Shown: in pieces, positions 1 to 64,000 of the stretch
How positions within the stretch are numbered: the stretch's first letter is position 1
Layout: each line of letters begins with the position of its first letter
IMG/VR virus record: IMGVR_UViG_3300037067_009382
Coordinates: 26,409-90,408 of that record
Reading direction: 5' to 3' (one strand)
Source: a virus
Lineage: Duplodnaviria; Caudoviricetes
Length of the DNA stretch: 64,000 nucleotides
Program-made: the position numbers and the translations under genes
Notes under the pieces: generated by a model
What the model saw: the letters and a program-made list of their open reading frames with translations, nothing else
Database searches by the model: none
Told to the model about the DNA's origin: nothing

Positions 1-1031
1 GCTGTCCACACGAACACATTTAGCCGTTGAGCTAACCTACGGCATTCCTCATATATGGTTTGCATCTGGTCGTGCTTTTGTTGCTGGAAGGCCATCTTAT
101 CTGCAGGTACCATAATGTCGGCATAGTCAAGTATCACGTAGTCGACTCTGTAGTCTTCCTTCTGGCGAAGCATTTCGATGTGACGCTCTACGTCTCTTAT
201 GCTCGCACCCTTCGTGGGAAACTCCTTAATGATTAGATTCCCACCCATACCCTTCATTTTACTCGTTACTGAGTTGACGACCTTCAAGCGATTATGCTCC
301 AGCTCTCGATAGGGTACGCCTGACATCATCGAGTAGAACCTATTTGCTACAACCTTCTCGGACAACTCGAATGTGTAATAGACTCCCCTATACCTTTGCA
401 CTATCGCCTGTCTCGCAACCTGCAATAACGCGGTTGATTTACCAATGCCAGGAAGTGCCATAAAGAATCCTAACTCTTTACGGGCAATGTTTGCAAAGTT
501 CCTATCCAGATCGGGCACACCCAGTTGTAGTAACTCTTCGTCAAAGCTGGATGTAATTCTGATGTCCTGGGGAATGTGTATGCCTGTGTCTATCGTCAGA
601 CCGACGTTCAATGCCTTTTGCATTAAGTCGGGTATCGCTTCGAGCTTGCCATTCTCTCTGAGTGTGATGGCTTCGTCGAGGGCCAATTGCATAGCTCTAT
701 CCCGAGCGAACTTAACAACGTGCTCAATTACGTATTCGCGAGTTGCTTCGTCAGGAATAAGCTTCTCGAGGGTTGCGTAGTACTCCTCTTCGGGCCCTCG
801 TCCAAATCTGTTCTTCAGTATCGCTTCGAGTTCGTGCTTTACCTCGACGATCGTGGGACGCATACGATACTTATCGTAGTGAGTGCACACCACTTCACAG
901 ATTGCCTTATGATAATCGGTAGTAAAGAACTCTGGTCTGAGAAGTGTTGAGGCCTCTTTTATGAACTGGTCATCATACAGAAGGAGACTCAATACCTCCT
1001 GCTGCATATCTAAATATCCCTGCTGAGCCAT
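1..1031 (-). CDS. dnaB: DnaB/T4 gp41-like replicative helicase (runs off the left edge)
   Basis: Hand-translated from ATG at 1031 with AGGAG RBS: MAQQGYLDMQQEVLSLLLYDD...; Walker A FMALPGIGKST; later region ...QTIYEECRRLAQRLNVFVWTA. Missing from the ORF track because it has no stop in the window. Confidence 0.85.
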   Translation of the reverse strand, partial: MAQQGYLDMQQEVLSLLLYDDQFIKEASTLLRPEFFTTDYHKAICEVVCTHYDKYRMRPTIVEVKHELEAILKNRFGRGPEEEYYATLEKLIPDEATREYVIEHVVKFARDRAMQLALDEAITLRENGKLEAIPDLMQKALNVGLTIDTGIHIPQDIRITSSFDEELLQLGVPDLDRNFANIARKELGFFMALPGIGKSTALLQVARQAIVQRYRGVYYTFELSEKVVANRFYSMMSGVPYRELEHNRLKVVNSVTSKMKGMGGNLIIKEFPTKGASIRDVERHIEMLRQKEDYRVDYVILDYADIMVPADKMAFQQQKHDQMQTIYEECRRLAQRLNVFVWT

Positions 1032-1040
1032 TGCGTCTCC

Positions 1041-1199
1041 TTAGGATGCCATCTTATCTTTTGAACCAACACCGTCACGAATTGTGACCTTTATAAATCT
1101 ACCCTTCTTCCACCACATAAGTCTATGCCACCAACGACGTCTACCTTCTACTGTAACGCGGTGGTTGCGGTTGAAGAGGTTCCTAAATATGGAGGCCAT
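1041..1199 (-). CDS. Small basic hypothetical protein (52 aa)
   Basis: AAGGAG RBS, MASIFRNLFNRNHRVTVEGRRRWWHRL...; fills the gap before the helicase. Confidence 0.6.
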   Translation of the reverse strand: MASIFRNLFNRNHRVTVEGRRRWWHRLMWWKKGRFIKVTIRDGVGSKDKMAS

Positions 1200-1579
1200 T
1201 CTTGTTCTCCTTCTTTCCACTTACTGCCCCAGACAAGATGAGCCCACAGCATCGCAGTCAAGATGCCAATAATCGTTGCGGGTATACCGTTCCAGTGAGA
1301 CCATACAACCATACCCGGAAACCATATCGCTGTAATGAGCCAGAACCAATTCTTGTGGGGGAATATCCAGTCACGCATAATATACGTATACGGACGTCGA
1401 TCGATGGGCTGTAACCAGAACTCGGTATGGAACCAGAACCAGGCGTACAAAGAAAAGCTGGCTCTGACTAACCTCGTCTTGTGGTCGCGTCTTACCTTTA
1501 ACTTATACGCGTCCAAACCATAACGCGTACGGTTGGTCTTCTCCTCAAGGGTCATGTTTGGGTGTCTATCTTTTCGCAT
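1148..1579 (-). CDS. Hypothetical membrane protein
   Basis: 143 aa with Trp-rich hydrophobic segments in the C-terminal half. Confidence 0.6.
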   Translation of the reverse strand: MRKDRHPNMTLEEKTNRTRYGLDAYKLKVRRDHKTRLVRASFSLYAWFWFHTEFWLQPIDRRPYTYIMRDWIFPHKNWFWLITAIWFPGMVVWSHWNGIPATIIGILTAMLWAHLVWGSKWKEGEQEWPPYLGTSSTATTALQ

Positions 1580-1594
1580 ATCCCTCCTTATCTA

Positions 1595-2161
1595 TTACGC
1601 GTGTGTATTTTCACCTGTACTCGCATCCTCGCGAGCTTCGGCTTTAGTACCCACTGAGCAAAGTGTCGATATTCCACGGTACTCCTCATCCAGATCGAGA
1701 CCGTATCCTACTACGAAGACATTTCCTATTTCGAAGCACCGGTAGTCGGGCTTGATATTCGCAACCTCACGTCGGCAAGGTTTATCGAGTAACGCACAAA
1801 TCTTTACTGACTTGGCCCCGTACTGAGTAAGAAGTTTGGTTAACGCTGCCATACTCTTACCCGTATCGACAATGTCTTCCACGATCAGTACGTCTCTTCC
1901 GTTAACGACAGGTACCCAGGCGATATCAACATCGAGAGTGCTCACCGTTCCTTGATATGTCGCCATCCTTACGAACTCGAGGTTATACTTGAAATTTAGC
2001 TGTCGAGTCAGGTCTGCTGCAAATATATATGCACCCTTCAGAACAACGATAAGCATTGGATTCTTATCGTGATAGTCCTTATGTAACTGCTTAGCTAACT
2101 TTCGGATGGCGTTGCTGATCTTCCCCTCGTTGATGAATGGCAAAAGAACTTGCTCTTGCAT
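1595..2161 (-). CDS. hpt: Hypoxanthine/guanine phosphoribosyltransferase
   Basis: VVLKGAYIFAADL, PRPP-binding loop VLIVEDIVDTGKS, ALLDK and FVVGYGLD motifs. Start moved from the track's 2251 to ATG 2161 (MQEQVLLP). Confidence 0.92.
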   Translation of the reverse strand: MQEQVLLPFINEGKISNAIRKLAKQLHKDYHDKNPMLIVVLKGAYIFAADLTRQLNFKYNLEFVRMATYQGTVSTLDVDIAWVPVVNGRDVLIVEDIVDTGKSMAALTKLLTQYGAKSVKICALLDKPCRREVANIKPDYRCFEIGNVFVVGYGLDLDEEYRGISTLCSVGTKAEAREDASTGENTHA

Positions 2162-2354
2162 TCTCCCGTTCCTCCTCGGTCTTCTTGTACTCTTCCAGAT
2201 CCTCTGGAACGCAGCTGGCGAAGTGGATCTCACCGCGAACATCTCTCGCAACGACCCAATCAGACCCTAGAGCTTCAACTCGCTTATCTTCATACGAGTC
2301 TCGACCAAAGTGGCCCCCGCAGTATCCATATAACACATCGCCAATTCGAACCAT
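2091..2354 (-). CDS. Hypothetical phage protein
   Basis: 87 aa, GDVLYGYCGGHFGRDSY...; operonic position. Confidence 0.6.
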   Translation of the reverse strand: MVRIGDVLYGYCGGHFGRDSYEDKRVEALGSDWVVARDVRGEIHFASCVPEDLEEYKKTEEERENARASSFAIHQRGEDQQRHPKVS

Positions 2355-2633
2355 CTAATTCTCCAGTGCCTTTGCATAGCAGCAGGCAAAGGTCAATCGC
2401 TGAATTTCACTTCTCGCGGGTGGGCAGAAGCCAATGCATCTCCCACTCAACTGGCACCCATTACATATTTGAGCAACAACTGCTTCTTGGGCCTGCTGTG
2501 CGCACGACTTAATAGTCGTCTCGTACATCGACAGTTCCAAATCGCGAGCTTGTTGTGGTGTTAGTCTGAACTTGCGTCCCATCATAGGTATTATACCGCC
2601 TTCTATTTCATTACTCAAAACTAGGCAACTCAA
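2355..2633 (-). CDS. Hypothetical protein with C-terminal Cys cluster
   Basis: 92 aa, CNGCQLSGRCIGFC. Confidence 0.55.
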   Translation of the reverse strand: MSCLVLSNEIEGGIIPMMGRKFRLTPQQARDLELSMYETTIKSCAQQAQEAVVAQICNGCQLSGRCIGFCPPARSEIQRLTFACCYAKALEN

Positions 2634-3108
2634 CCTTCACCAGCCCCTGTGCCCTATACCGTTGCTCCGTCTCGAGCAAGTCAACCAGAAGGTCTAGTCG
2701 ATACTCTTCTTGCTCAGTACTTACAAGCCCATGACCCTCTACATACTCTACGGGTGGGAGCATTCCAACCTTACGTTGTACGAACTTGATAATGTTCTGA
2801 AGGTAGGCATCGTTAATTTGTACCAGTGGGTGCAATCCACCCTGTCTATCTTTCCAGGTAAACTTCTTACGCAACTCTTTGAACTGTCCCGGATCGAGCG
2901 TTGAGAAGTCGATAAAGATCCCATCGGGTACAGGCCCGAAAGCTTCATCGGGTATATCAAAGTCATCAGGGCCTGTGAAGTCCGCACCGAACCGTCCCGC
3001 TCCTGCGGGATTATCATGATCATGGCAGAAGCAAGGAGAGCCAGGTAACAATGGATATTGTACACTGGCGTCTCCTCCGCATATTTTACAGTTACCGAGA
3101 TCCGACAT
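2611..3108 (-). CDS. Hypothetical protein with N-terminal Zn-binding motif
   Basis: Start moved to ATG 3108 (MSDLGNCKICGG...CFCHDH); the upstream part of the track ORF overlaps the neighbouring gene. Confidence 0.6.
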   Translation of the reverse strand: MSDLGNCKICGGDASVQYPLLPGSPCFCHDHDNPAGAGRFGADFTGPDDFDIPDEAFGPVPDGIFIDFSTLDPGQFKELRKKFTWKDRQGGLHPLVQINDAYLQNIIKFVQRKVGMLPPVEYVEGHGLVSTEQEEYRLDLLVDLLETEQRYRAQGLVKVELPSFE

Positions 3109-3502
3109 GGGCCTGCTCCTTAAACTGTTTAAGGCCTTCAACGCTAACCGAATAGGTGTTCCGATCCCTTGTAAGGATCTTTTGATTGACCATCTGTTGA
3201 ACAACATCACCAGCCACTCCTTGATCGAACGCCCCAAGTAAGATTGCATCGTAAGAGAGCGTCCGATTCTGACGCAGTACCCACTCGGCCACCTTTTCCA
3301 TGTCGTTAATGAGCAACTCGGTACCCCAGTTTCGAAGCTGGATAGGTGTGGCCCGTTCATTGTGATGCTCAGCCCTTATCAAGATACCGATGTTTGCTTC
3401 ACTATCTGCCTCCTGGATCGTTCCGCCGTATGCAAGTTTGAACATATCGGCTTTCTCCAGTACTATGGTGACACCATTGGTTCCTGTTTTCGTAATTCTC
3501 AT
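3092..3502 (-). CDS. Hypothetical protein, possible C-terminal winged helix
   Basis: 136 aa; promoter-like GTATAAT upstream at about 3555. Confidence 0.6.
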   Translation of the reverse strand: MRITKTGTNGVTIVLEKADMFKLAYGGTIQEADSEANIGILIRAEHHNERATPIQLRNWGTELLINDMEKVAEWVLRQNRTLSYDAILLGAFDQGVAGDVVQQMVNQKILTRDRNTYSVSVEGLKQFKEQAHVGSR

Positions 3503-3518
3503 CGTAACCTCTTTCTGT

Positions 3519-4886
3519 TTACTTGGCGGTCTTATTTCTCTCCGCTACAGCTAAATTATACGCGAGAGTACGCTCGAGGGTCTCTAATTCTGAATCGGCA
3601 TTCTCCATATCAATCTCGGGTGGAGTCATGTCGCTATACAGATAGTTGCCCATCATCGATTGCAATCGCGTAGCTAACCTGGCTTGCATTGCCGTTAGAG
3701 CCGATAAGAACTTCTGGATAGTGAATCCGGACTTCCGATAAAACTCATCCTCGGTCTCGGTCGAGCGCGAGATCATCATGAAGATTAAAGCGTTTGCTTT
3801 AAGCTCCTCATAATTATATTGTGACACCAACCGCTTTGCTGTCGCGCCCGTCACTTCAGTAGTAGGCATTGACGATCCTACTATCTCGCGATAGCGTCCT
3901 GAATACCACCGAATGAACTCTTGCGTTCTCGGGTGGGTCTCTTTTGACTTGACGATCTCCGTCCCTCTGAGAAGAAGTACTGATTCGCGTTGGTAAACTA
4001 TCCTCTTTGTCTTCCCCACAGGAATTTCTTTAGTCACCACCGATTTGTTCTTACGGAGAGTGTCAAGAGCGGATTGATCGATATGTAGTACCGCTAATGC
4101 CTGGTTTCCTGTTAACCACTCATTCGTGGGCAACTCGCTGGGCGTCTCACCTGTATGTGTCTTCACTTGATCCTTTCCGTCCTCCGAATGCATTCTTGCT
4201 CGTCCCCAGGCACCAGTATCACCTGGTTGTGGTGTCATGGTATTGAAACCTACTCCAGGAGTAGGTTCCACCTTTTTTGCCTCGTCTGAAGTAGGTTGTT
4301 CTTCAGTTATTTCACCAGGCTCTGTGCCTAAAACATGAGCTTCATTGTCAGATAAGGGGATATTATATATCCCCTCTTTTGGTAGTGATGTACGTGTAGA
4401 ACCATCGACATTGCGAATTTCTTCAGATTCCTCCGGATTTGAATTCAAACCCACTTGCGATTCAGTGGATTTCACTTGCGAATCTTCTTCACCCCGCACC
4501 ATGCCCTGTGCCTTAACTTCAACAGCGATTCTTTTCATGTCGCTGTCCAATAAATCCTTCTCTCTCCGTATGAGGTATTCCGCAAGGTCTTCCAACTTTA
4601 TCCTGCGATGACTCCCAGGTGTACGCGTGGCCTGAATCTTACCGCTGTCGCATAAGTGTGCGATTGTAACATCGCTGTATCCTAAGAATTTCGCAGCTAG
4701 CCCCGTGGTGATGCACCCATCGAGTAACTGGTAAGCATCATCAGGAGCCATACCCATTTCGATAGAGTTCTCCACCATTTTGTTCAGGTTCTTCTTCATC
4801 GTCTTGTCGTTCTTATACACGTCGACGATCGTGCGTGTGATCAATGTAAACCACTGATCCTGTTGCTCTCTTGTGTATGCTTTCAT
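3519..4886 (-). CDS. DNA-binding protein with two MerR/excisionase-type HTH domains; possible replication initiator
   Basis: ITTGLAAKFLGYSDVTIAHLCDSGKIQATRTPGSHRRI and WLTGNQALAVLHID...; helical C-terminal domain; lies in the replication module. Confidence 0.65.
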   Translation of the reverse strand: MKAYTREQQDQWFTLITRTIVDVYKNDKTMKKNLNKMVENSIEMGMAPDDAYQLLDGCITTGLAAKFLGYSDVTIAHLCDSGKIQATRTPGSHRRIKLEDLAEYLIRREKDLLDSDMKRIAVEVKAQGMVRGEEDSQVKSTESQVGLNSNPEESEEIRNVDGSTRTSLPKEGIYNIPLSDNEAHVLGTEPGEITEEQPTSDEAKKVEPTPGVGFNTMTPQPGDTGAWGRARMHSEDGKDQVKTHTGETPSELPTNEWLTGNQALAVLHIDQSALDTLRKNKSVVTKEIPVGKTKRIVYQRESVLLLRGTEIVKSKETHPRTQEFIRWYSGRYREIVGSSMPTTEVTGATAKRLVSQYNYEELKANALIFMMISRSTETEDEFYRKSGFTIQKFLSALTAMQARLATRLQSMMGNYLYSDMTPPEIDMENADSELETLERTLAYNLAVAERNKTAK

Positions 4887-5083
4887 TTTCCCTCCTTGGG
4901 TTTTATTTGTAGGGAGTGGTCGTCAAATCGAAACTCGTACTCCCTTCCTGCTTCCAGAACCTGTGTCTGGTCGGGTATGTAAATGATGTGCGTTTTGTCG
5001 TCTTCGCTCAACTCCACACCAGCAAGTCGAGCCGTAATTGTTTTCGGTGCCACTACTTCTTGCCTCCAGGATATTCTGAACAA
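4883..5083 (-). CDS. Hypothetical protein
   Basis: 66 aa, ATGA overlap with the next gene. Confidence 0.6.
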   Translation of the reverse strand: MFRISWRQEVVAPKTITARLAGVELSEDDKTHIIYIPDQTQVLEAGREYEFRFDDHSLQIKPKEGK

Positions 5084-6549
5084 CCATCCCAGAATCCATC
5101 GACCTCATTCTTATATTTATACGGATCCTTTACGCTGTTCATTTTGAAACCCGTCCGTCTCATAAAGTCTGGGCCACAAGTACCACAGGGATTCTCTTCG
5201 GCTTCGTAGCAAGACCAAGCAAGATCGAGTGGTGCTTTCAACTCGAGACCCATTTTGATGATCTCATGCTTCATCAGGTGACCAACCGGCATCTCAACCT
5301 GCACCCTCTTTCCGAGATTGACTGCATATGGAAGAACAGTTGAGAACTCGTCTGTAAAGATCGCTTCGTTATCAGGATACGCACCACTCTCCTCAAGATT
5401 GTTTCCGAGAGCGATAACGTCAAAGCCGTGAGCCTCTGCAATACCCACAGCCAGAGAATAGAAGATAAGGTTTCTTGCGGGTACCCACTCCCAAGCGAGT
5501 TCTGCCGAAGCCTCTCCCGCTCTTTCAGTCATCAAAGGCTGTCCCGATTCGGTTAATCTCGAGTGTCCAATGACGCCCTTGAAGATGTCTCCCATGGGGC
5601 AGAACATATACTTGCAACCGAGAGCTTTAGCGATTAGTGGAATCGCCTCAACTTCCTTCTTCTCGGCCCTACATTTATACTGATAATGAAGAAGGGTCAC
5701 ATCATGTCCCTCGCGTACGTATTTGGTTGCAACAACAACTGAATCCAATCCACCACTGCAAATCGCCAATACTCTTTTCTTGTCGTTACGCCGAACCACT
5801 GGGTAAAGCGATTGTTTTCCGATGTGGCGAGAGAGAATATCGATCTGCCATATCATATAAGGGCCACATTGCTCGATCGGCGACCTATCATATATGGGAA
5901 TTCGGTCTGTTTCCAGATAGCGTGGAAAGGTGCTAAAGAAAAAGCATTCGAGCTCCCTGTCGAACAGAACGTAGAGGGGCTTGTAATTTGCTGCCAGAGT
6001 TACCAAATGAGGATTGCGCTTGTCGTAGATTGCAAATGCAAAAGAGCCAACGACATCCTTCGTCAGGATCTCGGTAAGCTTCTCCCTGGATCTACCATCC
6101 CAGAATCGATGAAGATATTCCGCAACTGAGAGGGTGTCGATCTTCGTACTTGGAAGATCCACCTTCGCCTTCTTCCTCAGTTCGGCATCATTCGCGATTG
6201 TACCGTTATGGGTAATCCAGACCTTTTCGGATGCGTCACAGAATGGTTGGATATCGAACTTACCCTTTGTTCTTATCCACTCAGTAGTGGGCTCCGCTCG
6301 ATTGTTCGCGATAGCACATATCGTATCGCGATTGATGAAACCGTTGGGCCACTTCGCTTGACTCGCTTTGCCCAACTCCTTGTAGGTAAACACCTCACCA
6401 TTCTGCTGAAACGCAGCGACTCCAAAAGAGTCTCTACCACGTTCCTCCGCTTGACAGATGATTGATTTCAGTCTGTTTTCAATGCGAAGGTAATCGCTGC
6501 TGTGTCTCGGCTTCTTTAGGATAACCACACCCGAGATTGCACATGCCAT
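5053..6549 (-). CDS. queC: Gat-QueC fusion (class II glutamine amidotransferase + 7-cyano-7-deazaguanine synthase)
   Basis: N-terminal CAISG, RGRDSFG, NNRAEPT, HNGTIAN (Ntn GATase); C-terminal SGGLDS, VPARN, YPD, WSCY...CGTC (QueC). Confidence 0.9.
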   Translation of the reverse strand: MACAISGVVILKKPRHSSDYLRIENRLKSIICQAEERGRDSFGVAAFQQNGEVFTYKELGKASQAKWPNGFINRDTICAIANNRAEPTTEWIRTKGKFDIQPFCDASEKVWITHNGTIANDAELRKKAKVDLPSTKIDTLSVAEYLHRFWDGRSREKLTEILTKDVVGSFAFAIYDKRNPHLVTLAANYKPLYVLFDRELECFFFSTFPRYLETDRIPIYDRSPIEQCGPYMIWQIDILSRHIGKQSLYPVVRRNDKKRVLAICSGGLDSVVVATKYVREGHDVTLLHYQYKCRAEKKEVEAIPLIAKALGCKYMFCPMGDIFKGVIGHSRLTESGQPLMTERAGEASAELAWEWVPARNLIFYSLAVGIAEAHGFDVIALGNNLEESGAYPDNEAIFTDEFSTVLPYAVNLGKRVQVEMPVGHLMKHEIIKMGLELKAPLDLAWSCYEAEENPCGTCGPDFMRRTGFKMNSVKDPYKYKNEVDGFWDGCSEYPGGKK

Positions 6550-6565
6550 TTTCTGTTTCCTCCTC

Positions 6566-8005
6566 TTATTTTTCCAGGCTTACTTCGAACCCTGGCTGTT
6601 CTTTCAAATATGTATAGCGTGAGATTCCGTGCAACGTTAGGAATCCGTGTTTCGGCTTTTGATCCTTTCTCTTGGGTGGAGTTCGATCCACATCCATCAG
6701 ATCGAGAAAGTCGTAGACGAATAACCTCATTCCTTCCTTCGCGCGTAGACCCCTGCCTATACGCTGCAGTAACTTGATTGGTGATTTCCCACCGCCAAGC
6801 ATTATTAGAGTATCGATGGACGGAATATCGACACCCTCATCCAGAATCGTACTGGAGATGAGAAGGTTCATGCCGTCCTTCGACTTAAACTCCTCGAGTG
6901 ACTTCTTTCTGTATTCCGACTCGCACCCACCGTGAACAAACGCAACAAGAATTCCCCTTCGCTCGAGCATTGCTTGTAATCGCTCACCGTGATCGATCTC
7001 GGTTACCAAAAGCAATACCTTTCGTCCCTCTTTGTAATGCCCGATCGCGATATCGATTGCCTTTGCGTTCCTGAAGGTGTTGACTACAATGCCATTGTGA
7101 TACGCATCGGGCCACTCGAGATCCTTCTCGAGAACGGGTTGGGAGATTGGAATGAACTTAACTGTGGGTGCAGCGGAGACACCGCTGTCAATTAAGTCCT
7201 TGTTGGTCGTAGTCCAAAGCACAGGCCCTGTCGCAGCCTCAAGCATCAGATCGCGATTGTCAGTTCTGATAGGTGTGCCACTGAATCCGAAGCGATATAC
7301 CGCTGGACAGCGTAAAGCGATATCGTACCATGTCGATGCGCCCATATGGTGGCACTCGTCGACCATTATGCAGTTGAACTGATTCAACCACTCCGTACGA
7401 TAGAACTTTGCCTCTTTTGTATCGCCCTTCATCCTTCTTGCGATTGTCGGAACCATTGCGATTGTAATTCGGCCTTTGTCGTTCCATGCCGAATCTCCAA
7501 TCAAGCCTACTGGCTCTCCTAACCACTCATGCAACCTTTCTCCCGTCTGGTGAAGAAGTTCTAACCGATGAGTCAGTACGATCACCTTTCCTGGGATACA
7601 TTGTGCGAGTGCTGCCATGACCGCAGTCTTTCCTGCGTTAGTTGCCATGTGATAAATACCATAACGGAATTTCAGCCCTTCTTTCAAAGCACTCAATTGA
7701 TAATCGCGTAATTCTAATCCATGTAGACCTTTGTATCCGTCGATTTTCCCTGCGTTAAAGTCTTCAACTATAGAATAATGCAGTCCCTTTTTATCGAATG
7801 TAGAACACACGCGTTTTAGTAGTCCGGTTGGGAAGCTTTTATCGAGTTTTCGATACAAGTGCTTCTTACCATCCCAGATGTGCCTTCGAAATTGAGGCGA
7901 GTAAATATACCCCTCTTCGTAGAAAGCAGTCGCGTTATCAATTAGGCTAATTGCATCGGGGGTTGTACAAAATGTCCTGTTTGGTCTGACGATAAATTCT
8001 TGCAT
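6566..8005 (-). CDS. Superfamily 2 DEAD/DEAH helicase (UvsW-like)
   Basis: ATNAGKT, MVDECHH, FSGTP, LDEGVDIP, QRIGRGLR. Confidence 0.9.
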   Translation of the reverse strand: MQEFIVRPNRTFCTTPDAISLIDNATAFYEEGYIYSPQFRRHIWDGKKHLYRKLDKSFPTGLLKRVCSTFDKKGLHYSIVEDFNAGKIDGYKGLHGLELRDYQLSALKEGLKFRYGIYHMATNAGKTAVMAALAQCIPGKVIVLTHRLELLHQTGERLHEWLGEPVGLIGDSAWNDKGRITIAMVPTIARRMKGDTKEAKFYRTEWLNQFNCIMVDECHHMGASTWYDIALRCPAVYRFGFSGTPIRTDNRDLMLEAATGPVLWTTTNKDLIDSGVSAAPTVKFIPISQPVLEKDLEWPDAYHNGIVVNTFRNAKAIDIAIGHYKEGRKVLLLVTEIDHGERLQAMLERRGILVAFVHGGCESEYRKKSLEEFKSKDGMNLLISSTILDEGVDIPSIDTLIMLGGGKSPIKLLQRIGRGLRAKEGMRLFVYDFLDLMDVDRTPPKRKDQKPKHGFLTLHGISRYTYLKEQPGFEVSLEK

Positions 8006-8033
8006 GCTATATTATACGGAACTTGCGAATTAG

Positions 8034-8735
8034 CTACCGCACCGTCTGAATAACGTAGAACGTAAGAGTATACTCTGTGAGTAATCCTTTCCCACCTTCG
8101 CGGATCCAACTGATGGGACCGAGCAGTCCTCGATACGTTACACCATCGTCATCATAGAACTTTGTGAGGAGTATTCCCGTAGCGGGTGTCTCCCAGTAGT
8201 ACCAAGACCTAACAGCCTTCTCAAGCGCTAACCTCTCAGCCTCAGTTTGGACGATACCATTTATCTTGATCGTCTCGTTACAGATGCCAAGCGAGAAGAG
8301 GTAGGAGAAAAGTTGAAGATTGCCAAGGCTAACTGCTCCGGGCATGGGTACTTGAGCGGACGTAAGATCGAGCGTGTGCTGCGTACTCTTAATCGTCAGC
8401 TGAATATTATCACCATGGGAGCTAAGAAGCTCGTTTACAAAGAGACTGCCATATAGCGTAAATTTTTGACCATACCCAAAGTCCTCACCGAAGAACGCTA
8501 CCGCTCTGAAGAAGTAGATGACGTTCTTCTCTAATCCCGACACGTAAACCGAGATGGGGCCTGTACCGAAAGCCACCGTCCAGAAGGACTGCTGATTATA
8601 CCCTTCGACAAAGCGACTATACTCGAAGTAGACGTAAAGTGCTCCATGGCCTCCCATATCAGTTACATTTGCGAGAAAGTTACAATCCGTTCCCGTGTAG
8701 GCACTGTATCCAGTTGTTACTATCTTTACGGCCAT
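8034..8735 (-). CDS. Tail-tip protein: FN3-like N-terminal domain + Dit-like C-terminal domain
   Basis: SGLEKNVIYFFRAVA is FN3-like; C-terminal half aligns by eye with the N-terminus of 12684..14573. Confidence 0.55.
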   Translation of the reverse strand: MAVKIVTTGYSAYTGTDCNFLANVTDMGGHGALYVYFEYSRFVEGYNQQSFWTVAFGTGPISVYVSGLEKNVIYFFRAVAFFGEDFGYGQKFTLYGSLFVNELLSSHGDNIQLTIKSTQHTLDLTSAQVPMPGAVSLGNLQLFSYLFSLGICNETIKINGIVQTEAERLALEKAVRSWYYWETPATGILLTKFYDDDGVTYRGLLGPISWIREGGKGLLTEYTLTFYVIQTVR

Positions 8736-8744
8736 GAGTGCCTC

Positions 8745-10001
8745 CTATACTGTTATCTGGGGTGTGTACGTTACCATTAGGTTCTCTCCGTCGGCAAGAG
8801 CTATTGCGGGACTTACGGTATCGCGTGCTATACACGCAGAGTACGCATTCGCAACGCTATCCGAGGTCGCATTATAGAATGCGGTATAGGAACCATAAAG
8901 TCCTACCTCACGAACGTTAATAGTCTCGCCCGAGAGATTGCGAAATATCCTTCCAAGGGTAAATTGAGCGTTCGGATTGGCAACTAGCAATCCGAAGATA
9001 TCGCTTCCTCCATACTCCACCTCCGCTTGGCATGTTCCTCTTAATGCGAAATACGGTGTGGAGGTGGTAGTAATGCTAAGGGACACACCTGCGTCAGTAG
9101 AAGTCAATACACAGCACCTCGGATTTGTTAAACTTGATTGATATCTTATCGCCCCATAAACGGATGCTGCTCCGAGAGCGCAACTTATCATAAAGTGGTA
9201 GGGAATACCTGGATGAATGTTGATGGGCGTGGGCAGTGTAAATTCTCTCAACTCGTAAGTTGGACTAGTGGGCAGAGTATCACCATTAGTTGTTGTTAAA
9301 CCATTCAAATCGGTTGTACTCTGCTTCCATGATACACTTGAGGAATCATCGTTAAATTTGCCCCTTCGGATGTGGAGTGTCAACGTTCCTGGACTTCCTA
9401 ATCGATACATCAAGAAGCGTACACCCGTAAGGCGAAATCCGCGAGTAGCATAAACGACGCATCCCACCCATGTATTAGCCGCGTTAGTAGTCATTGCGCT
9501 ATTTGAGCCTACCTGATAGTTGTCAAAATCAGCAGCGGCTCCTACGGATGCACCCAGTCCGTGATATATCGGCTGAAGTAATGAGCGTTGCGTAGGTGAA
9601 ACGGCTCCACCATCAGCACCAATAACGATTCCAAGATTATCTGAGCGTGCAAAGAGGTGATTCTGTATGACCTGATTCCAGTGTCCACTTGATGTAGAGT
9701 GAGATGATCCAGCCCACAACTGAGTACCCGATCCTCCGAATTGAACAACCTGCATAGTCGATTTGTGGTTTCGAGTATACTGAGGATATGGATAGGATCT
9801 TCCCTCGCCGTTAAGAGAAGCGTTAGCAATATCGGCTACAGGATACCTCAAGCTGTAGGGTACGTCAGCCATCATTAAATATAGAAGGTCAAATAATCCT
9901 TGGGTAAAGCTTCGGCTATAGTCCCTTCGCTTTTCAAGAATACTCCCTCCCACACTCAAACCGTCACACTTCAGTCGGGTAAGCTCAAGCATTGTTTTCA
10001 T
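8745..10001 (-). CDS. Tail fibre/baseplate protein, tail-collar-type fold with inserted putative carbohydrate-binding domain
   Basis: Paralogue of 10710..11951; GIVIG.D, REVGLYG, ARDTVSPAIAL...VTYTPQITV. Confidence 0.65.
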   Translation of the reverse strand: MKTMLELTRLKCDGLSVGGSILEKRRDYSRSFTQGLFDLLYLMMADVPYSLRYPVADIANASLNGEGRSYPYPQYTRNHKSTMQVVQFGGSGTQLWAGSSHSTSSGHWNQVIQNHLFARSDNLGIVIGADGGAVSPTQRSLLQPIYHGLGASVGAAADFDNYQVGSNSAMTTNAANTWVGCVVYATRGFRLTGVRFLMYRLGSPGTLTLHIRRGKFNDDSSSVSWKQSTTDLNGLTTTNGDTLPTSPTYELREFTLPTPINIHPGIPYHFMISCALGAASVYGAIRYQSSLTNPRCCVLTSTDAGVSLSITTTSTPYFALRGTCQAEVEYGGSDIFGLLVANPNAQFTLGRIFRNLSGETINVREVGLYGSYTAFYNATSDSVANAYSACIARDTVSPAIALADGENLMVTYTPQITV

Positions 10002-10012
10002 TCAGATCCTCC

Positions 10013-10699
10013 CTAGGCCGTAGCCTGTTGTCGATAGTTTACTGTCAATGTCTCTCCATTGTTAATAGTCACCCCGCCTGCAATAACATCTCGAATTACA
10101 AGGGCGTAAACCGCTGCAGGTCTAGATGAGGTATAGAGAAGCATTATCGGATTCATAAGGGTCACTAGCCCTATCTCGTTGACCGTTATAGCCCCACCAC
10201 TTGCGTTCGAGAAGTCCCGAGTGATAGTGAAGTACGAAAGTACGGCTGTAGCAGTGGGAAGACCAAAGGCAACGTTTCCGTATTGAAGTTGACCCGCGCC
10301 AGTTCCATGGTCAATTTTCGTACCGAGGGCGTAATCGCTAATCGTAGGGGCTGTCGAGTCCGTACCTACTTGAATACCATACAGGGTATCACCCGTAAGG
10401 GCTGAAGCATCAAAGTTATGATAGTCGTTTGCTATTTCCCACACGACGTTGCTCGTATCACGAACATCAAGAGGCTGTACCTCGGGAAGGCAACCCATCT
10501 GAACAAAAAGTAATTCTGCAAATTGTCGGGTAAAGCTTTCACCTTTTCGCACACTGTGGTGCTTGACGTTCCCGGCTTTGTCTTTAACAGTTAGCTCCAG
10601 GACAAGTCCTACCTCTCCCTTCTCGAATATAATATTGTCGGGAGTGAGTACCTGAGTATCTCTAAGTTTTAGTTTCACCTCGTGTTTCTTTCCTTGCAT
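10013..10699 (-). CDS. Tail-collar-type tail protein
   Basis: Paralogue of 11961..12659; GIQVGTDSTAPTISDYALGT, NEIGL. Confidence 0.65.
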   Translation of the reverse strand: MQGKKHEVKLKLRDTQVLTPDNIIFEKGEVGLVLELTVKDKAGNVKHHSVRKGESFTRQFAELLFVQMGCLPEVQPLDVRDTSNVVWEIANDYHNFDASALTGDTLYGIQVGTDSTAPTISDYALGTKIDHGTGAGQLQYGNVAFGLPTATAVLSYFTITRDFSNASGGAITVNEIGLVTLMNPIMLLYTSSRPAAVYALVIRDVIAGGVTINNGETLTVNYRQQATA

Positions 10700-10709
10700 A
10701 TGCTTCTCC

Positions 10710-11951
10710 TTATACCGTTATCTGGGGTGTGTACGTTACCAATAGCATTTCGGTGTTACCAAGTGAGATCGCGGGACTAACGAGATCTCGTGCGAGGCAC
10801 ACAGCATATGGCAGAATTCCACCTTCAGATGCATAGTATGCCTGTCCTACCGCCCCATATAGCCCAATCTCGTTAATAGTAAGGGTGCTACCACTCAAAT
10901 TCCTAAACAATCTTCCAATTGAGAAGGAGGCATTAGGATTCGCCACTGTTAATCCATAAATATCGCATCCTCCGTATTGTACCTCTCCTAGAGAGGTACC
11001 CCTTAGAGCGTAATACATTAAGTTAGTTGCACTATACGAAAGGGTGGCACCACTATCGGCCGAAGAACCATAACATGCCCTTTCGACTTGCCAACTGGTT
11101 GCTACTGTATATGCTGTCGAGTCATATCTCATACCCACATAATTGCTACCATTAGCAGCTGGGGCACCTATCATAATCGCATAGCCCATACCTGGATGAA
11201 GGTCAATCGATGAGGGGAGAGCAAACTCTCTTAACTCATAGGGCGATCCTGTTGGGAGTGTGTTCCCGTCAGAAGTGGTCACACCATTCAGGTCAGTCGA
11301 ATTCATCTTCCAGGCAGTAGCACTCAACTTAACAATTCTACGTACGTGCAACTCCATTGTTCCAGGATTATTCAATCGATAGAGAAGAAACCTCACAGCA
11401 GTTAGTCTAAATCCCTTCTTAGGCCAGACACATATACCCCTCCAGAGAATAGAAGAGTTAACGGTAACTGTTGAAGTGTGGTTGGTCCAGTTATCGAAAT
11501 CCTGCGCGACACTTATCGCCCCATCCATCCCATGAAATATTTGTTGCTCTATATAACGTTGATTTGGTGCAACCGCCCCCGTACCTGATCCAATGACTAT
11601 TCCATAGGAATCACAGGGTAGAAAGTGTTCGGGTTGACATGCCTGATCCCTTCTTCCCGATGAGGAACTCTCGTAAGAACCGAGCCAAATTATCTGACCG
11701 GAACATCCGGGACCGCCTACCTGAAGGCCTGAGTGCATATAATTTGTATAGGACGCATCGCGTCCATAGTCAATATTGACCAAAGCTCCAGTAATATCTT
11801 CAGTTACATAGGGATATGTATAGTCTCTTACAGCTGATTCTACATACATCTGGTCAAATAGTCCCTGAGTAAAGCTCTTGCTGTACGCCTTTCGTTTTTC
11901 AAGAAGGCTTCCCCCAGCCCTCATTCGGGAGATTTCAACTAGTGTCCTCAT
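10710..11951 (-). CDS. Tail fibre/baseplate protein with inserted putative carbohydrate-binding domain
   Basis: Paralogue of 8745..10001 over its whole length. Confidence 0.65.
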   Translation of the reverse strand: MRTLVEISRMRAGGSLLEKRKAYSKSFTQGLFDQMYVESAVRDYTYPYVTEDITGALVNIDYGRDASYTNYMHSGLQVGGPGCSGQIIWLGSYESSSSGRRDQACQPEHFLPCDSYGIVIGSGTGAVAPNQRYIEQQIFHGMDGAISVAQDFDNWTNHTSTVTVNSSILWRGICVWPKKGFRLTAVRFLLYRLNNPGTMELHVRRIVKLSATAWKMNSTDLNGVTTSDGNTLPTGSPYELREFALPSSIDLHPGMGYAIMIGAPAANGSNYVGMRYDSTAYTVATSWQVERACYGSSADSGATLSYSATNLMYYALRGTSLGEVQYGGCDIYGLTVANPNASFSIGRLFRNLSGSTLTINEIGLYGAVGQAYYASEGGILPYAVCLARDLVSPAISLGNTEMLLVTYTPQITV

Positions 11952-11960
11952 TTATGCCTC

Positions 11961-12659
11961 CTAAACGGTCGCTTGCTGGCGATAGTTTACCGTTAATGTT
12001 TCTCCATCGTCAACGGTAATGCCTCCACCAATTACATCACGAATTGTGAGAATAAAAACATTATTAGGTCGCGTATTGCTAAATACTTGATTGGTTGGGT
12101 GCATATCTACGGCTAGTCCTATCTCGTTGACTACGATAGATCCACCACTTGCGTTCGAGAAGTCTCGAGTAACGGTAAAATATGAGAGTACCGCGGTAGC
12201 TGTAGGAAGGCCAAACGCAACAGCACCATATTGAAGTTGACCCGCACCGGTTCCGTGGGTAATTAGGGTTTCCATCGCGTAGTCGTTAATTGTAGGTGCT
12301 GTTGTACCAGTGCCAACTAGAATACCATAGTATGTGGCACCCACTGCTGCTGGACATCGAAATGCGTGCACACTCATAGCATAACCGCGCTCTACACCAT
12401 CAGTACAGATAGCATAGTGGGGTCTCATCGTGACAACGCCACCCATCTGGACGAAAAGTGTATCGATAAAGCCCCTCACGAAGCTTTCACCTCTTCGTAC
12501 ACTGTGATGCTTGACGTTTCCCGCTTTATCCTTTACGGTTAGCTCGAGAACAAGCCCCACCTCTCCTTCCTTAAATACGATCTGGTCGGGATCAAATACC
12601 TTCGTATCCTGTCCCTTCAGATTGATAACGTTCTTTCCAACGGCTCTCTTATCTGTCAT
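11961..12659 (-). CDS. Tail-collar-type tail protein
   Basis: Paralogue of 10013..10699; GILVGTGTTAPTINDYAMET, NEIGL. Confidence 0.65.
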   Translation of the reverse strand: MTDKRAVGKNVINLKGQDTKVFDPDQIVFKEGEVGLVLELTVKDKAGNVKHHSVRRGESFVRGFIDTLFVQMGGVVTMRPHYAICTDGVERGYAMSVHAFRCPAAVGATYYGILVGTGTTAPTINDYAMETLITHGTGAGQLQYGAVAFGLPTATAVLSYFTVTRDFSNASGGSIVVNEIGLAVDMHPTNQVFSNTRPNNVFILTIRDVIGGGITVDDGETLTVNYRQQATV

Positions 12660-12683
12660 TCCGAGCCTCCTTACTATATTATA

Positions 12684-14573
12684 CTACGGATACAGGAATC
12701 CGGCACGAATGTATGTTGCCCATGGCGGAGAGTAACCAGCGCCAGTATCGGTTATTCGCGCCCGAATAGGATAACCTGTCAATCCCGCCACAGTTACGGT
12801 AGTCCATCCTGCCTGAGGAGTATGCCAAACTTCATTCGGTCCGAAGTTCCTAAACCCATCGGTTCCATCAACTAAATCAACACAGGATTGCCAAGCGCCA
12901 TCATAATATTCCCACTCGAGTACGAATGTTCCGGTTGCCACTACTCCCACATCGACCTTTAGAAAATCGTAAGGGCGCTCATATAAGAAGTAAAACGCAT
13001 CATTTACGTTTAATCCTGCAGAGGGCAGAATCTCGACATCATTATCGGTATACCAAATCTCGAACATATAATCTGAGCCTGTAGCGGTCGACCATGTAGT
13101 ACCACTGTTAGAGGAATACTCACGATTGCCTCCGGCATAGGTGGGTGACGAATCATCCCTCCTCCAATAGAAGGATGAGGCCGTAGGAGAGTAAATGATC
13201 AATGCGTACTTAGTGCCTGAAGTAAGAGCCAACTCAGCCCCAAAATCGAACATATGCCAAGCAAATCCGCTAGTGGGGATCCAGTTAATAGGATCCATGG
13301 AGTCGGATGGATTGATTGTGACTTCAATCAAATTAGCCCCCGTAGGGTGTCCTACTCCATCGGTCGCACGAATTGCAACAGTAACGGATGTTGTAGCGTT
13401 TCTTCTTTGCAATCGAAGCTTAACTGCCCTCAGCGGAATATTTGCTGAGGGAGTGAATGTTTGCCCTTCCCAAACCGCAGCTCCCACACTTGCACTAACA
13501 TCATCGCCAGCGATATAATATTGATCGACTAGATACTCAGTAATTGCTTCGGCCGTATAATCGTATAGCAACCCAGCGATATCTAGCACGGCACCATCTA
13601 GGCAACCTATAATTGTTGCTAGTCGATCGAATGGTGCAGTAACGGATGCGTCGTGATCGGCCGCATATGGTGCATCCTCTGAGTGGGTTCTGTCAATGTC
13701 TGGATTCAGAACGTTAAACCAATCTGGGTTAACTAGTCCAGTGTTATCGAGTTGCAAACCATAATCGGTCTCAAGTTGCCCCGGTAGATCGGCTGAGTAA
13801 TCGGGTGTAAACTTTGTGTGGGTATGTGTGGAGTAAATTTCACATATCGTTGAGCCCCTGATCAGTGCTATGCCCGTTGCAGCCTCGACCAGTACAATAT
13901 CAATTTCCTGATCGGGTATAAACTTCTCGACCACATCACTCAGTCCAAGAAATTTATACAGATTCTTAAACCACTCCGGATGCTCATCCATATCCACTGC
14001 ATCGGTATATCCCAGATTTCGATCGGGTAAGGGTATCTTTTTGTAGCACCAGATAACATCGACGATGGATGTAATGCTTTCATCGAAAACGTAAAAATCT
14101 ACGCGATAGAAATATGCACCAGGTGTCTCTCCTTCCTGGGTAATGTCGAGAGGACCGAAGATGCCCGTCCAGGTATAACCTCGATCGTCAACAATATGTA
14201 TGGGATTTATGCTTCCCGAGGGTGTTTTATAGTAGTACCAACTCTTAACAGCGATCTCCAGGTTTCGTCTATCAGCCTCGGAGTATACGTATCCCTGAAA
14301 CCTTATGACTTCCTTACACTGCCCCAGCGAAAGCAGAAAGGAGAACGTATTTAGATAACCGGCGGAGATGGCCGAAGGCAGTGGTATCTGGGTCGACATC
14401 AACTGGATCTCATGAGTCATTTGCACGTTCCAGAGTGCTAGGGTCATCGGAATGGGTGTATAAGGATTGGTGATTACGATTCCACCAGGCTCTAACTCGG
14501 AATAGCAGACGACCTTACGCGGATTGGTAGTTTCAATCAGTCGCGCTTCTTGAATTACAAGAGGATCGGCCAT
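12684..14573 (-). CDS. Multidomain tail-tip protein (Dit-like N-terminus, beta-sandwich adhesion-like domains)
   Basis: 629 aa; GQTFTP...VKLRL...FDFGAELALTSGTKYALII domain related to the inserts in the 413/418-aa proteins. Confidence 0.6.
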   Translation of the reverse strand: MADPLVIQEARLIETTNPRKVVCYSELEPGGIVITNPYTPIPMTLALWNVQMTHEIQLMSTQIPLPSAISAGYLNTFSFLLSLGQCKEVIRFQGYVYSEADRRNLEIAVKSWYYYKTPSGSINPIHIVDDRGYTWTGIFGPLDITQEGETPGAYFYRVDFYVFDESITSIVDVIWCYKKIPLPDRNLGYTDAVDMDEHPEWFKNLYKFLGLSDVVEKFIPDQEIDIVLVEAATGIALIRGSTICEIYSTHTHTKFTPDYSADLPGQLETDYGLQLDNTGLVNPDWFNVLNPDIDRTHSEDAPYAADHDASVTAPFDRLATIIGCLDGAVLDIAGLLYDYTAEAITEYLVDQYYIAGDDVSASVGAAVWEGQTFTPSANIPLRAVKLRLQRRNATTSVTVAIRATDGVGHPTGANLIEVTINPSDSMDPINWIPTSGFAWHMFDFGAELALTSGTKYALIIYSPTASSFYWRRDDSSPTYAGGNREYSSNSGTTWSTATGSDYMFEIWYTDNDVEILPSAGLNVNDAFYFLYERPYDFLKVDVGVVATGTFVLEWEYYDGAWQSCVDLVDGTDGFRNFGPNEVWHTPQAGWTTVTVAGLTGYPIRARITDTGAGYSPPWATYIRAGFLYP

Positions 14574-14581
14574 ACTATCTC

Positions 14582-15865
14582 CTACGGAGCATATAATCCC
14601 CAGCTCACGTATCTAACTGATTTCTCGAGTTTCCTCATCCGAGTACTGTAATCCAGAGGATCTTCCTTCGCAACGCCATAGACAGCGCTTGCGGCTGCAC
14701 CCTTCTCGATTACCTGAAGAGTTGCAACACCACTTGGCTCTCGGTAGCTAATACTCAGCACTAGGAAGTCACCAGTAATTCCCGCTTCGGGAATCGTTAT
14801 GCTCACCATGTGGCCCGCTCGAAGTGAATAGTATCTCCCACCACTAAAGTACGTGGGAAAGAATTGAACGCTTACCGTTCCACGTAAAGGAACGTTGCGT
14901 GCCTTTGCAAGCTCACCCACTCCTCTCGTCCAAGCCTCGTCTACGGAAGCAATTGAGGGATCCTCTAAAATCGTTTCCTTAACGCACGAGTGTAGTGATT
15001 GATTAAGCAAATCCTCAACCTCAGCGACAGGAACGTCAATCGAGAGTTGTGTACTACGTACGATACATAAATTCTTATGCTCAACAGCATAGCCAGAGAA
15101 TCGATAGTCGGGCATGATAGGAAGAACATTTACGGATGCACCAGGTGAAGCACCGTAATGTAAGTGCAAAATTGAGGGCAGGCTATAGCGTGGGAAGTAC
15201 CACATGGAAGGTCTTCCGGCTGGATCTAATGGACTGCCATCATCTACGAAAAAGTCAAAGCCGGTCAATTCCGTTCCTGTATACGGGCCAACAGTCTGTG
15301 GATCTTCTGCAGCAAGATCCTCTATTGCCTGAAGAGCTGTTATGCTCGAGCCTTCATAATTTCGTCCTGCGTATCCACCTACGTCAGGAAATGGTACTAC
15401 GCTGTGTTGGAAGTTCGCTGTAAAGTGATTCACGTCGGCATAGTCGTCGGCATAGTTAGCGATAATCCTAGCGAGTAGTGATCTCGAGTAGACAGGTACT
15501 GCCCCATATGCGAGTCTCCTGTCGGAGTACTCATAGCGATCAGCTACGATATGTAAATAGTCCCTGGTAGAGAGTTTCATAATTTGTCCGTACGAATCTT
15601 CCCAATCCTCCTCCCTTACGTCAATTCTTCCCAGGAACACGACAGAGTTCGAAATTGGTTCAACAAGCCTGATCCTTTGGAAATCGCTATATACACCCGA
15701 ACGACTTCGTGCTGGATTTGAGATGACAAAGTTAGTGGATCGACATCGAGCCGTAATCTTGTCAGTATACTCGAGCTCGAGCTTGCCAAAGTCGTCTCTC
15801 CATATGTCCGAGCGATAGGCACCATATTCATATTGAAGCTTAAGGCCTGCAGTAATATCCGTCAT
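14582..15865 (-). CDS. Baseplate hub / Tal-like tail protein
   Basis: 427 aa, second gene after the tape measure; VFLGRID, LRAGHMVSITIPEAGITGDFLVLSISY are typical of hub proteins. Confidence 0.6.
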   Translation of the reverse strand: MTDITAGLKLQYEYGAYRSDIWRDDFGKLELEYTDKITARCRSTNFVISNPARSRSGVYSDFQRIRLVEPISNSVVFLGRIDVREEDWEDSYGQIMKLSTRDYLHIVADRYEYSDRRLAYGAVPVYSRSLLARIIANYADDYADVNHFTANFQHSVVPFPDVGGYAGRNYEGSSITALQAIEDLAAEDPQTVGPYTGTELTGFDFFVDDGSPLDPAGRPSMWYFPRYSLPSILHLHYGASPGASVNVLPIMPDYRFSGYAVEHKNLCIVRSTQLSIDVPVAEVEDLLNQSLHSCVKETILEDPSIASVDEAWTRGVGELAKARNVPLRGTVSVQFFPTYFSGGRYYSLRAGHMVSITIPEAGITGDFLVLSISYREPSGVATLQVIEKGAAASAVYGVAKEDPLDYSTRMRKLEKSVRYVSWGLYAP

Positions 15866-16326
15866 ACTGGTATCACCAATCCTGTCCTTTCTCGGGCCAT
15901 GAACTTAATCATATAATCGACCCAGTCATCTTGCCCGGCTGTTCTGTCAAATCTTATGTACGCAAGTACGCCCGTAAACGTGATGGTATCGTCGATTGAC
16001 AGAACTGTCCAATCACGCTGCCATCCAGTTTTTGCTGAATCGACCCACCACTTTCGTACTGCCTCGGCTAATTCATATTTGGTTGGCTCATATAAACTTG
16101 CACGATCGCTAAATTTTAGGCGTCCCCAAATGACAATGATCTCTGAGAGACCACCAAAGTCGAGTGCGAGCCTTCTCGGAGTACCATCCGCAATATCTCC
16201 TGGAAGAGGTGTTACGATAGTGGACTTGTTCATTTGGTGATTCCACTTATTCGCACGCAGGTAATACTTCGTGTTAGGTGTAACTCCTCTCTCAATTGTT
16301 ACCGATAGATCAGTAGCGCTAGCCAA
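15862..16326 (-). CDS. Distal tail (Dit)-like protein
   Basis: 154 aa directly after the tape measure; TPLPG, FTGVL, DYMIKF pattern. Confidence 0.6.
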   Translation of the reverse strand: MASATDLSVTIERGVTPNTKYYLRANKWNHQMNKSTIVTPLPGDIADGTPRRLALDFGGLSEIIVIWGRLKFSDRASLYEPTKYELAEAVRKWWVDSAKTGWQRDWTVLSIDDTITFTGVLAYIRFDRTAGQDDWVDYMIKFMARERTGLVIPV

Positions 16327-17434
16327 TCAATTGCCTCCGTGTCATGTCCCTCGTAGCCTTCTCCATCATGGGAGAGAACTCTTCAGGACGTATGCGTTGT
16401 ACTGTCTCCACTGAGAAGTTGTTCGTCTGGTTAATCATCATGGAGCTCCCACCATTTCCACCACTCGGATTAACGACTGATACCTTTCCAATTGCTACCC
16501 TGTGAGCCGAAATCTGGTCGATCATCGAGGGTGAATGCTCCTCAGTCAACTTGTTATACAGGAAAGGCCCTAGCCATCCAGCTAGTGCTCCTATACCAGC
16601 ACCGATTGCAGTACCAATTCCGGGAGCGATCATTGAACCAATTATGCCACCCATCCAGGCACCACCACCGATTGACATTCCAAATCCTAGACCCTTCTCG
16701 AGTCCACCAGCGGATTTATCCGTAGCCATTAGAGCACCACCAGCTGCAAGTCCCACAGGCCCAGCAAACTTTCCTACGGTTCCTAGAACGCCTCCTGCCT
16801 TTCCTAACATTCCACCCAGTAGGGGTAATCCAGCACCTTTCGTAAGTAGCTTTCCGAGTAATCCAGCACCACCAGCTGCAAGAGCCGCGGTTAACATTGG
16901 GCCTGCAATATTTGCTCCACCAGCTCCAGCCGTACCTCCAAAGAAGGCACTTAAGCCTCCTGCGAGACCTCCTTCCTGGAAGCCTTGTACAACTCCTTGA
17001 ATCCAGACGGCGAGTTGCTGAATGACTGGAAAGAGTTGCATTAAGAACATCATGATTAGGTTAAAAATTGGCGTAAGTGGGGCGAGCAACATATCAATTG
17101 CCGCTCCGAATATCTTACCCATAGCCCCAAGATAGGCATTAGCGATGGACGATTGACGGACGAGCGCACCAATACCTACCAAGGCCAGTAAGGGCTTCAT
17201 GAGAGACTTAAAAGAAGCACCAGCTTCTACCTGACGCGCTTTAGGATCGGTCGAACCAGAAGGCAATCTACCAGCAGTAGTTGGAGCGGGCGGAACACCT
17301 CTTCCTCCAGCAGTAGTCGGAGCTGGTGGAGGTACCCTTGTTCCTTCCATTTGCCGTTTTAAGTCATCGGCATCGACTGTAAACTTAACTCGGACTTCCT
17401 GTACTCCTGAAGATCCACCTGGTCCCATTACCAT
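16319..17434 (-). CDS. Tape measure protein (unusually short, 371 aa)
   Basis: Follows the frameshifted chaperone; Ala/Gly-rich with GAxxG-type hydrophobic repeats. Confidence 0.75.
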   Translation of the reverse strand: MVMGPGGSSGVQEVRVKFTVDADDLKRQMEGTRVPPPAPTTAGGRGVPPAPTTAGRLPSGSTDPKARQVEAGASFKSLMKPLLALVGIGALVRQSSIANAYLGAMGKIFGAAIDMLLAPLTPIFNLIMMFLMQLFPVIQQLAVWIQGVVQGFQEGGLAGGLSAFFGGTAGAGGANIAGPMLTAALAAGGAGLLGKLLTKGAGLPLLGGMLGKAGGVLGTVGKFAGPVGLAAGGALMATDKSAGGLEKGLGFGMSIGGGAWMGGIIGSMIAPGIGTAIGAGIGALAGWLGPFLYNKLTEEHSPSMIDQISAHRVAIGKVSVVNPSGGNGGSSMMINQTNNFSVETVQRIRPEEFSPMMEKATRDMTRRQLIG

Positions 17435-17447
17435 CTTTGCACCTCTC

Positions 17448-17660
17448 TTAATGCGCCTTGCGTTGTGCCGCTTCTAATTCTCGCATCATCTTATCTGTCG
17501 CGATCGTCCAATAGTCTATAAATTCTTCCTCGCCCATCTCGCTAATTTCCCTGTAGGGGACTCCGTACACTAGCAAATCCAACTCCATCTGACGACGGAG
17601 AGTCAATGCTAGGCTTGGGGTGAGTCTTGTTGCTCCCCGGAGCTCCCCAATTCTTTTTTT
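17448..17660 (-). CDS. Tail assembly chaperone GT extension (-1 frame)
   Basis: Slippery GC A AAA AAA G at 17653-17662; -1 frame reads KKRIGELRG...GVPYREISEMGEEEFIDYW...RKAH to TAA at 17448. Confidence 0.75.
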   Translation of the reverse strand, partial: KKRIGELRGATRLTPSLALTLRRQMELDLLVYGVPYREISEMGEEEFIDYWTIATDKMMRELEAAQRKAH

Positions 17661-18031
17661 GCTTTGTCGATCAGCCTCTCAGTATCAAACGGTTGAGGGC
17701 AGATCTTCTCGAGTTCCTTACCGAAGTCGCTCGAGAGCTTAGTCATGAAAATGTCTTCCAGGGCAAAGCCTGGAGGTGGTACAAGGATCTCACGAAGTAC
17801 CTCTTTGTAGTACTTGTCCCAGTTGAACAATGTTGAACCGTCCTGAGCATACTGAGTGGATGCCGCTAGGATTCTGTTCTTCTTCGTCCACCCTAAGGAC
17901 TTCACTTTGAATGGGCCCCATTTCTTGCCTCTGAAGGGGATCCATACCTCGCTCGGAGGAATTGAATCCACGAGCAGCTGGCTGAAGTCTTGACCGACTT
18001 CCATTGCGTCTACCTGTGCTTTGTCTACCAT
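17609..18031 (-). CDS. Tail assembly chaperone (gpG-like)
   Basis: 140 aa between tail tube and tape measure, with a slippery A7 near its 3' end. Confidence 0.75.
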   Translation of the reverse strand: MVDKAQVDAMEVGQDFSQLLVDSIPPSEVWIPFRGKKWGPFKVKSLGWTKKNRILAASTQYAQDGSTLFNWDKYYKEVLREILVPPPGFALEDIFMTKLSSDFGKELEKICPQPFDTERLIDKAKKELGSSGEQQDSPQA

Positions 18032-18055
18032 CTGTTTTCTCCTCTCCTATATTTA

Positions 18056-19102
18056 TTATGCGTAGTTCGATGCACTCAGGGCATCGTAAACAGCCATGTC
18101 CATACTCGAGAACTCCGCCGTAAGCTCGACAGGAATTAACGGAGTTTCTACTTGCTGAATAGGGTTGCTTCTGATGTAGGCTCCCGGAGTTGCAAACGCT
18201 GCAATTCCACCTGGGGGGATGGTAAAGCCAATCGTGTCTGTGGCGGAGTTCGCTCTCATAAATTCGAGAGAGACTACGCATCCGTAATACGCTGGCGTTA
18301 GCGGTCCTGCCTTCATGCACTCCTCAAAGAGAACTACATCATCGATATCGTATGTCATCGACAATCGATAGTTCCTCGGCCCCTCATCGATCGAGTAAAT
18401 GTTCGGATCCGTCCCACCAGTATCCCTTGTGATATAGAATGGGGCCTCATTCCCGTTCTGTATCTCTAGACGGAAGGACTTCACGCGAGCCAATTGAACA
18501 CCCGCTATAGTTATTCTACCCTCAAAGAACATGTAAGGCTGAGTTTGTAGAATGCTTACGCTGTGTTCGACCAGTGACGCATCATAACCCCGGTATCCGG
18601 CCTTGTTATGCACCATCTTCTGCGCCTGGATGTCGTCAAGGCTCATCGTTAGCGGTCCCTGTTCGGTCGCTTCGAATGTCGCCCTGTTGACCTTACAACC
18701 CAGATACCGACGTATCAACTTGCATGTGAGCGCAGAGTCGTAATTCATACAGTCGATAGTGAAACTGGGTATCTGACTCGATTCCGTAATCTGGTGGACG
18801 TAATTCGGAGAAGCCCCAGTGGTGGTGACAGACCCTAAGATGAACTTAAGGAACTGTCCATTCTGCAACCAGATGTTCGAGATACTGCCCTTATATTCAG
18901 CTCTGGGTTTAGGCATGATCTTCCAGTTGCGCCCTTCACCAATTACCCTCTGAGGATCGAACATGTTCTCCAGATCGGGTAGAGAAGCGCCATGCATTAT
19001 ACCAAAGCGCCTCCATGTGCCTCCTGCGAACACCCCGTAGGAGGATTCTGTTTGGAAAAATACTTTTTCTAGTTCGCCCTTGAAAGGCGTAGTTGGAACC
19101 AT
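18056..19102 (-). CDS. Major tail tube protein
   Basis: 348 aa; ESSYG start motif, YVHQIT, PSFTI, RRYLGCKVN pattern; canonical position. Confidence 0.8.
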   Translation of the reverse strand: MVPTTPFKGELEKVFFQTESSYGVFAGGTWRRFGIMHGASLPDLENMFDPQRVIGEGRNWKIMPKPRAEYKGSISNIWLQNGQFLKFILGSVTTTGASPNYVHQITESSQIPSFTIDCMNYDSALTCKLIRRYLGCKVNRATFEATEQGPLTMSLDDIQAQKMVHNKAGYRGYDASLVEHSVSILQTQPYMFFEGRITIAGVQLARVKSFRLEIQNGNEAPFYITRDTGGTDPNIYSIDEGPRNYRLSMTYDIDDVVLFEECMKAGPLTPAYYGCVVSLEFMRANSATDTIGFTIPPGGIAAFATPGAYIRSNPIQQVETPLIPVELTAEFSSMDMAVYDALSASNYA

Positions 19103-19115
19103 AGTTCCACCTCCT

Positions 19116-19598
19116 TTAGAAATCCGCTAGATCGATTCCATCTATTACAACCCCGTAGTTCTCTAACGAAAAGCGCATTTCGAATTTCCAGTTCTTCCTG
19201 CGCGACTCGGGTGACTCTTGGAACGACTTAAACCGTATCCACTGAAAACCAGTAGCTGGTGCGTTATGTTGATTCGCGTACAGAATACGTTTCATCTCGT
19301 TAATCACGTCCAGCCCCCTCTGTCTTCCCGTTACGGTGAAAAGCTCTATCTTCAAATTGTCGAACCTATTTTGATACTCGTGCGGGACACCTTCATACTC
19401 TTCGGTATGCGCTGGAGACTCATACTGAATGGTGGCTCTGTCTCGTTTCGACAGATCCATCCTTGGGCTTGGAGTCTCGTTCCAAATATACACATAGGGC
19501 TTCGGTACTCTACCTCCGTACGTCTGCCACTGACTCTCAAACAAAGCTATTATCAGGCTGAGCGGCTCAACGGCCGCCGAGTATGTTAACTCGACCAT
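19116..19598 (-). CDS. Tail terminator/completion protein
   Basis: 160 aa immediately upstream of the tube gene. Confidence 0.55.
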   Translation of the reverse strand: MVELTYSAAVEPLSLIIALFESQWQTYGGRVPKPYVYIWNETPSPRMDLSKRDRATIQYESPAHTEEYEGVPHEYQNRFDNLKIELFTVTGRQRGLDVINEMKRILYANQHNAPATGFQWIRFKSFQESPESRRKNWKFEMRFSLENYGVVIDGIDLADF

Positions 19599-19616
19599 AC
19601 GAGCCTCCTTAAGTTA

Positions 19617-20246
19617 CTATCGAGAGATAAGTCTGCGATAGCGTCTCACGAAAGTATCTACGTCCTGCTTCCATATCTGCGCCTTGGTGGCGAGGTCAAT
19701 CATACTTGTGCCAGACGGGAATATATTGGTATAGTCGGATGCGGCGATAAGGTCAAGAGCTGCCTTCTTCGTACACGCATCCTCAACCGTCTTAGGAACA
19801 AATGTATTCCCGTGGGTATATGCGACCTGAATGGAGTTTTTGAAGCGACCATAGATCCTTGGTAGACCATATCGGACATACCTCGTTGGATGCCAGAACC
19901 AAGAGACAAAGATTATCTGGCCGAACTGGTAGTCGACTATGAAATCTTTGTCTCTTCCCTCAGTTAATGTTTGCCATGACGAACCGGTATAAAGTTGTAC
20001 ACTCTGCACGGATTTGATTGGGACGTTCAGTAACTTGATGCCACCAATCTTGTAATCATGATACTCAGCAGTTATAGGAATGCCTGCAGTTTTCCACGTT
20101 TGGTGAGTTTCCTCATCCAAGTAGTCTTCTGCCCTGAGTATCAGATCCTCAATTCCTTCACGCGATGGGGTACCTGGTGAACCCACTTGTTCTATCTGCA
20201 AGAGGTTTACCACTTTATCTACGGTTGAGTAGTTCAGTGTTACCAT
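19617..20246 (-). CDS. Head-tail connector/adaptor
   Basis: LILRAEDYLD, LLNVPIKSV, IQVAYTHG...PKTVEDAC pattern of gp6/gp15-like adaptors. Confidence 0.75.
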   Translation of the reverse strand: MVTLNYSTVDKVVNLLQIEQVGSPGTPSREGIEDLILRAEDYLDEETHQTWKTAGIPITAEYHDYKIGGIKLLNVPIKSVQSVQLYTGSSWQTLTEGRDKDFIVDYQFGQIIFVSWFWHPTRYVRYGLPRIYGRFKNSIQVAYTHGNTFVPKTVEDACTKKAALDLIAASDYTNIFPSGTSMIDLATKAQIWKQDVDTFVRRYRRLISR

Positions 20247-20304
20247 ATTCTACCCCCATCTAGCCTCATTGTTTCCCAGCGGAAAACTCTTCGGCTGCAT
20301 TATT

Positions 20305-20862
20305 CTATGCACCAAGATATGTGAGTTCCCAAAGAACCTGAAGTGTGTCGCTCAGGCCAACGTTTACGGTTGGTGTTACTTGGGCGTACGCAAGCATATC
20401 CGCTGCAGCTTCGACTGCGTTATTGATTAAGCCTGCTTCGTTAATGCCTGTAGCGTTTAGCGTACCGGCAGCGAATGTGGCCCTGTACTGAGTAACGTTG
20501 TCGTTCGCAGCACCGAAGGCACCTTTTACTTTCGGGTAGGTTGCATCCATTGCATCAGGAGAACCCGTTGGAGTAACAAGTGCTGTCTGTGCTTTTGCAC
20601 CACCGGCATAGCCAGTACCAACTTCGATATAGCCGTTCGCGTTATTGACCTTCGTCCGTGCAGGGACGTCGGACATCTGATCGGCAATCAGTGCATCACC
20701 CTCATCCGTTACGATGTTGTGATTGATGGAGCGTGCCTTCACTCTTCCATCAGGCCCACGGACGGTAGCAATCACTCGACCAGTGATTCCCACTTTCTCA
20801 TGTATACCTGGAATGAGGTAGCTCAGGTCGGACAAAGCATTTCGGAACTTCATTGGTGACAC
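20305..20862 (-). CDS. Tail-collar-type virion protein
   Basis: HNIVTDEG, YIEVGTG, INEAGL, LQVLWELT; same fold as the four tail-tip paralogues. Confidence 0.6.
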   Translation of the reverse strand: MSPMKFRNALSDLSYLIPGIHEKVGITGRVIATVRGPDGRVKARSINHNIVTDEGDALIADQMSDVPARTKVNNANGYIEVGTGYAGGAKAQTALVTPTGSPDAMDATYPKVKGAFGAANDNVTQYRATFAAGTLNATGINEAGLINNAVEAAADMLAYAQVTPTVNVGLSDTLQVLWELTYLGA

Positions 20863-20865
20863 CTC

Positions 20866-21213
20866 CTACGCTGTCTTTTTCATTCCTGCTCCGTGCAGAA
20901 TCAGGAATCCTTCAATTTTATTATAGTTCGTGGTGAGCAATACTTCCACGCGGTAATGTGACCCAGGTGTTGCACTCTTCAGTACTGCGATGCAACCTGT
21001 TGACGTAACGACAGTTGTTCCTGCCTTCAGGATCGTTGACGTAACGTCAGTTTCGCCTGTTAACTCGTAAACCTTTATAGACGCTGCCGATGGAATCTCG
21101 CCAGTATCAAGTACTCCCTGAGCGTTGAATTCGCATCTCTTCTCCTCGTCCTCAGATATAAACAGAGGTGAATTCTCGAACTCCATTGACTCGGGTGTTA
21201 AGGGTCTCGTCAC
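20866..21213 (-). CDS. Small virion structural protein (fibre-adaptor-like beta sandwich)
   Basis: 115 aa, ...GSHYRVEVLLTT; located in the structural operon. Confidence 0.45.
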   Translation of the reverse strand: MTRPLTPESMEFENSPLFISEDEEKRCEFNAQGVLDTGEIPSAASIKVYELTGETDVTSTILKAGTTVVTSTGCIAVLKSATPGSHYRVEVLLTTNYNKIEGFLILHGAGMKKTA

Positions 21214-22019
21214 TTTCCATCACCTCCCATTCGTTTCCAGAACTTGTATGGCGTCTCGCGATACTTGAAATAGAACTTCTTCGCGATACCTTTGTATTCG
21301 TATATGAACGCATCCACAATCCCTACGGTATTCGTAATGACCCTTATGCCATCGTATACCTTAGTGATCAGGTCAGTCACTCCCACGGCGTCTGAGATTA
21401 GTCTGACACCAGTATAGGTCTTGGTGAGCAAGTCTGTTACACCCACTGGATCCTGAATCGTCTTGACAATCTCTCGGGCCAGAGCGATAGCGTCCGTTAT
21501 TCCGACAGTGTTAGAGATCGTCTTTACGCCGTCGTACACTTTAGAGACAGTATCGGTAACCCCGACGGTATTCGTAAAGGTTTTATAGAACGTTCCCACT
21601 TTCGTGATTACGTCTGTCACTCCCACTGTATCGGCGATTGTCTTTATCCACGTTCCTGAATAGGAGACCACACTCGTCACCCCGACGGTATTTAGAATCG
21701 AGCGGTAGCCTGCGTATACCTTTGCGATAGTTGTAGTGATCCCGACCGTATTTGCGATTGTACGAACGTAAGCAAAGGGCGGATTCAAGTAAGCGTTGTC
21801 CAACGTAAGGTATTGCATTCTCGGTTTCAATATAGTTGGCTGTGCGATTGGGAAGCCCCATCCACCAATATTCGGAATGCGGAAGTAAGGCAATAACCAG
21901 CTCATATCCTCGTTCGTGAATTGCTGTACACGAGCGTAAGTAATAATTGGTTGCTGGTCTCCTAACTCACTGCAGTCGGGAAACCATTCTCCTAAGGCAT
22001 CAACCGCAATTGGACACAT
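21210..22019 (-). CDS. Virion protein with eight tandem 20-aa repeats
   Basis: Repeats of [K/R]TIx[N/D]TVG[V/I]TDxxxKxYxG[V/I]. Confidence 0.7.
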   Translation of the reverse strand: MCPIAVDALGEWFPDCSELGDQQPIITYARVQQFTNEDMSWLLPYFRIPNIGGWGFPIAQPTILKPRMQYLTLDNAYLNPPFAYVRTIANTVGITTTIAKVYAGYRSILNTVGVTSVVSYSGTWIKTIADTVGVTDVITKVGTFYKTFTNTVGVTDTVSKVYDGVKTISNTVGITDAIALAREIVKTIQDPVGVTDLLTKTYTGVRLISDAVGVTDLITKVYDGIRVITNTVGIVDAFIYEYKGIAKKFYFKYRETPYKFWKRMGGDGK

Positions 22020-22261
22020 TGACTACGCCTCTCTATTTCTTCGATCTGCTTCTCTGTCGGTACACATTTGTCACACTCTGGCTTTCCGCAAGTTGGCTTG
22101 TTGCACTTCAAACACCATCCTCTTTTTGTACCACTGCCCGGACGAACTATAAAGTGCCCTCCACAATGGCAACACTGAAGGGTATCTGCCTCGAACTTCT
22201 TCCCATCGGGAGAGAATGCCTCGACATACCCGTTCGGTTTTCTTGCGGTGTGTTGATACAT
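21992..22261 (-). CDS. Cys-rich Zn-finger protein
   Basis: CCHC...WCLKCNKPTCGKPECDKC. Confidence 0.65.
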   Translation of the reverse strand: MYQHTARKPNGYVEAFSPDGKKFEADTLQCCHCGGHFIVRPGSGTKRGWCLKCNKPTCGKPECDKCVPTEKQIEEIERRSQCVQLRLMP

Positions 22262-22714
22262 TTATTCCTCCCAGTGTGCTGTGACTTCAACATCGGGTGT
22301 GGCAGCTGCTGCAACGTCAACTGTGAAGATGCCTACACCTTCAGCAACCACGGCAGGAATAATAATCTCGCCACCGGGATAGGCTACCCACCGGAACGTG
22401 GCTCTCTGGTTCATTCCGAACTCGAGTAGAATCGCACTTGCGGTATAGGTTGGCTCAACGGTATGATTTACGTTGCAGACCAACTGAGCACCTGGTGCTG
22501 ACGGATCGAGCGGAAGAGCAGTAAATCCCGTTCCTGTACCGATAGCAGTAATGCGCTGTACTGTCGTCTTCACAGTGATGTCAGCGGGTGCTGAAATCTG
22601 ACTCTGAATCAGTTCGTACAGTTTTCCTCTGCGCGCCACTATGCCCGTTAGAGTCATAGTAGTATCGGCTGGATTGGCAACTGTCTGAGTCCCTACGCCT
22701 GCGTATTTGTCCAT
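22262..22714 (-). CDS. Hypothetical virion protein
   Basis: 150 aa, beta-rich, in the structural operon. Confidence 0.55.
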   Translation of the reverse strand: MDKYAGVGTQTVANPADTTMTLTGIVARRGKLYELIQSQISAPADITVKTTVQRITAIGTGTGFTALPLDPSAPGAQLVCNVNHTVEPTYTASAILLEFGMNQRATFRWVAYPGGEIIIPAVVAEGVGIFTVDVAAAATPDVEVTAHWEE

Positions 22715-22726
22715 TTTACCCTCCTA

Positions 22727-23056
22727 TCAGGTATTGTCGCCCTTCTTGTAATATTTTAGTATCATACGGATGTGCTTTACGACTTCCCAAGCTCCGACTG
22801 AGACAAACATCATCGAAGCAAATGGAAGTACAACTCCTGTCCATCTCATCCAATAGTCTGGCTCGGGAATTCCAAGTATATTCAGGATCTGGAGTATACC
22901 TATGAATGGTGCGAGTCCTAACCCTATTGTTATGAGTACCCATCCACGCCACCAATTGGTTAGCTTGCACGCGTAAAAGCAGGTTGCAAACGCACCGAGG
23001 GTTGCGACCGTTTTTGTTATAAACATAGCCAACTCCCACCATGTCCATTCGGGCAT
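22727..23056 (-). CDS. Membrane protein with about three TM segments (holin candidate)
   Basis: 109 aa, hydrophobic segments and basic C-terminus. Confidence 0.45.
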   Translation of the reverse strand: MPEWTWWELAMFITKTVATLGAFATCFYACKLTNWWRGWVLITIGLGLAPFIGILQILNILGIPEPDYWMRWTGVVLPFASMMFVSVGAWEVVKHIRMILKYYKKGDNT

Positions 23057-23065
23057 CTCCTACTC

Positions 23066-23518
23066 CTAGACAGTTACTCCCAGCTTGATTGTCAATAGTG
23101 AATAAAATTCCGAAAGGGTACATCCCGCTTCGTGTGCAATCTTCTGCATCTCGAGCATTCCCATCTTTTGCGAGACAAATATCAGAGCATCGCTAGGACT
23201 AATGTCTGGATGTTCTTTCTTCACCAGGGAAATAACCTCTTCCATTCCCTTAATGCACTCCTCACCCTCTGGGGTTAGTTTGTATCCCGAACCCCTTCGT
23301 GCTAGGTGGGGTTGCTTTTCTAATGTCTGGTCTACGAACAGTGACCAGATAACGTCCATTTTCATTTCCAATCCTGCCACCTTCTCGGGTACTCCCTTAT
23401 TTGCCTTTATCACTGAATCGACAGTGCCCTTCCAATAGGCTAGTCCCCCAATGACACCCAGGATCGAAATAACTCCTAAGATGATTGCTATTAACGACTG
23501 GGCATTTTCCATAATCAC
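23066..23518 (-). CDS. Protein with single N-terminal TM helix (possible lysis accessory)
   Basis: SLIAIILGVISILGVIGGLAYW followed by a soluble domain. Confidence 0.45.
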   Translation of the reverse strand: MIMENAQSLIAIILGVISILGVIGGLAYWKGTVDSVIKANKGVPEKVAGLEMKMDVIWSLFVDQTLEKQPHLARRGSGYKLTPEGEECIKGMEEVISLVKKEHPDISPSDALIFVSQKMGMLEMQKIAHEAGCTLSEFYSLLTIKLGVTV

Positions 23519-23533
23519 TCCTCCGTCAAGTTA

Positions 23534-24088
23534 TTAAATAGTGTATCCGTGCACGCCAACTACAAAATCGAGAGTGGCGTTATCAGTCGCGTTCATTGTT
23601 TGGAGCCAAATCTTAACTGGCAAACCTCCTATCGTAATCGGAATCAATTTCGTGGGTGTCGTTAATATCTTTCTTACGTTATCGGCTGGTGCTCTGAAGA
23701 AAGGAAACTCGCTGTATTGTCCCGCAGTAATCGCATCGGCGAGAGTTCCTGTCCCATAAACGATCCTGCACAGGTACAGAGAGCTAGATGAGTTTGCAAC
23801 GATCAGCACCTCATTGAAATCACCGCTAGCCATTCCAGGTATAGGAATATCATCAGTACCAAATAATTGAGCCTCATCCCCAGGATCGGCCCCGTAAACA
23901 CCGTTACCGGATATAGCCCTGTACAGAAGAGTCAATCCTGAGGCAAGGGGTGTACACCAGTGAGTGGCGTCCTGTGGATTGAGTTTTCCGAACCACCGAA
24001 CGTTATGATGATCGTGCTCCTCGGCAATCTCAGCATCCCTTTGGGTCGCTATCATTAAAAGGTCTTGTCCGTTTACTCCTACAACCAT
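23534..24088 (-). CDS. Hypothetical virion protein
   Basis: 184 aa; AGGA RBS; starts MVVGVNGQ, resembling the next-upstream gene's MSVGINGQ. Confidence 0.55.
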   Translation of the reverse strand: MVVGVNGQDLLMIATQRDAEIAEEHDHHNVRWFGKLNPQDATHWCTPLASGLTLLYRAISGNGVYGADPGDEAQLFGTDDIPIPGMASGDFNEVLIVANSSSSLYLCRIVYGTGTLADAITAGQYSEFPFFRAPADNVRKILTTPTKLIPITIGGLPVKIWLQTMNATDNATLDFVVGVHGYTI

Positions 24089-24092
24089 TCCT

Positions 24093-24575
24093 TTACCCCC
24101 ATCGAGTCCAAACTATTAACCCTAACTGGAGATCACGCAAGAGAAGGTTATCCTGCTTCGCTTTCGCGAGAAGCCATCGATTAAGGTAGGTATCACTCTT
24201 GCTAACCTCGGCCACAATGTTGATATTGCCCATAATCTCGATCGCTCCCCTTTCGGAACTTCCCTCTATGGAGAGCCCATCATCGGCCATCTTAATCGAA
24301 TCAATATAGGCACCATTACCTGTTTGAATGACTTGGCTGGTATTTGGGACAGTGGCACCATCAAGTCCGTTGGGAGCTGCATTAGTATTTATCAGTCTCC
24401 CTATCCTTAAAATACGGAAAGCGTATAACACTACACTATTGGGAGGCAAGTCGACAACAATAGGTGCTCCCGCAATAGTTGTAGGAGTCGTATCTAGCGT
24501 AACGAGTGGAACTGCATCGCTCCAGAACTCGAGTCGTGCTAGACTGTGACATTGTCCATTTATTCCAACACTCAT
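24093..24575 (-). CDS. Hypothetical virion protein
   Basis: 160 aa, beta-rich. Confidence 0.55.
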   Translation of the reverse strand: MSVGINGQCHSLARLEFWSDAVPLVTLDTTPTTIAGAPIVVDLPPNSVVLYAFRILRIGRLINTNAAPNGLDGATVPNTSQVIQTGNGAYIDSIKMADDGLSIEGSSERGAIEIMGNINIVAEVSKSDTYLNRWLLAKAKQDNLLLRDLQLGLIVWTRWG

Positions 24576-24584
24576 ACGTCACCC

Positions 24585-25067
24585 CTAGGCTAAGTAGCCT
24601 CCATCGACCTGAGCTTCGTATTCAAAGATAACCGTTAAATCGACCGGAGTTGCGCCCGTACCGGTAAGGGTCATTACTATTGTCTTAGTTGCGTCAAGTG
24701 ACGCCGCACCTTCCCACCAGACCTGTTTATCTTCTGCATCAATATTGGCCTGTGCGCCCGTAGTTGAATCGATAAACGTTATTACCTTGCCAGCGCCACC
24801 TTTAAGAGTAATGTGAGTCAAATCGGCTGTGGTGGCACCATTAGAGCGAATGACAATCCTCTTCAGGAAACATCCCTGAGTGGTTACAGTGGCAACTACT
24901 ACATCACCTGCATCGGCAGCTTCGGTAATTGCCTTCTCGAATATTTGAATACGACCCGTAACCTTCTTATTGACATTCGTCAGCAGGGTGTCTATCTTGG
25001 TATCGACTGCTAGGAGGGTTACTTGTGAAGCATCACCTGTCCCTACGGGAAGTGGTATTGTCCTCAT
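24585..25067 (-). CDS. Hypothetical virion (possible decoration) protein
   Basis: 160 aa, beta-rich, downstream of the capsid gene. Confidence 0.5.
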   Translation of the reverse strand: MRTIPLPVGTGDASQVTLLAVDTKIDTLLTNVNKKVTGRIQIFEKAITEAADAGDVVVATVTTQGCFLKRIVIRSNGATTADLTHITLKGGAGKVITFIDSTTGAQANIDAEDKQVWWEGAASLDATKTIVMTLTGTGATPVDLTVIFEYEAQVDGGYLA

Positions 25068-25077
25068 TTTCTACCTC

Positions 25078-25557
25078 CTACACTACCTTCAAATCGTTAA
25101 ACTGAATTTCGATGTCATCTACGTGCATTGTATCTCCACCATTGTTAACAATCCGCACGTGAAGTCTCTTTTTCGCAACCTTCGTTCCGAGCGCATTAAC
25201 GAGTTCCTCATCCTCAAGGATAAAGCCCTCAGTAATGACATCGAAATCGGTTAGGTTAATGGCCGAGTTTTGATAGCGTAAGTACGGATCATTAGCGGCG
25301 TCGTGGGGCCCATCTTTCTGGAAGAATTCCACCGTGTAGTTGGTAGCATCTAAGCCCGAACCCACAATGTTGACCGAGAGGATATTCGCCTTCTGTACGA
25401 AGCCATCTACCTCTACCTCTACTGAGCCTACAACACCACCCTTGGCCACTTCTCCGACGGTAGGAAGTCTACCAGTGTTAAAACGCTTAACGAGCGATTG
25501 TTGCGTTACTTCCGCAACGGTCTGATTTCGAGGTTGTGTTAGTGTTCCAGTAGCCAT
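25078..25557 (-). CDS. Hypothetical virion (possible decoration) protein
   Basis: 159 aa, AGGAGG RBS. Confidence 0.5.
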   Translation of the reverse strand: MATGTLTQPRNQTVAEVTQQSLVKRFNTGRLPTVGEVAKGGVVGSVEVEVDGFVQKANILSVNIVGSGLDATNYTVEFFQKDGPHDAANDPYLRYQNSAINLTDFDVITEGFILEDEELVNALGTKVAKKRLHVRIVNNGGDTMHVDDIEIQFNDLKVV

Positions 25558-25568
25558 TACGCCACCTC

Positions 25569-25871
25569 CTAGGCTTTATCTACGGTTCGAAATTCGAACT
25601 CTCCTTGCTGAAAGAGTGCGTCATGTTCTACCTGAGAGACTGGTTGCCATACGTTACGAGGGAAGACACGCTTCTCAGGCCCCAGCGTGCGTACACCTTG
25701 TCCCTCAGCAAAGGGTCCGATGTATCTTGCCTCGAGAACCTTCTCTTTTACGATTGTGACTGCTACAGGCTCGATAATCTTCTCGGGCTTGACAATCACC
25801 TCTGTTACGGGTATCTTGGTGGTTGGTTCCTTCTTTGCAACCGGTTTAGTAACCTTTTTACCCTTGGGCAT
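25569..25871 (-). CDS. Hypothetical protein
   Basis: Start moved to ATG 25871 (MPKGKK) behind a GGAGGGAG RBS. Confidence 0.6.
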   Translation of the reverse strand: MPKGKKVTKPVAKKEPTTKIPVTEVIVKPEKIIEPVAVTIVKEKVLEARYIGPFAEGQGVRTLGPEKRVFPRNVWQPVSQVEHDALFQQGEFEFRTVDKA

Positions 25872-25893
25872 TTCACTCCCTCCATATAAAACT

Positions 25894-25932
25894 ATAGCCG
25901 TCATGCTGGAGAGGAACTAGCATGACGGCTAT
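25894..25932 (-). terminator. Intrinsic terminator-like hairpin
   Basis: Perfect 14-bp stem ATAGCCGTCATGCT/AGCATGACGGCTAT, 11-nt loop, followed by AGTTTTAT on the minus strand. Confidence 0.6.
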
Positions 25933-26017
25933 CATGGTTGTTCCTTTCCGTGGCCACCGAGCGCTTGGCATACAGGAAAGGTACGTGTTACTCGGTTATT
26001 CAATTACCGGGGTTCGT

Positions 26018-26998
26018 TTAGACAGGTACGGCTACGACAGGATCGGCCGCGTCGGTTACCCAGTTTCTCCACTGGTCGCCCGTAGACGGTTTGAAACCTT
26101 TCGCAACAGTGATATTCGCAGTGGCATCTCCGAACCAGTTATCCAGAACCCTGTTCCCACCACTCACGTCTGAGGTGAATGCGAGGTTTACAGTGTTCGG
26201 ATGGTTAACGGCATGGTACACGTCGGTAAAGACGTTATGCATTACCAACCCCTGATTCATGTCCATACAGACATCGTTCTTGTTGCTCCGGAAGAGGTTG
26301 CGACGAATCACATCTCTCAACGGTGCGGCAATACCAGGTGAACCTGGGGGTGCATAAATCGCATAGGTCAGCTCGTTAAACTCACTGTCCTCTACGATAT
26401 AGTGATGGTTACCACCCCAGTCCTCAATCCCGTTTCCGCCAAAGGAACCGATTGCGACGTTTCCGATGAACTTACAGCTTCTCACAATGAAGTGGGAGCT
26501 ATCGGGATAGGTAGCTGATTCTGCCCTGTGTGCCCTAATGGCTGAATAGCCTGTTTCAGGTACGAATAGAATGTTCTGGAATTCCCACCCCTGATTCCTG
26601 ATAGTGAGCAGCGGTGCGTTTGCGGCGACGGCTTCTTCGCGCCATCTTACGCCATCGTCATGGCGAGTGTTACCACCCGTCACACCGATAACTCTTACGC
26701 CGGTAATTCCCAGAGGAGCAGTTATCTGTTCTCGAATATCGCCCCAGACGCAAATGACATCGTTATCAGCGATTTTCTCGAAGACCCTCTCCATGTGCTT
26801 GAAGGGAGTCGTAGGAGTTTTACCGCTGGCACTGTCACTGCCTCCGTTATTGACGAACCAGACATTTCCGATGCCTACAGGACCGAGACCATCCCCGAGC
26901 ATCGCATCGCGTAACGTTGCGCGAGTCGAAATCCATGACAAAAGGGTTCTCACTCCACCTGAAGCTTGAAACCCAACGCCGTAAGGATTGCCTTTCAT
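26018..26998 (-). CDS. Right-handed beta-helix (pectin-lyase-like) virion protein
   Basis: GSDSASGKTPTTPFK motif and repeated [I/V]xx[C/N]xFxx rungs. Confidence 0.7.
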   Translation of the reverse strand: MKGNPYGVGFQASGGVRTLLSWISTRATLRDAMLGDGLGPVGIGNVWFVNNGGSDSASGKTPTTPFKHMERVFEKIADNDVICVWGDIREQITAPLGITGVRVIGVTGGNTRHDDGVRWREEAVAANAPLLTIRNQGWEFQNILFVPETGYSAIRAHRAESATYPDSSHFIVRSCKFIGNVAIGSFGGNGIEDWGGNHHYIVEDSEFNELTYAIYAPPGSPGIAAPLRDVIRRNLFRSNKNDVCMDMNQGLVMHNVFTDVYHAVNHPNTVNLAFTSDVSGGNRVLDNWFGDATANITVAKGFKPSTGDQWRNWVTDAADPVVAVPV

Positions 26999-27186
26999 TT
27001 TCGTTCTCCGAGTACTCTCTCCAGAAGTTTTACCCCTTCGAGTTCTGACTTAGAAAGTTGTTCCTCTAAGGGTTTGTGAGAGCACTTACGGCACAGTGCT
27101 ATATATCGTTTCGTCCGCACGTGCCCTGTGCTTCCACATCGGCTACACTTCAGAAGAGTCGGTTCAGACCTACGCCTTCTTCCCAC
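26995..27186 (-). CDS. Small Zn-ribbon protein
   Basis: CSRC...CRKC, 63 aa. Confidence 0.6.
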   Translation of the reverse strand: MGRRRRSEPTLLKCSRCGSTGHVRTKRYIALCRKCSHKPLEEQLSKSELEGVKLLERVLGERK

Positions 27187-27216
27187 TCTCGTTTCCTTAT
27201 TTATTTGTTAACCGGG

Positions 27217-28554
27217 TTAGTTCAGATCAACGATCTTCGCCTGTTTCCGGAAGTCGTAGCACTTTAGTTCCATCGTGGTACGGAACAGACCCACAATCGC
27301 AAGTTTCCCTACGATGATAGGATCTCTCTGTTCGAAGTACTCGGTGGTGAATGCAACGCCAACTTCCAACCATCTGGTATCCAGGACATAGAAGTTGGAA
27401 CCGGCCAGGGTGAAATCGGCCTTCGTGGATTTCGGAGTATCGACATCGGCGAACAGAGCGATACCATCGTAGGTGCTGACTTGGAAGCCAGCTCTCTGAC
27501 CGGGAATGTTTTCTTCTCCACCACGTTTGACCTGAAAGTCGCCTGTCTCCATATAGCGTCTTTGCGCCTGGAGAGCCTGTTTGAAATGACGCTGTTGATC
27601 GGTACCGGTTAAGAGCAGATCGGGTTCACCACCGTAGAATCTGACCCTCTCGATAGCCTCATCAACATAGTCGGTATCGAAATCGCGTGGTACACCATCA
27701 CCGTCAAAGACGTTACCTGCATTGTATGCCAGAGCAGTTCTGGTAGCGCCGCCAGGTGTAGCAGCGGTGAAGTTGTAGCAGTCGACGTTCTGGTTGTTGG
27801 CACCGGCTACAGTACGGCCATCTTCCTCGATGATGTCATCGAGTGAGGTCATACCTTTTCTGCTCTTGACGGTAATAGCATCGCTTTGGACCAGAGCCGC
27901 AGCGGCACCACCACCAACTAGAGTAAAGCCGATCACACCGGTTGTGGTATTGATAGCGGTCAGGAGAATGCCTCCTGCGGCCGCATTCTGGCTTTCCCAA
28001 AGGATATCGCCAATTCTGAAGGCAGAGGGATTGGAAACCGCGGCAACGCCTGTCAAGCCGGCAGTTTTGACAACATCGACAGCGGAACACAACAGTTCCT
28101 GTTGGAGTTCCTTGACGTGGTCAATTTCACCGAACTGTAACTCTTTTGCCATCGCGTCTCCGATACCGCCCTCTTTGGTTGCAATCCATTGAGCCAGTTC
28201 GGATGAACCGACGGGTGTCACTACCTGGCGAGGCAGTGAATATACTGATTGGTAAGTCTGCTTACCAACATCGGGCAGGGCCTCAATCTCTCCGATAGGT
28301 TTAGATTGAGCGTTCCTCGCAGAACGGATACGCCAACCGATAACGTTACCCCAGGTGTTATGACGCAGGAGATTGAAGAACTTCCTTTGAGAGTTCAACG
28401 AGTCCCACACCTTTGCACCGTAGGTGACATTAAAGAAGTCGGCAACCTGCAGCGGGTCGTCAGCCTTCAACAGGTATTCGCCTGCTAGCCCGAAGGGACG
28501 TGACTGTGATCGCTGAATAAACTCCAGCACCGTTTGTTTAAGCTGTGGACTCAT
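27217..28554 (-). CDS. Major capsid protein (HK97 fold) with insertion domain
   Basis: 445 aa after the scaffold; E-loop, GGEPDLLLTG, GFQVSTYDGIALFAD and terminal RTTMELKC...AKIVDL patterns. Confidence 0.85.
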   Translation of the reverse strand: MSPQLKQTVLEFIQRSQSRPFGLAGEYLLKADDPLQVADFFNVTYGAKVWDSLNSQRKFFNLLRHNTWGNVIGWRIRSARNAQSKPIGEIEALPDVGKQTYQSVYSLPRQVVTPVGSSELAQWIATKEGGIGDAMAKELQFGEIDHVKELQQELLCSAVDVVKTAGLTGVAAVSNPSAFRIGDILWESQNAAAGGILLTAINTTTGVIGFTLVGGGAAAALVQSDAITVKSRKGMTSLDDIIEEDGRTVAGANNQNVDCYNFTAATPGGATRTALAYNAGNVFDGDGVPRDFDTDYVDEAIERVRFYGGEPDLLLTGTDQQRHFKQALQAQRRYMETGDFQVKRGGEENIPGQRAGFQVSTYDGIALFADVDTPKSTKADFTLAGSNFYVLDTRWLEVGVAFTTEYFEQRDPIIVGKLAIVGLFRTTMELKCYDFRKQAKIVDLN

Positions 28555-29358
28555 TTACATCCCTCCTCTTAAAGGTAGTCCACGAGTGTTGCCCAGGAAA
28601 GCTCTATACGCTGGGTCGATTGATCTTCGCATCGCTATAATATTTTCCCAGGATTGACCCGTGACCTGCTTCGCTACGTTCTCAGCCTCGGTTTGCTCAT
28701 CGCCAGGAGCTTCCACGGACTTTCGAATTTCGCTCGGCTCGGCTTTTTCTACATTGGCCGGTAAGGCGCCTGAGGCTGTGACAAAACCTTCTTCCGCCAT
28801 CTTCTGTTGGAAGCGAGCATTGACCATTTCCTCAACTTTGTCAGCCGGGATCATTTTTGCAATAGTCCCGTTGAGACGACTGATTTCCTGATTAGCATTA
28901 TCGAGCTGTTTCGCCAGTACCTCTTCGCGCTTGGACGCAATATTCCCGTAGGGGAACGGGAAGGCTTTCTTGACATCCTTGGCTTCCGAAATGGGGTAGG
29001 GGTACGGCTTCTCTTTATCGCCCGGTTCACATTCTTCTGCATTGGTGACTTCAGGCTTCCAAGGACCTTCGGCGGAAACTTTCTTGGGAGCGGTTTGAGT
29101 AGTCTGTTCCATTTCTTTCTTGACGGCTTTCTTTGCCTCGGCCATCAATTCGGGCGGGAACCCTTTCTCATCCTTTTCCTTCGCCTCTTCCTCTTTTTCC
29201 TTTTTGTCTTCTGGTTCATCCTTCGCGGGCTCTTCAGCCTTAATGACCTGCCTTAATAGGCTGTTGGTCTCTTCTTGGGCTTTGAGCAGTTGCGCGAGGG
29301 GTCCGCCCTCAGTGGACTTTTCGAGGGTGGCTGTGTTGGTCTCGTTCTCTTTCTTCAA
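28555..29358 (-). CDS. Capsid scaffolding protein
   Basis: Acidic, coiled-coil 267 aa between protease and capsid; TTG start with AGGAGG. Confidence 0.7.
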   Translation of the reverse strand: MKKENETNTATLEKSTEGGPLAQLLKAQEETNSLLRQVIKAEEPAKDEPEDKKEKEEEAKEKDEKGFPPELMAEAKKAVKKEMEQTTQTAPKKVSAEGPWKPEVTNAEECEPGDKEKPYPYPISEAKDVKKAFPFPYGNIASKREEVLAKQLDNANQEISRLNGTIAKMIPADKVEEMVNARFQQKMAEEGFVTASGALPANVEKAEPSEIRKSVEAPGDEQTEAENVAKQVTGQSWENIIAMRRSIDPAYRAFLGNTRGLPLRGGM

Positions 29359-29393
29359 CGTGACCCTCCTCTTTTGGACTTTCTTGTCTTCAA
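29355..29393 (-). CDS. 12-aa upstream ORF MKTRKSKRGGSR
   Basis: AGGAGG + TTG start; its TGA overlaps the scaffold TTG start (TTGA). Confidence 0.4.
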   Translation of the reverse strand: MKTRKSKRGGSR

Positions 29394-29468
29394 GGTACTC
29401 GACCTCCTACCATTAGAAGACCCAGCGCTAGAGACACTAGTGCGATGTACTGTGTGCCTCTATTATTA

Positions 29469-29498
29469 AGTATAAGTGTTGCGCCTGGCCCAAAACAA
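29469..29498 (-). promoter_or_regulatory. Putative late promoter for scaffold/capsid operon
   Basis: TTGTTT-18-TATACT, with CTTGTTTTGG shared with the promoter at 43308. Confidence 0.5.
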
Positions 29499-29545
29499 GG
29501 GGACTCGGGGTAATAAAAGGAGAGTTTTAAGGGATTTGCGGAAAA

Positions 29546-31039
29546 TTACGAGGCTAGATACAACCCTTTGGTATCTAGCGTAGCTGAATCGGCTTCTACG
29601 TCATCGCACTTCAGTAGGATGAACTTCGCTGCCTGGTTCTTTCCTTCCTCGCAGATCGTGACTTCATGCAACTCGAGGTTGGTTACATCCCACCAGCAAA
29701 CATTATTCTCGCATACGTACTTCCGCCCGAGTGCCTCGCCCCCGATTGAGAAGCTCCGTAGTATGCCTTTCCTGATGAGGTCTATGACATCACGAGCGAT
29801 CTTGACATCGTCTCGAAGGATGCACACCACAAATAGACCAATATCGTCTACCTGGCTAATCCATTTCTTTCCATCGTTGTCAGTATATTCTGGCACTACT
29901 TCTGCTACTTGAGCATTGCGGTGCTTGATCATTACGTTGCGGAACTTAGGTTGCTCCATAAACTTCGCGAAGGCTTTCTTCAAGGCATACAGTGGAATGC
30001 GATGTCCTTCTTTATCACGCACCACCGGAGAAGCGTATCCGGCGATAACAACTTTCTTCTTTTCGGCTTTCTCAATAATGAATGCCTTATCCATCAATCC
30101 TGTATACATGGGTGTCGCAGTATCAAAGACGAGAGTATCTTCCTTCAGCAGATAGTTGCCCGTTACGATATAATGCATCCCGGCGAAGCCTAACTCGATC
30201 TTCTTCTGGGAGTTAAGTCCATCCACGACCCTGATTGTTGCCTCACGCATTGGCTCACTATCGGAAATACCAAATAGCTCGCACAGGTACCAATTTCGTG
30301 GTCTTCCTGCCTCGAGCGAAATTAACTTGTCGAGGGCCATTGCGATCTGTACCCTATCGTCGGGATGATTTAGGTCATCAGCAGCGTCCTCGAGCACACT
30401 GTATACCTTACCAGCGTCTGCACGCTTCATCTCGAGTTCTTCTGAATCAACCCCACCTGCTCCAAGCTTGTCGATGTCACGTAACTCTCTATCGTGAGCG
30501 AGATATCGCTTCCGAACATCGTCGGCACATTTCATTACGCGGGGTCTGAGATTAGTTGCAACAACGTTCAACTGATTATCAGTCACGGTCTTATCAGGAT
30601 TGGCTAAATCCAAATACGTTTGGAGCATCTTGAAATAATGCTCGTGAGGCCCACCATATCCCTGGATAGACTGTCTTGGGTGTCCACCCATAAACTCGCT
30701 AACACTAAAAGGCCCCTCAATCGAAACGTCGGAGGCATCTTCACCCCAATGCACCTGATCCACTGGATGGGGTTCATCATATCCCACGTGTCTATGCTCT
30801 TCAATAGTAGGATTTACCCGTGGAAGAATTTTGCGGATAATAAATTGTTGGGCAATTCCAACTGTCTCGATAGCCTTATGCATAGCCTCACCGGGCATAT
30901 AGTCGACCTTCTCGTTTGTCCCTATCGTCAGAGGTAAGGACTCATCGGTCGTATCTGGTTCGTATTTCTCTACGGGACGCTTTGAGATTTCCTCGTGCAA
31001 CTTCTTCAGTTCGGACTCGTCCATCTTTTTGAGATCCAT
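29546..31039 (-). CDS. Prohead protease (C-terminal HK97-type protease domain, long unknown N-terminal region)
   Basis: IAGYAS..VRDKEGHRI, MIKHRNAQVA, LRSFSIGG, LHEVTICEEGKNQAAKF. Start moved to ATG 31039 (MDLKK) behind AAGGAG. Confidence 0.88.
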   Translation of the reverse strand: MDLKKMDESELKKLHEEISKRPVEKYEPDTTDESLPLTIGTNEKVDYMPGEAMHKAIETVGIAQQFIIRKILPRVNPTIEEHRHVGYDEPHPVDQVHWGEDASDVSIEGPFSVSEFMGGHPRQSIQGYGGPHEHYFKMLQTYLDLANPDKTVTDNQLNVVATNLRPRVMKCADDVRKRYLAHDRELRDIDKLGAGGVDSEELEMKRADAGKVYSVLEDAADDLNHPDDRVQIAMALDKLISLEAGRPRNWYLCELFGISDSEPMREATIRVVDGLNSQKKIELGFAGMHYIVTGNYLLKEDTLVFDTATPMYTGLMDKAFIIEKAEKKKVVIAGYASPVVRDKEGHRIPLYALKKAFAKFMEQPKFRNVMIKHRNAQVAEVVPEYTDNDGKKWISQVDDIGLFVVCILRDDVKIARDVIDLIRKGILRSFSIGGEALGRKYVCENNVCWWDVTNLELHEVTICEEGKNQAAKFILLKCDDVEADSATLDTKGLYLAS

Positions 31040-31040
31040 A

Positions 31041-31220
31041 CTACGCTCCTTTAGGCCCCGCCTCTTGTGTATTATACGTTTCGCCATCACCTTCCGGACT
31101 CGGTGGAATCTCGTCGATCTTAGTGACTCCCTTTGGTTCGGGTGTCACCCTAAATCCGAATTCTTCCTCGGCTGCAAAAATCTCGTCACGAAACTTTTTC
31201 CTCTCTTCGGGTGTCATCAT
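31041..31220 (-). CDS. Small hypothetical protein (59 aa)
   Basis: AAGGAG RBS, MMTPEERKKFRDEIF... Confidence 0.55.
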   Translation of the reverse strand: MMTPEERKKFRDEIFAAEEEFGFRVTPEPKGVTKIDEIPPSPEGDGETYNTQEAGPKGA

Positions 31221-31230
31221 ATGTCTCTCC

Positions 31231-33918
31231 TTAATCGGGCTCGGCTCCGAATCCATCTACAAACTTCTCCATTCCAGCGCGATCGATATGCCAAATCTCA
31301 CTACCGCTCGAAGTCTTCAATTTCATCGTGAACCCTAACTTTTTATAGAACCCCTTTGCGCTCTCGACTGGGATGAGTGTCACTTCTTGAATCTTCTCAT
31401 CATCGAGCGTATTCATAAACAGCTCGGCCATCAGACGTGAGCCAATATGTGTAACATGCCGTGCATCAGTTGACTTAGGATAATTCCAGGGCGCTGAAGC
31501 CAAGAAGTCAACGTGCACAGCATCGCCCTTCGGTCGTTTGAAGTACGCCATAACTCCTTGAGTTTGGCCCTTCGCGGTAATATGCATTCCCTGGTCGTTT
31601 CCTCGAGAGATTTCGGCCATTGCTCCAACTCCGTCAGCAAGTGACTCCCTAACCTGGGCGCGTTGTTCGGGAGTGATCGCCCTCTTGACGATTGCATCGT
31701 GCGCTTCAGTCCATCGTGCCTCTGCATCGCCAAGTCGCTCTTGATCAGTTGAGTGTACTGTATGGGGTAGATCTAGCACATCATCGGAAGTGGTTGGTCT
31801 ACCGGCTCCAACGTGCTTGGGTGCCTCTGTAGGTGCAACTGTCGCAGGTAGCTGTGTTGCTTCAGGTTTCAGTCCGAGCTGTTTAGCCTGCTCTGGTGTT
31901 ACCCAGAATTTTTGATAGAACGTCTTCCCACCTCGTGTGATAGGTTTATTGACAAGAACCTTACCTACGTTAGAGAAGGCTTTCTCCATCTGGGTAATTC
32001 TATCCTCGGGCTTGATTTCTACACCCTGAGGAATGCCATCGAACACCTCTTTCAGCGTTTCGGGATTTCTTAGTCCATAGTTCTCGTGTAGTATCTCTTT
32101 GAATACTCCCAGGTTATAATTATCGATCTCCGCTTCGGTTATCCATTTGTAGTCGGTATGCTCTTCGGACAGCTTAACATCGCCCGTAGCACTTGCTTCG
32201 TAGAAGATTACGGGTTTAGTCTCCTTCCCGAGCTTGAGCACCTTTACAGTAAAGCAATCGGGATCGGATATCATTAGACCCGCTTCCTCTTTAACTTCGC
32301 GTGCGAGTGCATCCTCAAGCTTCTCTTCGTCCTTCAAATGTCCACCGGGTAGATCCCACCAATCGCTACCCGCATCTTTCAATATCAAGATCTTGCCATC
32401 CTTACGAATGACAGCCTTAACCGAAAGTTTAATGTCCTGAGCTTTAGTGAATGGGATGCCTCGTTTACTCATTTCGTCTTCGAGCACCACTATCATTACG
32501 TCATTGGGCAGGGCGTTCTCTGGTGAGAGCGGATCCCAGATCGTCATAGGTTCGTCGGTGCTAATTCCCTCACTAGATTGTCCTGGAAACAGATTCGCGA
32601 TCGTTCTCTTGCGGCCACTACCACCAAACGTTGGAGTGAAGCCTGTAGATGTAACTGTCGCTCCACCAAAGCCTCCATCTCCGCCACCCTCTTTCTCGAC
32701 GTTACCATATCGAGTTGTGGTTCGTTCGCCCTCTCGATAAATCTCATCTGCCACGCGCAGCGCATTGGTAAGGTTAGTAGAGCGTTCGGACATCTCCTTC
32801 TGTACACGTTTCAGAGCTCCTGTGTACTGTTGCCAAAGTTCAGCAGTACCTCTATCCTTATTCGCTAACGCATTCTCGATCTCACTATCGAGAATGCCTA
32901 TCGCCTCCGCAATCATGTCATTATCGTATAGTAGTCGTGCCTTTGCAATACCCCGAGAGGTATAGCCTGAGATCGGAATCTGAGATAGGCGGTCGAGAGG
33001 TGTTGTATCGTCAGGTTCACTCTTCATTATTATATTAGTGGCTCGTGGTAGGTATGCGGTAAAGGTTTTGAACTCACCCTTTCGTATTGTATCGGTTCCG
33101 GCCATTTCCACACCTAGTATGCCACCTACGGAAACATTCATATCAGTATTAACACTCTGCCCTAATCGCAGGTAGTACTTACCTTCAAATTCAATTGCGT
33201 CTGCTTTAGGCATTCCCGAAGATTTTGCAACGCGCGTGTCGTCAATTCTCACTTGACCAGTCTCGGGTGCTCTAGCAGGCCCCCATCCACGAGAGTAAAG
33301 CTTACAGCGTCCCTTCGGACTAATCGAGCCGATAACCTTAACGCATCCACCTGAATCCTTTGCGGGCTCACTCGCTCCTTCCTTCTTGATGAAAGACTTA
33401 CATGTCGCACACCTATCTGAAGAGGAGGAGTTGTCCACATACGAAGCCTCATTCTTGGAAATCTTAGCCTTAGCCAGATGGGCTTGCAAAATGAGATGGC
33501 TCGTTAACATAGTACCGGCGAGCAACTCCTCGAGCAATAGCTCATCTCCCTTGGAGAGCAGTTCACCTAATTTTCCCATCCCTATTGTTTCGGCCCATTC
33601 TTTACTGATCGGCCCTACGGCTACCTCATAGCGGAACATCTTATCGCTTGGAGCTGATTTCGCAACCACTAGCATCTTTGCAGTGGTTCCACTTACAGGC
33701 CCGTTATACTCTGTCGGTAGGGCCTTCTTAACTCCGTGGGTTGCTGAAATAGCAGCAACGATTGAAGCTAGGCCGTCTTCGGAGTAATCGTTAAACCTCT
33801 GGGCGAATTCCTCTTTCGTTATATCACCTGGTAGTGATTCAACATCGCACCAGTAGGTAACCGCCTCCTGTGACATGCCTTTCAGAAGTTCTTTTACGCT
33901 TGCTTCATAATCAATCAT
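31231..33918 (-). CDS. Multidomain head-associated protein (HiPIP-like Cys motif, ligase-OB-like segment, Nudix hydrolase, GNAT acetyltransferase)
   Basis: CATC...C.KVIGSISPKGRCKLY; exact Nudix box GGHLKDEEKLEDALAREVKEEAGL; GNAT tail IGSRLM...SAKGFYKKLGF. Start at ATGA overlap 33918. Confidence 0.8.
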   Translation of the reverse strand: MIDYEASVKELLKGMSQEAVTYWCDVESLPGDITKEEFAQRFNDYSEDGLASIVAAISATHGVKKALPTEYNGPVSGTTAKMLVVAKSAPSDKMFRYEVAVGPISKEWAETIGMGKLGELLSKGDELLLEELLAGTMLTSHLILQAHLAKAKISKNEASYVDNSSSSDRCATCKSFIKKEGASEPAKDSGGCVKVIGSISPKGRCKLYSRGWGPARAPETGQVRIDDTRVAKSSGMPKADAIEFEGKYYLRLGQSVNTDMNVSVGGILGVEMAGTDTIRKGEFKTFTAYLPRATNIIMKSEPDDTTPLDRLSQIPISGYTSRGIAKARLLYDNDMIAEAIGILDSEIENALANKDRGTAELWQQYTGALKRVQKEMSERSTNLTNALRVADEIYREGERTTTRYGNVEKEGGGDGGFGGATVTSTGFTPTFGGSGRKRTIANLFPGQSSEGISTDEPMTIWDPLSPENALPNDVMIVVLEDEMSKRGIPFTKAQDIKLSVKAVIRKDGKILILKDAGSDWWDLPGGHLKDEEKLEDALAREVKEEAGLMISDPDCFTVKVLKLGKETKPVIFYEASATGDVKLSEEHTDYKWITEAEIDNYNLGVFKEILHENYGLRNPETLKEVFDGIPQGVEIKPEDRITQMEKAFSNVGKVLVNKPITRGGKTFYQKFWVTPEQAKQLGLKPEATQLPATVAPTEAPKHVGAGRPTTSDDVLDLPHTVHSTDQERLGDAEARWTEAHDAIVKRAITPEQRAQVRESLADGVGAMAEISRGNDQGMHITAKGQTQGVMAYFKRPKGDAVHVDFLASAPWNYPKSTDARHVTHIGSRLMAELFMNTLDDEKIQEVTLIPVESAKGFYKKLGFTMKLKTSSGSEIWHIDRAGMEKFVDGFGAEPD

Positions 33919-34976
33919 ACCATCACTCCCCATGGCTTCATTTCCGGAGCCAGTACTGTCTTAATCACGTTTCCGATTCCCACTACGAATCCATCTTGCG
34001 AAATGTGGTGATACCAATCCTTGGGCGGTAACTGCTTCTTTGAGAGATTCGCAATGCTCTCTTTGATTACTCCAAAGCCCGTTCGTTCTATCTCCCTCTG
34101 CCATGCATGAGTCGAAACTCTTAATGGTTGGGCTTGAGGCACGGCCGTATGGGTCGTTGAGGCGGGTTCCTCAGGTTTAACGTGTACAGTCTGCATAAAC
34201 GTCTTCCCGTCACGAGTTACCTGTACCTTCTGAGGTTGTGTTCCAACGGGTATAGCCTTCTGGAATTCAAGTGTAGCCTTTCTCGCGAATGAGGCAACAC
34301 CCTCGAGATCACTAAGCGTTCCTCTCCCAGAGGCCAGATTTCTATCGAACATCATGTGCCTAAGTTCGGCACTCTTCCGAACCATATCACGAATCGCGAT
34401 CTTTGTTTCGTCGTCAGTCTTCTCAAGCTTATCTGGTGAGGCATCAAACCTCTCCCAGACGTTCAATTCCTCTTTTACTAGCTGAAGGCGATCCAGTATT
34501 TCATCTGAATCCATCTTCAACCCCTGGCGGATCATCCTCACAGCCTCATTCAGATATCCCGATACAGTAGACCAGTGGGAATCCGTACAACTTACGCAAG
34601 AAGGGGATTTTTCACCCAGGGTAATTTCGGATTTTACCGTGTCTTTGCCTTGAGGCTGTATATTAGTATTGTCCTCTTCTGCTAGTAATCCCGCTTGATT
34701 TCGATTGATCAATTCCGCAGTCAAAACCGCGGCGAGTATCTCGGCATCCTCTTGTTTGATCTTTCGGCGTGCCTGTTTTGCAACAAGACTCGCCCAAGCC
34801 TCGCGCAGCTCGTCTTCCTTTATGTCGTCAAGACAGTGCTCGTCTTGGGCTATTTTATTGAGGGCTTCTTCTCCACGAATGAACGCTAGGGCACCCACCT
34901 TTCGCGCTATCTGGGATGAACCATACGGTCCACTCTTCCCCCAGTAATATCCGTCCTTCTTTTCTAGTATTGCCAT
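33915..34976 (-). CDS. Head-associated protein with putative C-terminal RNase-like domain
   Basis: Shared tag VTRDGKTFMQTVHVKP followed by STHAWQREIER...IKTVL. Confidence 0.55.
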   Translation of the reverse strand: MAILEKKDGYYWGKSGPYGSSQIARKVGALAFIRGEEALNKIAQDEHCLDDIKEDELREAWASLVAKQARRKIKQEDAEILAAVLTAELINRNQAGLLAEEDNTNIQPQGKDTVKSEITLGEKSPSCVSCTDSHWSTVSGYLNEAVRMIRQGLKMDSDEILDRLQLVKEELNVWERFDASPDKLEKTDDETKIAIRDMVRKSAELRHMMFDRNLASGRGTLSDLEGVASFARKATLEFQKAIPVGTQPQKVQVTRDGKTFMQTVHVKPEEPASTTHTAVPQAQPLRVSTHAWQREIERTGFGVIKESIANLSKKQLPPKDWYHHISQDGFVVGIGNVIKTVLAPEMKPWGVMV

Positions 34977-34984
34977 TTCTTCAC

Positions 34985-35494
34985 CTACCGTATCCTATCT
35001 AATCTGTGCATCAAGAAATCGGGCATGTGCCTGATCCCATCAGCTACTGCATACGCCATATAGTATTTTGGTGCCTCCGCTGGAATGGGGTGTTCCTGTG
35101 TACCGACTACTCTGAATCCGATATTCCTTCCACCATATCGCAAGTGTGCGATCGCACCAGTTTCGTATACCCGTTGGTAGGGTTGAATCGCTATTGAGCG
35201 CTCTCCATGACCACCTCGAGCACGTATGTGACCTTGAACCAATCGAGGAGTGGGATTTCGTATGACCCATTCTCTATGGCCCCATTCAACTGCTGCCGCA
35301 TGAATTGCTCTATAGCCTACCTCAAATCCATCGTGCGTATTCCGATCGAAGTATCCTGAGTGTAGCAGTGTCGCATCATCGGTGAATCGCGAAACGTTGC
35401 GCTGCGATTCAGCAAAGATAAACTCGCCGGTATCCTTAACTCCCTCTACGAGGGCGTCCACAATCTCGTTAATTGATTCCTTCGATATGTGCAT
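34985..35494 (-). CDS. Minor capsid/neck protein (HK97 gp10-like)
   Basis: FIFAESQRNV...LLHSG...VGYRAIHAAAVEWGH...PKYYM pattern. Confidence 0.6.
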   Translation of the reverse strand: MHISKESINEIVDALVEGVKDTGEFIFAESQRNVSRFTDDATLLHSGYFDRNTHDGFEVGYRAIHAAAVEWGHREWVIRNPTPRLVQGHIRARGGHGERSIAIQPYQRVYETGAIAHLRYGGRNIGFRVVGTQEHPIPAEAPKYYMAYAVADGIRHMPDFLMHRLDRIR

Positions 35495-35501
35495 AAAACT
35501 C

Positions 35502-37742
35502 CTACGAGGTTACGACGATACCTTTGATATCCTCGTTATCGATTGGAGTAGCTTTCCAACCCGCCTCGCGCAATTTAGCGGCCCTTCGACTTAAGTCGCC
35601 CTTTGTCTCACCCGAACCTGCTGCGACTACTGCAAAGTGTCCAGTCTCCTTTCCCTCGGCGTCATAAGTATGATAGGTTGAACCATATACGGTATAGCCC
35701 TTACTCGTAGAGCTATTTAGTTGGTCTGCCGCTTCCCTAGCTAAGGATTCGGCCTTATTCCGATCGAACGTCTTATGGCCCTGACCCTTTAAGTTTTCGA
35801 ATACCTTCACCTTACCAGTCTCTTCAGGACTGAGTTTGCTTGGTTCTTCCGATCCACCACGTTCTTCGGGCTTGCCATAGGTCTCTTCAAACTCTGACAA
35901 ATCCTGTTCGGCGTTACGCTTCTCCTCAGGAGTTTTGGCACCATTTATTCGTGAGACTATACTTCGGCGCTCACCACGATAATTCTGATCAGTGAAGATA
36001 GGTCGTGAAGGCTCGTAAGGCTTTCGCTCAATACTAGCGGGTTTATCACCTTCGAAGCCTCCCGTACCCTTAAAGCCTCCCTGATTAGGGTTCAGTTTGA
36101 TCTTTGCTTCACCCTCGGTTGCTTCTGGTTTTACAAATACGGTCTGAGTGAAGGTCTTTCCACCTCGGGTAACTGAAATCTTCTTCGGAACGAGACCCGC
36201 TTTGAACAATCCTTCTTGTGCACCCGAATCCTGCTTGATGACCTTCTCGTGAACCATTTCATCCTCAGCAAAGATTTGACCGTCAGCTCGGAGCACGTAT
36301 CTATGACCCTTATGGACGATTGTTGCATCACCATCTTTGGTCAACTCGACAACCTTCGCATCATCGCCAAGGCGTCGTAGAATATTTCGTTGCTCGTCGG
36401 AATAGAGTTCCTGCTTTTGCAACCAGGCGATTCTCCGGGCCTGAGCAAAGTCTTCCTCAGTCAGGTCACCCTTCATTTTGCGAATCTCGCCTAGTTCGAA
36501 TTTGAACGTCCTTACGTAGTTCTCGTCCTGCTTGAACATCTTATCCCACAGATCGTCGACTACTGAGTTGACCGCTTTCGCGACTTCCATCTCGTCGGCG
36601 GGTTCAATTATCTCGATCGGATGAACGGGTTCCTTTGCTTTTGAGCTCCTACCAGGATCTTGCGGTTGCAAGTTTGTAGGCTGAATCGGACTCATAATAT
36701 CGCTCTTCTTGATTTTGGCAACGTCAAACTCCGTCGCTTCTTGCCCAGCGGGAGTCATCGTCATCGGATGAGGTGCGATCTTCAGTCTCGATTTATCAGC
36801 AATCGCTGGGCGGGTTTTACTCGGAGGGACTGCCCCTCCCTCTCTCACGGTTTCGTTTGGTGCGTCACTCTTCATTATCTGGGAGAGTCTAACTGAAGCA
36901 CCACTGTTGTGATTGACACTCTTTTCGACACTCTTCAGTTTCGTATAGTAATCAGGAACTTCTCTCAAGTGGGCGTAAGCGATCTTCGCTGTCTCTTTCG
37001 GATCACCATGAGTGACATCCTTATGCTCAGTCTCGACCTTCATCCCCATCTTAAATTCGTCGAAGTTATATCGATTGAAGTTAATGCCGATTGACTGCCC
37101 AAGCTTGTACAGCTCGTCATCAGACATCTTTGCTAATTTCACTCCCGGATCGATCACTCCGAATTTAGTCGCTCCCGGAGGTTGGCTTGGAGTCTGGATT
37201 GTCCCATTAACTCTTACGCCATCAAAGGTAGCAACGTCAGGAGGTGCATTAGTCCCCTCCCTTGACGTATCGGGTTCGGCTGAAACACCCACCTTCTCTT
37301 CAGGTTCCTGTTTCCTGAGGTGAAGGTTGTCGATCGCTTTATTGATAAGCGCTTCAGCATCGAGGGGCACGTCCTCCTTTCCAATAAACGATCCTTCTTG
37401 CGCTGGCATCTTCATATGCCCTAACGCTGTTCGCTTTATCGGTTCGGCTGGTTCAATTCCTGGTGTCATTTGAGGTATGGGAACAAACGATGATGGATCC
37501 TTTTTCTTAATGGATCGCCCACCAGTCCTCAGAACGAGTGATTTGATCAACGCAGCCTCTTCTGACTTCAGAACAAACAGTTCCGCTATCTCGTCTTCGT
37601 TCATCTTCTCCATCTTGTGTCCTCCCCATCCAGAAGCATATGCGGCGGCTTCTTGGGCGCGTGCTTCACCTTCGGTTTCAAATTCACCGTGACCTTCGCC
37701 CCATTTCCACTTTCCCGTTGCTTTATCTTGATGTACAGGCAT
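35502..37742 (-). CDS. Large head-associated multidomain protein containing a DUF5661-like domain
   Basis: FKMGMKVETEH...TAKIAYAHLREVPDYYTKL; shared tag VTRGGKTFTQTVFVKP. Confidence 0.65.
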   Translation of the reverse strand: MPVHQDKATGKWKWGEGHGEFETEGEARAQEAAAYASGWGGHKMEKMNEDEIAELFVLKSEEAALIKSLVLRTGGRSIKKKDPSSFVPIPQMTPGIEPAEPIKRTALGHMKMPAQEGSFIGKEDVPLDAEALINKAIDNLHLRKQEPEEKVGVSAEPDTSREGTNAPPDVATFDGVRVNGTIQTPSQPPGATKFGVIDPGVKLAKMSDDELYKLGQSIGINFNRYNFDEFKMGMKVETEHKDVTHGDPKETAKIAYAHLREVPDYYTKLKSVEKSVNHNSGASVRLSQIMKSDAPNETVREGGAVPPSKTRPAIADKSRLKIAPHPMTMTPAGQEATEFDVAKIKKSDIMSPIQPTNLQPQDPGRSSKAKEPVHPIEIIEPADEMEVAKAVNSVVDDLWDKMFKQDENYVRTFKFELGEIRKMKGDLTEEDFAQARRIAWLQKQELYSDEQRNILRRLGDDAKVVELTKDGDATIVHKGHRYVLRADGQIFAEDEMVHEKVIKQDSGAQEGLFKAGLVPKKISVTRGGKTFTQTVFVKPEATEGEAKIKLNPNQGGFKGTGGFEGDKPASIERKPYEPSRPIFTDQNYRGERRSIVSRINGAKTPEEKRNAEQDLSEFEETYGKPEERGGSEEPSKLSPEETGKVKVFENLKGQGHKTFDRNKAESLAREAADQLNSSTSKGYTVYGSTYHTYDAEGKETGHFAVVAAGSGETKGDLSRRAAKLREAGWKATPIDNEDIKGIVVTS

Positions 37743-37763
37743 AATGCACCTCCCGTGCTTCCC

Positions 37764-38603
37764 TTATGTTCCAAATCTCGGTGTTCTTACTATTCCACAC
37801 CTCTGATGATAAATGTCACTTGTTTCCGAATCCGGTATTGTTTCCGCTCCTGGAAGTTGTAAGTTGAGAGCGGTGCGTTTCGTCGGATCTCTCCACATCT
37901 GCTGGATCTGGCTAAAGGAGTATGGTCCACCCTGTGCGAAGACGCGACTTATCGGTTTCGTACGTTGATCAATCTTTGCTACCCAGTGGTAGTCATAATT
38001 ATCCTTCTCGGGATCACTTTCCCAAGCGAGTAATCGCCCTTCACCTGATAGCTTTGCCATCTCGGTTCTGACGATCCTCTGGATTCTCCAATCCGCATCC
38101 TCATCAACAAACTTCTTCATCTCCAAGGTCATTCGTTGTAGATCCGGCGGAGTAGTTGCAAACGCATCTGTAATTACCCGTTCGAACTGCTGTCGAGCTT
38201 CGTTAGCGAAGGTAGTCAGTGCTGGGATGAACCCTGTAGGTGTTTCAGTCAGGACTTTCATCACCATTGTATCTCTGGTGGGAGATGGTTGATAGCCTCC
38301 CTCACGCATACCTTGCTGAATTCCCGCATCCATTAGCGCTTTGAGTACCGTACGGGAATCTTCATCGGCAGTTCTTCTCCAGACATCGATTTCCTTTCGT
38401 ACCGCATCTACTGCTTGTGCCTTTGACATCCAGGGCTTAATCACTCGAGTTAAATCAGCTACCCGAGTATTGAACAACTTAAATACCAGCGAGTTAAGCT
38501 GGTCTCCTAACTTTATAGTTCCATAGGGATGGTTACTCGTATTTGCTTTCGAGAGTAGCATTGACTGCATCCCGTAACCTGATTGACCCCCACCACCCTG
38601 CAA
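37764..38603 (-). CDS. MuF/SPP1 gp7-like head morphogenesis protein (possibly the C-terminal part of a portal fusion)
   Basis: RIQRIVRTEMAK, YHWVAKIDQRT, HQRCG; frame stays open upstream of 38603 and has no convincing RBS. Confidence 0.8.
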   Translation of the reverse strand: MQGGGGQSGYGMQSMLLSKANTSNHPYGTIKLGDQLNSLVFKLFNTRVADLTRVIKPWMSKAQAVDAVRKEIDVWRRTADEDSRTVLKALMDAGIQQGMREGGYQPSPTRDTMVMKVLTETPTGFIPALTTFANEARQQFERVITDAFATTPPDLQRMTLEMKKFVDEDADWRIQRIVRTEMAKLSGEGRLLAWESDPEKDNYDYHWVAKIDQRTKPISRVFAQGGPYSFSQIQQMWRDPTKRTALNLQLPGAETIPDSETSDIYHQRCGIVRTPRFGT

Positions 38604-40351
38604 ATCGCCTTGACCACTTTCAGCTCCCTCAGTTCCTTCAACCGGTACATTTTGAGCTCCGCTGGAGGTTGAGGCATTTCTCCTGGTCCAGGTGCGGCAG
38701 GACCCGCTTCTCCACCAAATGGAGTTCCGGTACCACCAGGCATTCCAGCTCCCTCTGTACCCATTGTCGGTCCCATAAGAGCGTTTGCCTCTCCCGCACG
38801 TTTGCCTTCACCAGAGAATACGAACTCGCCCTTAGATGTAAGTTTAGCGGTAAAGCCCATCTGTACGAGTGTATTTGCATATGTAGCCTTAGAGTTCTTA
38901 ACGCGCCAGGCATTCTCTTCCGATTGCTCCTCGGGTGTTACTAGGTGCAAGAAGTAATCGTTAATGCCATATGCCTCACAGAACTTAGGCAATACCTTTT
39001 CATTATATATAGTCTGGGCTGACTCAACAACACGTGCCTGCACGACTAACTGCACTTCAGATATAGACGCACCTCTCATGTCACCAGGGGCACCTTGGAA
39101 GATTGCAGTCACTCCGTAAAGACCAGCAACGCGTTGGCGTATCTCATCCCTGATGGGAAGATAGTCGAGTTCCTCTAATGTGTAACCAAGTTTGACCCAC
39201 TCTACTCTCCCATGGCCTGTTTGACTCTCGATTGCCATAATCGGTATGTAGTGCGGATTCTGTTCGAGCTCCATCGTCCACTCACGACGCTTCTCTTCGA
39301 TCGCTTCTGCGTTCTCGGAAATGATTCCAAGAATACCTACTGGGAGTTGCCTCTCGTAGAAGTAATCGTACAAGAACCTATCCATACCGATGAGTGTAAG
39401 TGCCTTCTCGTAGACGGAGAAGATTGGTGAATACCCGTAGGTCTTGCTCGGACTGTACTTAGAGTAGTGGATAACTTCATCGCGAGTGTAGTAAAGCATT
39501 TTCCCACGGTAGCGTACTTTATACATCGCAGGAACAAGTTGAGCGCCACACATAATTTTCTGTCCGTCAGAGTCAACTTCTTGAGAGCACGTTTCTCCTG
39601 CCTTTCCCACGTGATCGCGATGGCGTAAGCAGAACCAGGTATTCTGATCTGGATAGCCGTTCGTGTCGAGATCGAACTCCGTAAAGATAGGATCGAGGCG
39701 CTCAATTGAATCAACGCGGGCTCTTTGAACCTGACCATGCTCGTCCAGTTGGTAAGTCTTTGCCATCAGAAGGAAAGCATCATCAACGATCTGTACGTCG
39801 TCCTCACCCTCTTTCAGGACGTCAACAAAGGATTGACCGAACTTGTTAACTTCCTTGAAGTGTGCATTGATGCGCTTTAGCTCTTTCGGATTGGGTTCAC
39901 GCGTTAGTGAGTTACAGGTCGGACAGACTTTTACGTCTTCCTGAAATTCCTGTTCACAATTATCGTTCGTACACTTCGATATAAACTTCGGTACGAACGT
40001 TACACCCCTCCGGAAAATCTCATTCCTCAGGTTAAGTGTAGCTGTTCGAATGTCCGAGACGTTAAACGCAATAGTATACAGGTCATCCAGAGCACGCCTT
40101 CTCTGGAAGTAACGTTGTCTGCGTTCGCGGTAGCTAAACTCGTCAACCCCTAGATAGCCCGTTTTTGCGAAGCTCGACTTGATATGAACGGGCGACCCAC
40201 CACTTATGGTTTGGCCATTAAGACCCATTACAGGTAGTTGAGTCGCGTCTGCTAGACGCTGTATCTCGTCTCCCTGCTGTTTTATGATCGTATTGGCTTC
40301 GTCCAACGTCCTGGGAGGGGCTGGCTTCTCTTGTTTTATTACCTTAGCCAT
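38513..40351 (-). CDS. Portal protein
   Basis: Follows terminase; DDAFLLM, EVIHYSKY, YGYSPI, FYERQLP.GIL, IRQRVAGLYGV patterns. Confidence 0.88.
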   Translation of the reverse strand: MAKVIKQEKPAPPRTLDEANTIIKQQGDEIQRLADATQLPVMGLNGQTISGGSPVHIKSSFAKTGYLGVDEFSYRERRQRYFQRRRALDDLYTIAFNVSDIRTATLNLRNEIFRRGVTFVPKFISKCTNDNCEQEFQEDVKVCPTCNSLTREPNPKELKRINAHFKEVNKFGQSFVDVLKEGEDDVQIVDDAFLLMAKTYQLDEHGQVQRARVDSIERLDPIFTEFDLDTNGYPDQNTWFCLRHRDHVGKAGETCSQEVDSDGQKIMCGAQLVPAMYKVRYRGKMLYYTRDEVIHYSKYSPSKTYGYSPIFSVYEKALTLIGMDRFLYDYFYERQLPVGILGIISENAEAIEEKRREWTMELEQNPHYIPIMAIESQTGHGRVEWVKLGYTLEELDYLPIRDEIRQRVAGLYGVTAIFQGAPGDMRGASISEVQLVVQARVVESAQTIYNEKVLPKFCEAYGINDYFLHLVTPEEQSEENAWRVKNSKATYANTLVQMGFTAKLTSKGEFVFSGEGKRAGEANALMGPTMGTEGAGMPGGTGTPFGGEAGPAAPGPGEMPQPPAELKMYRLKELRELKVVKAICRVVGVNQVTGCSQCYSRKQIRVTIPMEL

Positions 40352-41210
40352 TCTCTGCTCCTAAAACTGCTTTAGCTCTCCGAAGAGCATCGTGTGCCCT
40401 CATCTGGGCGTTCACAGCTCTGTCGTAATCATTTTTATAGTACCTGACCTCACTCTTTGGGACGCGATACTCCATATGCTGCCAGGTATCGCGTGTTTGT
40501 TTTACACTCTCGTCTGAACTCTTTTGTTCGCGCTCGAGCGTCTCAAAGATTTCCTTTTTGTCCCCATCGTTCAAGTAAGAGAAATTCGGATTAACCTGTA
40601 CGGTAGAATGTTCCTCGTCAAACGATACCTTATAGAGACCGTGCTGGTTGATAGACTCCGCTAGCCTCTTTAGTTTGGCATTAACTTCTGGCTTTTGCCT
40701 ATCCCGAGATTCCTTCGTAGCCCACTCATGGAAATTCCAGGTGATAGTTGCACCACCATTATCTTTTGAGCGCACATCAGCTCCTGTGGAAGAGTGGCCC
40801 CACCCTTTTACACGATCACTTGCTATCCAGGTAGAGATCGGTACGTTGACCTTTGACGCTGCGAGTTTAACATCTCCCGCAGTCCTCGTATATATGCGGT
40901 TCCCTATAATAGCACCCTTAAGGGTATTTGCAAACTTCGAGCGGATCTTTTCTTGTGCGTCTAGTTGCTTTTCGCGTGGATCAGTCTCGGCAGGTTTTAT
41001 TGAGGTCGGTTGGGCTTCACCCGTCGGTTTCTGTCCCATCGCCTCCGCTTGCTTTGCACTCACCCAGAACGTTTGTACGGTCTGTTTTCCTCCACGCACG
41101 ATCGTCTTCTGAACCTTTACCTTTCCAGCTGACGACCAATCAACTTTCTGAAGGAGTGCGTTCTGTTCTGATTTTGCTACAATCAGTTGGGCTACTTCAT
41201 TTTCGTTCAT
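40344..41210 (-). CDS. Head-associated hypothetical protein with N-terminal shared tag
   Basis: KVKVQKTIVRGGKQTVQTFWVSA near the N-terminus; lies between TerL and portal. Confidence 0.6.
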   Translation of the reverse strand: MNENEVAQLIVAKSEQNALLQKVDWSSAGKVKVQKTIVRGGKQTVQTFWVSAKQAEAMGQKPTGEAQPTSIKPAETDPREKQLDAQEKIRSKFANTLKGAIIGNRIYTRTAGDVKLAASKVNVPISTWIASDRVKGWGHSSTGADVRSKDNGGATITWNFHEWATKESRDRQKPEVNAKLKRLAESINQHGLYKVSFDEEHSTVQVNPNFSYLNDGDKKEIFETLEREQKSSDESVKQTRDTWQHMEYRVPKSEVRYYKNDYDRAVNAQMRAHDALRRAKAVLGAENG

Positions 41211-42754
41211 ATCAGTGAAGACCTCCGCGTGAATCTACTTCTGGGATTCCTCCGTGAAGCAAGCTCGCGTGAGCGACTGTTAAACACTTCACCTAGACTC
41301 CCCACTATTCTTGCGCCCCCAGTTTTCGTTCCCTGCTTCTTTCGAATAGGTTCGGACGCAAACCAACTTGCCATCAAAATATCTTTTGACCTACCGATTG
41401 GGTAAGTCTCCATTTCCTCTAACCATAGACAGATCGGGCATTGGCACGCAAATGAGTGATTTCCAGCTCTCGGGATAATCCAACCGCTCTGCTCGAACTC
41501 GAGTGAAAGGCCAGGTAGACCCGTTTCGGGATCAGCCTTACTTAATGTCGTGAAGGGCTTGATCAGCATCTTCTTCTCGGGATCGAACTCGTGCATCCAC
41601 TGAATTAGTGTCTGCTGATAGGCGTTGTTTTCAACCATTGTTATCTTCGGAGACCACTTATCGTTGATCTTAAACAGTTCCCTTACCGTCTGGGGGGCAG
41701 TCATACGCTTTCGAACTATTTCGAGCGGAATACGTTTCCGTCGCACTGCGTCCCAAGCGATTACGAATATGACCGTATACGCAGCGTCGGTCGAAGTTCC
41801 AACAGCAAGGTCAACTCCCACGTATCGTGGAAGCTCGAATATCCACGGGTACATCTTCCCGAACTCGAGTGAGGTATCAAAACAGTTACTCAGTAGTGGC
41901 TCAAGTGGGAACAATGTCTCGTCAGCGGATAGAGCAACGTTCAAGAACTGCCTCTGGAATTCGCGTTCTCCAATCTCGCCCATACGTTTCATAAGTTGCT
42001 CGAGACTCCATTTGCTTCCCCACAGTGGTCTACCATCATCCTGAATCGCCTTGTACACTTTGCTATAGTACGCTGGATTGCCCATTAACTCGTGTGTCAG
42101 GTCATCCAAATGCCAAGCAGTGCCAATATAAATCATACGCCCTTCTGGCTCGAGCAGGTTAATCCAAACTGAGTAGAAGGTCTTCTTCACGACTTTCCTC
42201 ATCGCAGGATATTGAATTGCGTTTCGGAAGTCGATAGGGTCATCAAATACCTCTAGGTCGGCCCGTCCACCTGTAGCGGTTGACGTGATACCTAATGCCT
42301 CAACAGAAGCATCAGCCATGACCTTCGAGCGTTCCACTATGATCTTGTGCTTCGTCCATGTGCCCTCCAGTGCTGGTTTTAGGGCAGGAAACACTTTATG
42401 CAATCGCTCGTTCTTGCGAAGGTTATCGGAGATTTCAAATAATCTGTCTGCTGCTTTTTCATCCGACTGGGCTATCAGTTTGATTCTCAAGTCATGGTTC
42501 TTTCCTAACTCCCACAGCACTCTAGCAATTGAGAGTTGAGATGACTTGCCGTGATCACGTGGCCCGAGTATGAGTGCTTTCGGGTGGCCCGTCGGATTCC
42601 ACTCGGGATGATAAAATATGCCTTGCCACTCTTCGTGGAAGTCTTGTTGATCCCACTGCATAACATAACGACAGAAGTCATTCGGATTCTCTCGAGCGAG
42701 AAGGATCTGAATGTCCTCTTCGAGTACACTTAAACTTGCTACGGTCTCAACCAT
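41207..42754 (-). CDS. terL: Terminase large subunit
   Basis: Walker A GPRDHGKS, TGGRAD, Walker B EVFDDP, IGTAWH, nuclease GVDLA and KDILMA. Confidence 0.93.
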   Translation of the reverse strand: MVETVASLSVLEEDIQILLARENPNDFCRYVMQWDQQDFHEEWQGIFYHPEWNPTGHPKALILGPRDHGKSSQLSIARVLWELGKNHDLRIKLIAQSDEKAADRLFEISDNLRKNERLHKVFPALKPALEGTWTKHKIIVERSKVMADASVEALGITSTATGGRADLEVFDDPIDFRNAIQYPAMRKVVKKTFYSVWINLLEPEGRMIYIGTAWHLDDLTHELMGNPAYYSKVYKAIQDDGRPLWGSKWSLEQLMKRMGEIGEREFQRQFLNVALSADETLFPLEPLLSNCFDTSLEFGKMYPWIFELPRYVGVDLAVGTSTDAAYTVIFVIAWDAVRRKRIPLEIVRKRMTAPQTVRELFKINDKWSPKITMVENNAYQQTLIQWMHEFDPEKKMLIKPFTTLSKADPETGLPGLSLEFEQSGWIIPRAGNHSFACQCPICLWLEEMETYPIGRSKDILMASWFASEPIRKKQGTKTGGARIVGSLGEVFNSRSRELASRRNPRSRFTRRSSLI

Positions 42755-42762
42755 TCGGTCTC

Positions 42763-43278
42763 CTAATTCGCGTTAGGTTCCTCGGGTACTAGCAGCGCGG
42801 ATTTTCTCCTTCTGGCTTCCTCGAGCATATCTCTCAGGTCAGCGGGAGTACACTTCTCGAGCTTCTTCCTTCTCTCCTCGTCAGTAGCCTCACTCCTGGA
42901 AGTAGGTTCGCCAAGGAGCAGTTGATAGTACTTGCCCACTTCTATACGCAATCTCGCGAGCCTCGAGAATTCAGCGGAATCGGCTGCGAGTGTATTTGAT
43001 TCGTCTTTTTGCTTTTTGGACGGAAGCAGAACTTCGTCCATGCGCCTTATGAGATCAGCAACGGTTTGAGTCTCACGTTGCTTGAGAATTTGGATCTTGG
43101 TGAAGTCAACTATAACCCCATCGCGCTCTAGCCTCGAGGGCCACTGTAGATCCTTTGCCTTGTAAAGTATCTCTTCTCTGGTGGGCATGTTTGGTATCCC
43201 AGAGTCAAGCATTTCATCGATGTCGCCAGCGCATCTTCGGTAGAGTTGGTAGAGTGCGTCATTACTTAACTCGGTCAC
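42763..43278 (-). CDS. Terminase small subunit (putative)
   Basis: Directly upstream of TerL; N-terminal HTH-like LYQLY...W..R and C-terminal LLLGEPTSR. Confidence 0.6.
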   Translation of the reverse strand: MTELSNDALYQLYRRCAGDIDEMLDSGIPNMPTREEILYKAKDLQWPSRLERDGVIVDFTKIQILKQRETQTVADLIRRMDEVLLPSKKQKDESNTLAADSAEFSRLARLRIEVGKYYQLLLGEPTSRSEATDEERRKKLEKCTPADLRDMLEEARRRKSALLVPEEPNAN

Positions 43279-43307
43279 GATATCCCTCCATCTGTCTCTT
43301 CTATTAT

Positions 43308-43336
43308 ATTATACGGGAGACCCTTGGCCAAAACAA
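43308..43336 (-). promoter_or_regulatory. Putative late promoter for packaging/head operon
   Basis: TTGTTT-17-TATAAT. Confidence 0.55.
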
Positions 43337-43354
43337 GACGTGACCGAGTGTTTT

Positions 43355-43687
43355 TCAGTTCTTTATGCAGGATAATACGTGTTCGGCAATTTCTCGTGTA
43401 CTTGTCTCAGGAGAGAATAGTAAATCAAACGCGACGTTACCTACACACGTGTTGCCCTTAACAATTCGGATCTTGTTTTCGTTCCACAAGACTTCAACTT
43501 TACAATGTGTCTTGCTTATCGCGAGCAAATCGTGAATAGCCTTCGCCTTCGACAGAATCGTCTCCTCGCGATCAAGAACCGCTTGCATGTGTTTGGGCGT
43601 TTTGTGGAAGCGGAGTTGAAGTCGCTCCCACCAATTTCTTGCCCATGCAGGTCTCTCAGGTACGCCGATTTGAATTACGTCACTCAT
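43355..43687 (-). CDS. Hypothetical protein
   Basis: 110 aa, operonic spacing. Confidence 0.55.
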   Translation of the reverse strand: MSDVIQIGVPERPAWARNWWERLQLRFHKTPKHMQAVLDREETILSKAKAIHDLLAISKTHCKVEVLWNENKIRIVKGNTCVGNVAFDLLFSPETSTREIAEHVLSCIKN

Positions 43688-43697
43688 GTGCCTACCC

Positions 43698-44144
43698 TCA
43701 CTCGTCTAACTTTGTACCATACTTCTCGTCAGCACGACCAGCAAGATAAGCGGAATGCATCGCTGCACGAACTTCTGGACTCATCTCGAACTTCGTTTCG
43801 CCATGAGGCATCATGTGCCAAACTACTTCGAGTCTTTCATCCAGGGTGGGATACTTCGGAGGCTCAAGATTGAGTACCTCGGCTGAAGGGTGTCCTTTCG
43901 CTCGAATGAACGCTGCATACATCTTATCAGGATGACGGTGTGCAAATGAATCGCACTTGCCATCTTTCGTCAGGACGATATTTTTGCGATCGCACTTATT
44001 CTGAAACACCATTGGAAAAGCTGGAGTCCACCCCACCTCTCGAGTTGCCTCAATAGGAACGGGATCGTTTAGCTTCACGCAATGGAGACAATGTGTTTGG
44101 TTGCACAAAACAACTCCGGGTCTTATTTCTTCCGCCATGGCCAA
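43698..44144 (-). CDS. Hypothetical protein with Cys cluster
   Basis: CNQTHCLHC...C...C. Confidence 0.55.
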   Translation of the reverse strand: MAMAEEIRPGVVLCNQTHCLHCVKLNDPVPIEATREVGWTPAFPMVFQNKCDRKNIVLTKDGKCDSFAHRHPDKMYAAFIRAKGHPSAEVLNLEPPKYPTLDERLEVVWHMMPHGETKFEMSPEVRAAMHSAYLAGRADEKYGTKLDE

Positions 44145-44392
44145 AAACTCCTTCTAGACTTTTTCGTCTGGGGCAGGCTCGACTGCTGTAATGCCTTCAA
44201 ACCGCTTGCTATCATCTGGGAGAATGTTTGATAGTGCTCGAGCGACATCAGCATCGCTGTTTCCAGTTTCACGTTCTTGAGCATCATGCTCGGGTTCGGC
44301 TCCAACTCTATTTCCACTACCAGGTCCGGGTTCGGAGTCTTGTCGAACACTTTCACTCGGCGGGTTTTGAACTCTATGACTTCCGTTTCCAT
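44123..44392 (-). CDS. Hypothetical protein
   Basis: AAGGAG RBS, METEVIEFK...; overlapped by the 3' end of 44154..45113. Confidence 0.6.
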   Translation of the reverse strand: METEVIEFKTRRVKVFDKTPNPDLVVEIELEPNPSMMLKNVKLETAMLMSLEHYQTFSQMIASGLKALQQSSLPQTKKSRRSFWPWRKK

Positions 44393-45113
44393 TTGGCATC
44401 TCCTTCATGGGTTGTCTCAAATCTTTAGTGGGTACCCATACGTGATTGTTATCTCGCTCGGCATCGGGCCAGAGATCGTTATCCATTAACAGGTTGACCT
44501 TTGTCATACCCTTCTCAACGTCTCTCTCAAGGATCTCGGCTTCAGTCCCCCGCATCACTAAGACTTTGATGTCAATATACTTATTGATGGCTCTCTGGAT
44601 GGGGTTCTTGCAATGCACCTTTACGGATACGTTCTTCGCTAATTTAATGCGGATAGGCTTCAAGGGAGTGATCTTAGTAATTACCGCTGCAGGATTGGGT
44701 GGGTCTTTCACGATCGATACTTCCGTTACTTCCCCTCCGACAGTCGCTAGATCAAGCCCTATCGTCATCTTACCGATAACGTCTTCCTTCTTCAACATAC
44801 GCCGTTTGAACTCCGGAAGCTTATCCTTGTAGGTAGTCTCGAGTATCGAAAGGAGCTTGATACCTTCGGCGACATCAGTTTGCTTCGCAAACTCTTCTAA
44901 CCACTTCCACGCATTGCGTAAGTCGATTGCCTGGGTAAGGTTGCCTGCATCCTCTAATGCCTGTGCACTGGTTAGTGCATCGTTCCGAACCTTCTCAAGC
45001 TGATCGAGGATGAACTTCATTACCAGCTCGTTTTCCGGTGGCTCCGTTTCCCGATACATTAAAATGGCTTCCGCTACCTTGCGCAAGCCTGCTTTTCTCT
45101 CATCGGCTCCCAT
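44154..45113 (-). CDS. Hypothetical protein
   Basis: 319 aa; GGAGGAG RBS; last ~80 aa overprint the downstream gene. Confidence 0.6.
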   Translation of the reverse strand: MGADERKAGLRKVAEAILMYRETEPPENELVMKFILDQLEKVRNDALTSAQALEDAGNLTQAIDLRNAWKWLEEFAKQTDVAEGIKLLSILETTYKDKLPEFKRRMLKKEDVIGKMTIGLDLATVGGEVTEVSIVKDPPNPAAVITKITPLKPIRIKLAKNVSVKVHCKNPIQRAINKYIDIKVLVMRGTEAEILERDVEKGMTKVNLLMDNDLWPDAERDNNHVWVPTKDLRQPMKEMPNGNGSHRVQNPPSESVRQDSEPGPGSGNRVGAEPEHDAQERETGNSDADVARALSNILPDDSKRFEGITAVEPAPDEKV

Positions 45114-45163
45114 AATTGTTTCTCCTCCGGTTTAATACGTCAATTTGAATATAACCCCACGGG

Positions 45164-45457
45164 TTAACTTCCGTTTTTACCCGTGGATTCGTTGCTCGCT
45201 GTATTATTCTGTTGGCCAAAATCTTTCCACTTTGCGTCCTTCGCTTCGGCTTCCGCTACCTTCGCTTTCGCCTCGTCAACAACACCGTGAGAAAGATATG
45301 CAAGGCGCTCTTTGTCACCCTCCAGGAAGTATACAGGCGACTTCTGTGGTGTCATAGCGACCTGTTTGATTACGTCGATTTGACCTCTACGGGGCCCCAG
45401 CAATATTCTTACTTGCTGACCCACTTTGAGGATCGGTATCTTCTGCTTCTTCGGCAT
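45164..45457 (-). CDS. KOW-motif protein
   Basis: LKVGQQVRILLGPRRGQIDVIKQV matches the NusG/L24 KOW pattern. Confidence 0.65.
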   Translation of the reverse strand: MPKKQKIPILKVGQQVRILLGPRRGQIDVIKQVAMTPQKSPVYFLEGDKERLAYLSHGVVDEAKAKVAEAEAKDAKWKDFGQQNNTASNESTGKNGS

Positions 45458-45474
45458 GACTATCCCTCCAGTTA

Positions 45475-45667
45475 ATGAATGTGCCGACTGTGATGTGCCA
45501 CGGCTTGCCCGACTGAGGTAAGTCCTATCACCTAAGGCGAAACAGACACGTCAGTTCGAGTTTCCTTTTTGCTGTCAAGTGTGCGACTCTCCGCTCTTAC
45601 ATTCATCCTTACTGGGTGGCTCCCTTTGACTCGACTACATTGTAGTACTGCTTCCGGGAGCCACCCA
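45475..45667 (-). ncRNA. Candidate structured RNA / leader, family unknown
   Basis: 12-bp perfect stem (45613-45624/45656-45667) with an inner hairpin, plus an 8-bp closing helix (45475-45482/45599-45606) around ~115 nt; no ORF. Confidence 0.45.
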
Positions 45668-45675
45668 AGACCGGC

Positions 45676-46683
45676 CTAGTTCATACTGAGTAGGAAGCCT
45701 CCGACTTTCATCAGGGCTTCACTCTTGGCAAAATCGAGACCCTTTGCCTCGGCTGTGATATTGTTAAAGACGTCCCAGGCACTGACTTCGGTCGGACCAG
45801 GTAGGCCTCTTTCCTTTTTATGAAGGTTGGAAGTCGCCAGGTAGACTTTTCTCTGCTCAGGATCGACATCGAAGATCTTATCGGTTTTCTCCGCATCGAA
45901 GAATCCGCGCACCTGGTTCCACAGTTTGGAGAATTCGGCGTCTTTCAGATTCCTGGTTGGCAATGCTTTCAAGGCCTGAACCACTTCACCCGCGTGCTCG
46001 TTAAGATGACGTATCCCATCGAGGAATCCATCCATCCCACCGTCTTCTTTGCGTGCTGTCCAACGTACGATACCGATATCGTCTCCGGCGATTGCTCCAT
46101 TAGAGCAGATATGCCTGAAGGACATCAGTTTCGCCAGGGGTGTTAACCCACCGGTTTCGCTAGCAGTGAATACTGTGCCGATCATCACTTTGTCACCCTC
46201 GGTAGGTTCTACCAAAGTATCAGGAAGGATGGTTGCAAGGCGAACGCCGCGAGCACTCACTCTACCTATTTTAATATCACCCTGGATTTTCTCGAGAATG
46301 CGCTCGATCTTGGGCGCCACATAGTTGCCCTTTTTGACGTTGATAATATTGCCCTCGTTATCGATGAAGAGCTTGACGCCGAATGGGTCAATTGACTTCA
46401 ACCGAGATACGACGGTCTGGAGTAAGTCGCTCGGAATGTATTCTCCGAACGTTGCCGGGATGTGCAATGAGGTCATCAGATTCTGAAAGCCCCATCTGGT
46501 GATGGGTAGCTCGTCTTGTCCGATCGAGACCTTATAGTCGTCGGTAACGGACAGCTGGTTGATTACCACCGGTCTCGTTGTGAAAGCGAAATCGGTCTTA
46601 ATCTTCGCCAATGCCTCTTCGATTGATTCGACTTTGGCTTCGCGCATTGGTGCAAAGCGCTCCTGGACTTCTGTTTTTGCCAT
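45676..46683 (-). CDS. DUF932-like protein
   Basis: SETGG...FRHICSNGAI (R-x-x-C-x-N-G) and C-terminal SAWDVFNNIT. Confidence 0.7.
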   Translation of the reverse strand: MAKTEVQERFAPMREAKVESIEEALAKIKTDFAFTTRPVVINQLSVTDDYKVSIGQDELPITRWGFQNLMTSLHIPATFGEYIPSDLLQTVVSRLKSIDPFGVKLFIDNEGNIINVKKGNYVAPKIERILEKIQGDIKIGRVSARGVRLATILPDTLVEPTEGDKVMIGTVFTASETGGLTPLAKLMSFRHICSNGAIAGDDIGIVRWTARKEDGGMDGFLDGIRHLNEHAGEVVQALKALPTRNLKDAEFSKLWNQVRGFFDAEKTDKIFDVDPEQRKVYLATSNLHKKERGLPGPTEVSAWDVFNNITAEAKGLDFAKSEALMKVGGFLLSMN

Positions 46684-46754
46684 CTGTTTTCTCCTCTCAC
46701 TAAATTTGTGTGACAGCTTAATTATACCGCCACGTCTGTTTAAGGTGGTGCCAT

Positions 46755-47027
46755 CTAAGCACCCTTTTGCAATGCCTCCTTGGCCCTTTGTAAACCTTCG
46801 ATCAGTTTGTCGATATTCTCGACGGTAATGTCAGGATCCACTGTCGCCAGAGTGAAACCTTTTCCGAGCTTCCACTCACCGGACTTATTGTCCAGCCAGG
46901 TATCTCTGATGTCGATGTAATCCTTTCCGCTGTAGGGTTGCAGTGCTACGCGAGATTTGGTTGTAGCGTTCTTCTCGAACTCTACGAAGACCTGTTTGGG
47001 TTCTTCCGCTTTGAAATCCGTTGCCAT
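46755..47027 (-). CDS. PC4/YdbC-family ssDNA-binding protein
   Basis: YSGKDYIDIRDTW...WKLGKGFTL. Confidence 0.8.
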   Translation of the reverse strand: MATDFKAEEPKQVFVEFEKNATTKSRVALQPYSGKDYIDIRDTWLDNKSGEWKLGKGFTLATVDPDITVENIDKLIEGLQRAKEALQKGA

Positions 47028-47041
47028 ATGTGTCCCCCTTC

Positions 47042-47371
47042 TTAATTTATTCCCTTGTACGCGCCGAAGTAAGGTTTCTCACTCTCGATCTTGCCCTGTT
47101 CGGTTAAGTCAAAGAGTTCCTCACCATCTACTTTCCCAGCGAGTGCTAATCCCTTTCGAACGAGAGAGCTAACGACTCCTCTACCGACCTGCGCTGTAAC
47201 TTTGGCTGTTTCAAAGACTGCCCAAGTGTACGTCCCGCCGTCTCCAGCGTCTCCCATATCGGTATGTCTGCTCGCGCGAAGAAGTTTGTGCTCCAGATCG
47301 GTTAGGTGAATTCTATTGCCAGAGCCAACTCCTGCCTGTGCGTAAGTGATTCTGAAAGTGTCGTTCGTCAT
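47042..47371 (-). CDS. Winged-helix-like protein, paralogue of 61117..61596
   Basis: GGTYTW...GVVSSLVRKGL...FDLTEQG. Confidence 0.6.
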   Translation of the reverse strand: MTNDTFRITYAQAGVGSGNRIHLTDLEHKLLRASRHTDMGDAGDGGTYTWAVFETAKVTAQVGRGVVSSLVRKGLALAGKVDGEELFDLTEQGKIESEKPYFGAYKGIN

Positions 47372-47380
47372 TTGAGTGCC

Positions 47381-47443
47381 CTCCGTTTTCTCTACTGTGT
47401 TCTTCTATATTATTATAATAAGGGAAAACGGTGAGAATATCAA
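47381..47443 (-). promoter_or_regulatory. Early promoter cassette, copy 1
   Basis: TTGATA-17-TATTAT, dyad CCGTTTTCCCT/AGAGAAAACGG, GGAGG RBS. Confidence 0.85.
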
Positions 47444-47453
47444 GGCGCCCCAT

Positions 47454-48080
47454 CTATCCGTACATCGATGGAAATTCAACCCCATCCAGATCGCCACAGG
47501 CGTTCTCAATATCGTCTAAGTCTGAAGAGATATCGAAATCCTCATCCTCTACGGTGCCCTCTCCGTTGCAGGTCTCGCAATCGATCTTCCCTTCACCATC
47601 ACAGCGTTCGCATTTAGTCGGACCATCTGACCCTCTTCCAGATTCGGACGTTTCACCTCTACCAGCGCAGTCGGGGCAGTCGATTCTTCCCTCAGTACAC
47701 TCTTCGCAGTCCTTAGTAGGCTTTTCATCACGGAGAGCTTCAACGGCACCCATTAGCATAGCGGTACAGTAACCTAATCGCTGTGCTCTAGTCATGGGGT
47801 CCCTTCCGTATGGTTTAGTATACGTCACCTTGATTTTCTTGTCGCTCAGCTCGTCGGGCAACTCAATATTGCCTGAGGCAGTCTGAATGGTGTCGTATGC
47901 TGACTGAAGTGTGTCAACGCTCGTCCCCAGGGTTTCGTACTTTTGGGTGTTCTCAAGGCCAGTTCCTTCCATACCCGACTTCCAGGTCTCAAGTTCTTCG
48001 CGTAGTGAATCTATGTCCTCGAAGTTCTCTAGTGCGGCCGAAACCGTTACCTCGTCAGTTTGCTGTTTGTAGCTTCCCAT
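47454..48080 (-). CDS. Acidic protein with DnaJ-type CxxCxGxG zinc finger
   Basis: CEECTEG, CPDCAGRG, CERCDGEG, CETCNGEG; no J domain seen. Confidence 0.7.
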   Translation of the reverse strand: MGSYKQQTDEVTVSAALENFEDIDSLREELETWKSGMEGTGLENTQKYETLGTSVDTLQSAYDTIQTASGNIELPDELSDKKIKVTYTKPYGRDPMTRAQRLGYCTAMLMGAVEALRDEKPTKDCEECTEGRIDCPDCAGRGETSESGRGSDGPTKCERCDGEGKIDCETCNGEGTVEDEDFDISSDLDDIENACGDLDGVEFPSMYG

Positions 48081-48097
48081 TGGCTCCTCCTCGTACT

Positions 48098-48228
48098 TTA
48101 GTGGCTCGCAGTTACAGCGAGTCCGCGCATGGGCCTACTTCCCTATCCCTACTCTGTCACGCGGTTGCGGTCTTCTTTCAAGAGCACTAAGGTGGTTTCG
48201 GCTCCTCGCTGTAACTGCCAACCACTAA
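48098..48228 (-). ncRNA. Candidate structured RNA 3' of the tRNA-like gene
   Basis: 24-bp imperfect inverted repeat (48098-48121/48205-48228) enclosing 83 nt. Confidence 0.45.
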
Positions 48229-48230
48229 GG

Positions 48231-48305
48231 GGCACCCGGTAGGATTCGAACCTACGAAGATCCGTTGATCAGCGGAAACGTCTAAGCCACTGCGTCACGA
48301 GTGCC
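48231..48305 (-). tRNA. Atypical tRNA-like gene (8-nt anticodon loop CUGAUCAA, 8-bp acceptor stem, no encoded CCA)
   Basis: Acceptor GGCACTCG/CGGGTGCC, D arm ACG/CGT with GG, anticodon stem TCCG/CGGA, T arm GTAGG-TTCGAAT-CCTAC. Confidence 0.75.
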
Positions 48306-48311
48306 ATATAT

Positions 48312-48442
48312 CACGCTCTTGCGTTGTTTCTCGAACGCACGGCTGCTAGTTCGGTCTGCCCACCCGTCGATGGAACCTAGCTCCTTGGCCGTCTTTTCTC
48401 TCCCTTCGGGATAGTCCTTGTCTCGGGGCAAGAAAGAGCGTG
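48312..48442 (-). ncRNA. Candidate multibranch RNA 5' of the tRNA-like gene
   Basis: 9-bp closing helix CACGCTCTT/AAGAGCGTG enclosing four hairpins. Confidence 0.5.
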
Positions 48443-48455
48443 TTCGGTTGTTAAG

Positions 48456-49034
48456 TTACTGTATGGGTTCGTCGACTTCGACGAACTCTTTTCCGCCACA
48501 TTTCGGACAAGACTTCTTCCCTTTAGGAAGCAACCTGTTATCGACTTTACATCTCAGCCGTTTCTCAGTCTTGACACCCATGTCGGCATCGTTACCGGTA
48601 TCGCCACCTATCTGTTGTGCGGCAGCGATTTCATCGATCTGAGCACCAGGAGCGTTACAGGCTGATTTCACTTCAGCTTCGTAAGCACTCTTCGCCTGTG
48701 CCATCTCTTCGTCAGACAACCATTTCAGTTTAATGCCGGAAGCGATCATGCACCCTACGTTCACAAGACAGACCGCACCCATTGCAGCATCGTGAACGGT
48801 TTTCTTCCGTTCTTCGTCCCGGTAACCTTCACTGAGGTAGATCAACCCTTTATCGCGATCGTAGGTGAAGGCATACGCCGTAGGTACCTGTTTCCGTTTC
48901 TCGGTTTCACCGAATGATCCCAGGGCACATAAGAATGCTCTGCAACCATCCTCGTACATCACTTTGCGCTGTACGATCTTGGTGACCCCGTCGACCTTTA
49001 CGATCTCCGTGTAAGCGCCTTTTCCGTTTAACAT
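48456..49034 (-). CDS. Hypothetical protein with C-terminal Zn ribbon
   Basis: 192 aa, RCKVD...SCPKCGG. Confidence 0.6.
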   Translation of the reverse strand: MLNGKGAYTEIVKVDGVTKIVQRKVMYEDGCRAFLCALGSFGETEKRKQVPTAYAFTYDRDKGLIYLSEGYRDEERKKTVHDAAMGAVCLVNVGCMIASGIKLKWLSDEEMAQAKSAYEAEVKSACNAPGAQIDEIAAAQQIGGDTGNDADMGVKTEKRLRCKVDNRLLPKGKKSCPKCGGKEFVEVDEPIQ

Positions 49035-49048
49035 TTGCGTTCCTCTCC

Positions 49049-49240
49049 TTATCGCAGTACTTTTATTGCTTCAGCTAGCGCCTGGGGGTTATACCCTCCC
49101 ATTAAATTTGCGCGAGCGATTATGATCTGTCGAAGTTCGTCTCTCCTGTACTCGGGTATGTCCTCAACGGTGTCTCTCACTACTCTCCGTACGAACTTGT
49201 TGTATGTGCCCTTAAGTGATGCCCCTCTAATGACTGCCAT
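49049..49240 (-). CDS. Hypothetical protein
   Basis: 63 aa directly behind promoter cassette copy 2. Confidence 0.65.
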   Translation of the reverse strand: MAVIRGASLKGTYNKFVRRVVRDTVEDIPEYRRDELRQIIIARANLMGGYNPQALAEAIKVLR

Positions 49241-49248
49241 CGTTTTCC

Positions 49249-49304
49249 CTCCGTATTACTTGTCCTTCTATTATTATAATAAGGGAAAACGGTGGTAATT
49301 TCAA
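49249..49304 (-). promoter_or_regulatory. Early promoter cassette, copy 2
   Basis: TTGAAA-17-TATTAT; downstream dyad arm degenerate. Confidence 0.8.
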
Positions 49305-49312
49305 TGCCGGGG

Positions 49313-49549
49313 TTACTTCTCGCCATACTTGTCGTAAAACTCCTCGGCGCATTTTTGAGCGTGTTCGAGAGCGTCTTTAAGTTCTCCCTCGGCCTTCGAC
49401 ATCTCTCGCTCGAGTTTATCGTCACCCCTATTCTTGAAGAACCGTCTCATTCGCTGAGAGGTGGTCATCGCTTTGCGGGCTTGTGTGACGACTGACTCTA
49501 GCATGATGCCAACCCACTGCTCCTGTTTCACTTGCCAGTCATTCTCCAA
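49313..49549 (-). CDS. Hypothetical coiled-coil protein
   Basis: 78 aa. Confidence 0.55.
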   Translation of the reverse strand: MENDWQVKQEQWVGIMLESVVTQARKAMTTSQRMRRFFKNRGDDKLEREMSKAEGELKDALEHAQKCAEEFYDKYGEK

Positions 49550-50400
49550 TGTTCGAATCGACCGAGCATTTGCTGGAATTCCATCTTCCGCAAAAATGCA
49601 ATCACGTCGGTGTCGTTAATCGTATGGGTCTTCTCTGGAAAGAGGATGGGTAGGTTTCTCACGATGGTCGTGAGCTTAATATTGAGCCGTATTGCTTCCT
49701 CGTTATCAAGGAACTTCTTGTTGACGTCTCCCTTGACGTAGGTCATAGGAACTACAATGGGTCCCTCATTCTTGATTGCGTTATAGATCCCGGAGATCGT
49801 TCCGTACTTGGTTAACAGAAACGATGCAGTCTTCTCACCGAAGAAGCGAGGAACGTTATCGCTCGGGTCTCCAATGAGAGCCTTATACTCAGCAACCTGA
49901 TTGGGTAAGATGCCGAATCGTGATTGCACGTTTGATGGTGTAACCTCGGCCTTAGGCGTTACGACCGTCACGTTGTTTGTCACCAACTGAAACATATCAG
50001 CGTCGTAAGCGTAAATGATGACGCGATGCCCCTTCTCCTCGGCCATCTTGGATAGCGTACCTATAAGGTCATCGGCCTCGTATTTTCGCATTTCGTAGCG
50101 TTCGATGTTGAACGCCGCGGTAGCTTCGTAAATTCCATTCCACTGAGCCCATAACTCCTCTACCTGGGGCTTATGATCGGCCTTGTACTCCGGATAGAGG
50201 TCTTTCCGAAATAACTGCTCTCCACGATCGAAACACGCCGTGATATAGTCGGGTTTGTACGTACGCAGTATCTTTATCAGTGACCCAACGTATCCGTGTA
50301 TCGCCGCTGTCGGTTCTCCCTTCGAGTTAGAGAGTTTTGGCATTGCGTGGAAGTTCATCCGCGCTAGCCAGGTACCATCGATTATCAGTGTCGTAGTCAA
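49528..50400 (-). CDS. 5'-3' exonuclease / flap endonuclease (Pol I N-terminal type)
   Basis: LIIDG, ACFD, FRKDLYPEYKA, YEADDLIG, AYDADMFQL, LIGDPSDNVP..GEKTA. Confidence 0.92.
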   Translation of the reverse strand: MTTTLIIDGTWLARMNFHAMPKLSNSKGEPTAAIHGYVGSLIKILRTYKPDYITACFDRGEQLFRKDLYPEYKADHKPQVEELWAQWNGIYEATAAFNIERYEMRKYEADDLIGTLSKMAEEKGHRVIIYAYDADMFQLVTNNVTVVTPKAEVTPSNVQSRFGILPNQVAEYKALIGDPSDNVPRFFGEKTASFLLTKYGTISGIYNAIKNEGPIVVPMTYVKGDVNKKFLDNEEAIRLNIKLTTIVRNLPILFPEKTHTINDTDVIAFLRKMEFQQMLGRFEHWRMTGK

Positions 50401-50660
50401 ATGCGCCTCCTGTACGCGAGAATCATTACCAATATTGTGATATCCATCACCAGACTCAAACTGTTGAACGCGAGTCCAACGATATCGGGGTTAGCGATAA
50501 AATACAGAAGCATTACGAGTGCCCCACTGATGAGGAATACGAACGTCAGAAGACTAACGTCGTGTGCAGTCTTGGTCTTCAGCAAACGAAGTATCTGCGT
50601 TAAACCAGCGGCTTGTGATGTTGCGACTCCGATGAGTCCCACTATTGCTTCCCAGTCCAA
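50397..50660 (-). CDS. SemiSWEET/PQ-loop family membrane protein
   Basis: 87 aa, three TM helices, LTQILRLLKTKTAHDVS in place of the usual PQxxxxxKTKSxxDVS. Confidence 0.7.
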   Translation of the reverse strand: MDWEAIVGLIGVATSQAAGLTQILRLLKTKTAHDVSLLTFVFLISGALVMLLYFIANPDIVGLAFNSLSLVMDITILVMILAYRRRI

Positions 50661-50663
50661 ATA

Positions 50664-50816
50664 TTACTCCTTGAGTGGTTTCTTCTCGTCCACCATTTCC
50701 TTTATCTGTTCCTCTTTACATTGCTGGCACATGGGCTTCTTGTTGTAGATGATTCCTATTGGATTCTTGGGCGTTCCTTCTCTTCCACACTTAACACATT
50801 TCGGGTATTGCTCCAT
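50664..50816 (-). CDS. Small Zn-finger protein (50 aa)
   Basis: Hand-translated MEQYPKCVKCGEE...MCQQCKEE; GGAGG RBS. Confidence 0.65.
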   Translation of the reverse strand: MEQYPKCVKCGREGTPKNPIGIIYNKKPMCQQCKEEQIKEMVDEKKPLKE

Positions 50817-50834
50817 GACAGCACCTCCCTCACA

Positions 50835-50873
50835 TAAGCTTGCCCTTGTCTATATTATACGCGGGCAAGCTTA
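50835..50873 (-). promoter_or_regulatory. Promoter -10 box flanked by an 11-bp inverted repeat
   Basis: TAAGCTTGCCC-gcgTATAATatagacaa-GGGCAAGCTTA. Confidence 0.55.
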
Positions 50874-50886
50874 ATAGGACTGATCG

Positions 50887-51561
50887 TTAGACCGTTTGAA
50901 GTGCTTTGACTCGAGTGAGGACTGTCTCTTTGATTCCCTTGAACTCCCCGTGGCTCTTTACTGTACCCGTAATAGTTACAACTTGGTCTTTCTCAAGTGG
51001 ACTACCAGTGCAGAACCAGGTGAGGACGTTTCCATTCTCGTCAAGCATCTTATGGATGTAGGTGTCGCCGTAGTAACCGCTCATGGGTCTGACTTCTTTG
51101 ACTGTGACCCTTGCGGTAATTTTGTCGTTGGGTTTTCCGATGTGAGTGCTCGGATTGAGTTTTGCTTCTTCGGCTTCCTTCCGTTTCGCTAATTCGCGCC
51201 TATACGCTGGAATGAGTGAAGCCAGAGTTCCGATGTCGTTTTGGTTAACGGTATCCTTCAACACCACTAACTTCAGACTGAGTAGGTAATCGTCCGTTCC
51301 CGGATCGAGTTCAGTGCGTGCCCAGTTCAGTGCGAGTTCCACTTCTTCGATCGCGGCCTCGGGGTGATTGATGTTCCATTGTCCGAGAGAGGCAAGACCC
51401 ATATTGGTTTGGGCGAAGTCGGCCGTGGCTGATCCTTCCATGTGATCTTCGTAAGCCTTCCCTCTTGAGAGCCATCCCCGTCTTTCGATTGCGTCTACGA
51501 CGAACTCGAGATACCGTTTGGAGTCGTAATTGATTGCGCTCGGTTTCTTTGCCTTGTACAT
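50887..51561 (-). CDS. Protein with C-terminal OB fold
   Basis: HIGKPNDKI...DENGNVLTWF...ITGTVKSHGEFKGIKETVLTRVK. Confidence 0.7.
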   Translation of the reverse strand: MYKAKKPSAINYDSKRYLEFVVDAIERRGWLSRGKAYEDHMEGSATADFAQTNMGLASLGQWNINHPEAAIEEVELALNWARTELDPGTDDYLLSLKLVVLKDTVNQNDIGTLASLIPAYRRELAKRKEAEEAKLNPSTHIGKPNDKITARVTVKEVRPMSGYYGDTYIHKMLDENGNVLTWFCTGSPLEKDQVVTITGTVKSHGEFKGIKETVLTRVKALQTV

Positions 51562-51569
51562 TTCTGTCC

Positions 51570-51635
51570 CTCCGTTTTGTGTGCGTTCTATTGTCCCTTC
51601 AATTATATAATAAGGGAAAACGGTGGGAATTTCAA
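51570..51635 (-). promoter_or_regulatory. Early promoter cassette, copy 3
   Basis: TTGAAA...CACCGTTTTCCCTTATTATATAAT; the -35 box supplies the TGA stop of the deaminase. Confidence 0.8.
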
Positions 51636-52105
51636 TCCCGAGTCGTTATTCTGGTTGATGGTCTCGGTACCTTGACAAATGATACGCCTCCCTCTTGAAA
51701 GAGGTCATTAAAGGTCGTATCCGAGTAATCGCCATAGGTGACTACGCGCTTGATCTTCGCCTGTACCAATTGCTTTGCACACAATCGACATGGTGAGTGC
51801 GTGCAGTAGATGGTTGCACCCTCTAGACTGATCCCGTGTAGCGAACCTTGAATAACACAGTTCTGCTCAGCGTGGATTGCACGACAAACTTCTGTCCGCT
51901 CGCCTGAGGGTATGTTCTGCTGGTTGCGCAAGCATCCCAGGGATAGACAATCCTGAAATCCGCTCGGGGCCCCATTATAACCCGTAGTGAGGATTTGCTT
52001 GTCCTTTACTGCGATCGCTCCTACGTGTCGCCTCTGACAGGTGGATCGTTCGGCCACAACCATAGCCAGCTTCAGAAAATACTCGTCCCAGTTTGGTCTT
52101 GACAT
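51632..52105 (-). CDS. dCMP deaminase
   Basis: RSTCQRRHVGA, GYNGAPSG, HAEQN, SPCRLC. Confidence 0.92.
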   Translation of the reverse strand: MSRPNWDEYFLKLAMVVAERSTCQRRHVGAIAVKDKQILTTGYNGAPSGFQDCLSLGCLRNQQNIPSGERTEVCRAIHAEQNCVIQGSLHGISLEGATIYCTHSPCRLCAKQLVQAKIKRVVTYGDYSDTTFNDLFQEGGVSFVKVPRPSTRITTRD

Positions 52106-52317
52106 TAAGGCACTCCTCTATCCCATCGTTCTTCGCTACCATTCATATGTTCGTACTTCTCCTGACCGACCACTTCCTGGACGATCTGGTCAAGGTAGAA
52201 TTGCTTATGGTGGGCCCCATCTATCTCACATGCGTGTATGGCCATTCGCTCAATCCTCTCGAGGTCAATGTCTCTCCCGGTCTTCGGATCCTTTACAACG
52301 TTCGGCATCTGTTTCAC
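52105..52317 (-). CDS. Hypothetical protein
   Basis: 70 aa, IDGAHHKQFYLDQI. Confidence 0.6.
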   Translation of the reverse strand: MKQMPNVVKDPKTGRDIDLERIERMAIHACEIDGAHHKQFYLDQIVQEVVGQEKYEHMNGSEERWDRGVP

Positions 52318-52523
52318 TGCTCCTTATACTTCAGTTGAGCGACCCATGCACTAGAGTTCGTCCATGTGATTGTTCCGTGGACAAAGAGCCTACCCAGATG
52401 CTGTTGCATCCAGTGGGAGTGCTCTATCTCGTCGCACAGCTCCTTCATTGTGTTACCTTTCGCTTCAACAATCAACTCTTTTCCCACTTCGAGCCTCCTT
52501 ATAAAATACGAGTGGACCCCCAC
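52314..52523 (-). CDS. Hypothetical protein
   Basis: 69 aa, GTG start. Confidence 0.45.
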   Translation of the reverse strand: MGVHSYFIRRLEVGKELIVEAKGNTMKELCDEIEHSHWMQQHLGRLFVHGTITWTNSSAWVAQLKYKEQ

Positions 52524-52545
52524 GGAGGTAGGGATCCACTCTTGA

Positions 52546-52595
52546 GGGACTTACGCCTTTCGGCGTCCGTTACGAGAGGGCAAGTCCCATAACGG
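52546..52595 (-). ncRNA. Candidate compact pseudoknot with GAAA hairpin
   Basis: CCGUUA/UAACGG crosses GGGACUU/AAGUCCC, with ACGCC-GAAA-GGCGU nested. Confidence 0.4.
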
Positions 52596-52769
52596 CTATT
52601 TGTGTGGTGACTTCGTTTCAAAGATCCTACCGTTCATAATCGTGAACGCGTAGCCTTTCTTATCGTGGCCGTCCATCCACTCCTTCGTTTCTGGAGTAGA
52701 TGCCCAGTCACCTAAGCGTTTACATATCTCGCAATTCTTTGCGTCGTGTTCTTTATTCTCACCAACCAT
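52596..52769 (-). CDS. Small hypothetical protein (57 aa)
   Basis: Hand-translated MVGENKEHDAKNCEICKRL...; TATAAT and GGAGG upstream. Confidence 0.6.
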   Translation of the reverse strand: MVGENKEHDAKNCEICKRLGDWASTPETKEWMDGHDKKGYAFTIMNGRIFETKSPHK

Positions 52770-52795
52770 ATTCGATCCTCCAATATATTATACCA

Positions 52796-53629
52796 CTACG
52801 AGTCGATTTGCTTCGAAGGTCTAACCAAAGACACTCTATTTCCAGCGCGGTTACCTTCAGTGTATCCTCCACCGTAGTAGCTAATCTCTGGCCCAGTGTG
52901 GTTTTTGATCTTCGGATATTTTTCGTCCATCCACTCTTTGATCGCTGTCTCCGTGACGACTACCAGTGCAGTACTCTTCTCGGTTGACTTCTTAAGGTTC
53001 ATCCACTGCTCGTACAGCCGAGAGTTAACCCGGTCGACTAACCCGTGAAGGAAGTTGTTCTTCCATCGCATCGGGTGCTCTAGCATTCCACCTTCGCGTG
53101 CTAGTGTATGAAGTTCCATTGACTCGCCCAGACCCAATTCCTGATGGATTCTCTGAAGGTTGTGAAACTTCTTGCTTAGCTCCTGGTAGCGCTTTGACTT
53201 TACCTTGAACTTCTCCGTCTCCTCTTTCGCGATTTTCTCCGCCTCCTCGAGGATCCAGATGTATAACTCCTTAACGACTTCGACGTCCTGTTTGCGTCCT
53301 ACGAACGAAACGTGATTGTATCCTACCAACCCCTTGCAGAAGTTGTATTCGGCTACACCGAATGCTAGGGTGAACTTCCACTCCTTTGGCTGGTTGTATC
53401 CCTGATCCGGAAGGTGCATTGTATCCTTCTCGATCTTGCTTGCGCCCTTGTCTGGTAGGTCGTAATCTTGTACGTCGACCATCTCCAGGTTGTGCTCGAA
53501 CATGAGCTTTTGAGCGTGTTGCATGAACAGTTGTGCTTCCGCTTCGGTTGCACCGTTCTCGACTGTGTGGGCCATGAGCTTCTTGATGAGCTCCAGAATC
53601 GTCTCTTTGCCGTTAGTGTTAGTGGTCAT
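52796..53629 (-). CDS. DUF2786 family protein
   Basis: ILELIKKLMA...GATEAEAQLFMQHAQKLMFEHNL; F.GRKQDVEV; NNFLHG. Confidence 0.8.
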   Translation of the reverse strand: MTTNTNGKETILELIKKLMAHTVENGATEAEAQLFMQHAQKLMFEHNLEMVDVQDYDLPDKGASKIEKDTMHLPDQGYNQPKEWKFTLAFGVAEYNFCKGLVGYNHVSFVGRKQDVEVVKELYIWILEEAEKIAKEETEKFKVKSKRYQELSKKFHNLQRIHQELGLGESMELHTLAREGGMLEHPMRWKNNFLHGLVDRVNSRLYEQWMNLKKSTEKSTALVVVTETAIKEWMDEKYPKIKNHTGPEISYYGGGYTEGNRAGNRVSLVRPSKQIDS

Positions 53630-53637
53630 CGATTTCC

Positions 53638-53693
53638 CTCCGTATTACTTGTCCTTCTATTATTATAATAAGGGAAAACGGTGAGAATATCAA
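53638..53693 (-). promoter_or_regulatory. Early promoter cassette, copy 4
   Basis: TTGATA-17-TATTAT; the -35 box supplies the upstream TGA. Confidence 0.85.
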
Positions 53694-55413
53694 TGGGCAC
53701 CATTCTCGTTAATCGTCGGCTGGAATTGTGCAACGAAGTCGATCACTTCCGGAGTGACAGTCGTCTTAGTCTTCGCCACATGCAGAACAGCGAGCTTCAG
53801 CAGTTGCTTGATATCTCGACCTGCTAGTTTCGGATGACGCTTTACGATCTCCTGGATCGTTGCTCTCGTAAGCGGCACGTTATTGAGTTCGGTCAGCACG
53901 TACCAGATCTTCAGTTGGTCGTCTTCGCTCGGACATTATAGTTGACGCGTGCGATACAACGACTAATCAACGCATCGTCAACCTCGTTAGCTCTATTGGT
54001 TGTCAAGAACAGAATCGACGTCTGGTATTCCAATACCCTGAGGAATGATGCAACGATGGCGTTGTGTTCCATATTCCGATCCCTGGTCTGGATGTAAACA
54101 TCCGCTTCATCGATTAGTGCAATGGCTCCCCACCTACTCGCCCTCGATAGGAATTGCGTGAGGTTCTTCTCAACGGAGTCGGCACTGATTCCCAATTGGG
54201 CTGCCTGGATGGAGTATAGAGGTTTCTCGCTCGCTTCGGCAAACACTTCAGCGGTTAGGGTTTTACCTACGCCGGGAGGTCCACCTAGCAGAACAGTGAC
54301 GCCCATTCCCTTACCCTCGATGATGTCATCGAAGCCGGTTCGGCTTTGAGCAATTAAGGTACCCACCAAATCCTTCGTCTTTTGGGGCAGTATCAATTTC
54401 TCATCCATATGGGTATCATATACGTATCGGGTTAGGAAGTTAACGTGAAGACGTAACCTGGTGTGTAATCTGAGGGCGAAGGTCATCACGAATGGATGAA
54501 CGGGTATCTCTATCTTCGCAGACATCTCGGTTGCGTCACCCTTATCGGTTACCAAATCCTCTTCACTCTTGTCGCCCTCAGTTGCTTTAATTCCCTCGGG
54601 TGTAGCCCTACTCCAGAAGAATTGGTAAATCTTCGCGTCTCGATCTCCGCGACCACTACTGGATTCGCTAAAGACGTCAATCACAACTTTCTCACCATTC
54701 AGCATTCGGCGGTTGCCAAATCTGTTGTAGCGGTCCGAATCGTAGTCGGCAATTCCCGAACCCTTAGCGGTATACTGAATACCGACCTGAGGAGCTATCT
54801 CGTTAAACTTCGCAACCTCGGCCAGGTATGCTTTACGCAGTTCGGGCGTTTCGACAAAGTAACCCGATCTCGCTAACGACTCGGATGCATTCTGCCCAAG
54901 GCAGTTTTCGGCTAGGAATCTTACTGACGCCGCTTGTCTCCCCCCGAACTCGTTGTACAGGAGTTGCAGTTCAGTCTCGGGCGGACGATAGTTATCGCTA
55001 CGACTTTCCTCTTCGTGGAAGATAACCTGATTAACGTAGTACGCGATATAGGTCTTCCCGTCTACATCTTCGAGCTGTTTGTAAATGCGGTGTCCAGGAA
55101 CGCGCCTCAGGTATTCTGTCAACAGTGAGGCGAATTGCTTAACCGAGCGTGGTCTCTGTTTTCCAGCATCGCCCATCGCTCTTTTCCAGAGATCGATGTC
55201 CTGTACCAGAACGGCCGCTCCCTTGAGCTTTCGCTCAGCGAGGGCTACTAACTCACTCCGAATGAATTCGGTCTGGTCTGTGGTAAGCTTCGCGAGGCTG
55301 AGGTGGAAGTCATCATCCATGCGGTAGCCACGCGTGTTCCACTCGATGCCTACTTTGCGGAGTTTCTCCTCACCTATCTTCTCAGCGAGCTCCTTCGTGA
55401 TCTTGATGTCCAT
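53690..55413 (-). CDS. AAA+ ATPase, interrupted by a one-base frameshift at about 53931
   Basis: GPPGVGKT, LIDEADV, LTTNR, DDALISR in 53911..55413; the lid region (PSEDDQLKIW...GRDIKQLLK) continues in the -1 frame to 53690. Confidence 0.85.
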
Positions 55414-55802
55414 TAGGCTTTCTTGCCCTCCTGTATTTTCGTCAGCTCGGTAGCCAACTCTGCTTCCCGAGCGAGCATCCTTTTCTGGTCGTCAGCAATT
55501 TCCTTCAACGCCTTCTCGTACTCCTTCTTGGCGTAGGCATTTCTGGATGGAATTGCTTCCAGTTGTTTCCGTATCGTTTCGAGGTCTCTGTCAACGAAGT
55601 ATTTCCGTTCGGCGTAGACTGAATATCCACCACCGCTATGTCCTCTGCTCAATGGATCACTGGGGATGTAGCAGACCACTGCCTTGTAGCCCTTCTTCGT
55701 AAACTCGGCATCTCTCCGAGCCATTACCTCGTCCTTGTGATACGAGTGATCGTAGATCCCAGTGAATTCATATCCCTGTGCGCGTGCTTGTGCTTCGTTC
55801 AT
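55413..55802 (-). CDS. Hypothetical protein with C-terminal coiled coil
   Basis: 129 aa behind cassette copy 5. Confidence 0.65.
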   Translation of the reverse strand: MNEAQARAQGYEFTGIYDHSYHKDEVMARRDAEFTKKGYKAVVCYIPSDPLSRGHSGGGYSVYAERKYFVDRDLETIRKQLEAIPSRNAYAKKEYEKALKEIADDQKRMLAREAELATELTKIQEGKKA

Positions 55803-55809
55803 TTCGTTC

Positions 55810-55870
55810 CTCCGTTTTCTCTACTGTGCCCTTCTATTATTATAATAAGGGAAAACGGTGAGAATATCAA
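55810..55870 (-). promoter_or_regulatory. Early promoter cassette, copy 5
   Basis: Full consensus with intact dyad; the -35 box supplies the upstream TGA. Confidence 0.85.
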
Positions 55871-56088
55871 TGGCCGTTACCTCTCTGGCTATCCTTGTAG
55901 CGTACCTCTCTGATGCGGTCACTGATCTTGCTATTCTCGTCTCTCAGGCGGTTACATTGTTCACAGTGACATGGCGTTCCCCGAGCCATCCTCAGATCGT
56001 GGTAACCAATCAAATTGGAGCGTTCCTTGTACTCCCTGTCGAGAAAGTCTATGCTTCGCATGCGAAGCACTATTTCGATTGGTTGCAT
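55867..56088 (-). CDS. Hypothetical protein
   Basis: 73 aa, GGAGG RBS, CHCEQC. Confidence 0.6.
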   Translation of the reverse strand: MQPIEIVLRMRSIDFLDREYKERSNLIGYHDLRMARGTPCHCEQCNRLRDENSKISDRIREVRYKDSQRGNGH

Positions 56089-56323
56089 GTATTTCCCTCC
56101 GTGTTAAAACGGTTAAATTCCCGTGGATCTTATGTCCCCTGGATATATTATACGTGCGTAAACGACCTAGTAGCTCGTATTGTAGGTCTCTTGCCTCGCG
56201 TCGGTTGGATACACGTTCCTCAAGTGGTTCACGGATGCCCAATATCATACAGAACTTCGTGATCGTCCTTATCTGTCCTGGCGTGGGTCTCAGCTCGATT
56301 GAGGATCCAGCTTTATACAGCAC
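55961..56323 (-). CDS. Hypothetical protein (3' end overlaps the next gene)
   Basis: 120 aa ORF; only the N-terminal ~60 aa look protein-like. Confidence 0.45.
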   Translation of the reverse strand: MLYKAGSSIELRPTPGQIRTITKFCMILGIREPLEERVSNRREARDLQYELLGRLRTYNISRGHKIHGNLTVLTRREIHATNRNSASHAKHRLSRQGVQGTLQFDWLPRSEDGSGNAMSL

Positions 56324-56555
56324 CGGTTGCTACGTCCTTCTTGCGATACCAGAGAACCCATTCCTTACCTTGCCACGGGTACTCAGGCTCTCGTGAGATC
56401 TTGCAATCGAACCCGTATGGTGTGCCCCACTTCTTCGATCCTTCTATGGCATCGGTCTCTGTCTCAAACCACTCACCCGCTTTGAATTTCTTCCCATCGA
56501 AGTCCTTCCTGAGGATGTGGCTCTTCGCTTCCTTGTAGGGTTTTGAATCCCCCAT
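56313..56555 (-). CDS. Hypothetical protein
   Basis: 80 aa, stop/start coupled. Confidence 0.6.
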   Translation of the reverse strand: MGDSKPYKEAKSHILRKDFDGKKFKAGEWFETETDAIEGSKKWGTPYGFDCKISREPEYPWQGKEWVLWYRKKDVATGAV

Positions 56556-56983
56556 TAAATATTGCCTCCCGCTTTAATTTGGATGACCCACATGCAAGCG
56601 AGAATGTCTTTGACCAGTTTTGTGAAGTCGGCATAATCGCTATCGACTATCATAGCCCAGCTGGTGTTCTTGTCTGGGCTGACTAATATCTTTCCTGCAG
56701 TCTGAAAAGTAAGTGTGAAGTTCGGGGTATCGAAGTCGCCCTTCAACTCGAGCACCGGTTTGTCTTTGCTCCAGAAGAAGCCATCGAAGCAGAACTGTTT
56801 CGTCAGTTCTGGTTTGGTCTGTGCAATGAGTTCGTTGACGAACTCTCTGCGGTTAGCATCGCGAATCATCTTTCTGCCCTCGAGGTGATTGCAAGCGTCA
56901 GTGTGGTCTCTGTATCCACCCGCTTGTGCGATTTTGTCTTCGAATGCCCTTATCGATTTGGCTGTCCCCATGTACGTTTTCAT
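56555..56983 (-). CDS. Hypothetical protein
   Basis: 142 aa behind cassette copy 6. Confidence 0.65.
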   Translation of the reverse strand: MKTYMGTAKSIRAFEDKIAQAGGYRDHTDACNHLEGRKMIRDANRREFVNELIAQTKPELTKQFCFDGFFWSKDKPVLELKGDFDTPNFTLTFQTAGKILVSPDKNTSWAMIVDSDYADFTKLVKDILACMWVIQIKAGGNI

Positions 56984-56990
56984 TTCGTTC

Positions 56991-57051
56991 CTCCGTTTTC
57001 TCTACTGTGCCCTTCTATTATTATAATAAGGGAAAACGGTGAGAATATCAA
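56991..57051 (-). promoter_or_regulatory. Early promoter cassette, copy 6
   Basis: Full consensus with intact dyad; the -35 box supplies the upstream TGA. Confidence 0.85.
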
Positions 57052-57320
57052 GCTGTACGGCGGACAACCATTACCTTATCGCACTCGTGGTAGTACTCAA
57101 TCGTCCATCCTGAAGCACGTAGACGTTTGATCTCGATCGCTAGGGAACAGTTGCGATGCCCATTTGCGGTCAGGCAACCCACATCGTCGTGAGTTATGCG
57201 TTTGCACTCTCCTACCTTCAGATCGCGCAACGCTCGTGTGCTATCGGACATACGTCCACCACGTCCCTTAGGCATGTTCCACTCGGCGTCTTCTACCTTC
57301 ACAGCATCACCTTTAGACAT
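57048..57320 (-). CDS. Hypothetical protein
   Basis: 90 aa. Confidence 0.6.
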   Translation of the reverse strand: MSKGDAVKVEDAEWNMPKGRGGRMSDSTRALRDLKVGECKRITHDDVGCLTANGHRNCSLAIEIKRLRASGWTIEYYHECDKVMVVRRTA

Positions 57321-57724
57321 TGCTCGTTCAGCTTCTTCAAGGCCTCCCTCTGTTCATCATTCATCGCGTATGCAACAAGTGCAACTCCGATCGCCTCTTC
57401 GCGCTGCTTCATATTCGGAACGCACCAGAAGCTAGGTTTGAATTCCTCGATGATCACTTTGCGAAGCTCAGTGTAGCCCATTCCCTTCGCCTTAAGAGCG
57501 TTAATGCGTACTTCCATTTCCTGTATCATTATCAGCTGGGTATTGCTCAGCTTGTTATCAGCCATAGGACACCACCTCTTCAAATCTTCTTTCAATCTCG
57601 GGTCGTTTCTTGCTTGCTCTTCCCGAGCAGATTGAATCGGCGACTTTCCGTACGACCCATCGGCGTTCTGATGAACATTGGATGCTATCGAGCGAATCTC
57701 TTCTTCTTCGTCTCGTGGTGTCAT
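57299..57724 (-). CDS. Hypothetical protein
   Basis: 141 aa, ATGA coupling. Confidence 0.6.
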   Translation of the reverse strand: MTPRDEEEEIRSIASNVHQNADGSYGKSPIQSAREEQARNDPRLKEDLKRWCPMADNKLSNTQLIMIQEMEVRINALKAKGMGYTELRKVIIEEFKPSFWCVPNMKQREEAIGVALVAYAMNDEQREALKKLNEQCLKVML

Positions 57725-58044
57725 TTTGTCATCTTCTCCAGTCGCCTCATTGCGGCGTTCATTAGGGTAATCGAAGCTACCAGGTGATCTAGGTTTTCTC
57801 TGTCGTTAGCATAAGCAGGTGTCTGCATGCGTGCATTTATGATCGCTGTATTCAGTTCCGCCCTAATCATCCCGATCGGGTTGGGCTTAACTTCCTGGGG
57901 TGGTGTAACTGTGTTACGGTTAACCCAGAACCCGTCACCTCCAGGATAGTTAGTATCGATCTTGATATCGGAGTCACCCAAGTCCTCGGTGACCATTGCA
58001 TTCTCGCCCCTGTACTTTACGACTTTGCCCTTGAGGTTTTCCAC
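57721..58044 (-). CDS. Hypothetical protein
   Basis: Start moved to GTG 58044 (TAGTG coupling, GGAGG RBS). Confidence 0.55.
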   Translation of the reverse strand: MENLKGKVVKYRGENAMVTEDLGDSDIKIDTNYPGGDGFWVNRNTVTPPQEVKPNPIGMIRAELNTAIINARMQTPAYANDRENLDHLVASITLMNAAMRRLEKMTK

Positions 58045-58427
58045 TAAGACACCTCCCAGTTCAGCTTCGTGACCTTCCATCCGGTGTTAGAGCAAAGGAA
58101 TAAGGTTCCATCGATGTCTACCATATCCCCTACCATCATTGACGTGTGTAACTTCCGCTGGCGAATGACTTCTTGCTGAATGGGTGTTGCCAGAGGATTG
58201 TCACGACCACTGTCCGGTCCGTTGAAGATGGCGAAGATGTCATCGGGGCAAGTGACATCGGTTCTCTCACCCTTCCAAACGATCTCGTAGTTCTCCATCA
58301 GGTCGGTGAAGGTGGGTGTGATCATTCCGAATTGGATATCCACTATACGCTCATTTCTCGTTTGTGTCTTCTCGTCGAATGACCGTTTCATGTAAAAGAC
58401 TGCGACCGTTACTTTTCTGGTTTCCAT
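58044..58427 (-). CDS. YodL-like domain protein
   Basis: DDIFAIFN...HTSMMVGDMVDIDGTLFLCSNTGWK. Confidence 0.6.
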   Translation of the reverse strand: METRKVTVAVFYMKRSFDEKTQTRNERIVDIQFGMITPTFTDLMENYEIVWKGERTDVTCPDDIFAIFNGPDSGRDNPLATPIQQEVIRQRKLHTSMMVGDMVDIDGTLFLCSNTGWKVTKLNWEVS

Positions 58428-58434
58428 TGCGTTC

Positions 58435-58494
58435 CTCCGTATGCCCTATTTTGTTCTACATTATAATTATACGGTGAAACGGTGGTAATATCAA
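58435..58494 (-). promoter_or_regulatory. Early promoter cassette, copy 7 (divergent)
   Basis: TTGATA-17-TATAAT, CACCGTTT core, CGGAGG RBS. Confidence 0.75.
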
Positions 58495-58501
58495 GTCCAG
58501 G

Positions 58502-59074
58502 CTACTCCTCAATCATCTCCATCAACATCCCAAGATAGAAAAGAGTACGTGGGCGATAGCTCATTACGTCGGCACTCACATTGACGTGCTTATGCTTCAA
58601 ATCCAGGAACGGTCGATTGTTATGCACGTGTCCATGAATAGCCCACCCTTTCCAATTGCGTGGGATACTATCGGGCTCGTGGCATACGTAAATCAGATTA
58701 TTCCCGTACTTCACGATAACGGCATCGGACACGAACAATACTCGATCGAGTACTGAGGTAGGCCTTATGCCTTGATCGTGACTGCCCTTGATGTAAATCT
58801 TATTCCCGTTCAGTTGAGTAAGCCACCAACGTGCTGGGCGTGCGCCTCTCCCGAAGGACATGTCACCAACGAATATTACTGTATCGTCGGGCTTGACATT
58901 GTTGTTCCAATTGTTAAGCAACGTGGTATTCATTTCGAGGGCCGTCTTAAAAGGCCTACCGCAATACTGAATGATGTTGGTGTGGTCGAAGTGTGGATCG
59001 GAAATGAACCAGGTATGGTGTAAGTGTCCTTCCGTTACTTCGTACGTGGGTGTTTTTCCGTTCGCGTGACTCAT
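58502..59074 (-). CDS. Calcineurin-like metallophosphoesterase
   Basis: FISDPHFDH, FVGD, GSHD, CHEP, HGHVH. Confidence 0.88.
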   Translation of the reverse strand: MSHANGKTPTYEVTEGHLHHTWFISDPHFDHTNIIQYCGRPFKTALEMNTTLLNNWNNNVKPDDTVIFVGDMSFGRGARPARWWLTQLNGNKIYIKGSHDQGIRPTSVLDRVLFVSDAVIVKYGNNLIYVCHEPDSIPRNWKGWAIHGHVHNNRPFLDLKHKHVNVSADVMSYRPRTLFYLGMLMEMIEE

Positions 59075-59283
59075 CTTTTACGTTTTCTCTCCATCTCGCA
59101 TTCACAGGGTTCCTTCCAGGCAAAGTCGTCTGAGTAAGAATCGTCACAGAAGATTGCCTTCTTATGAAATATACCACAGCGCGGACACAAGTAGTACGCG
59201 AACATGTGATACGCTAACGAGCATACAAAGCTCAGAGCGAATAGCATTACTACCCCTATTGTAATTGCATACCAGAGTGGCAT
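59071..59283 (-). CDS. Small membrane protein with Cys motifs
   Basis: Start moved to ATG 59283 (MPLWY) behind AAGGAGG; one TM helix then CPRC. Confidence 0.55.
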   Translation of the reverse strand: MPLWYAITIGVVMLFALSFVCSLAYHMFAYYLCPRCGIFHKKAIFCDDSYSDDFAWKEPCECEMERKRKR

Positions 59284-59293
59284 TTCGACCTCC

Positions 59294-59557
59294 TTAAGAC
59301 CCGTTCGGGAAGCGCCATCGTCCCTTGTGCTTTGCGTCCCGATAAGGGTGCTTTCGTTCATTATATTTTGGTATCCGATCCGCTTCGACTAACTTGCTTA
59401 TCTCGACTGAAGTTAGCTCGAACGTCTTCTTGGCAACTATATCTGACTCGCACGCGATCACTACCTCGACACCCTTCTCTGATGCAAGTGTGCGGATAGC
59501 CTTCAGTGCGGCTTGGTCTGGATTTCCTATGATCAGGATCTTCTGCTTCTCTTCCAC
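59294..59557 (-). CDS. Hypothetical protein
   Basis: GTG start coupled to the upstream TAG. Confidence 0.5.
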   Translation of the reverse strand: MEEKQKILIIGNPDQAALKAIRTLASEKGVEVVIACESDIVAKKTFELTSVEISKLVEADRIPKYNERKHPYRDAKHKGRWRFPNGS

Positions 59558-59997
59558 TACCACGTCCCCTTCGTGGGCGCCATCTGGATGATGAACTGTG
59601 GGCACCCGTCAACCATTATCAGCTGATTTCGTAGGCGCCATCTATCCGTTGGCGTACAATCTACCTCCAGGCCAAAGTCATAACGCTTCTGGATAGTGGG
59701 TTTCGTAGCGAATTGATTTTGCCACAGTTGGTTAAGGCGTTCGGTAAATAGCGGTAGCGACATTCCTACACGCTTCATCACCTTATGCAGTGAGCACCAG
59801 TAGATGTGCTCTTCCGACTGAACCTGTCTATAGGCCTCCCACAGAGCCGACTCGAAGACTCGAAGTTTGACGGCCAAGTCATTAGGGATCAATTGGTCTT
59901 GAGACGCTTGTATCCCCAGGCTTGATTCTGATAGGTGTTGCTGTATCGAGGAAGCGATATTTCCCTCTCCACTCGTGCTTGTCGGTTGTGTATCCAT
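59557..59997 (-). CDS. Hypothetical protein (possibly the 3' half of a frameshifted gene)
   Basis: No clear RBS; overlaps 59882..60145 by 116 nt. Confidence 0.5.
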   Translation of the reverse strand: MDTQPTSTSGEGNIASSIQQHLSESSLGIQASQDQLIPNDLAVKLRVFESALWEAYRQVQSEEHIYWCSLHKVMKRVGMSLPLFTERLNQLWQNQFATKPTIQKRYDFGLEVDCTPTDRWRLRNQLIMVDGCPQFIIQMAPTKGTW

Positions 59998-60145
59998 CTA
60001 TCGTACTCCTGTGCTTAGCTTCGAGCTGTACTTCGCCTTTCGTTTTGTAATCGGTATCGTACCAGACGTTAAAGTGTCGATTCAGAACCTGAACGCACTT
60101 CTCTGTCTCGCGGAATTTCAATCCCCTTACGGTAAACTCAATCAT
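59882..60145 (-). CDS. Hypothetical protein
   Basis: 87 aa, GGAGG RBS. Confidence 0.6.
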   Translation of the reverse strand: MIEFTVRGLKFRETEKCVQVLNRHFNVWYDTDYKTKGEVQLEAKHRSTIDGYTTDKHEWRGKYRFLDTATPIRIKPGDTSVSRPIDP

Positions 60146-60462
60146 TACGGTGAACCTCCATGTCGTCTAAGGTGCATCATTACTTCCTCGGGCACGTCGT
60201 AATAGAGATCGTCAGAGATGCACCTCCTGTAGAAGTCCTTGTCGGATTCTGTTATCGGCCTATCACCAGTATCGATTTGGTGTGCCCTTAATCGTCGCCT
60301 CAGTTCGGGTTCTCGACAATCAACGCGAGCTACCATACAGAACTTTCTGCTCACCTGACGATAACCTCTCAAGACGAGAAGCTTCGCTACGGCCTCGGGC
60401 TCGAAGGTTTTGAGGATCGTGGCGTTAAAGTTCTCTCCCTTAACGCTAAGGTTTAGGTACAT
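60145..60462 (-). CDS. Hypothetical protein
   Basis: 105 aa. Confidence 0.55.
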   Translation of the reverse strand: MYLNLSVKGENFNATILKTFEPEAVAKLLVLRGYRQVSRKFCMVARVDCREPELRRRLRAHQIDTGDRPITESDKDFYRRCISDDLYYDVPEEVMMHLRRHGGSP

Positions 60463-60847
60463 TAGGATCCTCCTGTTTGAAGGTTACACTCATTCCACTG
60501 TAGGTTGGTGTACCGATATACACTTCGGTTCCATCTTTCTCGCAACGCCAGTTGCATCCGTGAACAGAGCCGTTTCCGCCCCCACCGGATAGCTTCATGA
60601 TCTCACCACACTTCGGACATCGTACCTGGAGTAGCAGTTCCATCAGTTCGTAGGTATTGTTGGGCGTATTAGTAATAGGTATCCCGTGAGCGATGGAGCA
60701 CTCGATTGCGCGTGTGCGGTAGTCCTTCTCTTTAACCCCGTAGGGCGTCTTCTGACCGAAGAAGTGGTTCTCCAGGGCCACGGTTGCATTGACTTCCGGG
60801 TCGGTATCAATGTTTGGTATCGTACGTTTCAGTTCGCTTATCTTCAT
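60446..60847 (-). CDS. Hypothetical protein with Zn ribbon
   Basis: RCPKCG...WRCEKDG. Confidence 0.6.
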   Translation of the reverse strand: MKISELKRTIPNIDTDPEVNATVALENHFFGQKTPYGVKEKDYRTRAIECSIAHGIPITNTPNNTYELMELLLQVRCPKCGEIMKLSGGGGNGSVHGCNWRCEKDGTEVYIGTPTYSGMSVTFKQEDPNVPKP

Positions 60848-61041
60848 ACGTTCCTCCCCAGGATCGCGCTAGCGGTCCCGTGTAGTATTCGTTCTTTCTC
60901 TTCCGGGGTTGTACAAGCGCTACAAATGCTACCGAGCTCCGCCTTTAGTGCGTCAGCACCGTAGAGGCTTCGGTTGGTTGTATGGAGTGGTTTTCCACAT
61001 CGCTTGCATTTGGTTTCCACAATGTAGATCCGTCGGCCCAT
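60844..61041 (-). CDS. Small Zn-finger protein
   Basis: CKRC...CSAC, GAGGAGG RBS. Confidence 0.6.
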   Translation of the reverse strand: MGRRIYIVETKCKRCGKPLHTTNRSLYGADALKAELGSICSACTTPEEKERILHGTASAILGRNV

Positions 61042-61116
61042 CGTTGTGCCTCCTCGACTATCATTTGGTGGGTTAGAGCGTTCCCGAAGGAACGCGCTAG
61101 CGTCATTAACGTTTCG

Positions 61117-61596
61117 TTACTGAGCATGTTCCTTATTCCACTTATCGCATTCCGCTTTGTCCTCGGCGTCTCTCTTTGCGATAATCTCTTTTCCGAGTTC
61201 TGGCATGACAGAGTCGATCCAGTTGTTTGCGGTGACCTTATCTACGATCGCGTCATTGTTCTTGATCGCAAGTCCTTCCCGATCGACGATCTTGACATTG
61301 AACCCTCTCAGTTTCGGTTCCCAAGTGATCACTGGGGTGTAGTTCAGATAGGCGTGTCCCAGATCGGTAACATCGAAGGTCGTGAGTGCTTCACCTGTAC
61401 CATTGACCTTCTCTCCCTCTCCGACTACTGCGAGTCTTTTCTGGATGAGCGAGCTGATAACTCCGCTCGCGATTTTGCCATCGAGTCCACTATGTTCGAT
61501 TGCGCTGAAGGTGTAAGTGGCTCCTCTGCCACCATCGCCATATTCACTATCGATTGCGCCCTGTAGCACTGCCCGTTCGTTCTTCGTAATGTTCAT
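61117..61596 (-). CDS. Winged-helix-like protein, paralogue of 47042..47371
   Basis: GATYTF...GVISSLIQKRL...FDVTDLG. Confidence 0.6.
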   Translation of the reverse strand: MNITKNERAVLQGAIDSEYGDGGRGATYTFSAIEHSGLDGKIASGVISSLIQKRLAVVGEGEKVNGTGEALTTFDVTDLGHAYLNYTPVITWEPKLRGFNVKIVDREGLAIKNNDAIVDKVTANNWIDSVMPELGKEIIAKRDAEDKAECDKWNKEHAQ

Positions 61597-61603
61597 CGTT
61601 GTC

Positions 61604-61666
61604 CTCCGTTTTCTCTACTGTGTTCTTCTATATTATTATAATAAGGGAAAACGGTGAGAATATCAA
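61604..61666 (-). promoter_or_regulatory. Early promoter cassette, copy 8
   Basis: Same 63-bp sequence as copies 1 and 9. Confidence 0.85.
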
Positions 61667-61673
61667 GCCAGAG

Positions 61674-62021
61674 TCAATAAATTGCATACGCCTCATAACG
61701 CTTTACGCACTCAGGACAACGGGAGTGCAAAGCGTCTCGCGCTATCTTGGCTAACCCGGTAGGAATCAAACTCAGGTCGAGATACGACGTATCGGGAACC
61801 TCTAGTGGTGTGCTATGCTTCATCCCACGTCTCTTCATCTCGATTGCAAGTGCCCCATGCCTTTCCTGAAGGGTTGATGGGTTGAGTAATCCCTTGCTGA
61901 GATAGCCATCCATCTTCAACTTCCTCTTCAGGCACCCTACGAACATGTGATGTTCGCAATGCTCTCCAAGTAAGTGGGCGTTACAGAGTCCCCTCGGATC
62001 AATATCGTGCCACTGTCTCAT
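61674..62021 (-). CDS. denV: Pyrimidine-dimer DNA glycosylase / endonuclease V family protein
   Basis: MRQW..IDPRGLCNAHLLGEHCEHH, RHGALAIEMKRRGMKH. Confidence 0.75.
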   Translation of the reverse strand: MRQWHDIDPRGLCNAHLLGEHCEHHMFVGCLKRKLKMDGYLSKGLLNPSTLQERHGALAIEMKRRGMKHSTPLEVPDTSYLDLSLIPTGLAKIARDALHSRCPECVKRYEAYAIY

Positions 62022-62246
62022 GCTTGTGGACCACGTTCCATCTGAAGGAAGACGCGTCGAAAGTCCTCGTCCATCTTGAGCTTGACTTGACCTCGGTCAT
62101 TGTAGAAATGAATGATTGGGTTCTTCTCCGGGAAGGTTGTTGCCTGCTTTGTAACGGATACCCTTAATGCCTTCGATGAACCTCTTATTCATCTGCGGAT
62201 CAGCCTCCATCATCCGGAATGCTTCAGATGCGGAAATCTCTTTCAT
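62018..62246 (-). other. Small gene apparently split by a +1 frameshift
   Basis: 49-aa ORF 62097..62246 plus an overlapping startless +1 frame whose TGA overlaps the denV ATG. Confidence 0.4.
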
Positions 62247-62998
62247 TTCTTCACCCCATCGAGTAACTTCTGTGCCTCACCCTTCGTTAGCTCGTTAAGC
62301 TGTTTGAAGGTCTTCCACTTCGATTCAGGATCCTCCCCAAAGGTATCGTGCAACTCTTTCGAGATGGGGATCATGATGTCCCCATCAATACCCTCTTCAG
62401 GCTTCCAATTGATGTCTGACTGGTGTACTCCCACGACCTCGTTAATATTGGGTGCATAGATGGCGTACCAGTAGAAGCGTTTCGGATTGGGTCCCTGGCG
62501 ACATTTAATGTCTGGACAACGGTCTCGCTTGTTTCCGTGATCGCAAACGTTCTGCTCGAGCTCAAGCATTAACTCCTGGGCTGACTTCTTCGCTGCCCAA
62601 TTACATCCGTGCATATGGGTTATGTCAAGACCATCGGGTATCTCGTTGTTAGGGTGCTCAGTGGCACACAGCTTCAGCCACTCGTCTCTCGGAATCGTCT
62701 GAAGGTTGCGATCGAACGCTCCAATGCTGTGACCACAGTCGGATACGATAATCGGTGAGGACAGCCCATAAGGGATGTAATCGTAGAAGTACGGTTTACC
62801 GCAAACCTTACACTTTACGTACGCCCTCTTGAGTCCCTTGTCGATCGGTGGCTCAGTATACGAGGGTTCGTACTTCGGGTTCGGTATTCCCTTCGGTAGT
62901 GAGCAAATCCTCATCGCAGTTCGACCGTGCTCGTCGTGAAAGTAGATGACACCCCGGTCTTGATCGATTTCCAGAGTGCCACGAATCTCTATCGTCAT
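62243..62998 (-). CDS. Hypothetical protein with Cys/His clusters
   Basis: 251 aa; CKVC...CGH and CDH...C...C; TATAAT and AGGAGG upstream. Confidence 0.6.
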   Translation of the reverse strand: MTIEIRGTLEIDQDRGVIYFHDEHGRTAMRICSLPKGIPNPKYEPSYTEPPIDKGLKRAYVKCKVCGKPYFYDYIPYGLSSPIIVSDCGHSIGAFDRNLQTIPRDEWLKLCATEHPNNEIPDGLDITHMHGCNWAAKKSAQELMLELEQNVCDHGNKRDRCPDIKCRQGPNPKRFYWYAIYAPNINEVVGVHQSDINWKPEEGIDGDIMIPISKELHDTFGEDPESKWKTFKQLNELTKGEAQKLLDGVKK

Positions 62999-63098
62999 AA
63001 TGGTAACCTCCTACCATATTATACCGTATTTCCACGAGGTGTAGCTTCCTTATTTCCCTGGATGTAGGTTGTTGGCTACATAATTTATACGCCCCAAA

Positions 63099-63359
63099 TT
63101 ATAGGGCGTTTACGAATTCCTCGATGGTGTTACTTTTCAGTGCGAGTCCGTGCACTTCTGCCATAGCATCTCCGATCTTTCTGGTACCATTGATGCGCCC
63201 AATGAATTTGTTTAAGGCTTTCTTCAGCTGGGGTGTCTCGACTCCACGACCACTAATAGTCTCCCCACCGTAGCTGGTTGTGAGGTTAAGGCGTTTGGCA
63301 GGAGTCTCGGTAATCATTACGCGGACCCATTCGGGCTGGATTGTCAGTGATGCTTTCAT
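63099..63359 (-). CDS. Hypothetical protein
   Basis: 86 aa, AGGAGG RBS. Confidence 0.65.
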   Translation of the reverse strand: MKASLTIQPEWVRVMITETPAKRLNLTTSYGGETISGRGVETPQLKKALNKFIGRINGTRKIGDAMAEVHGLALKSNTIEEFVNAL

Positions 63360-63370
63360 CGATCCCTCCT

Positions 63371-63715
63371 TTACGCTTTCACCCAGAACTTTTGTGTGCG
63401 AGTAATACCGTTGACTGTAAAGGTCTTCTCGATCTGTTTCTTCCCATCGTAGAAAGCAACGTTGACCTTATGCTCTTCTCCAGCTGTGGGAAGGTTGATC
63501 TCGGGTGCGCGGGCATCCATCGGAATCTCGACGGTCTTGAGTTCATCGCCCACTAATCGTAAAGCGTACTTGCGTCCCTCTACGATACAAGCGGTGTCAT
63601 CGTCTACCCACTTGCACATCGCCCCCTCCTGTTTCGTTTCACCTATTAGCGCCTGTGCGCGTTGTGCTTCTTCGTATGCCTTAATTGCCTTGCGTGCTTC
63701 TACTGACAGTGCCAT
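63371..63715 (-). CDS. Hypothetical protein ending in a motif resembling the head-cargo tag
   Basis: C-terminus KKQIEKTFTVNGITRTQKFWVKA. Confidence 0.65.
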   Translation of the reverse strand: MALSVEARKAIKAYEEAQRAQALIGETKQEGAMCKWVDDDTACIVEGRKYALRLVGDELKTVEIPMDARAPEINLPTAGEEHKVNVAFYDGKKQIEKTFTVNGITRTQKFWVKA

Positions 63716-63724
63716 TTGACTTCC

Positions 63725-63787
63725 CTCCGTTTTCTCTACTGTGTTCTTCTATATTATTATAATAAGGGAAAACGGTGAGAATATCAA
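63725..63787 (-). promoter_or_regulatory. Early promoter cassette, copy 9
   Basis: Full consensus with intact dyad. Confidence 0.85.
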
Positions 63788-63806
63788 GTCCGGCGGGATT
63801 GGGTTT

Positions 63807-64000
63807 CTACTTCTTCTCGTCAAATTGATTTCGCAGTTCCTTCATGGCGAGAATACGCTCTTCGGCATAGGCTATTTGCTTATCGTAGCGTACCTTGGAT
63901 TCTGCGATTGCCTCTTCTCTGGTTGCGAAGGTATTCCGTTCGTATTCGGTTCCACGGTTGATGGAACTCCATCCACAACTCCGACCTTCGCCAGTCCAGT
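63807..64000 (-). CDS. 3' end of a hypothetical protein (starts beyond the right edge)
   Basis: Open frame ...NTFATREEAIAESK...NQFDEKK ending at TAG 63807. Confidence 0.55.
   Translation of the reverse strand, partial: WTGEGRSCGWSSINRGTEYERNTFATREEAIAESKVRYDKQIAYAEERILAMKELRNQFDEKK

Follow-up and report, generated by a model that had tools for sequence, protein, structure and literature searches.

A conserved basic hairpin cassette, probably an unnamed header of head-associated cargo modules, recurs among the head genes of a tailed phage

The head-gene block and its four tagged proteins

The head genes of the 64,000-nucleotide stretch of viral DNA analyzed here (the window) follow each other in the order TerL, p288, portal, MuF, p746, p169, p353, p900, S78 protease, scaffold-like protein and major capsid protein (MCP). 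Four of them, all located on the minus strand between the terminase and the S78 prohead protease genes, encode proteins with a short common cassette (the tag). The main features are the following (bit scores of the cassettes are followed by those obtained with an independent HMM, see below).

41207..42754, minus strand: terminase large subunit (phrog_38, E 6e-58)
40344..41210, minus strand: p288, 288 aa, gene directly downstream of the large terminase
41028..41162, minus strand: p288 tag cassette, aa 17-61, subtype b; 83 bits (24 bits)
38513..40351, minus strand: portal protein, 612 aa (phrog_18178, E 1e-49)
37764..38603, minus strand: MuF-like minor head protein ORF (PF04233, E 2e-4, below cut-off)
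35502..37742, minus strand: p746, 746 aa, with DUF5661 at aa 214-274 (E 1.5e-14)
36099..36233, minus strand: p746 tag cassette, aa 504-548, subtype a; 82 bits (46 bits)
33915..34976, minus strand: p353, 353 aa; N-terminal domain (aa 1-242), tag, linker and 75-aa C-terminal domain
34146..34280, minus strand: p353 tag cassette, aa 233-277; 86 bits (39 bits)
31231..33933, minus strand: p900, 900 aa (895 aa from the second Met)
31867..32001, minus strand: p900 tag cassette, aa 645-689, subtype b; 90 bits (44 bits)
29546..31090, minus strand: prohead protease, 514 aa, S78 domain at aa 338-490 (PF04586, E 1.9e-8, above cut-off)
28555..29358, minus strand: p267, charged scaffold-like protein with six h-x-K-[AS] motifs (h, hydrophobic)
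27217..28554, minus strand: major capsid protein, 445 aa, with SU10-like relatives

The MuF-like ORF overlaps the portal ORF in another frame, and in locus L006 it is fused to the portal. The prohead protease, a candidate processing enzyme, has a 330-aa extension without known family ahead of its S78 domain and two h-x-K↓A motifs (GLMDK↓A and FIIEK↓A; the arrow marks the putative cut) immediately before the protease domain. For p267 there was no family match, and its position and composition suggest a scaffold role. The MCP contains an h-x-K↓A motif at aa 28-31, whose Lys is conserved in 27 relatives.

The four tagged proteins differ in their architecture. p288 is composed of an N-terminal leader MNENEVAQLIVAKSEQNALL, the tag (leader end LLQK↓V, then the hairpin GKVKVQKTIVRGGKQTVQTFWVSA), a linker and a C-terminal domain of about 200 aa without family match. 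In p746, which has a leader-like motif at aa 47-76, GLFK↓A is followed by the hairpin GLVPKKISVTRGGKTFTQTVFVKP, and in p353 EFQK↓A by the hairpin IPVGTQPQKVQVTRDGKTFMQTVHVKP; the fold of the 75-aa C-terminal domain of p353 was not recognized. p900 contains a NUDIX domain at aa 507-603 (Pfam, E 2.7e-13), the tag (QMEK↓A, then FSNVGKVLVNKPITRGGKTFYQKFWVTP), a disordered linker at about aa 692-722 and a GNAT fold at about aa 724-895.

An earlier, sequence-only reading of this DNA had described the final domains as GNAT, RNase-like and two of unrecognized type. The GNAT assignment holds for p900 (Foldseek prob 1.0; Pfam below cut-off in the window and above cut-off in the L006 orthologue), and the domains of unrecognized type indeed gave no family hit. 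The RNase-like domain was not confirmed: all that was found were language-model leads (0.82-0.84) to DUF3781 and RelE-type clusters. NUDIX, GNAT and DUF5661 are the only domains recognizable by Pfam in the tagged proteins of the window. In the same four proteins (P0001-P0004) Pfam gave no match to MuF (Phage_Mu_F, PF04233) and, at E<=0.1, no peptidase domain, including MPTase.

Conservation and predicted structure of the cassette

It had been proposed that four otherwise unrelated head-block proteins share a motif, and all four quoted peptides are present as written. The window holds exactly four cassette copies, of ~31-45 residues each, in the 900-, 353-, 746- and 288-aa proteins; likewise, a six-frame regular-expression search of the window for R[GD]GK..Q with the flanking pattern gave exactly four occurrences in real ORFs. 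In pairwise BLASTP the tag is the main segment common to the four proteins (p353 and p746: 25 aa aligned, 68% identity, E 3e-6; p288 and p900: 70 aa aligned, 37% identity, E 6e-11).

As a non-circular test, an HMM was trained solely on six tags that come from a related IMG/VR contig, two proteins of which have two copies each. This HMM recovered the window copies with 45.8, 43.7, 39.4 and 24.3 bits (i-E 9e-16 to 5e-9), and its top score on 20 codon-shuffled windows was <=0. A fifth weak match of this HMM at 63377-63403 was at chance level, and the remainder of the 90-kb virus record contained no additional copy. Since the four copies have 39-61% nucleotide identity and differ in their codons, the conservation is at the protein level and does not reflect a DNA repeat.

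The cassette consists of a short leader, a basic amphipathic beta-hairpin predicted by modeling, and a disordered linker. The hairpin consensus, GLVPKKVxVTRGGKTFxQTVWVKP, comprises 24 residues, with variants V/F, W/Y and K/R at positions 20, 21 and 23, and the hairpin core has a pLDDT of 84-94 in AF2 models. The model of the p900 unit contains a helix and the beta-hairpin; between the hairpin and the GNAT fold lies a linker of 30 residues with pLDDT <50. The linker said to follow each tag is therefore seen, as a disordered one, in p900, the sole unit modeled.

The leader often ends with hydrophobic-x-Lys followed by Ala, Ser or Gly. The putative protease site expected before each window tag is present as hydrophobic-x-K in all four (MEK↓A, FQK↓A, LFK↓A and LQK↓V), and 108 of 170 tags (64%; 9.3 expected, 12-fold) have h-x-K-[ASG] upstream of them with constant spacing. 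HK97 gp4, the S78 prototype, cuts its capsid protein after Lys103. In the head proteins of the window h-x-K-[AS] is 3.3-fold enriched (p 2e-10), the sites including MCP aa 30 and the boundary between the N-extension and the protease. About one third of the tags have no Lys-small dipeptide, and cleavage is therefore not obligatory for tag function; in the L006 1555-aa protein neither tag is preceded by the Lys site, and an orthologue with 87% identity has Asn in place of the site Lys. As the h-x-K-A residues fall in the helix preceding the hairpin in the model, they could also be structural instead of a cut site.

One explanation of these data would be that the cassette is polyprotein punctuation only, the hairpin being an exosite that docks the prohead protease and brings the nearby Lys-Ala/Ser bond into place for the cut, with no role in loading, retention or delivery. 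The fixed spacing of the Lys motif, its enrichment in head proteins with MCP and protease boundaries among the sites, the location of tags at module boundaries and the presence of S78 proteases in the window, L006, Shbh1 and two other records all agree with it. However, most tags are located at the extreme N-terminus, with merely 3-15 residues ahead and hence nothing worth removing, a third lack the Lys site, and the S78 protease was undetected in five of 10 other tag-bearing records, including the complete Thermus phage genome Lalka27a. We consider this explanation distinctly improbable.

The composition of the hairpin suggests another possibility. Its core has a mean net charge of +4.6 over 24 residues, and the alternation pattern places conserved Lys, Arg, Thr and Gln on one face. 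It may thus be a candidate sequence-independent nucleic-acid-binding ribbon that tethers effectors to phage DNA in the head and on entry, encapsidation being directed elsewhere; anti-restriction or host-modifying enzymes would then act in cis, and loading would proceed via leaders, the first module or MuF/portal. Among phages with capsid proteins of different PHROG families the hairpins retain 50-70% identity; this speaks against a specific fit to the capsid protein and is expected for a universal ligand. Furthermore, one copy per module fits per-module tethering, the tag heads a DarB-like anti-restriction protein, and P1 DarA-Hdf touch the DNA as well as the capsid, on whose inner surface they are located (PMC12810830). 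At the same time, a tether leaves the fixed upstream Lys motif and the strict head-gene association unexplained, a search of PDB sequences revealed no likeness of the hairpin to a known DNA-binding fold or solved structure, and proteins enter procapsids earlier than DNA does. We regard such a tether, with encapsidation directed elsewhere, as unlikely.

Distribution, cargo and gene context

The tag profile matches 311 protein clusters at E<=1e-3 among 1.84e9 representatives. Among the 147 matches listed, the first tag lies <=60 residues from the N-terminus in 119, and 16 are multi-tag proteins; in long proteins the tags repeat between modules. The domains downstream of the tag include Zeta toxin, InPase, PARP, ADPrib_exo_Tox, ART-PolyVal, PI3/4- and HipA-like kinases, SAM lyase, MuF_C, 2H, SNF2, LPD1/LPD3, NUDIX, GNAT and topoisomerase IB, and a few members carry M90/Mx-type peptidases. 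The ADP-ribosyltransferases, kinases, SAM lyase, NUDIX and GNAT among the 311 clusters are likely counter-defence or takeover factors. The suggestion of a portable module behind interchangeable effector-type domains was thus borne out once the HMM was built and the downstream domains tabulated, the repertoire being the polyvalent one. The accompanying claim that the tag precedes the final domain is correct for the window. In proteins from elsewhere, tags are also found between internal modules: in P0010 and P0008 they separate effector-type domains. The relatives P0006, P0008 and P0010 have 2-5 effector-type domains each.

Fusion and fission at tag boundaries were observed repeatedly (P0017, P0019/P0182/P0183, P0006). 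The tag and GNAT unit of p900 forms a separate 291-292-aa gene in relatives; the C-terminal domain of p746 occurs elsewhere in a free-standing leader, tag and domain gene (P0017, 46% identity); and the N-terminal domain of p353 is the N-terminus of a 1797-aa polyprotein of a relative (P0006, 52% identity).

Nine viral loci were inspected for gene context. In L019, L020 and L024 the tag gene comes after TerL and portal, whereas in L017 and L023 it stands ahead of protease and MCP, so that a head-gene neighbourhood was found in five of the eight informative loci. Linkage of the tag to head-gene clusters in unrelated phages, as anticipated from the window, is therefore observed in the loci examined.

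The tag occurs in phages of Thermus, Bacillus and uncultured hosts; isolates with its canonical form are Thermus Lalka, phiMa and Cumys and Bacillus YungSlug, Nachito and Shbh1. Such conservation suggests a universal target, and the second strand, conserved at nearly every position, suggests a sandwiched or oligomeric hairpin; both would suit a hairpin that acts post-delivery, addressing modules to a conserved host structure (nucleoid, ribosome or membrane) or assembling modules. This would explain the head-module location no better than a role in cargo loading does, and no likeness to known host-targeting motifs was found in Pfam, NCBIfam and PDB sequences. We therefore believe it to be very unlikely.

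Whether the tag already bears a family name had been left open. Pfam gave no family over it in the four proteins at E<=0.1, none of the 25 families listed in a Pfam tally of 93 tag-family members covers it, NCBIfam has no family for it, and its top match among PDB sequences had E 0.33. All sampled cluster members are annotated as 'hypothetical protein', as are most of the 311 clusters. The exception is phrog_1917 ('virion structural protein'), which matches 18 of 93 tag-bearing representatives (best E 7.6e-27) and, weakly, p288 (E 0.0094), of which aa 31-90 align with profile positions 89-149; the tag region probably accounts for this overlap.

Proposed role and relation to known systems

The tag is probably an unnamed module header of head-associated cargo. 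A unit would be composed of an amphipathic leader, the hairpin, a disordered linker and a variable enzyme or toxin-like domain, and many phage lineages would place such units, single or strung as polyproteins, among portal, MuF, protease and capsid genes. The tagged proteins would be built into the procapsid ahead of DNA packaging, and an S78-type prohead protease would cut after Lys where the site is present, separating the modules. The hairpin would remain at the N-terminus of each released module as a common handle inside the head, on the capsid interior or packaged DNA, until exit with the genome. We infer encapsidation, cleavage, a binding partner of the hairpin and ejection for the window proteins on this basis, and the chance that the header combines procapsid loading, Lys cleavage, in-head retention and exit seems to us about even. 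Several tags per polypeptide exceed the need of an encapsidation signal alone, which counts against this reading, as do the tags lacking the Lys site, the tag-bearing records in which the S78 protease was undetected and the similarity of the hairpins in phages with different capsid proteins.

The proposal of a new system was overstated, since phage-type polyvalent proteins, encoded beside portal or terminase and predicted to be packaged and injected, were described in 2017 (Iyer, Burroughs, Anand, de Souza, Aravind 2017, J Bacteriol; PMC5512222). The cargo of the tag family matches their ART, InPase, Zeta, NUDIX/GNAT, MuF_C/PBECR, SNF2-helicase and LPD domains. p900, with two effector domains (NUDIX and the GNAT fold; polyvalent proteins have two or more), fits them, and the window tag genes likewise lie among portal, terminase and virion genes; p353, p746 and p288 have at most one recognized domain each. 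What looks new is the conserved header: term searches of the text of PMC5512222 gave no short header or inter-domain element. That text proposes a metallopeptidase (MPTase) domain for polyvalent-protein processing, whereas here a basic hairpin of 24 residues recurs, with or without a Lys site, in a phage that has an S78 prohead protease.

The functionally closest analogue of the tag is the T4 capsid targeting sequence (CTS). The CTS comprises about 10 weakly conserved residues that are removed by the S77 protease (gp21) at L/I-x-E, and to our knowledge it is restricted to T4-like phages. In contrast, the tag is longer, a folded hairpin which would stay in place after a cut at Lys; the protease of this phage is of the S78 type (PF04586), the upstream motif is h-x-K-[ASG] instead of L-x-E, and further tag copies occur within polyproteins and in phage lineages that are unrelated to each other. 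The T4 proteins concerned, Alt and the internal proteins, are unrelated but share a short N-terminal address; they are taken up by the prohead, trimmed by its protease and ejected together with the DNA (review PMC9026906).

In the P1 Dar system (DarB, Ulx, DarA, Hdf, DdrA/B) large head-packaged enzymes are needed in cis to protect incoming DNA, but their loading depends on an ordered set of partner proteins and not on a shared peptide. The head block of the window contains no DarB, Ulx, DarA or Hdf homologues (Pfam, PHROG). The common point is a 2074-aa DarB-like protein of Thermus Lalka phages, which bears the tag near its N-terminus and whose packaging was predicted by the authors describing these phages. 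MuF/SPP1 gp7 toxin fusions are likewise encoded beside the portal, with variable C-terminal effectors and presumed delivery with DNA; the tag looks like an alternative carrier to MuF and not a form of it.

Herelleviridae provide further precedents for packaging: the hairpin of their homologues has diverged, and these homologues bear annotations as virion proteins. Shbh1 gp97, P100 gp6 and phi812_86 occupy the same position after TerL as p288, and these post-terminase genes, together with Twort ORF088, encode a leader, h-x-K↓G/S, hairpin, charged linker and GNAT-like domain, which differs from the C-terminal domain of p288. With the tag profile, the hairpins from Staphylococcus and Listeria phages, which have diverged (…KVKRTVIRNGKEMEMTVYE…), reach 6-10 bits, below significance. 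In the P100-like phage CKA15 the product of the gene after TerL was detected in virions purified twice on CsCl (PMC12282133). By gene order and size this is likely the P100-gp6 equivalent, and the protein of purified Listeria phage virions is thus probably the diverged Herelleviridae version of the tag protein.

A stronger version, which we find rather doubtful, is that the hairpin is a portable, capsid-type-independent address sufficient to load any fused protein and deliver it with the genome; its ligand would then be present in every tailed-phage head, either the DNA or something conserved in the portal or in the interior of the HK97 fold. If so, it would explain the free swapping of effector modules behind a constant tag, injected anti-defence effectors could be found by the tag alone, and phage heads or laboratory capsids could generally be loaded with chosen proteins. 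For tailed phages other than T4 and P1, a recognizable conserved header would make the selection of non-structural head proteins directly testable and would give a sequence handle for cataloguing the proteins that phages carry into cells.

Tag proteins with an ART toxin, ligase and NUDIX, and GNAT, and an MCP 84% identical to that of the window are all listed with the same 66,940-base longest contig. A close relative of the window phage may therefore carry a different cargo set, the shared contig being deduced from that figure only. Cargo turnover in related phages that keep the tag constant suggests a way in which such arsenals evolve.

Head block of the window and its four tag copies

The virus record is 90.4 kb long in IMG/VR and is rated 64% complete, with the window as its right-hand 64 kb. 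PHROG and Pfam scans of the window revealed a standard head module on the minus strand, which also holds the four tag-bearing proteins p288, p353, p746 and p900, named here by their length.

Features of the head module in gene order (coordinates or position, strand, product)
41207-42754, minus, large terminase (PHROG/Pfam scans)
between large terminase and portal, minus, p288, 288 aa (by gene order)
38513-40351, minus, portal, 612 aa (PHROG/Pfam scans)
37764-38603, minus, MuF-like ORF, 279 aa (PHROG/Pfam scans)
next after the MuF-like ORF, minus, p746, 746 aa (by gene order)
34985-35494, minus, 169-aa ORF amid the cargo genes, with neither a family match nor a tag
after the 169-aa ORF, minus, p353, 353 aa (by gene order)
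after p353 and before the protease, minus, p900, 900 aa (by gene order)
after p900, minus, prohead protease, 514 aa, the S78 domain being its C-terminal third
between protease and major capsid protein, minus, scaffold-like charged protein, 267 aa (by gene order)
27217-28554, minus, major capsid protein (MCP; PHROG/Pfam scans)

The sequence pattern of the 169-aa ORF may resemble that of HK97 gp10-like head-tail proteins. The portal and MuF-like ORFs overlap in two frames (junction near 38513-38603), and a single 834-aa ORF is found in L006, a related IMG/VR contig. When this portal-MuF ORF was compared with the window by tblastn, its residues 4-528 matched in one frame and residues 569-832 in another. 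Either a Gly/Pro stretch of low complexity contains a frameshift or an assembly indel here, or a portal-MuF fusion has truly become split.

The four tag peptides quoted in the sequence-only reading were found in the window letter for letter. A six-frame scan revealed only these four occurrences of the core pattern, and according to BLASTP among the head proteins the tag is the main segment that they have in common. An HMM built independently from the six tags of L006, and thus free of circularity, was run on the six-frame translation of the window. It gave 24-46 bits for the four tags and never exceeded 0 bits in 20 codon-shuffled windows. The DNA identity between the four copies is only 39-61% and identical residues are encoded by different codons, which argues for selection on the peptide; a DNA repeat or recombination site is ruled out by this differing codon usage. 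Megablast of the region against isolated phages gave no match.

In the accessory region, a small protein of 114 aa (63371-63715) has an end, …VNGITRTQKFWVKA, resembling the second strand of the subtype-b tag. A candidate fifth copy at 63377-63403 was rejected, since its score with the independent profile was at chance level.

Cassette structure and exchange of cargo domains

A ten-tag profile searched against 1.84 billion cluster representatives detected 311 proteins at E<=1e-3, 20 of them at E<=1e-10. The consensus over 170 tags is h-h-K-A-G-[RK]-x-G-L-V-P-[KV]-K-[VK]-x-V-T-R-x-G-K-T-F-x-Q-T-[VF]-[WY]-V-[KR]-P-[EG]-[ED], in which each of the residues G, K, T, F, Q, T and V is kept by about 80-95% of the tags. 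AlphaFold2 with a 40-row alignment predicted a two-stranded beta-hairpin (core pLDDT 84-94). If simple strand alternation is applied to the consensus, V, V, F, V and V would form a hydrophobic face, and T, T, Q, K and T with the Trp/Pro pair a polar/basic one; the net charge of the 24-residue hairpin core averages +4.6.

In the model of the C-terminal unit of p900, the cassette consists of a helix, the hairpin and a short helix. It is separated by a 30-residue stretch with pLDDT <50 from a well-folded domain, which Foldseek matched to GCN5-type acetyltransferases (top E 5.6e-8, probability 1.0). The tag thus looks structurally independent of its cargo. The 'RNase-like' final domain was not adopted, as the C-terminal domain of p353 gave only sub-threshold leads in the ESM Atlas, where the tag region itself retrieved only low-TM, unrelated rows.

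A second motif, E-x-A-x-L-h-V-x-K-[SA]-E-[QE]-x-A-L, was observed at the N-terminus of p288 (aa 5-20; window 41150-41196), inside p746 (aa 50-66; window 37545-37595) and its L006 orthologue (L006:3453-3503), and at the extreme N-terminus of the DarB-like protein of Thermus phage Lalka27a (L014 near 6770-6815). It could represent a leader or targeting helix in its own right, with a Lys site of its own.

Of the 147 representatives listed, 78 have the Arg anchor of their first tag no more than 30 residues from the start and 119 no more than 60, and 16 proteins have two or three tags. In long proteins, the tags lie between recognised domains: the order is tag, ART-PolyVal, tag, InPase, DUF5661, DUF6582, tag, … LPD1 in the representative P0010 and InPase, tag, ART, tag in P0008. 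L006 contains six tags in four proteins of the portal-to-S78-protease interval, two of these proteins having two tags each.

The domains tallied with Pfam in 93 representatives include Zeta toxin, AAA_33, InPase, PARP, PI3/PI4-kinase, ADPrib_exo_Tox, DUF5661, SAM lyase, ATLF-like, SNF2/helicase, MuF_C, 2H phosphoesterase, NUDIX, LPD1, LPD3, HipA-like kinase, GNAT and metallopeptidases. Tag proteins from the IMG/VR loci add PARP, NUDIX with ART-PolyVal, and topoisomerase IB with DUF5661.

When the four window proteins were compared with the representatives by BLASTP, gene breaks and fusions were found to fall at the tag boundaries. P0017 (266 aa) is composed of a leader, a tag and the p746 C-terminal domain (46% identity); P0019, P0182 and P0183 (291-292 aa) consist of a leader, a tag and a p900-type GNAT; and P0006 (1797 aa) is a single chain made up of the p353 N-terminal domain, a DNA-ligase domain and the NUDIX-containing body of p900. 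In addition, P0155, an MCP 84% identical to that of the window, has the same 66,940-base longest contig as tag proteins with different cargo, including P0194 with an ADP-ribosyltransferase toxin-type domain; judging from this match in length, they may all belong to one contig of a close relative. The breaks and fusions at tag boundaries, together with the differing cargo sets, are good evidence that the cargo is exchanged while the header stays constant; interchangeable effectors had been proposed in the sequence-only reading.

Two arrangements recur in loci that are otherwise unrelated. NUDIX is followed by a tag within about 50-100 residues in p900 (32125-32415 with 31867-32001), the L006 1555-aa protein and loci L017 and L022, and DUF5661 stands upstream of a tag in p746, the L006 552-aa protein, L019, L023 and P0010.

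Putative cleavage site and possible roles of the hairpin

In 102 of the 170 tags, the first residue of the motif h-x-K-[A/S/G], where h stands for hydrophobic, is 16-19 positions ahead of the anchor Arg; counted at positions -20 to -13, it was observed 108 times against 9.3 expected. In the head-module proteins of the window (27217-41210), h-x-K-[AS] occurs at 8.7 per 1000 residues (40 sites in 4573 aa) compared with 2.6 elsewhere (34 in 12836 aa), a 3.3-fold enrichment (Poisson p 2e-10). The motif is found at MCP residue 30, where the Lys is kept across 27 relatives, at six sites of the scaffold-like protein, and twice where the N-terminal extension of the protease adjoins its S78 domain. In HK97, gp4, the prototype of S78, matures the capsid protein by a cut after Lys103. 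The h-x-K-[AS] form looks like a prohead protease cleavage code, and its placement fits putative processing by the phage's own protease.

The site is not universal, however. At the two tags of the L006 1555-aa protein it is replaced by …ELATRE… and …HYADRE…, and in a tag+GNAT orthologue of 87% identity the Lys is replaced by Asn. Of the two elements, then, the hairpin is what stays constant, and the Lys site is optional. In the p900 model the K-A residues fall in the helix preceding the hairpin, so that structural constraints could account for part of their conservation.

Members of the S78 family were found in the window, L006, Bacillus phage Shbh1 and two other tag-bearing records. The family was undetected in five of the ten other tag-bearing records, including the complete Lalka27a genome; most of these five are fragments, and the sensitivity was limited. 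A strict link between tag and S78 is therefore not established, and a hairpin acting solely as a protease docking site (exosite) seems improbable to us. Four prohead proteases gave no phmmer match to the tag-bearing representatives, and two tag-family members matched phrog_595 ('head maturation protease') in the 93-representative tally. The N-terminal extension of the window's protease (aa 1-330; 30100-31090) is kept in the 496-aa protease of L006; it has no Pfam or PHROG match and is possibly a scaffold or cargo hub.

Between phages whose MCPs belong to different PHROG families, the hairpin retains 50-70% identity, which suggests either a universal partner (DNA, or a part of the head interior that is conserved) or frequent horizontal movement of tagged modules. 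Such conservation would suit a DNA tether, a reading that we hold to be rather unlikely. In P1, the Dar cargo is organised by DarA-Hdf pairs, which contact the inside of the capsid as well as the DNA (PMC12810830). Several tags per polypeptide exceed what an encapsidation signal would need, and this points to a role for the hairpin per module, during or after cutting. A post-delivery or oligomerisation role is to our mind very unlikely. The reading that we prefer, with roughly even chances, is a cargo header for loading and retention, with optional separation of the modules by the protease.

Occurrence, known systems and virion-linked homologues

No Pfam family covers the tag in the four window proteins, and none of the 25 families listed in the Pfam and NCBIfam tallies does so; no chain found by sequence search of the PDB contains it (best E 0.33). 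The sampled members of tag clusters are all annotated as 'hypothetical protein'. The family phrog_1917 ('virion structural protein') was matched by 18 of the 93 representatives, and it seems to be the tag region that gives the match. Literature searches for a named tag, DUF5661 and Shbh1 or Thermus phage proteomics retrieved no description of the motif.

Among known systems, the T4 capsid targeting sequence is the closest analogue in function; it differs from the tag in peptide length, the L-x-E cut, the S77 protease and the removal of the signal. Unlike MuF fusions, the tagged proteins are not fused to MuF, and no Dar homologues were found in the window. The phage-type polyvalent proteins surveyed in 2017 share their domain repertoire with the tag-family cargo, and the tagged proteins belong with them by most features, the MPTase domain being an exception (Iyer et al., 2017; PMC5512222). 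This domain was not found in the four tagged proteins of the window. A term search of the survey found no mention of the hairpin header; within the literature searched, then, the polyvalent-type proteins are known and the conserved header is apparently new (PMC5512222).

Nine further tag-bearing viral loci were fetched for gene context, L022 being too short for judgement. The tag gene directly follows the large terminase and portal genes in L019, L020 and L024 and directly precedes those of the protease and MCP in L017 and L023; in L016, L018 and L021 it adjoins ParB-, methylase-, helicase- or kinase-type genes. The tag is thus linked to head clusters in other phages too, a point on which the sequence-only reading had staked its proposal.

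The canonical tag is rare among isolated phages (Bacillus YungSlug, Nachito and Shbh1; Lysinibacillus LysYB1/2; Thermus Lalka8/27a/27b, Cumys and phiMa), and tblastn with two further tag variants added almost none. In prokaryote genomes, a first tag pattern gave nothing confirmable, and a degenerate DNA pattern for GKTFxQT[VF][WY]V gave eight stretches, close to a rough chance estimate, of which only two were true tags. Species-representative genomes and prophages therefore seldom contain the tag. Canonical tags were also noticed on contigs binned to archaeal MAGs of Candidatus Hermodarchaeia and Thermoplasmatales (P0190, in the cluster of P0054, and L031:570-753, the L031 sequence being partly masked with N); they could stem from archaeal viruses or from phages whose contigs were mis-binned.

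A 2074-aa DarB-like methylase-helicase of the Lalka phages has the tag at residues 88-117, and this protein is followed by a Ulx homologue; packaging of this protein was predicted by its authors by analogy with P1. Shbh1 gp97, encoded directly after the terminase as is p288, has a leader, a tag, a charged linker and a GNAT-like C-terminal sequence. Its family is kept across Herelleviridae (tblastn matches in 519 records), with the annotations 'virion structural protein', 'virion component', 'putative virion protein' and 'structural head protein'; one record labels the post-terminase gene acetyltransferase, where others have virion protein.

Post-terminase genes of Herelleviridae, each encoding in this order a leader, h-x-K|G/S, a diverged basic hairpin, a charged linker and a GNAT-like domain
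L033:2468-3268, phi812_86
L034:2354-3193, P100 gp6
L035:2393-3184, Twort ORF088
L013:8734-9624, Shbh1 gp97

In phi812_86, Twort ORF088 and P100 gp6, …h-x-K|GG…L-x-KVKRTV-x-RNGKE-x-E-x-TVYE… precedes the charged linker and the GNAT-like domain, and the hairpin has diverged to only 6-10 bits with the tag profile. Particles of the P100-like Listeria phage CKA15 that had gone through two rounds of CsCl purification contained the product of the post-terminase gene, CKA15_094 (32.0 kDa), which was identified from 10 peptides at 45% coverage (PMC12282133). We equate it with P100 gp6 (31.5 kDa) by position and size only, and its detection, which concerns a diverged variant, is the nearest thing to experimental support for the presence of such proteins in virions.
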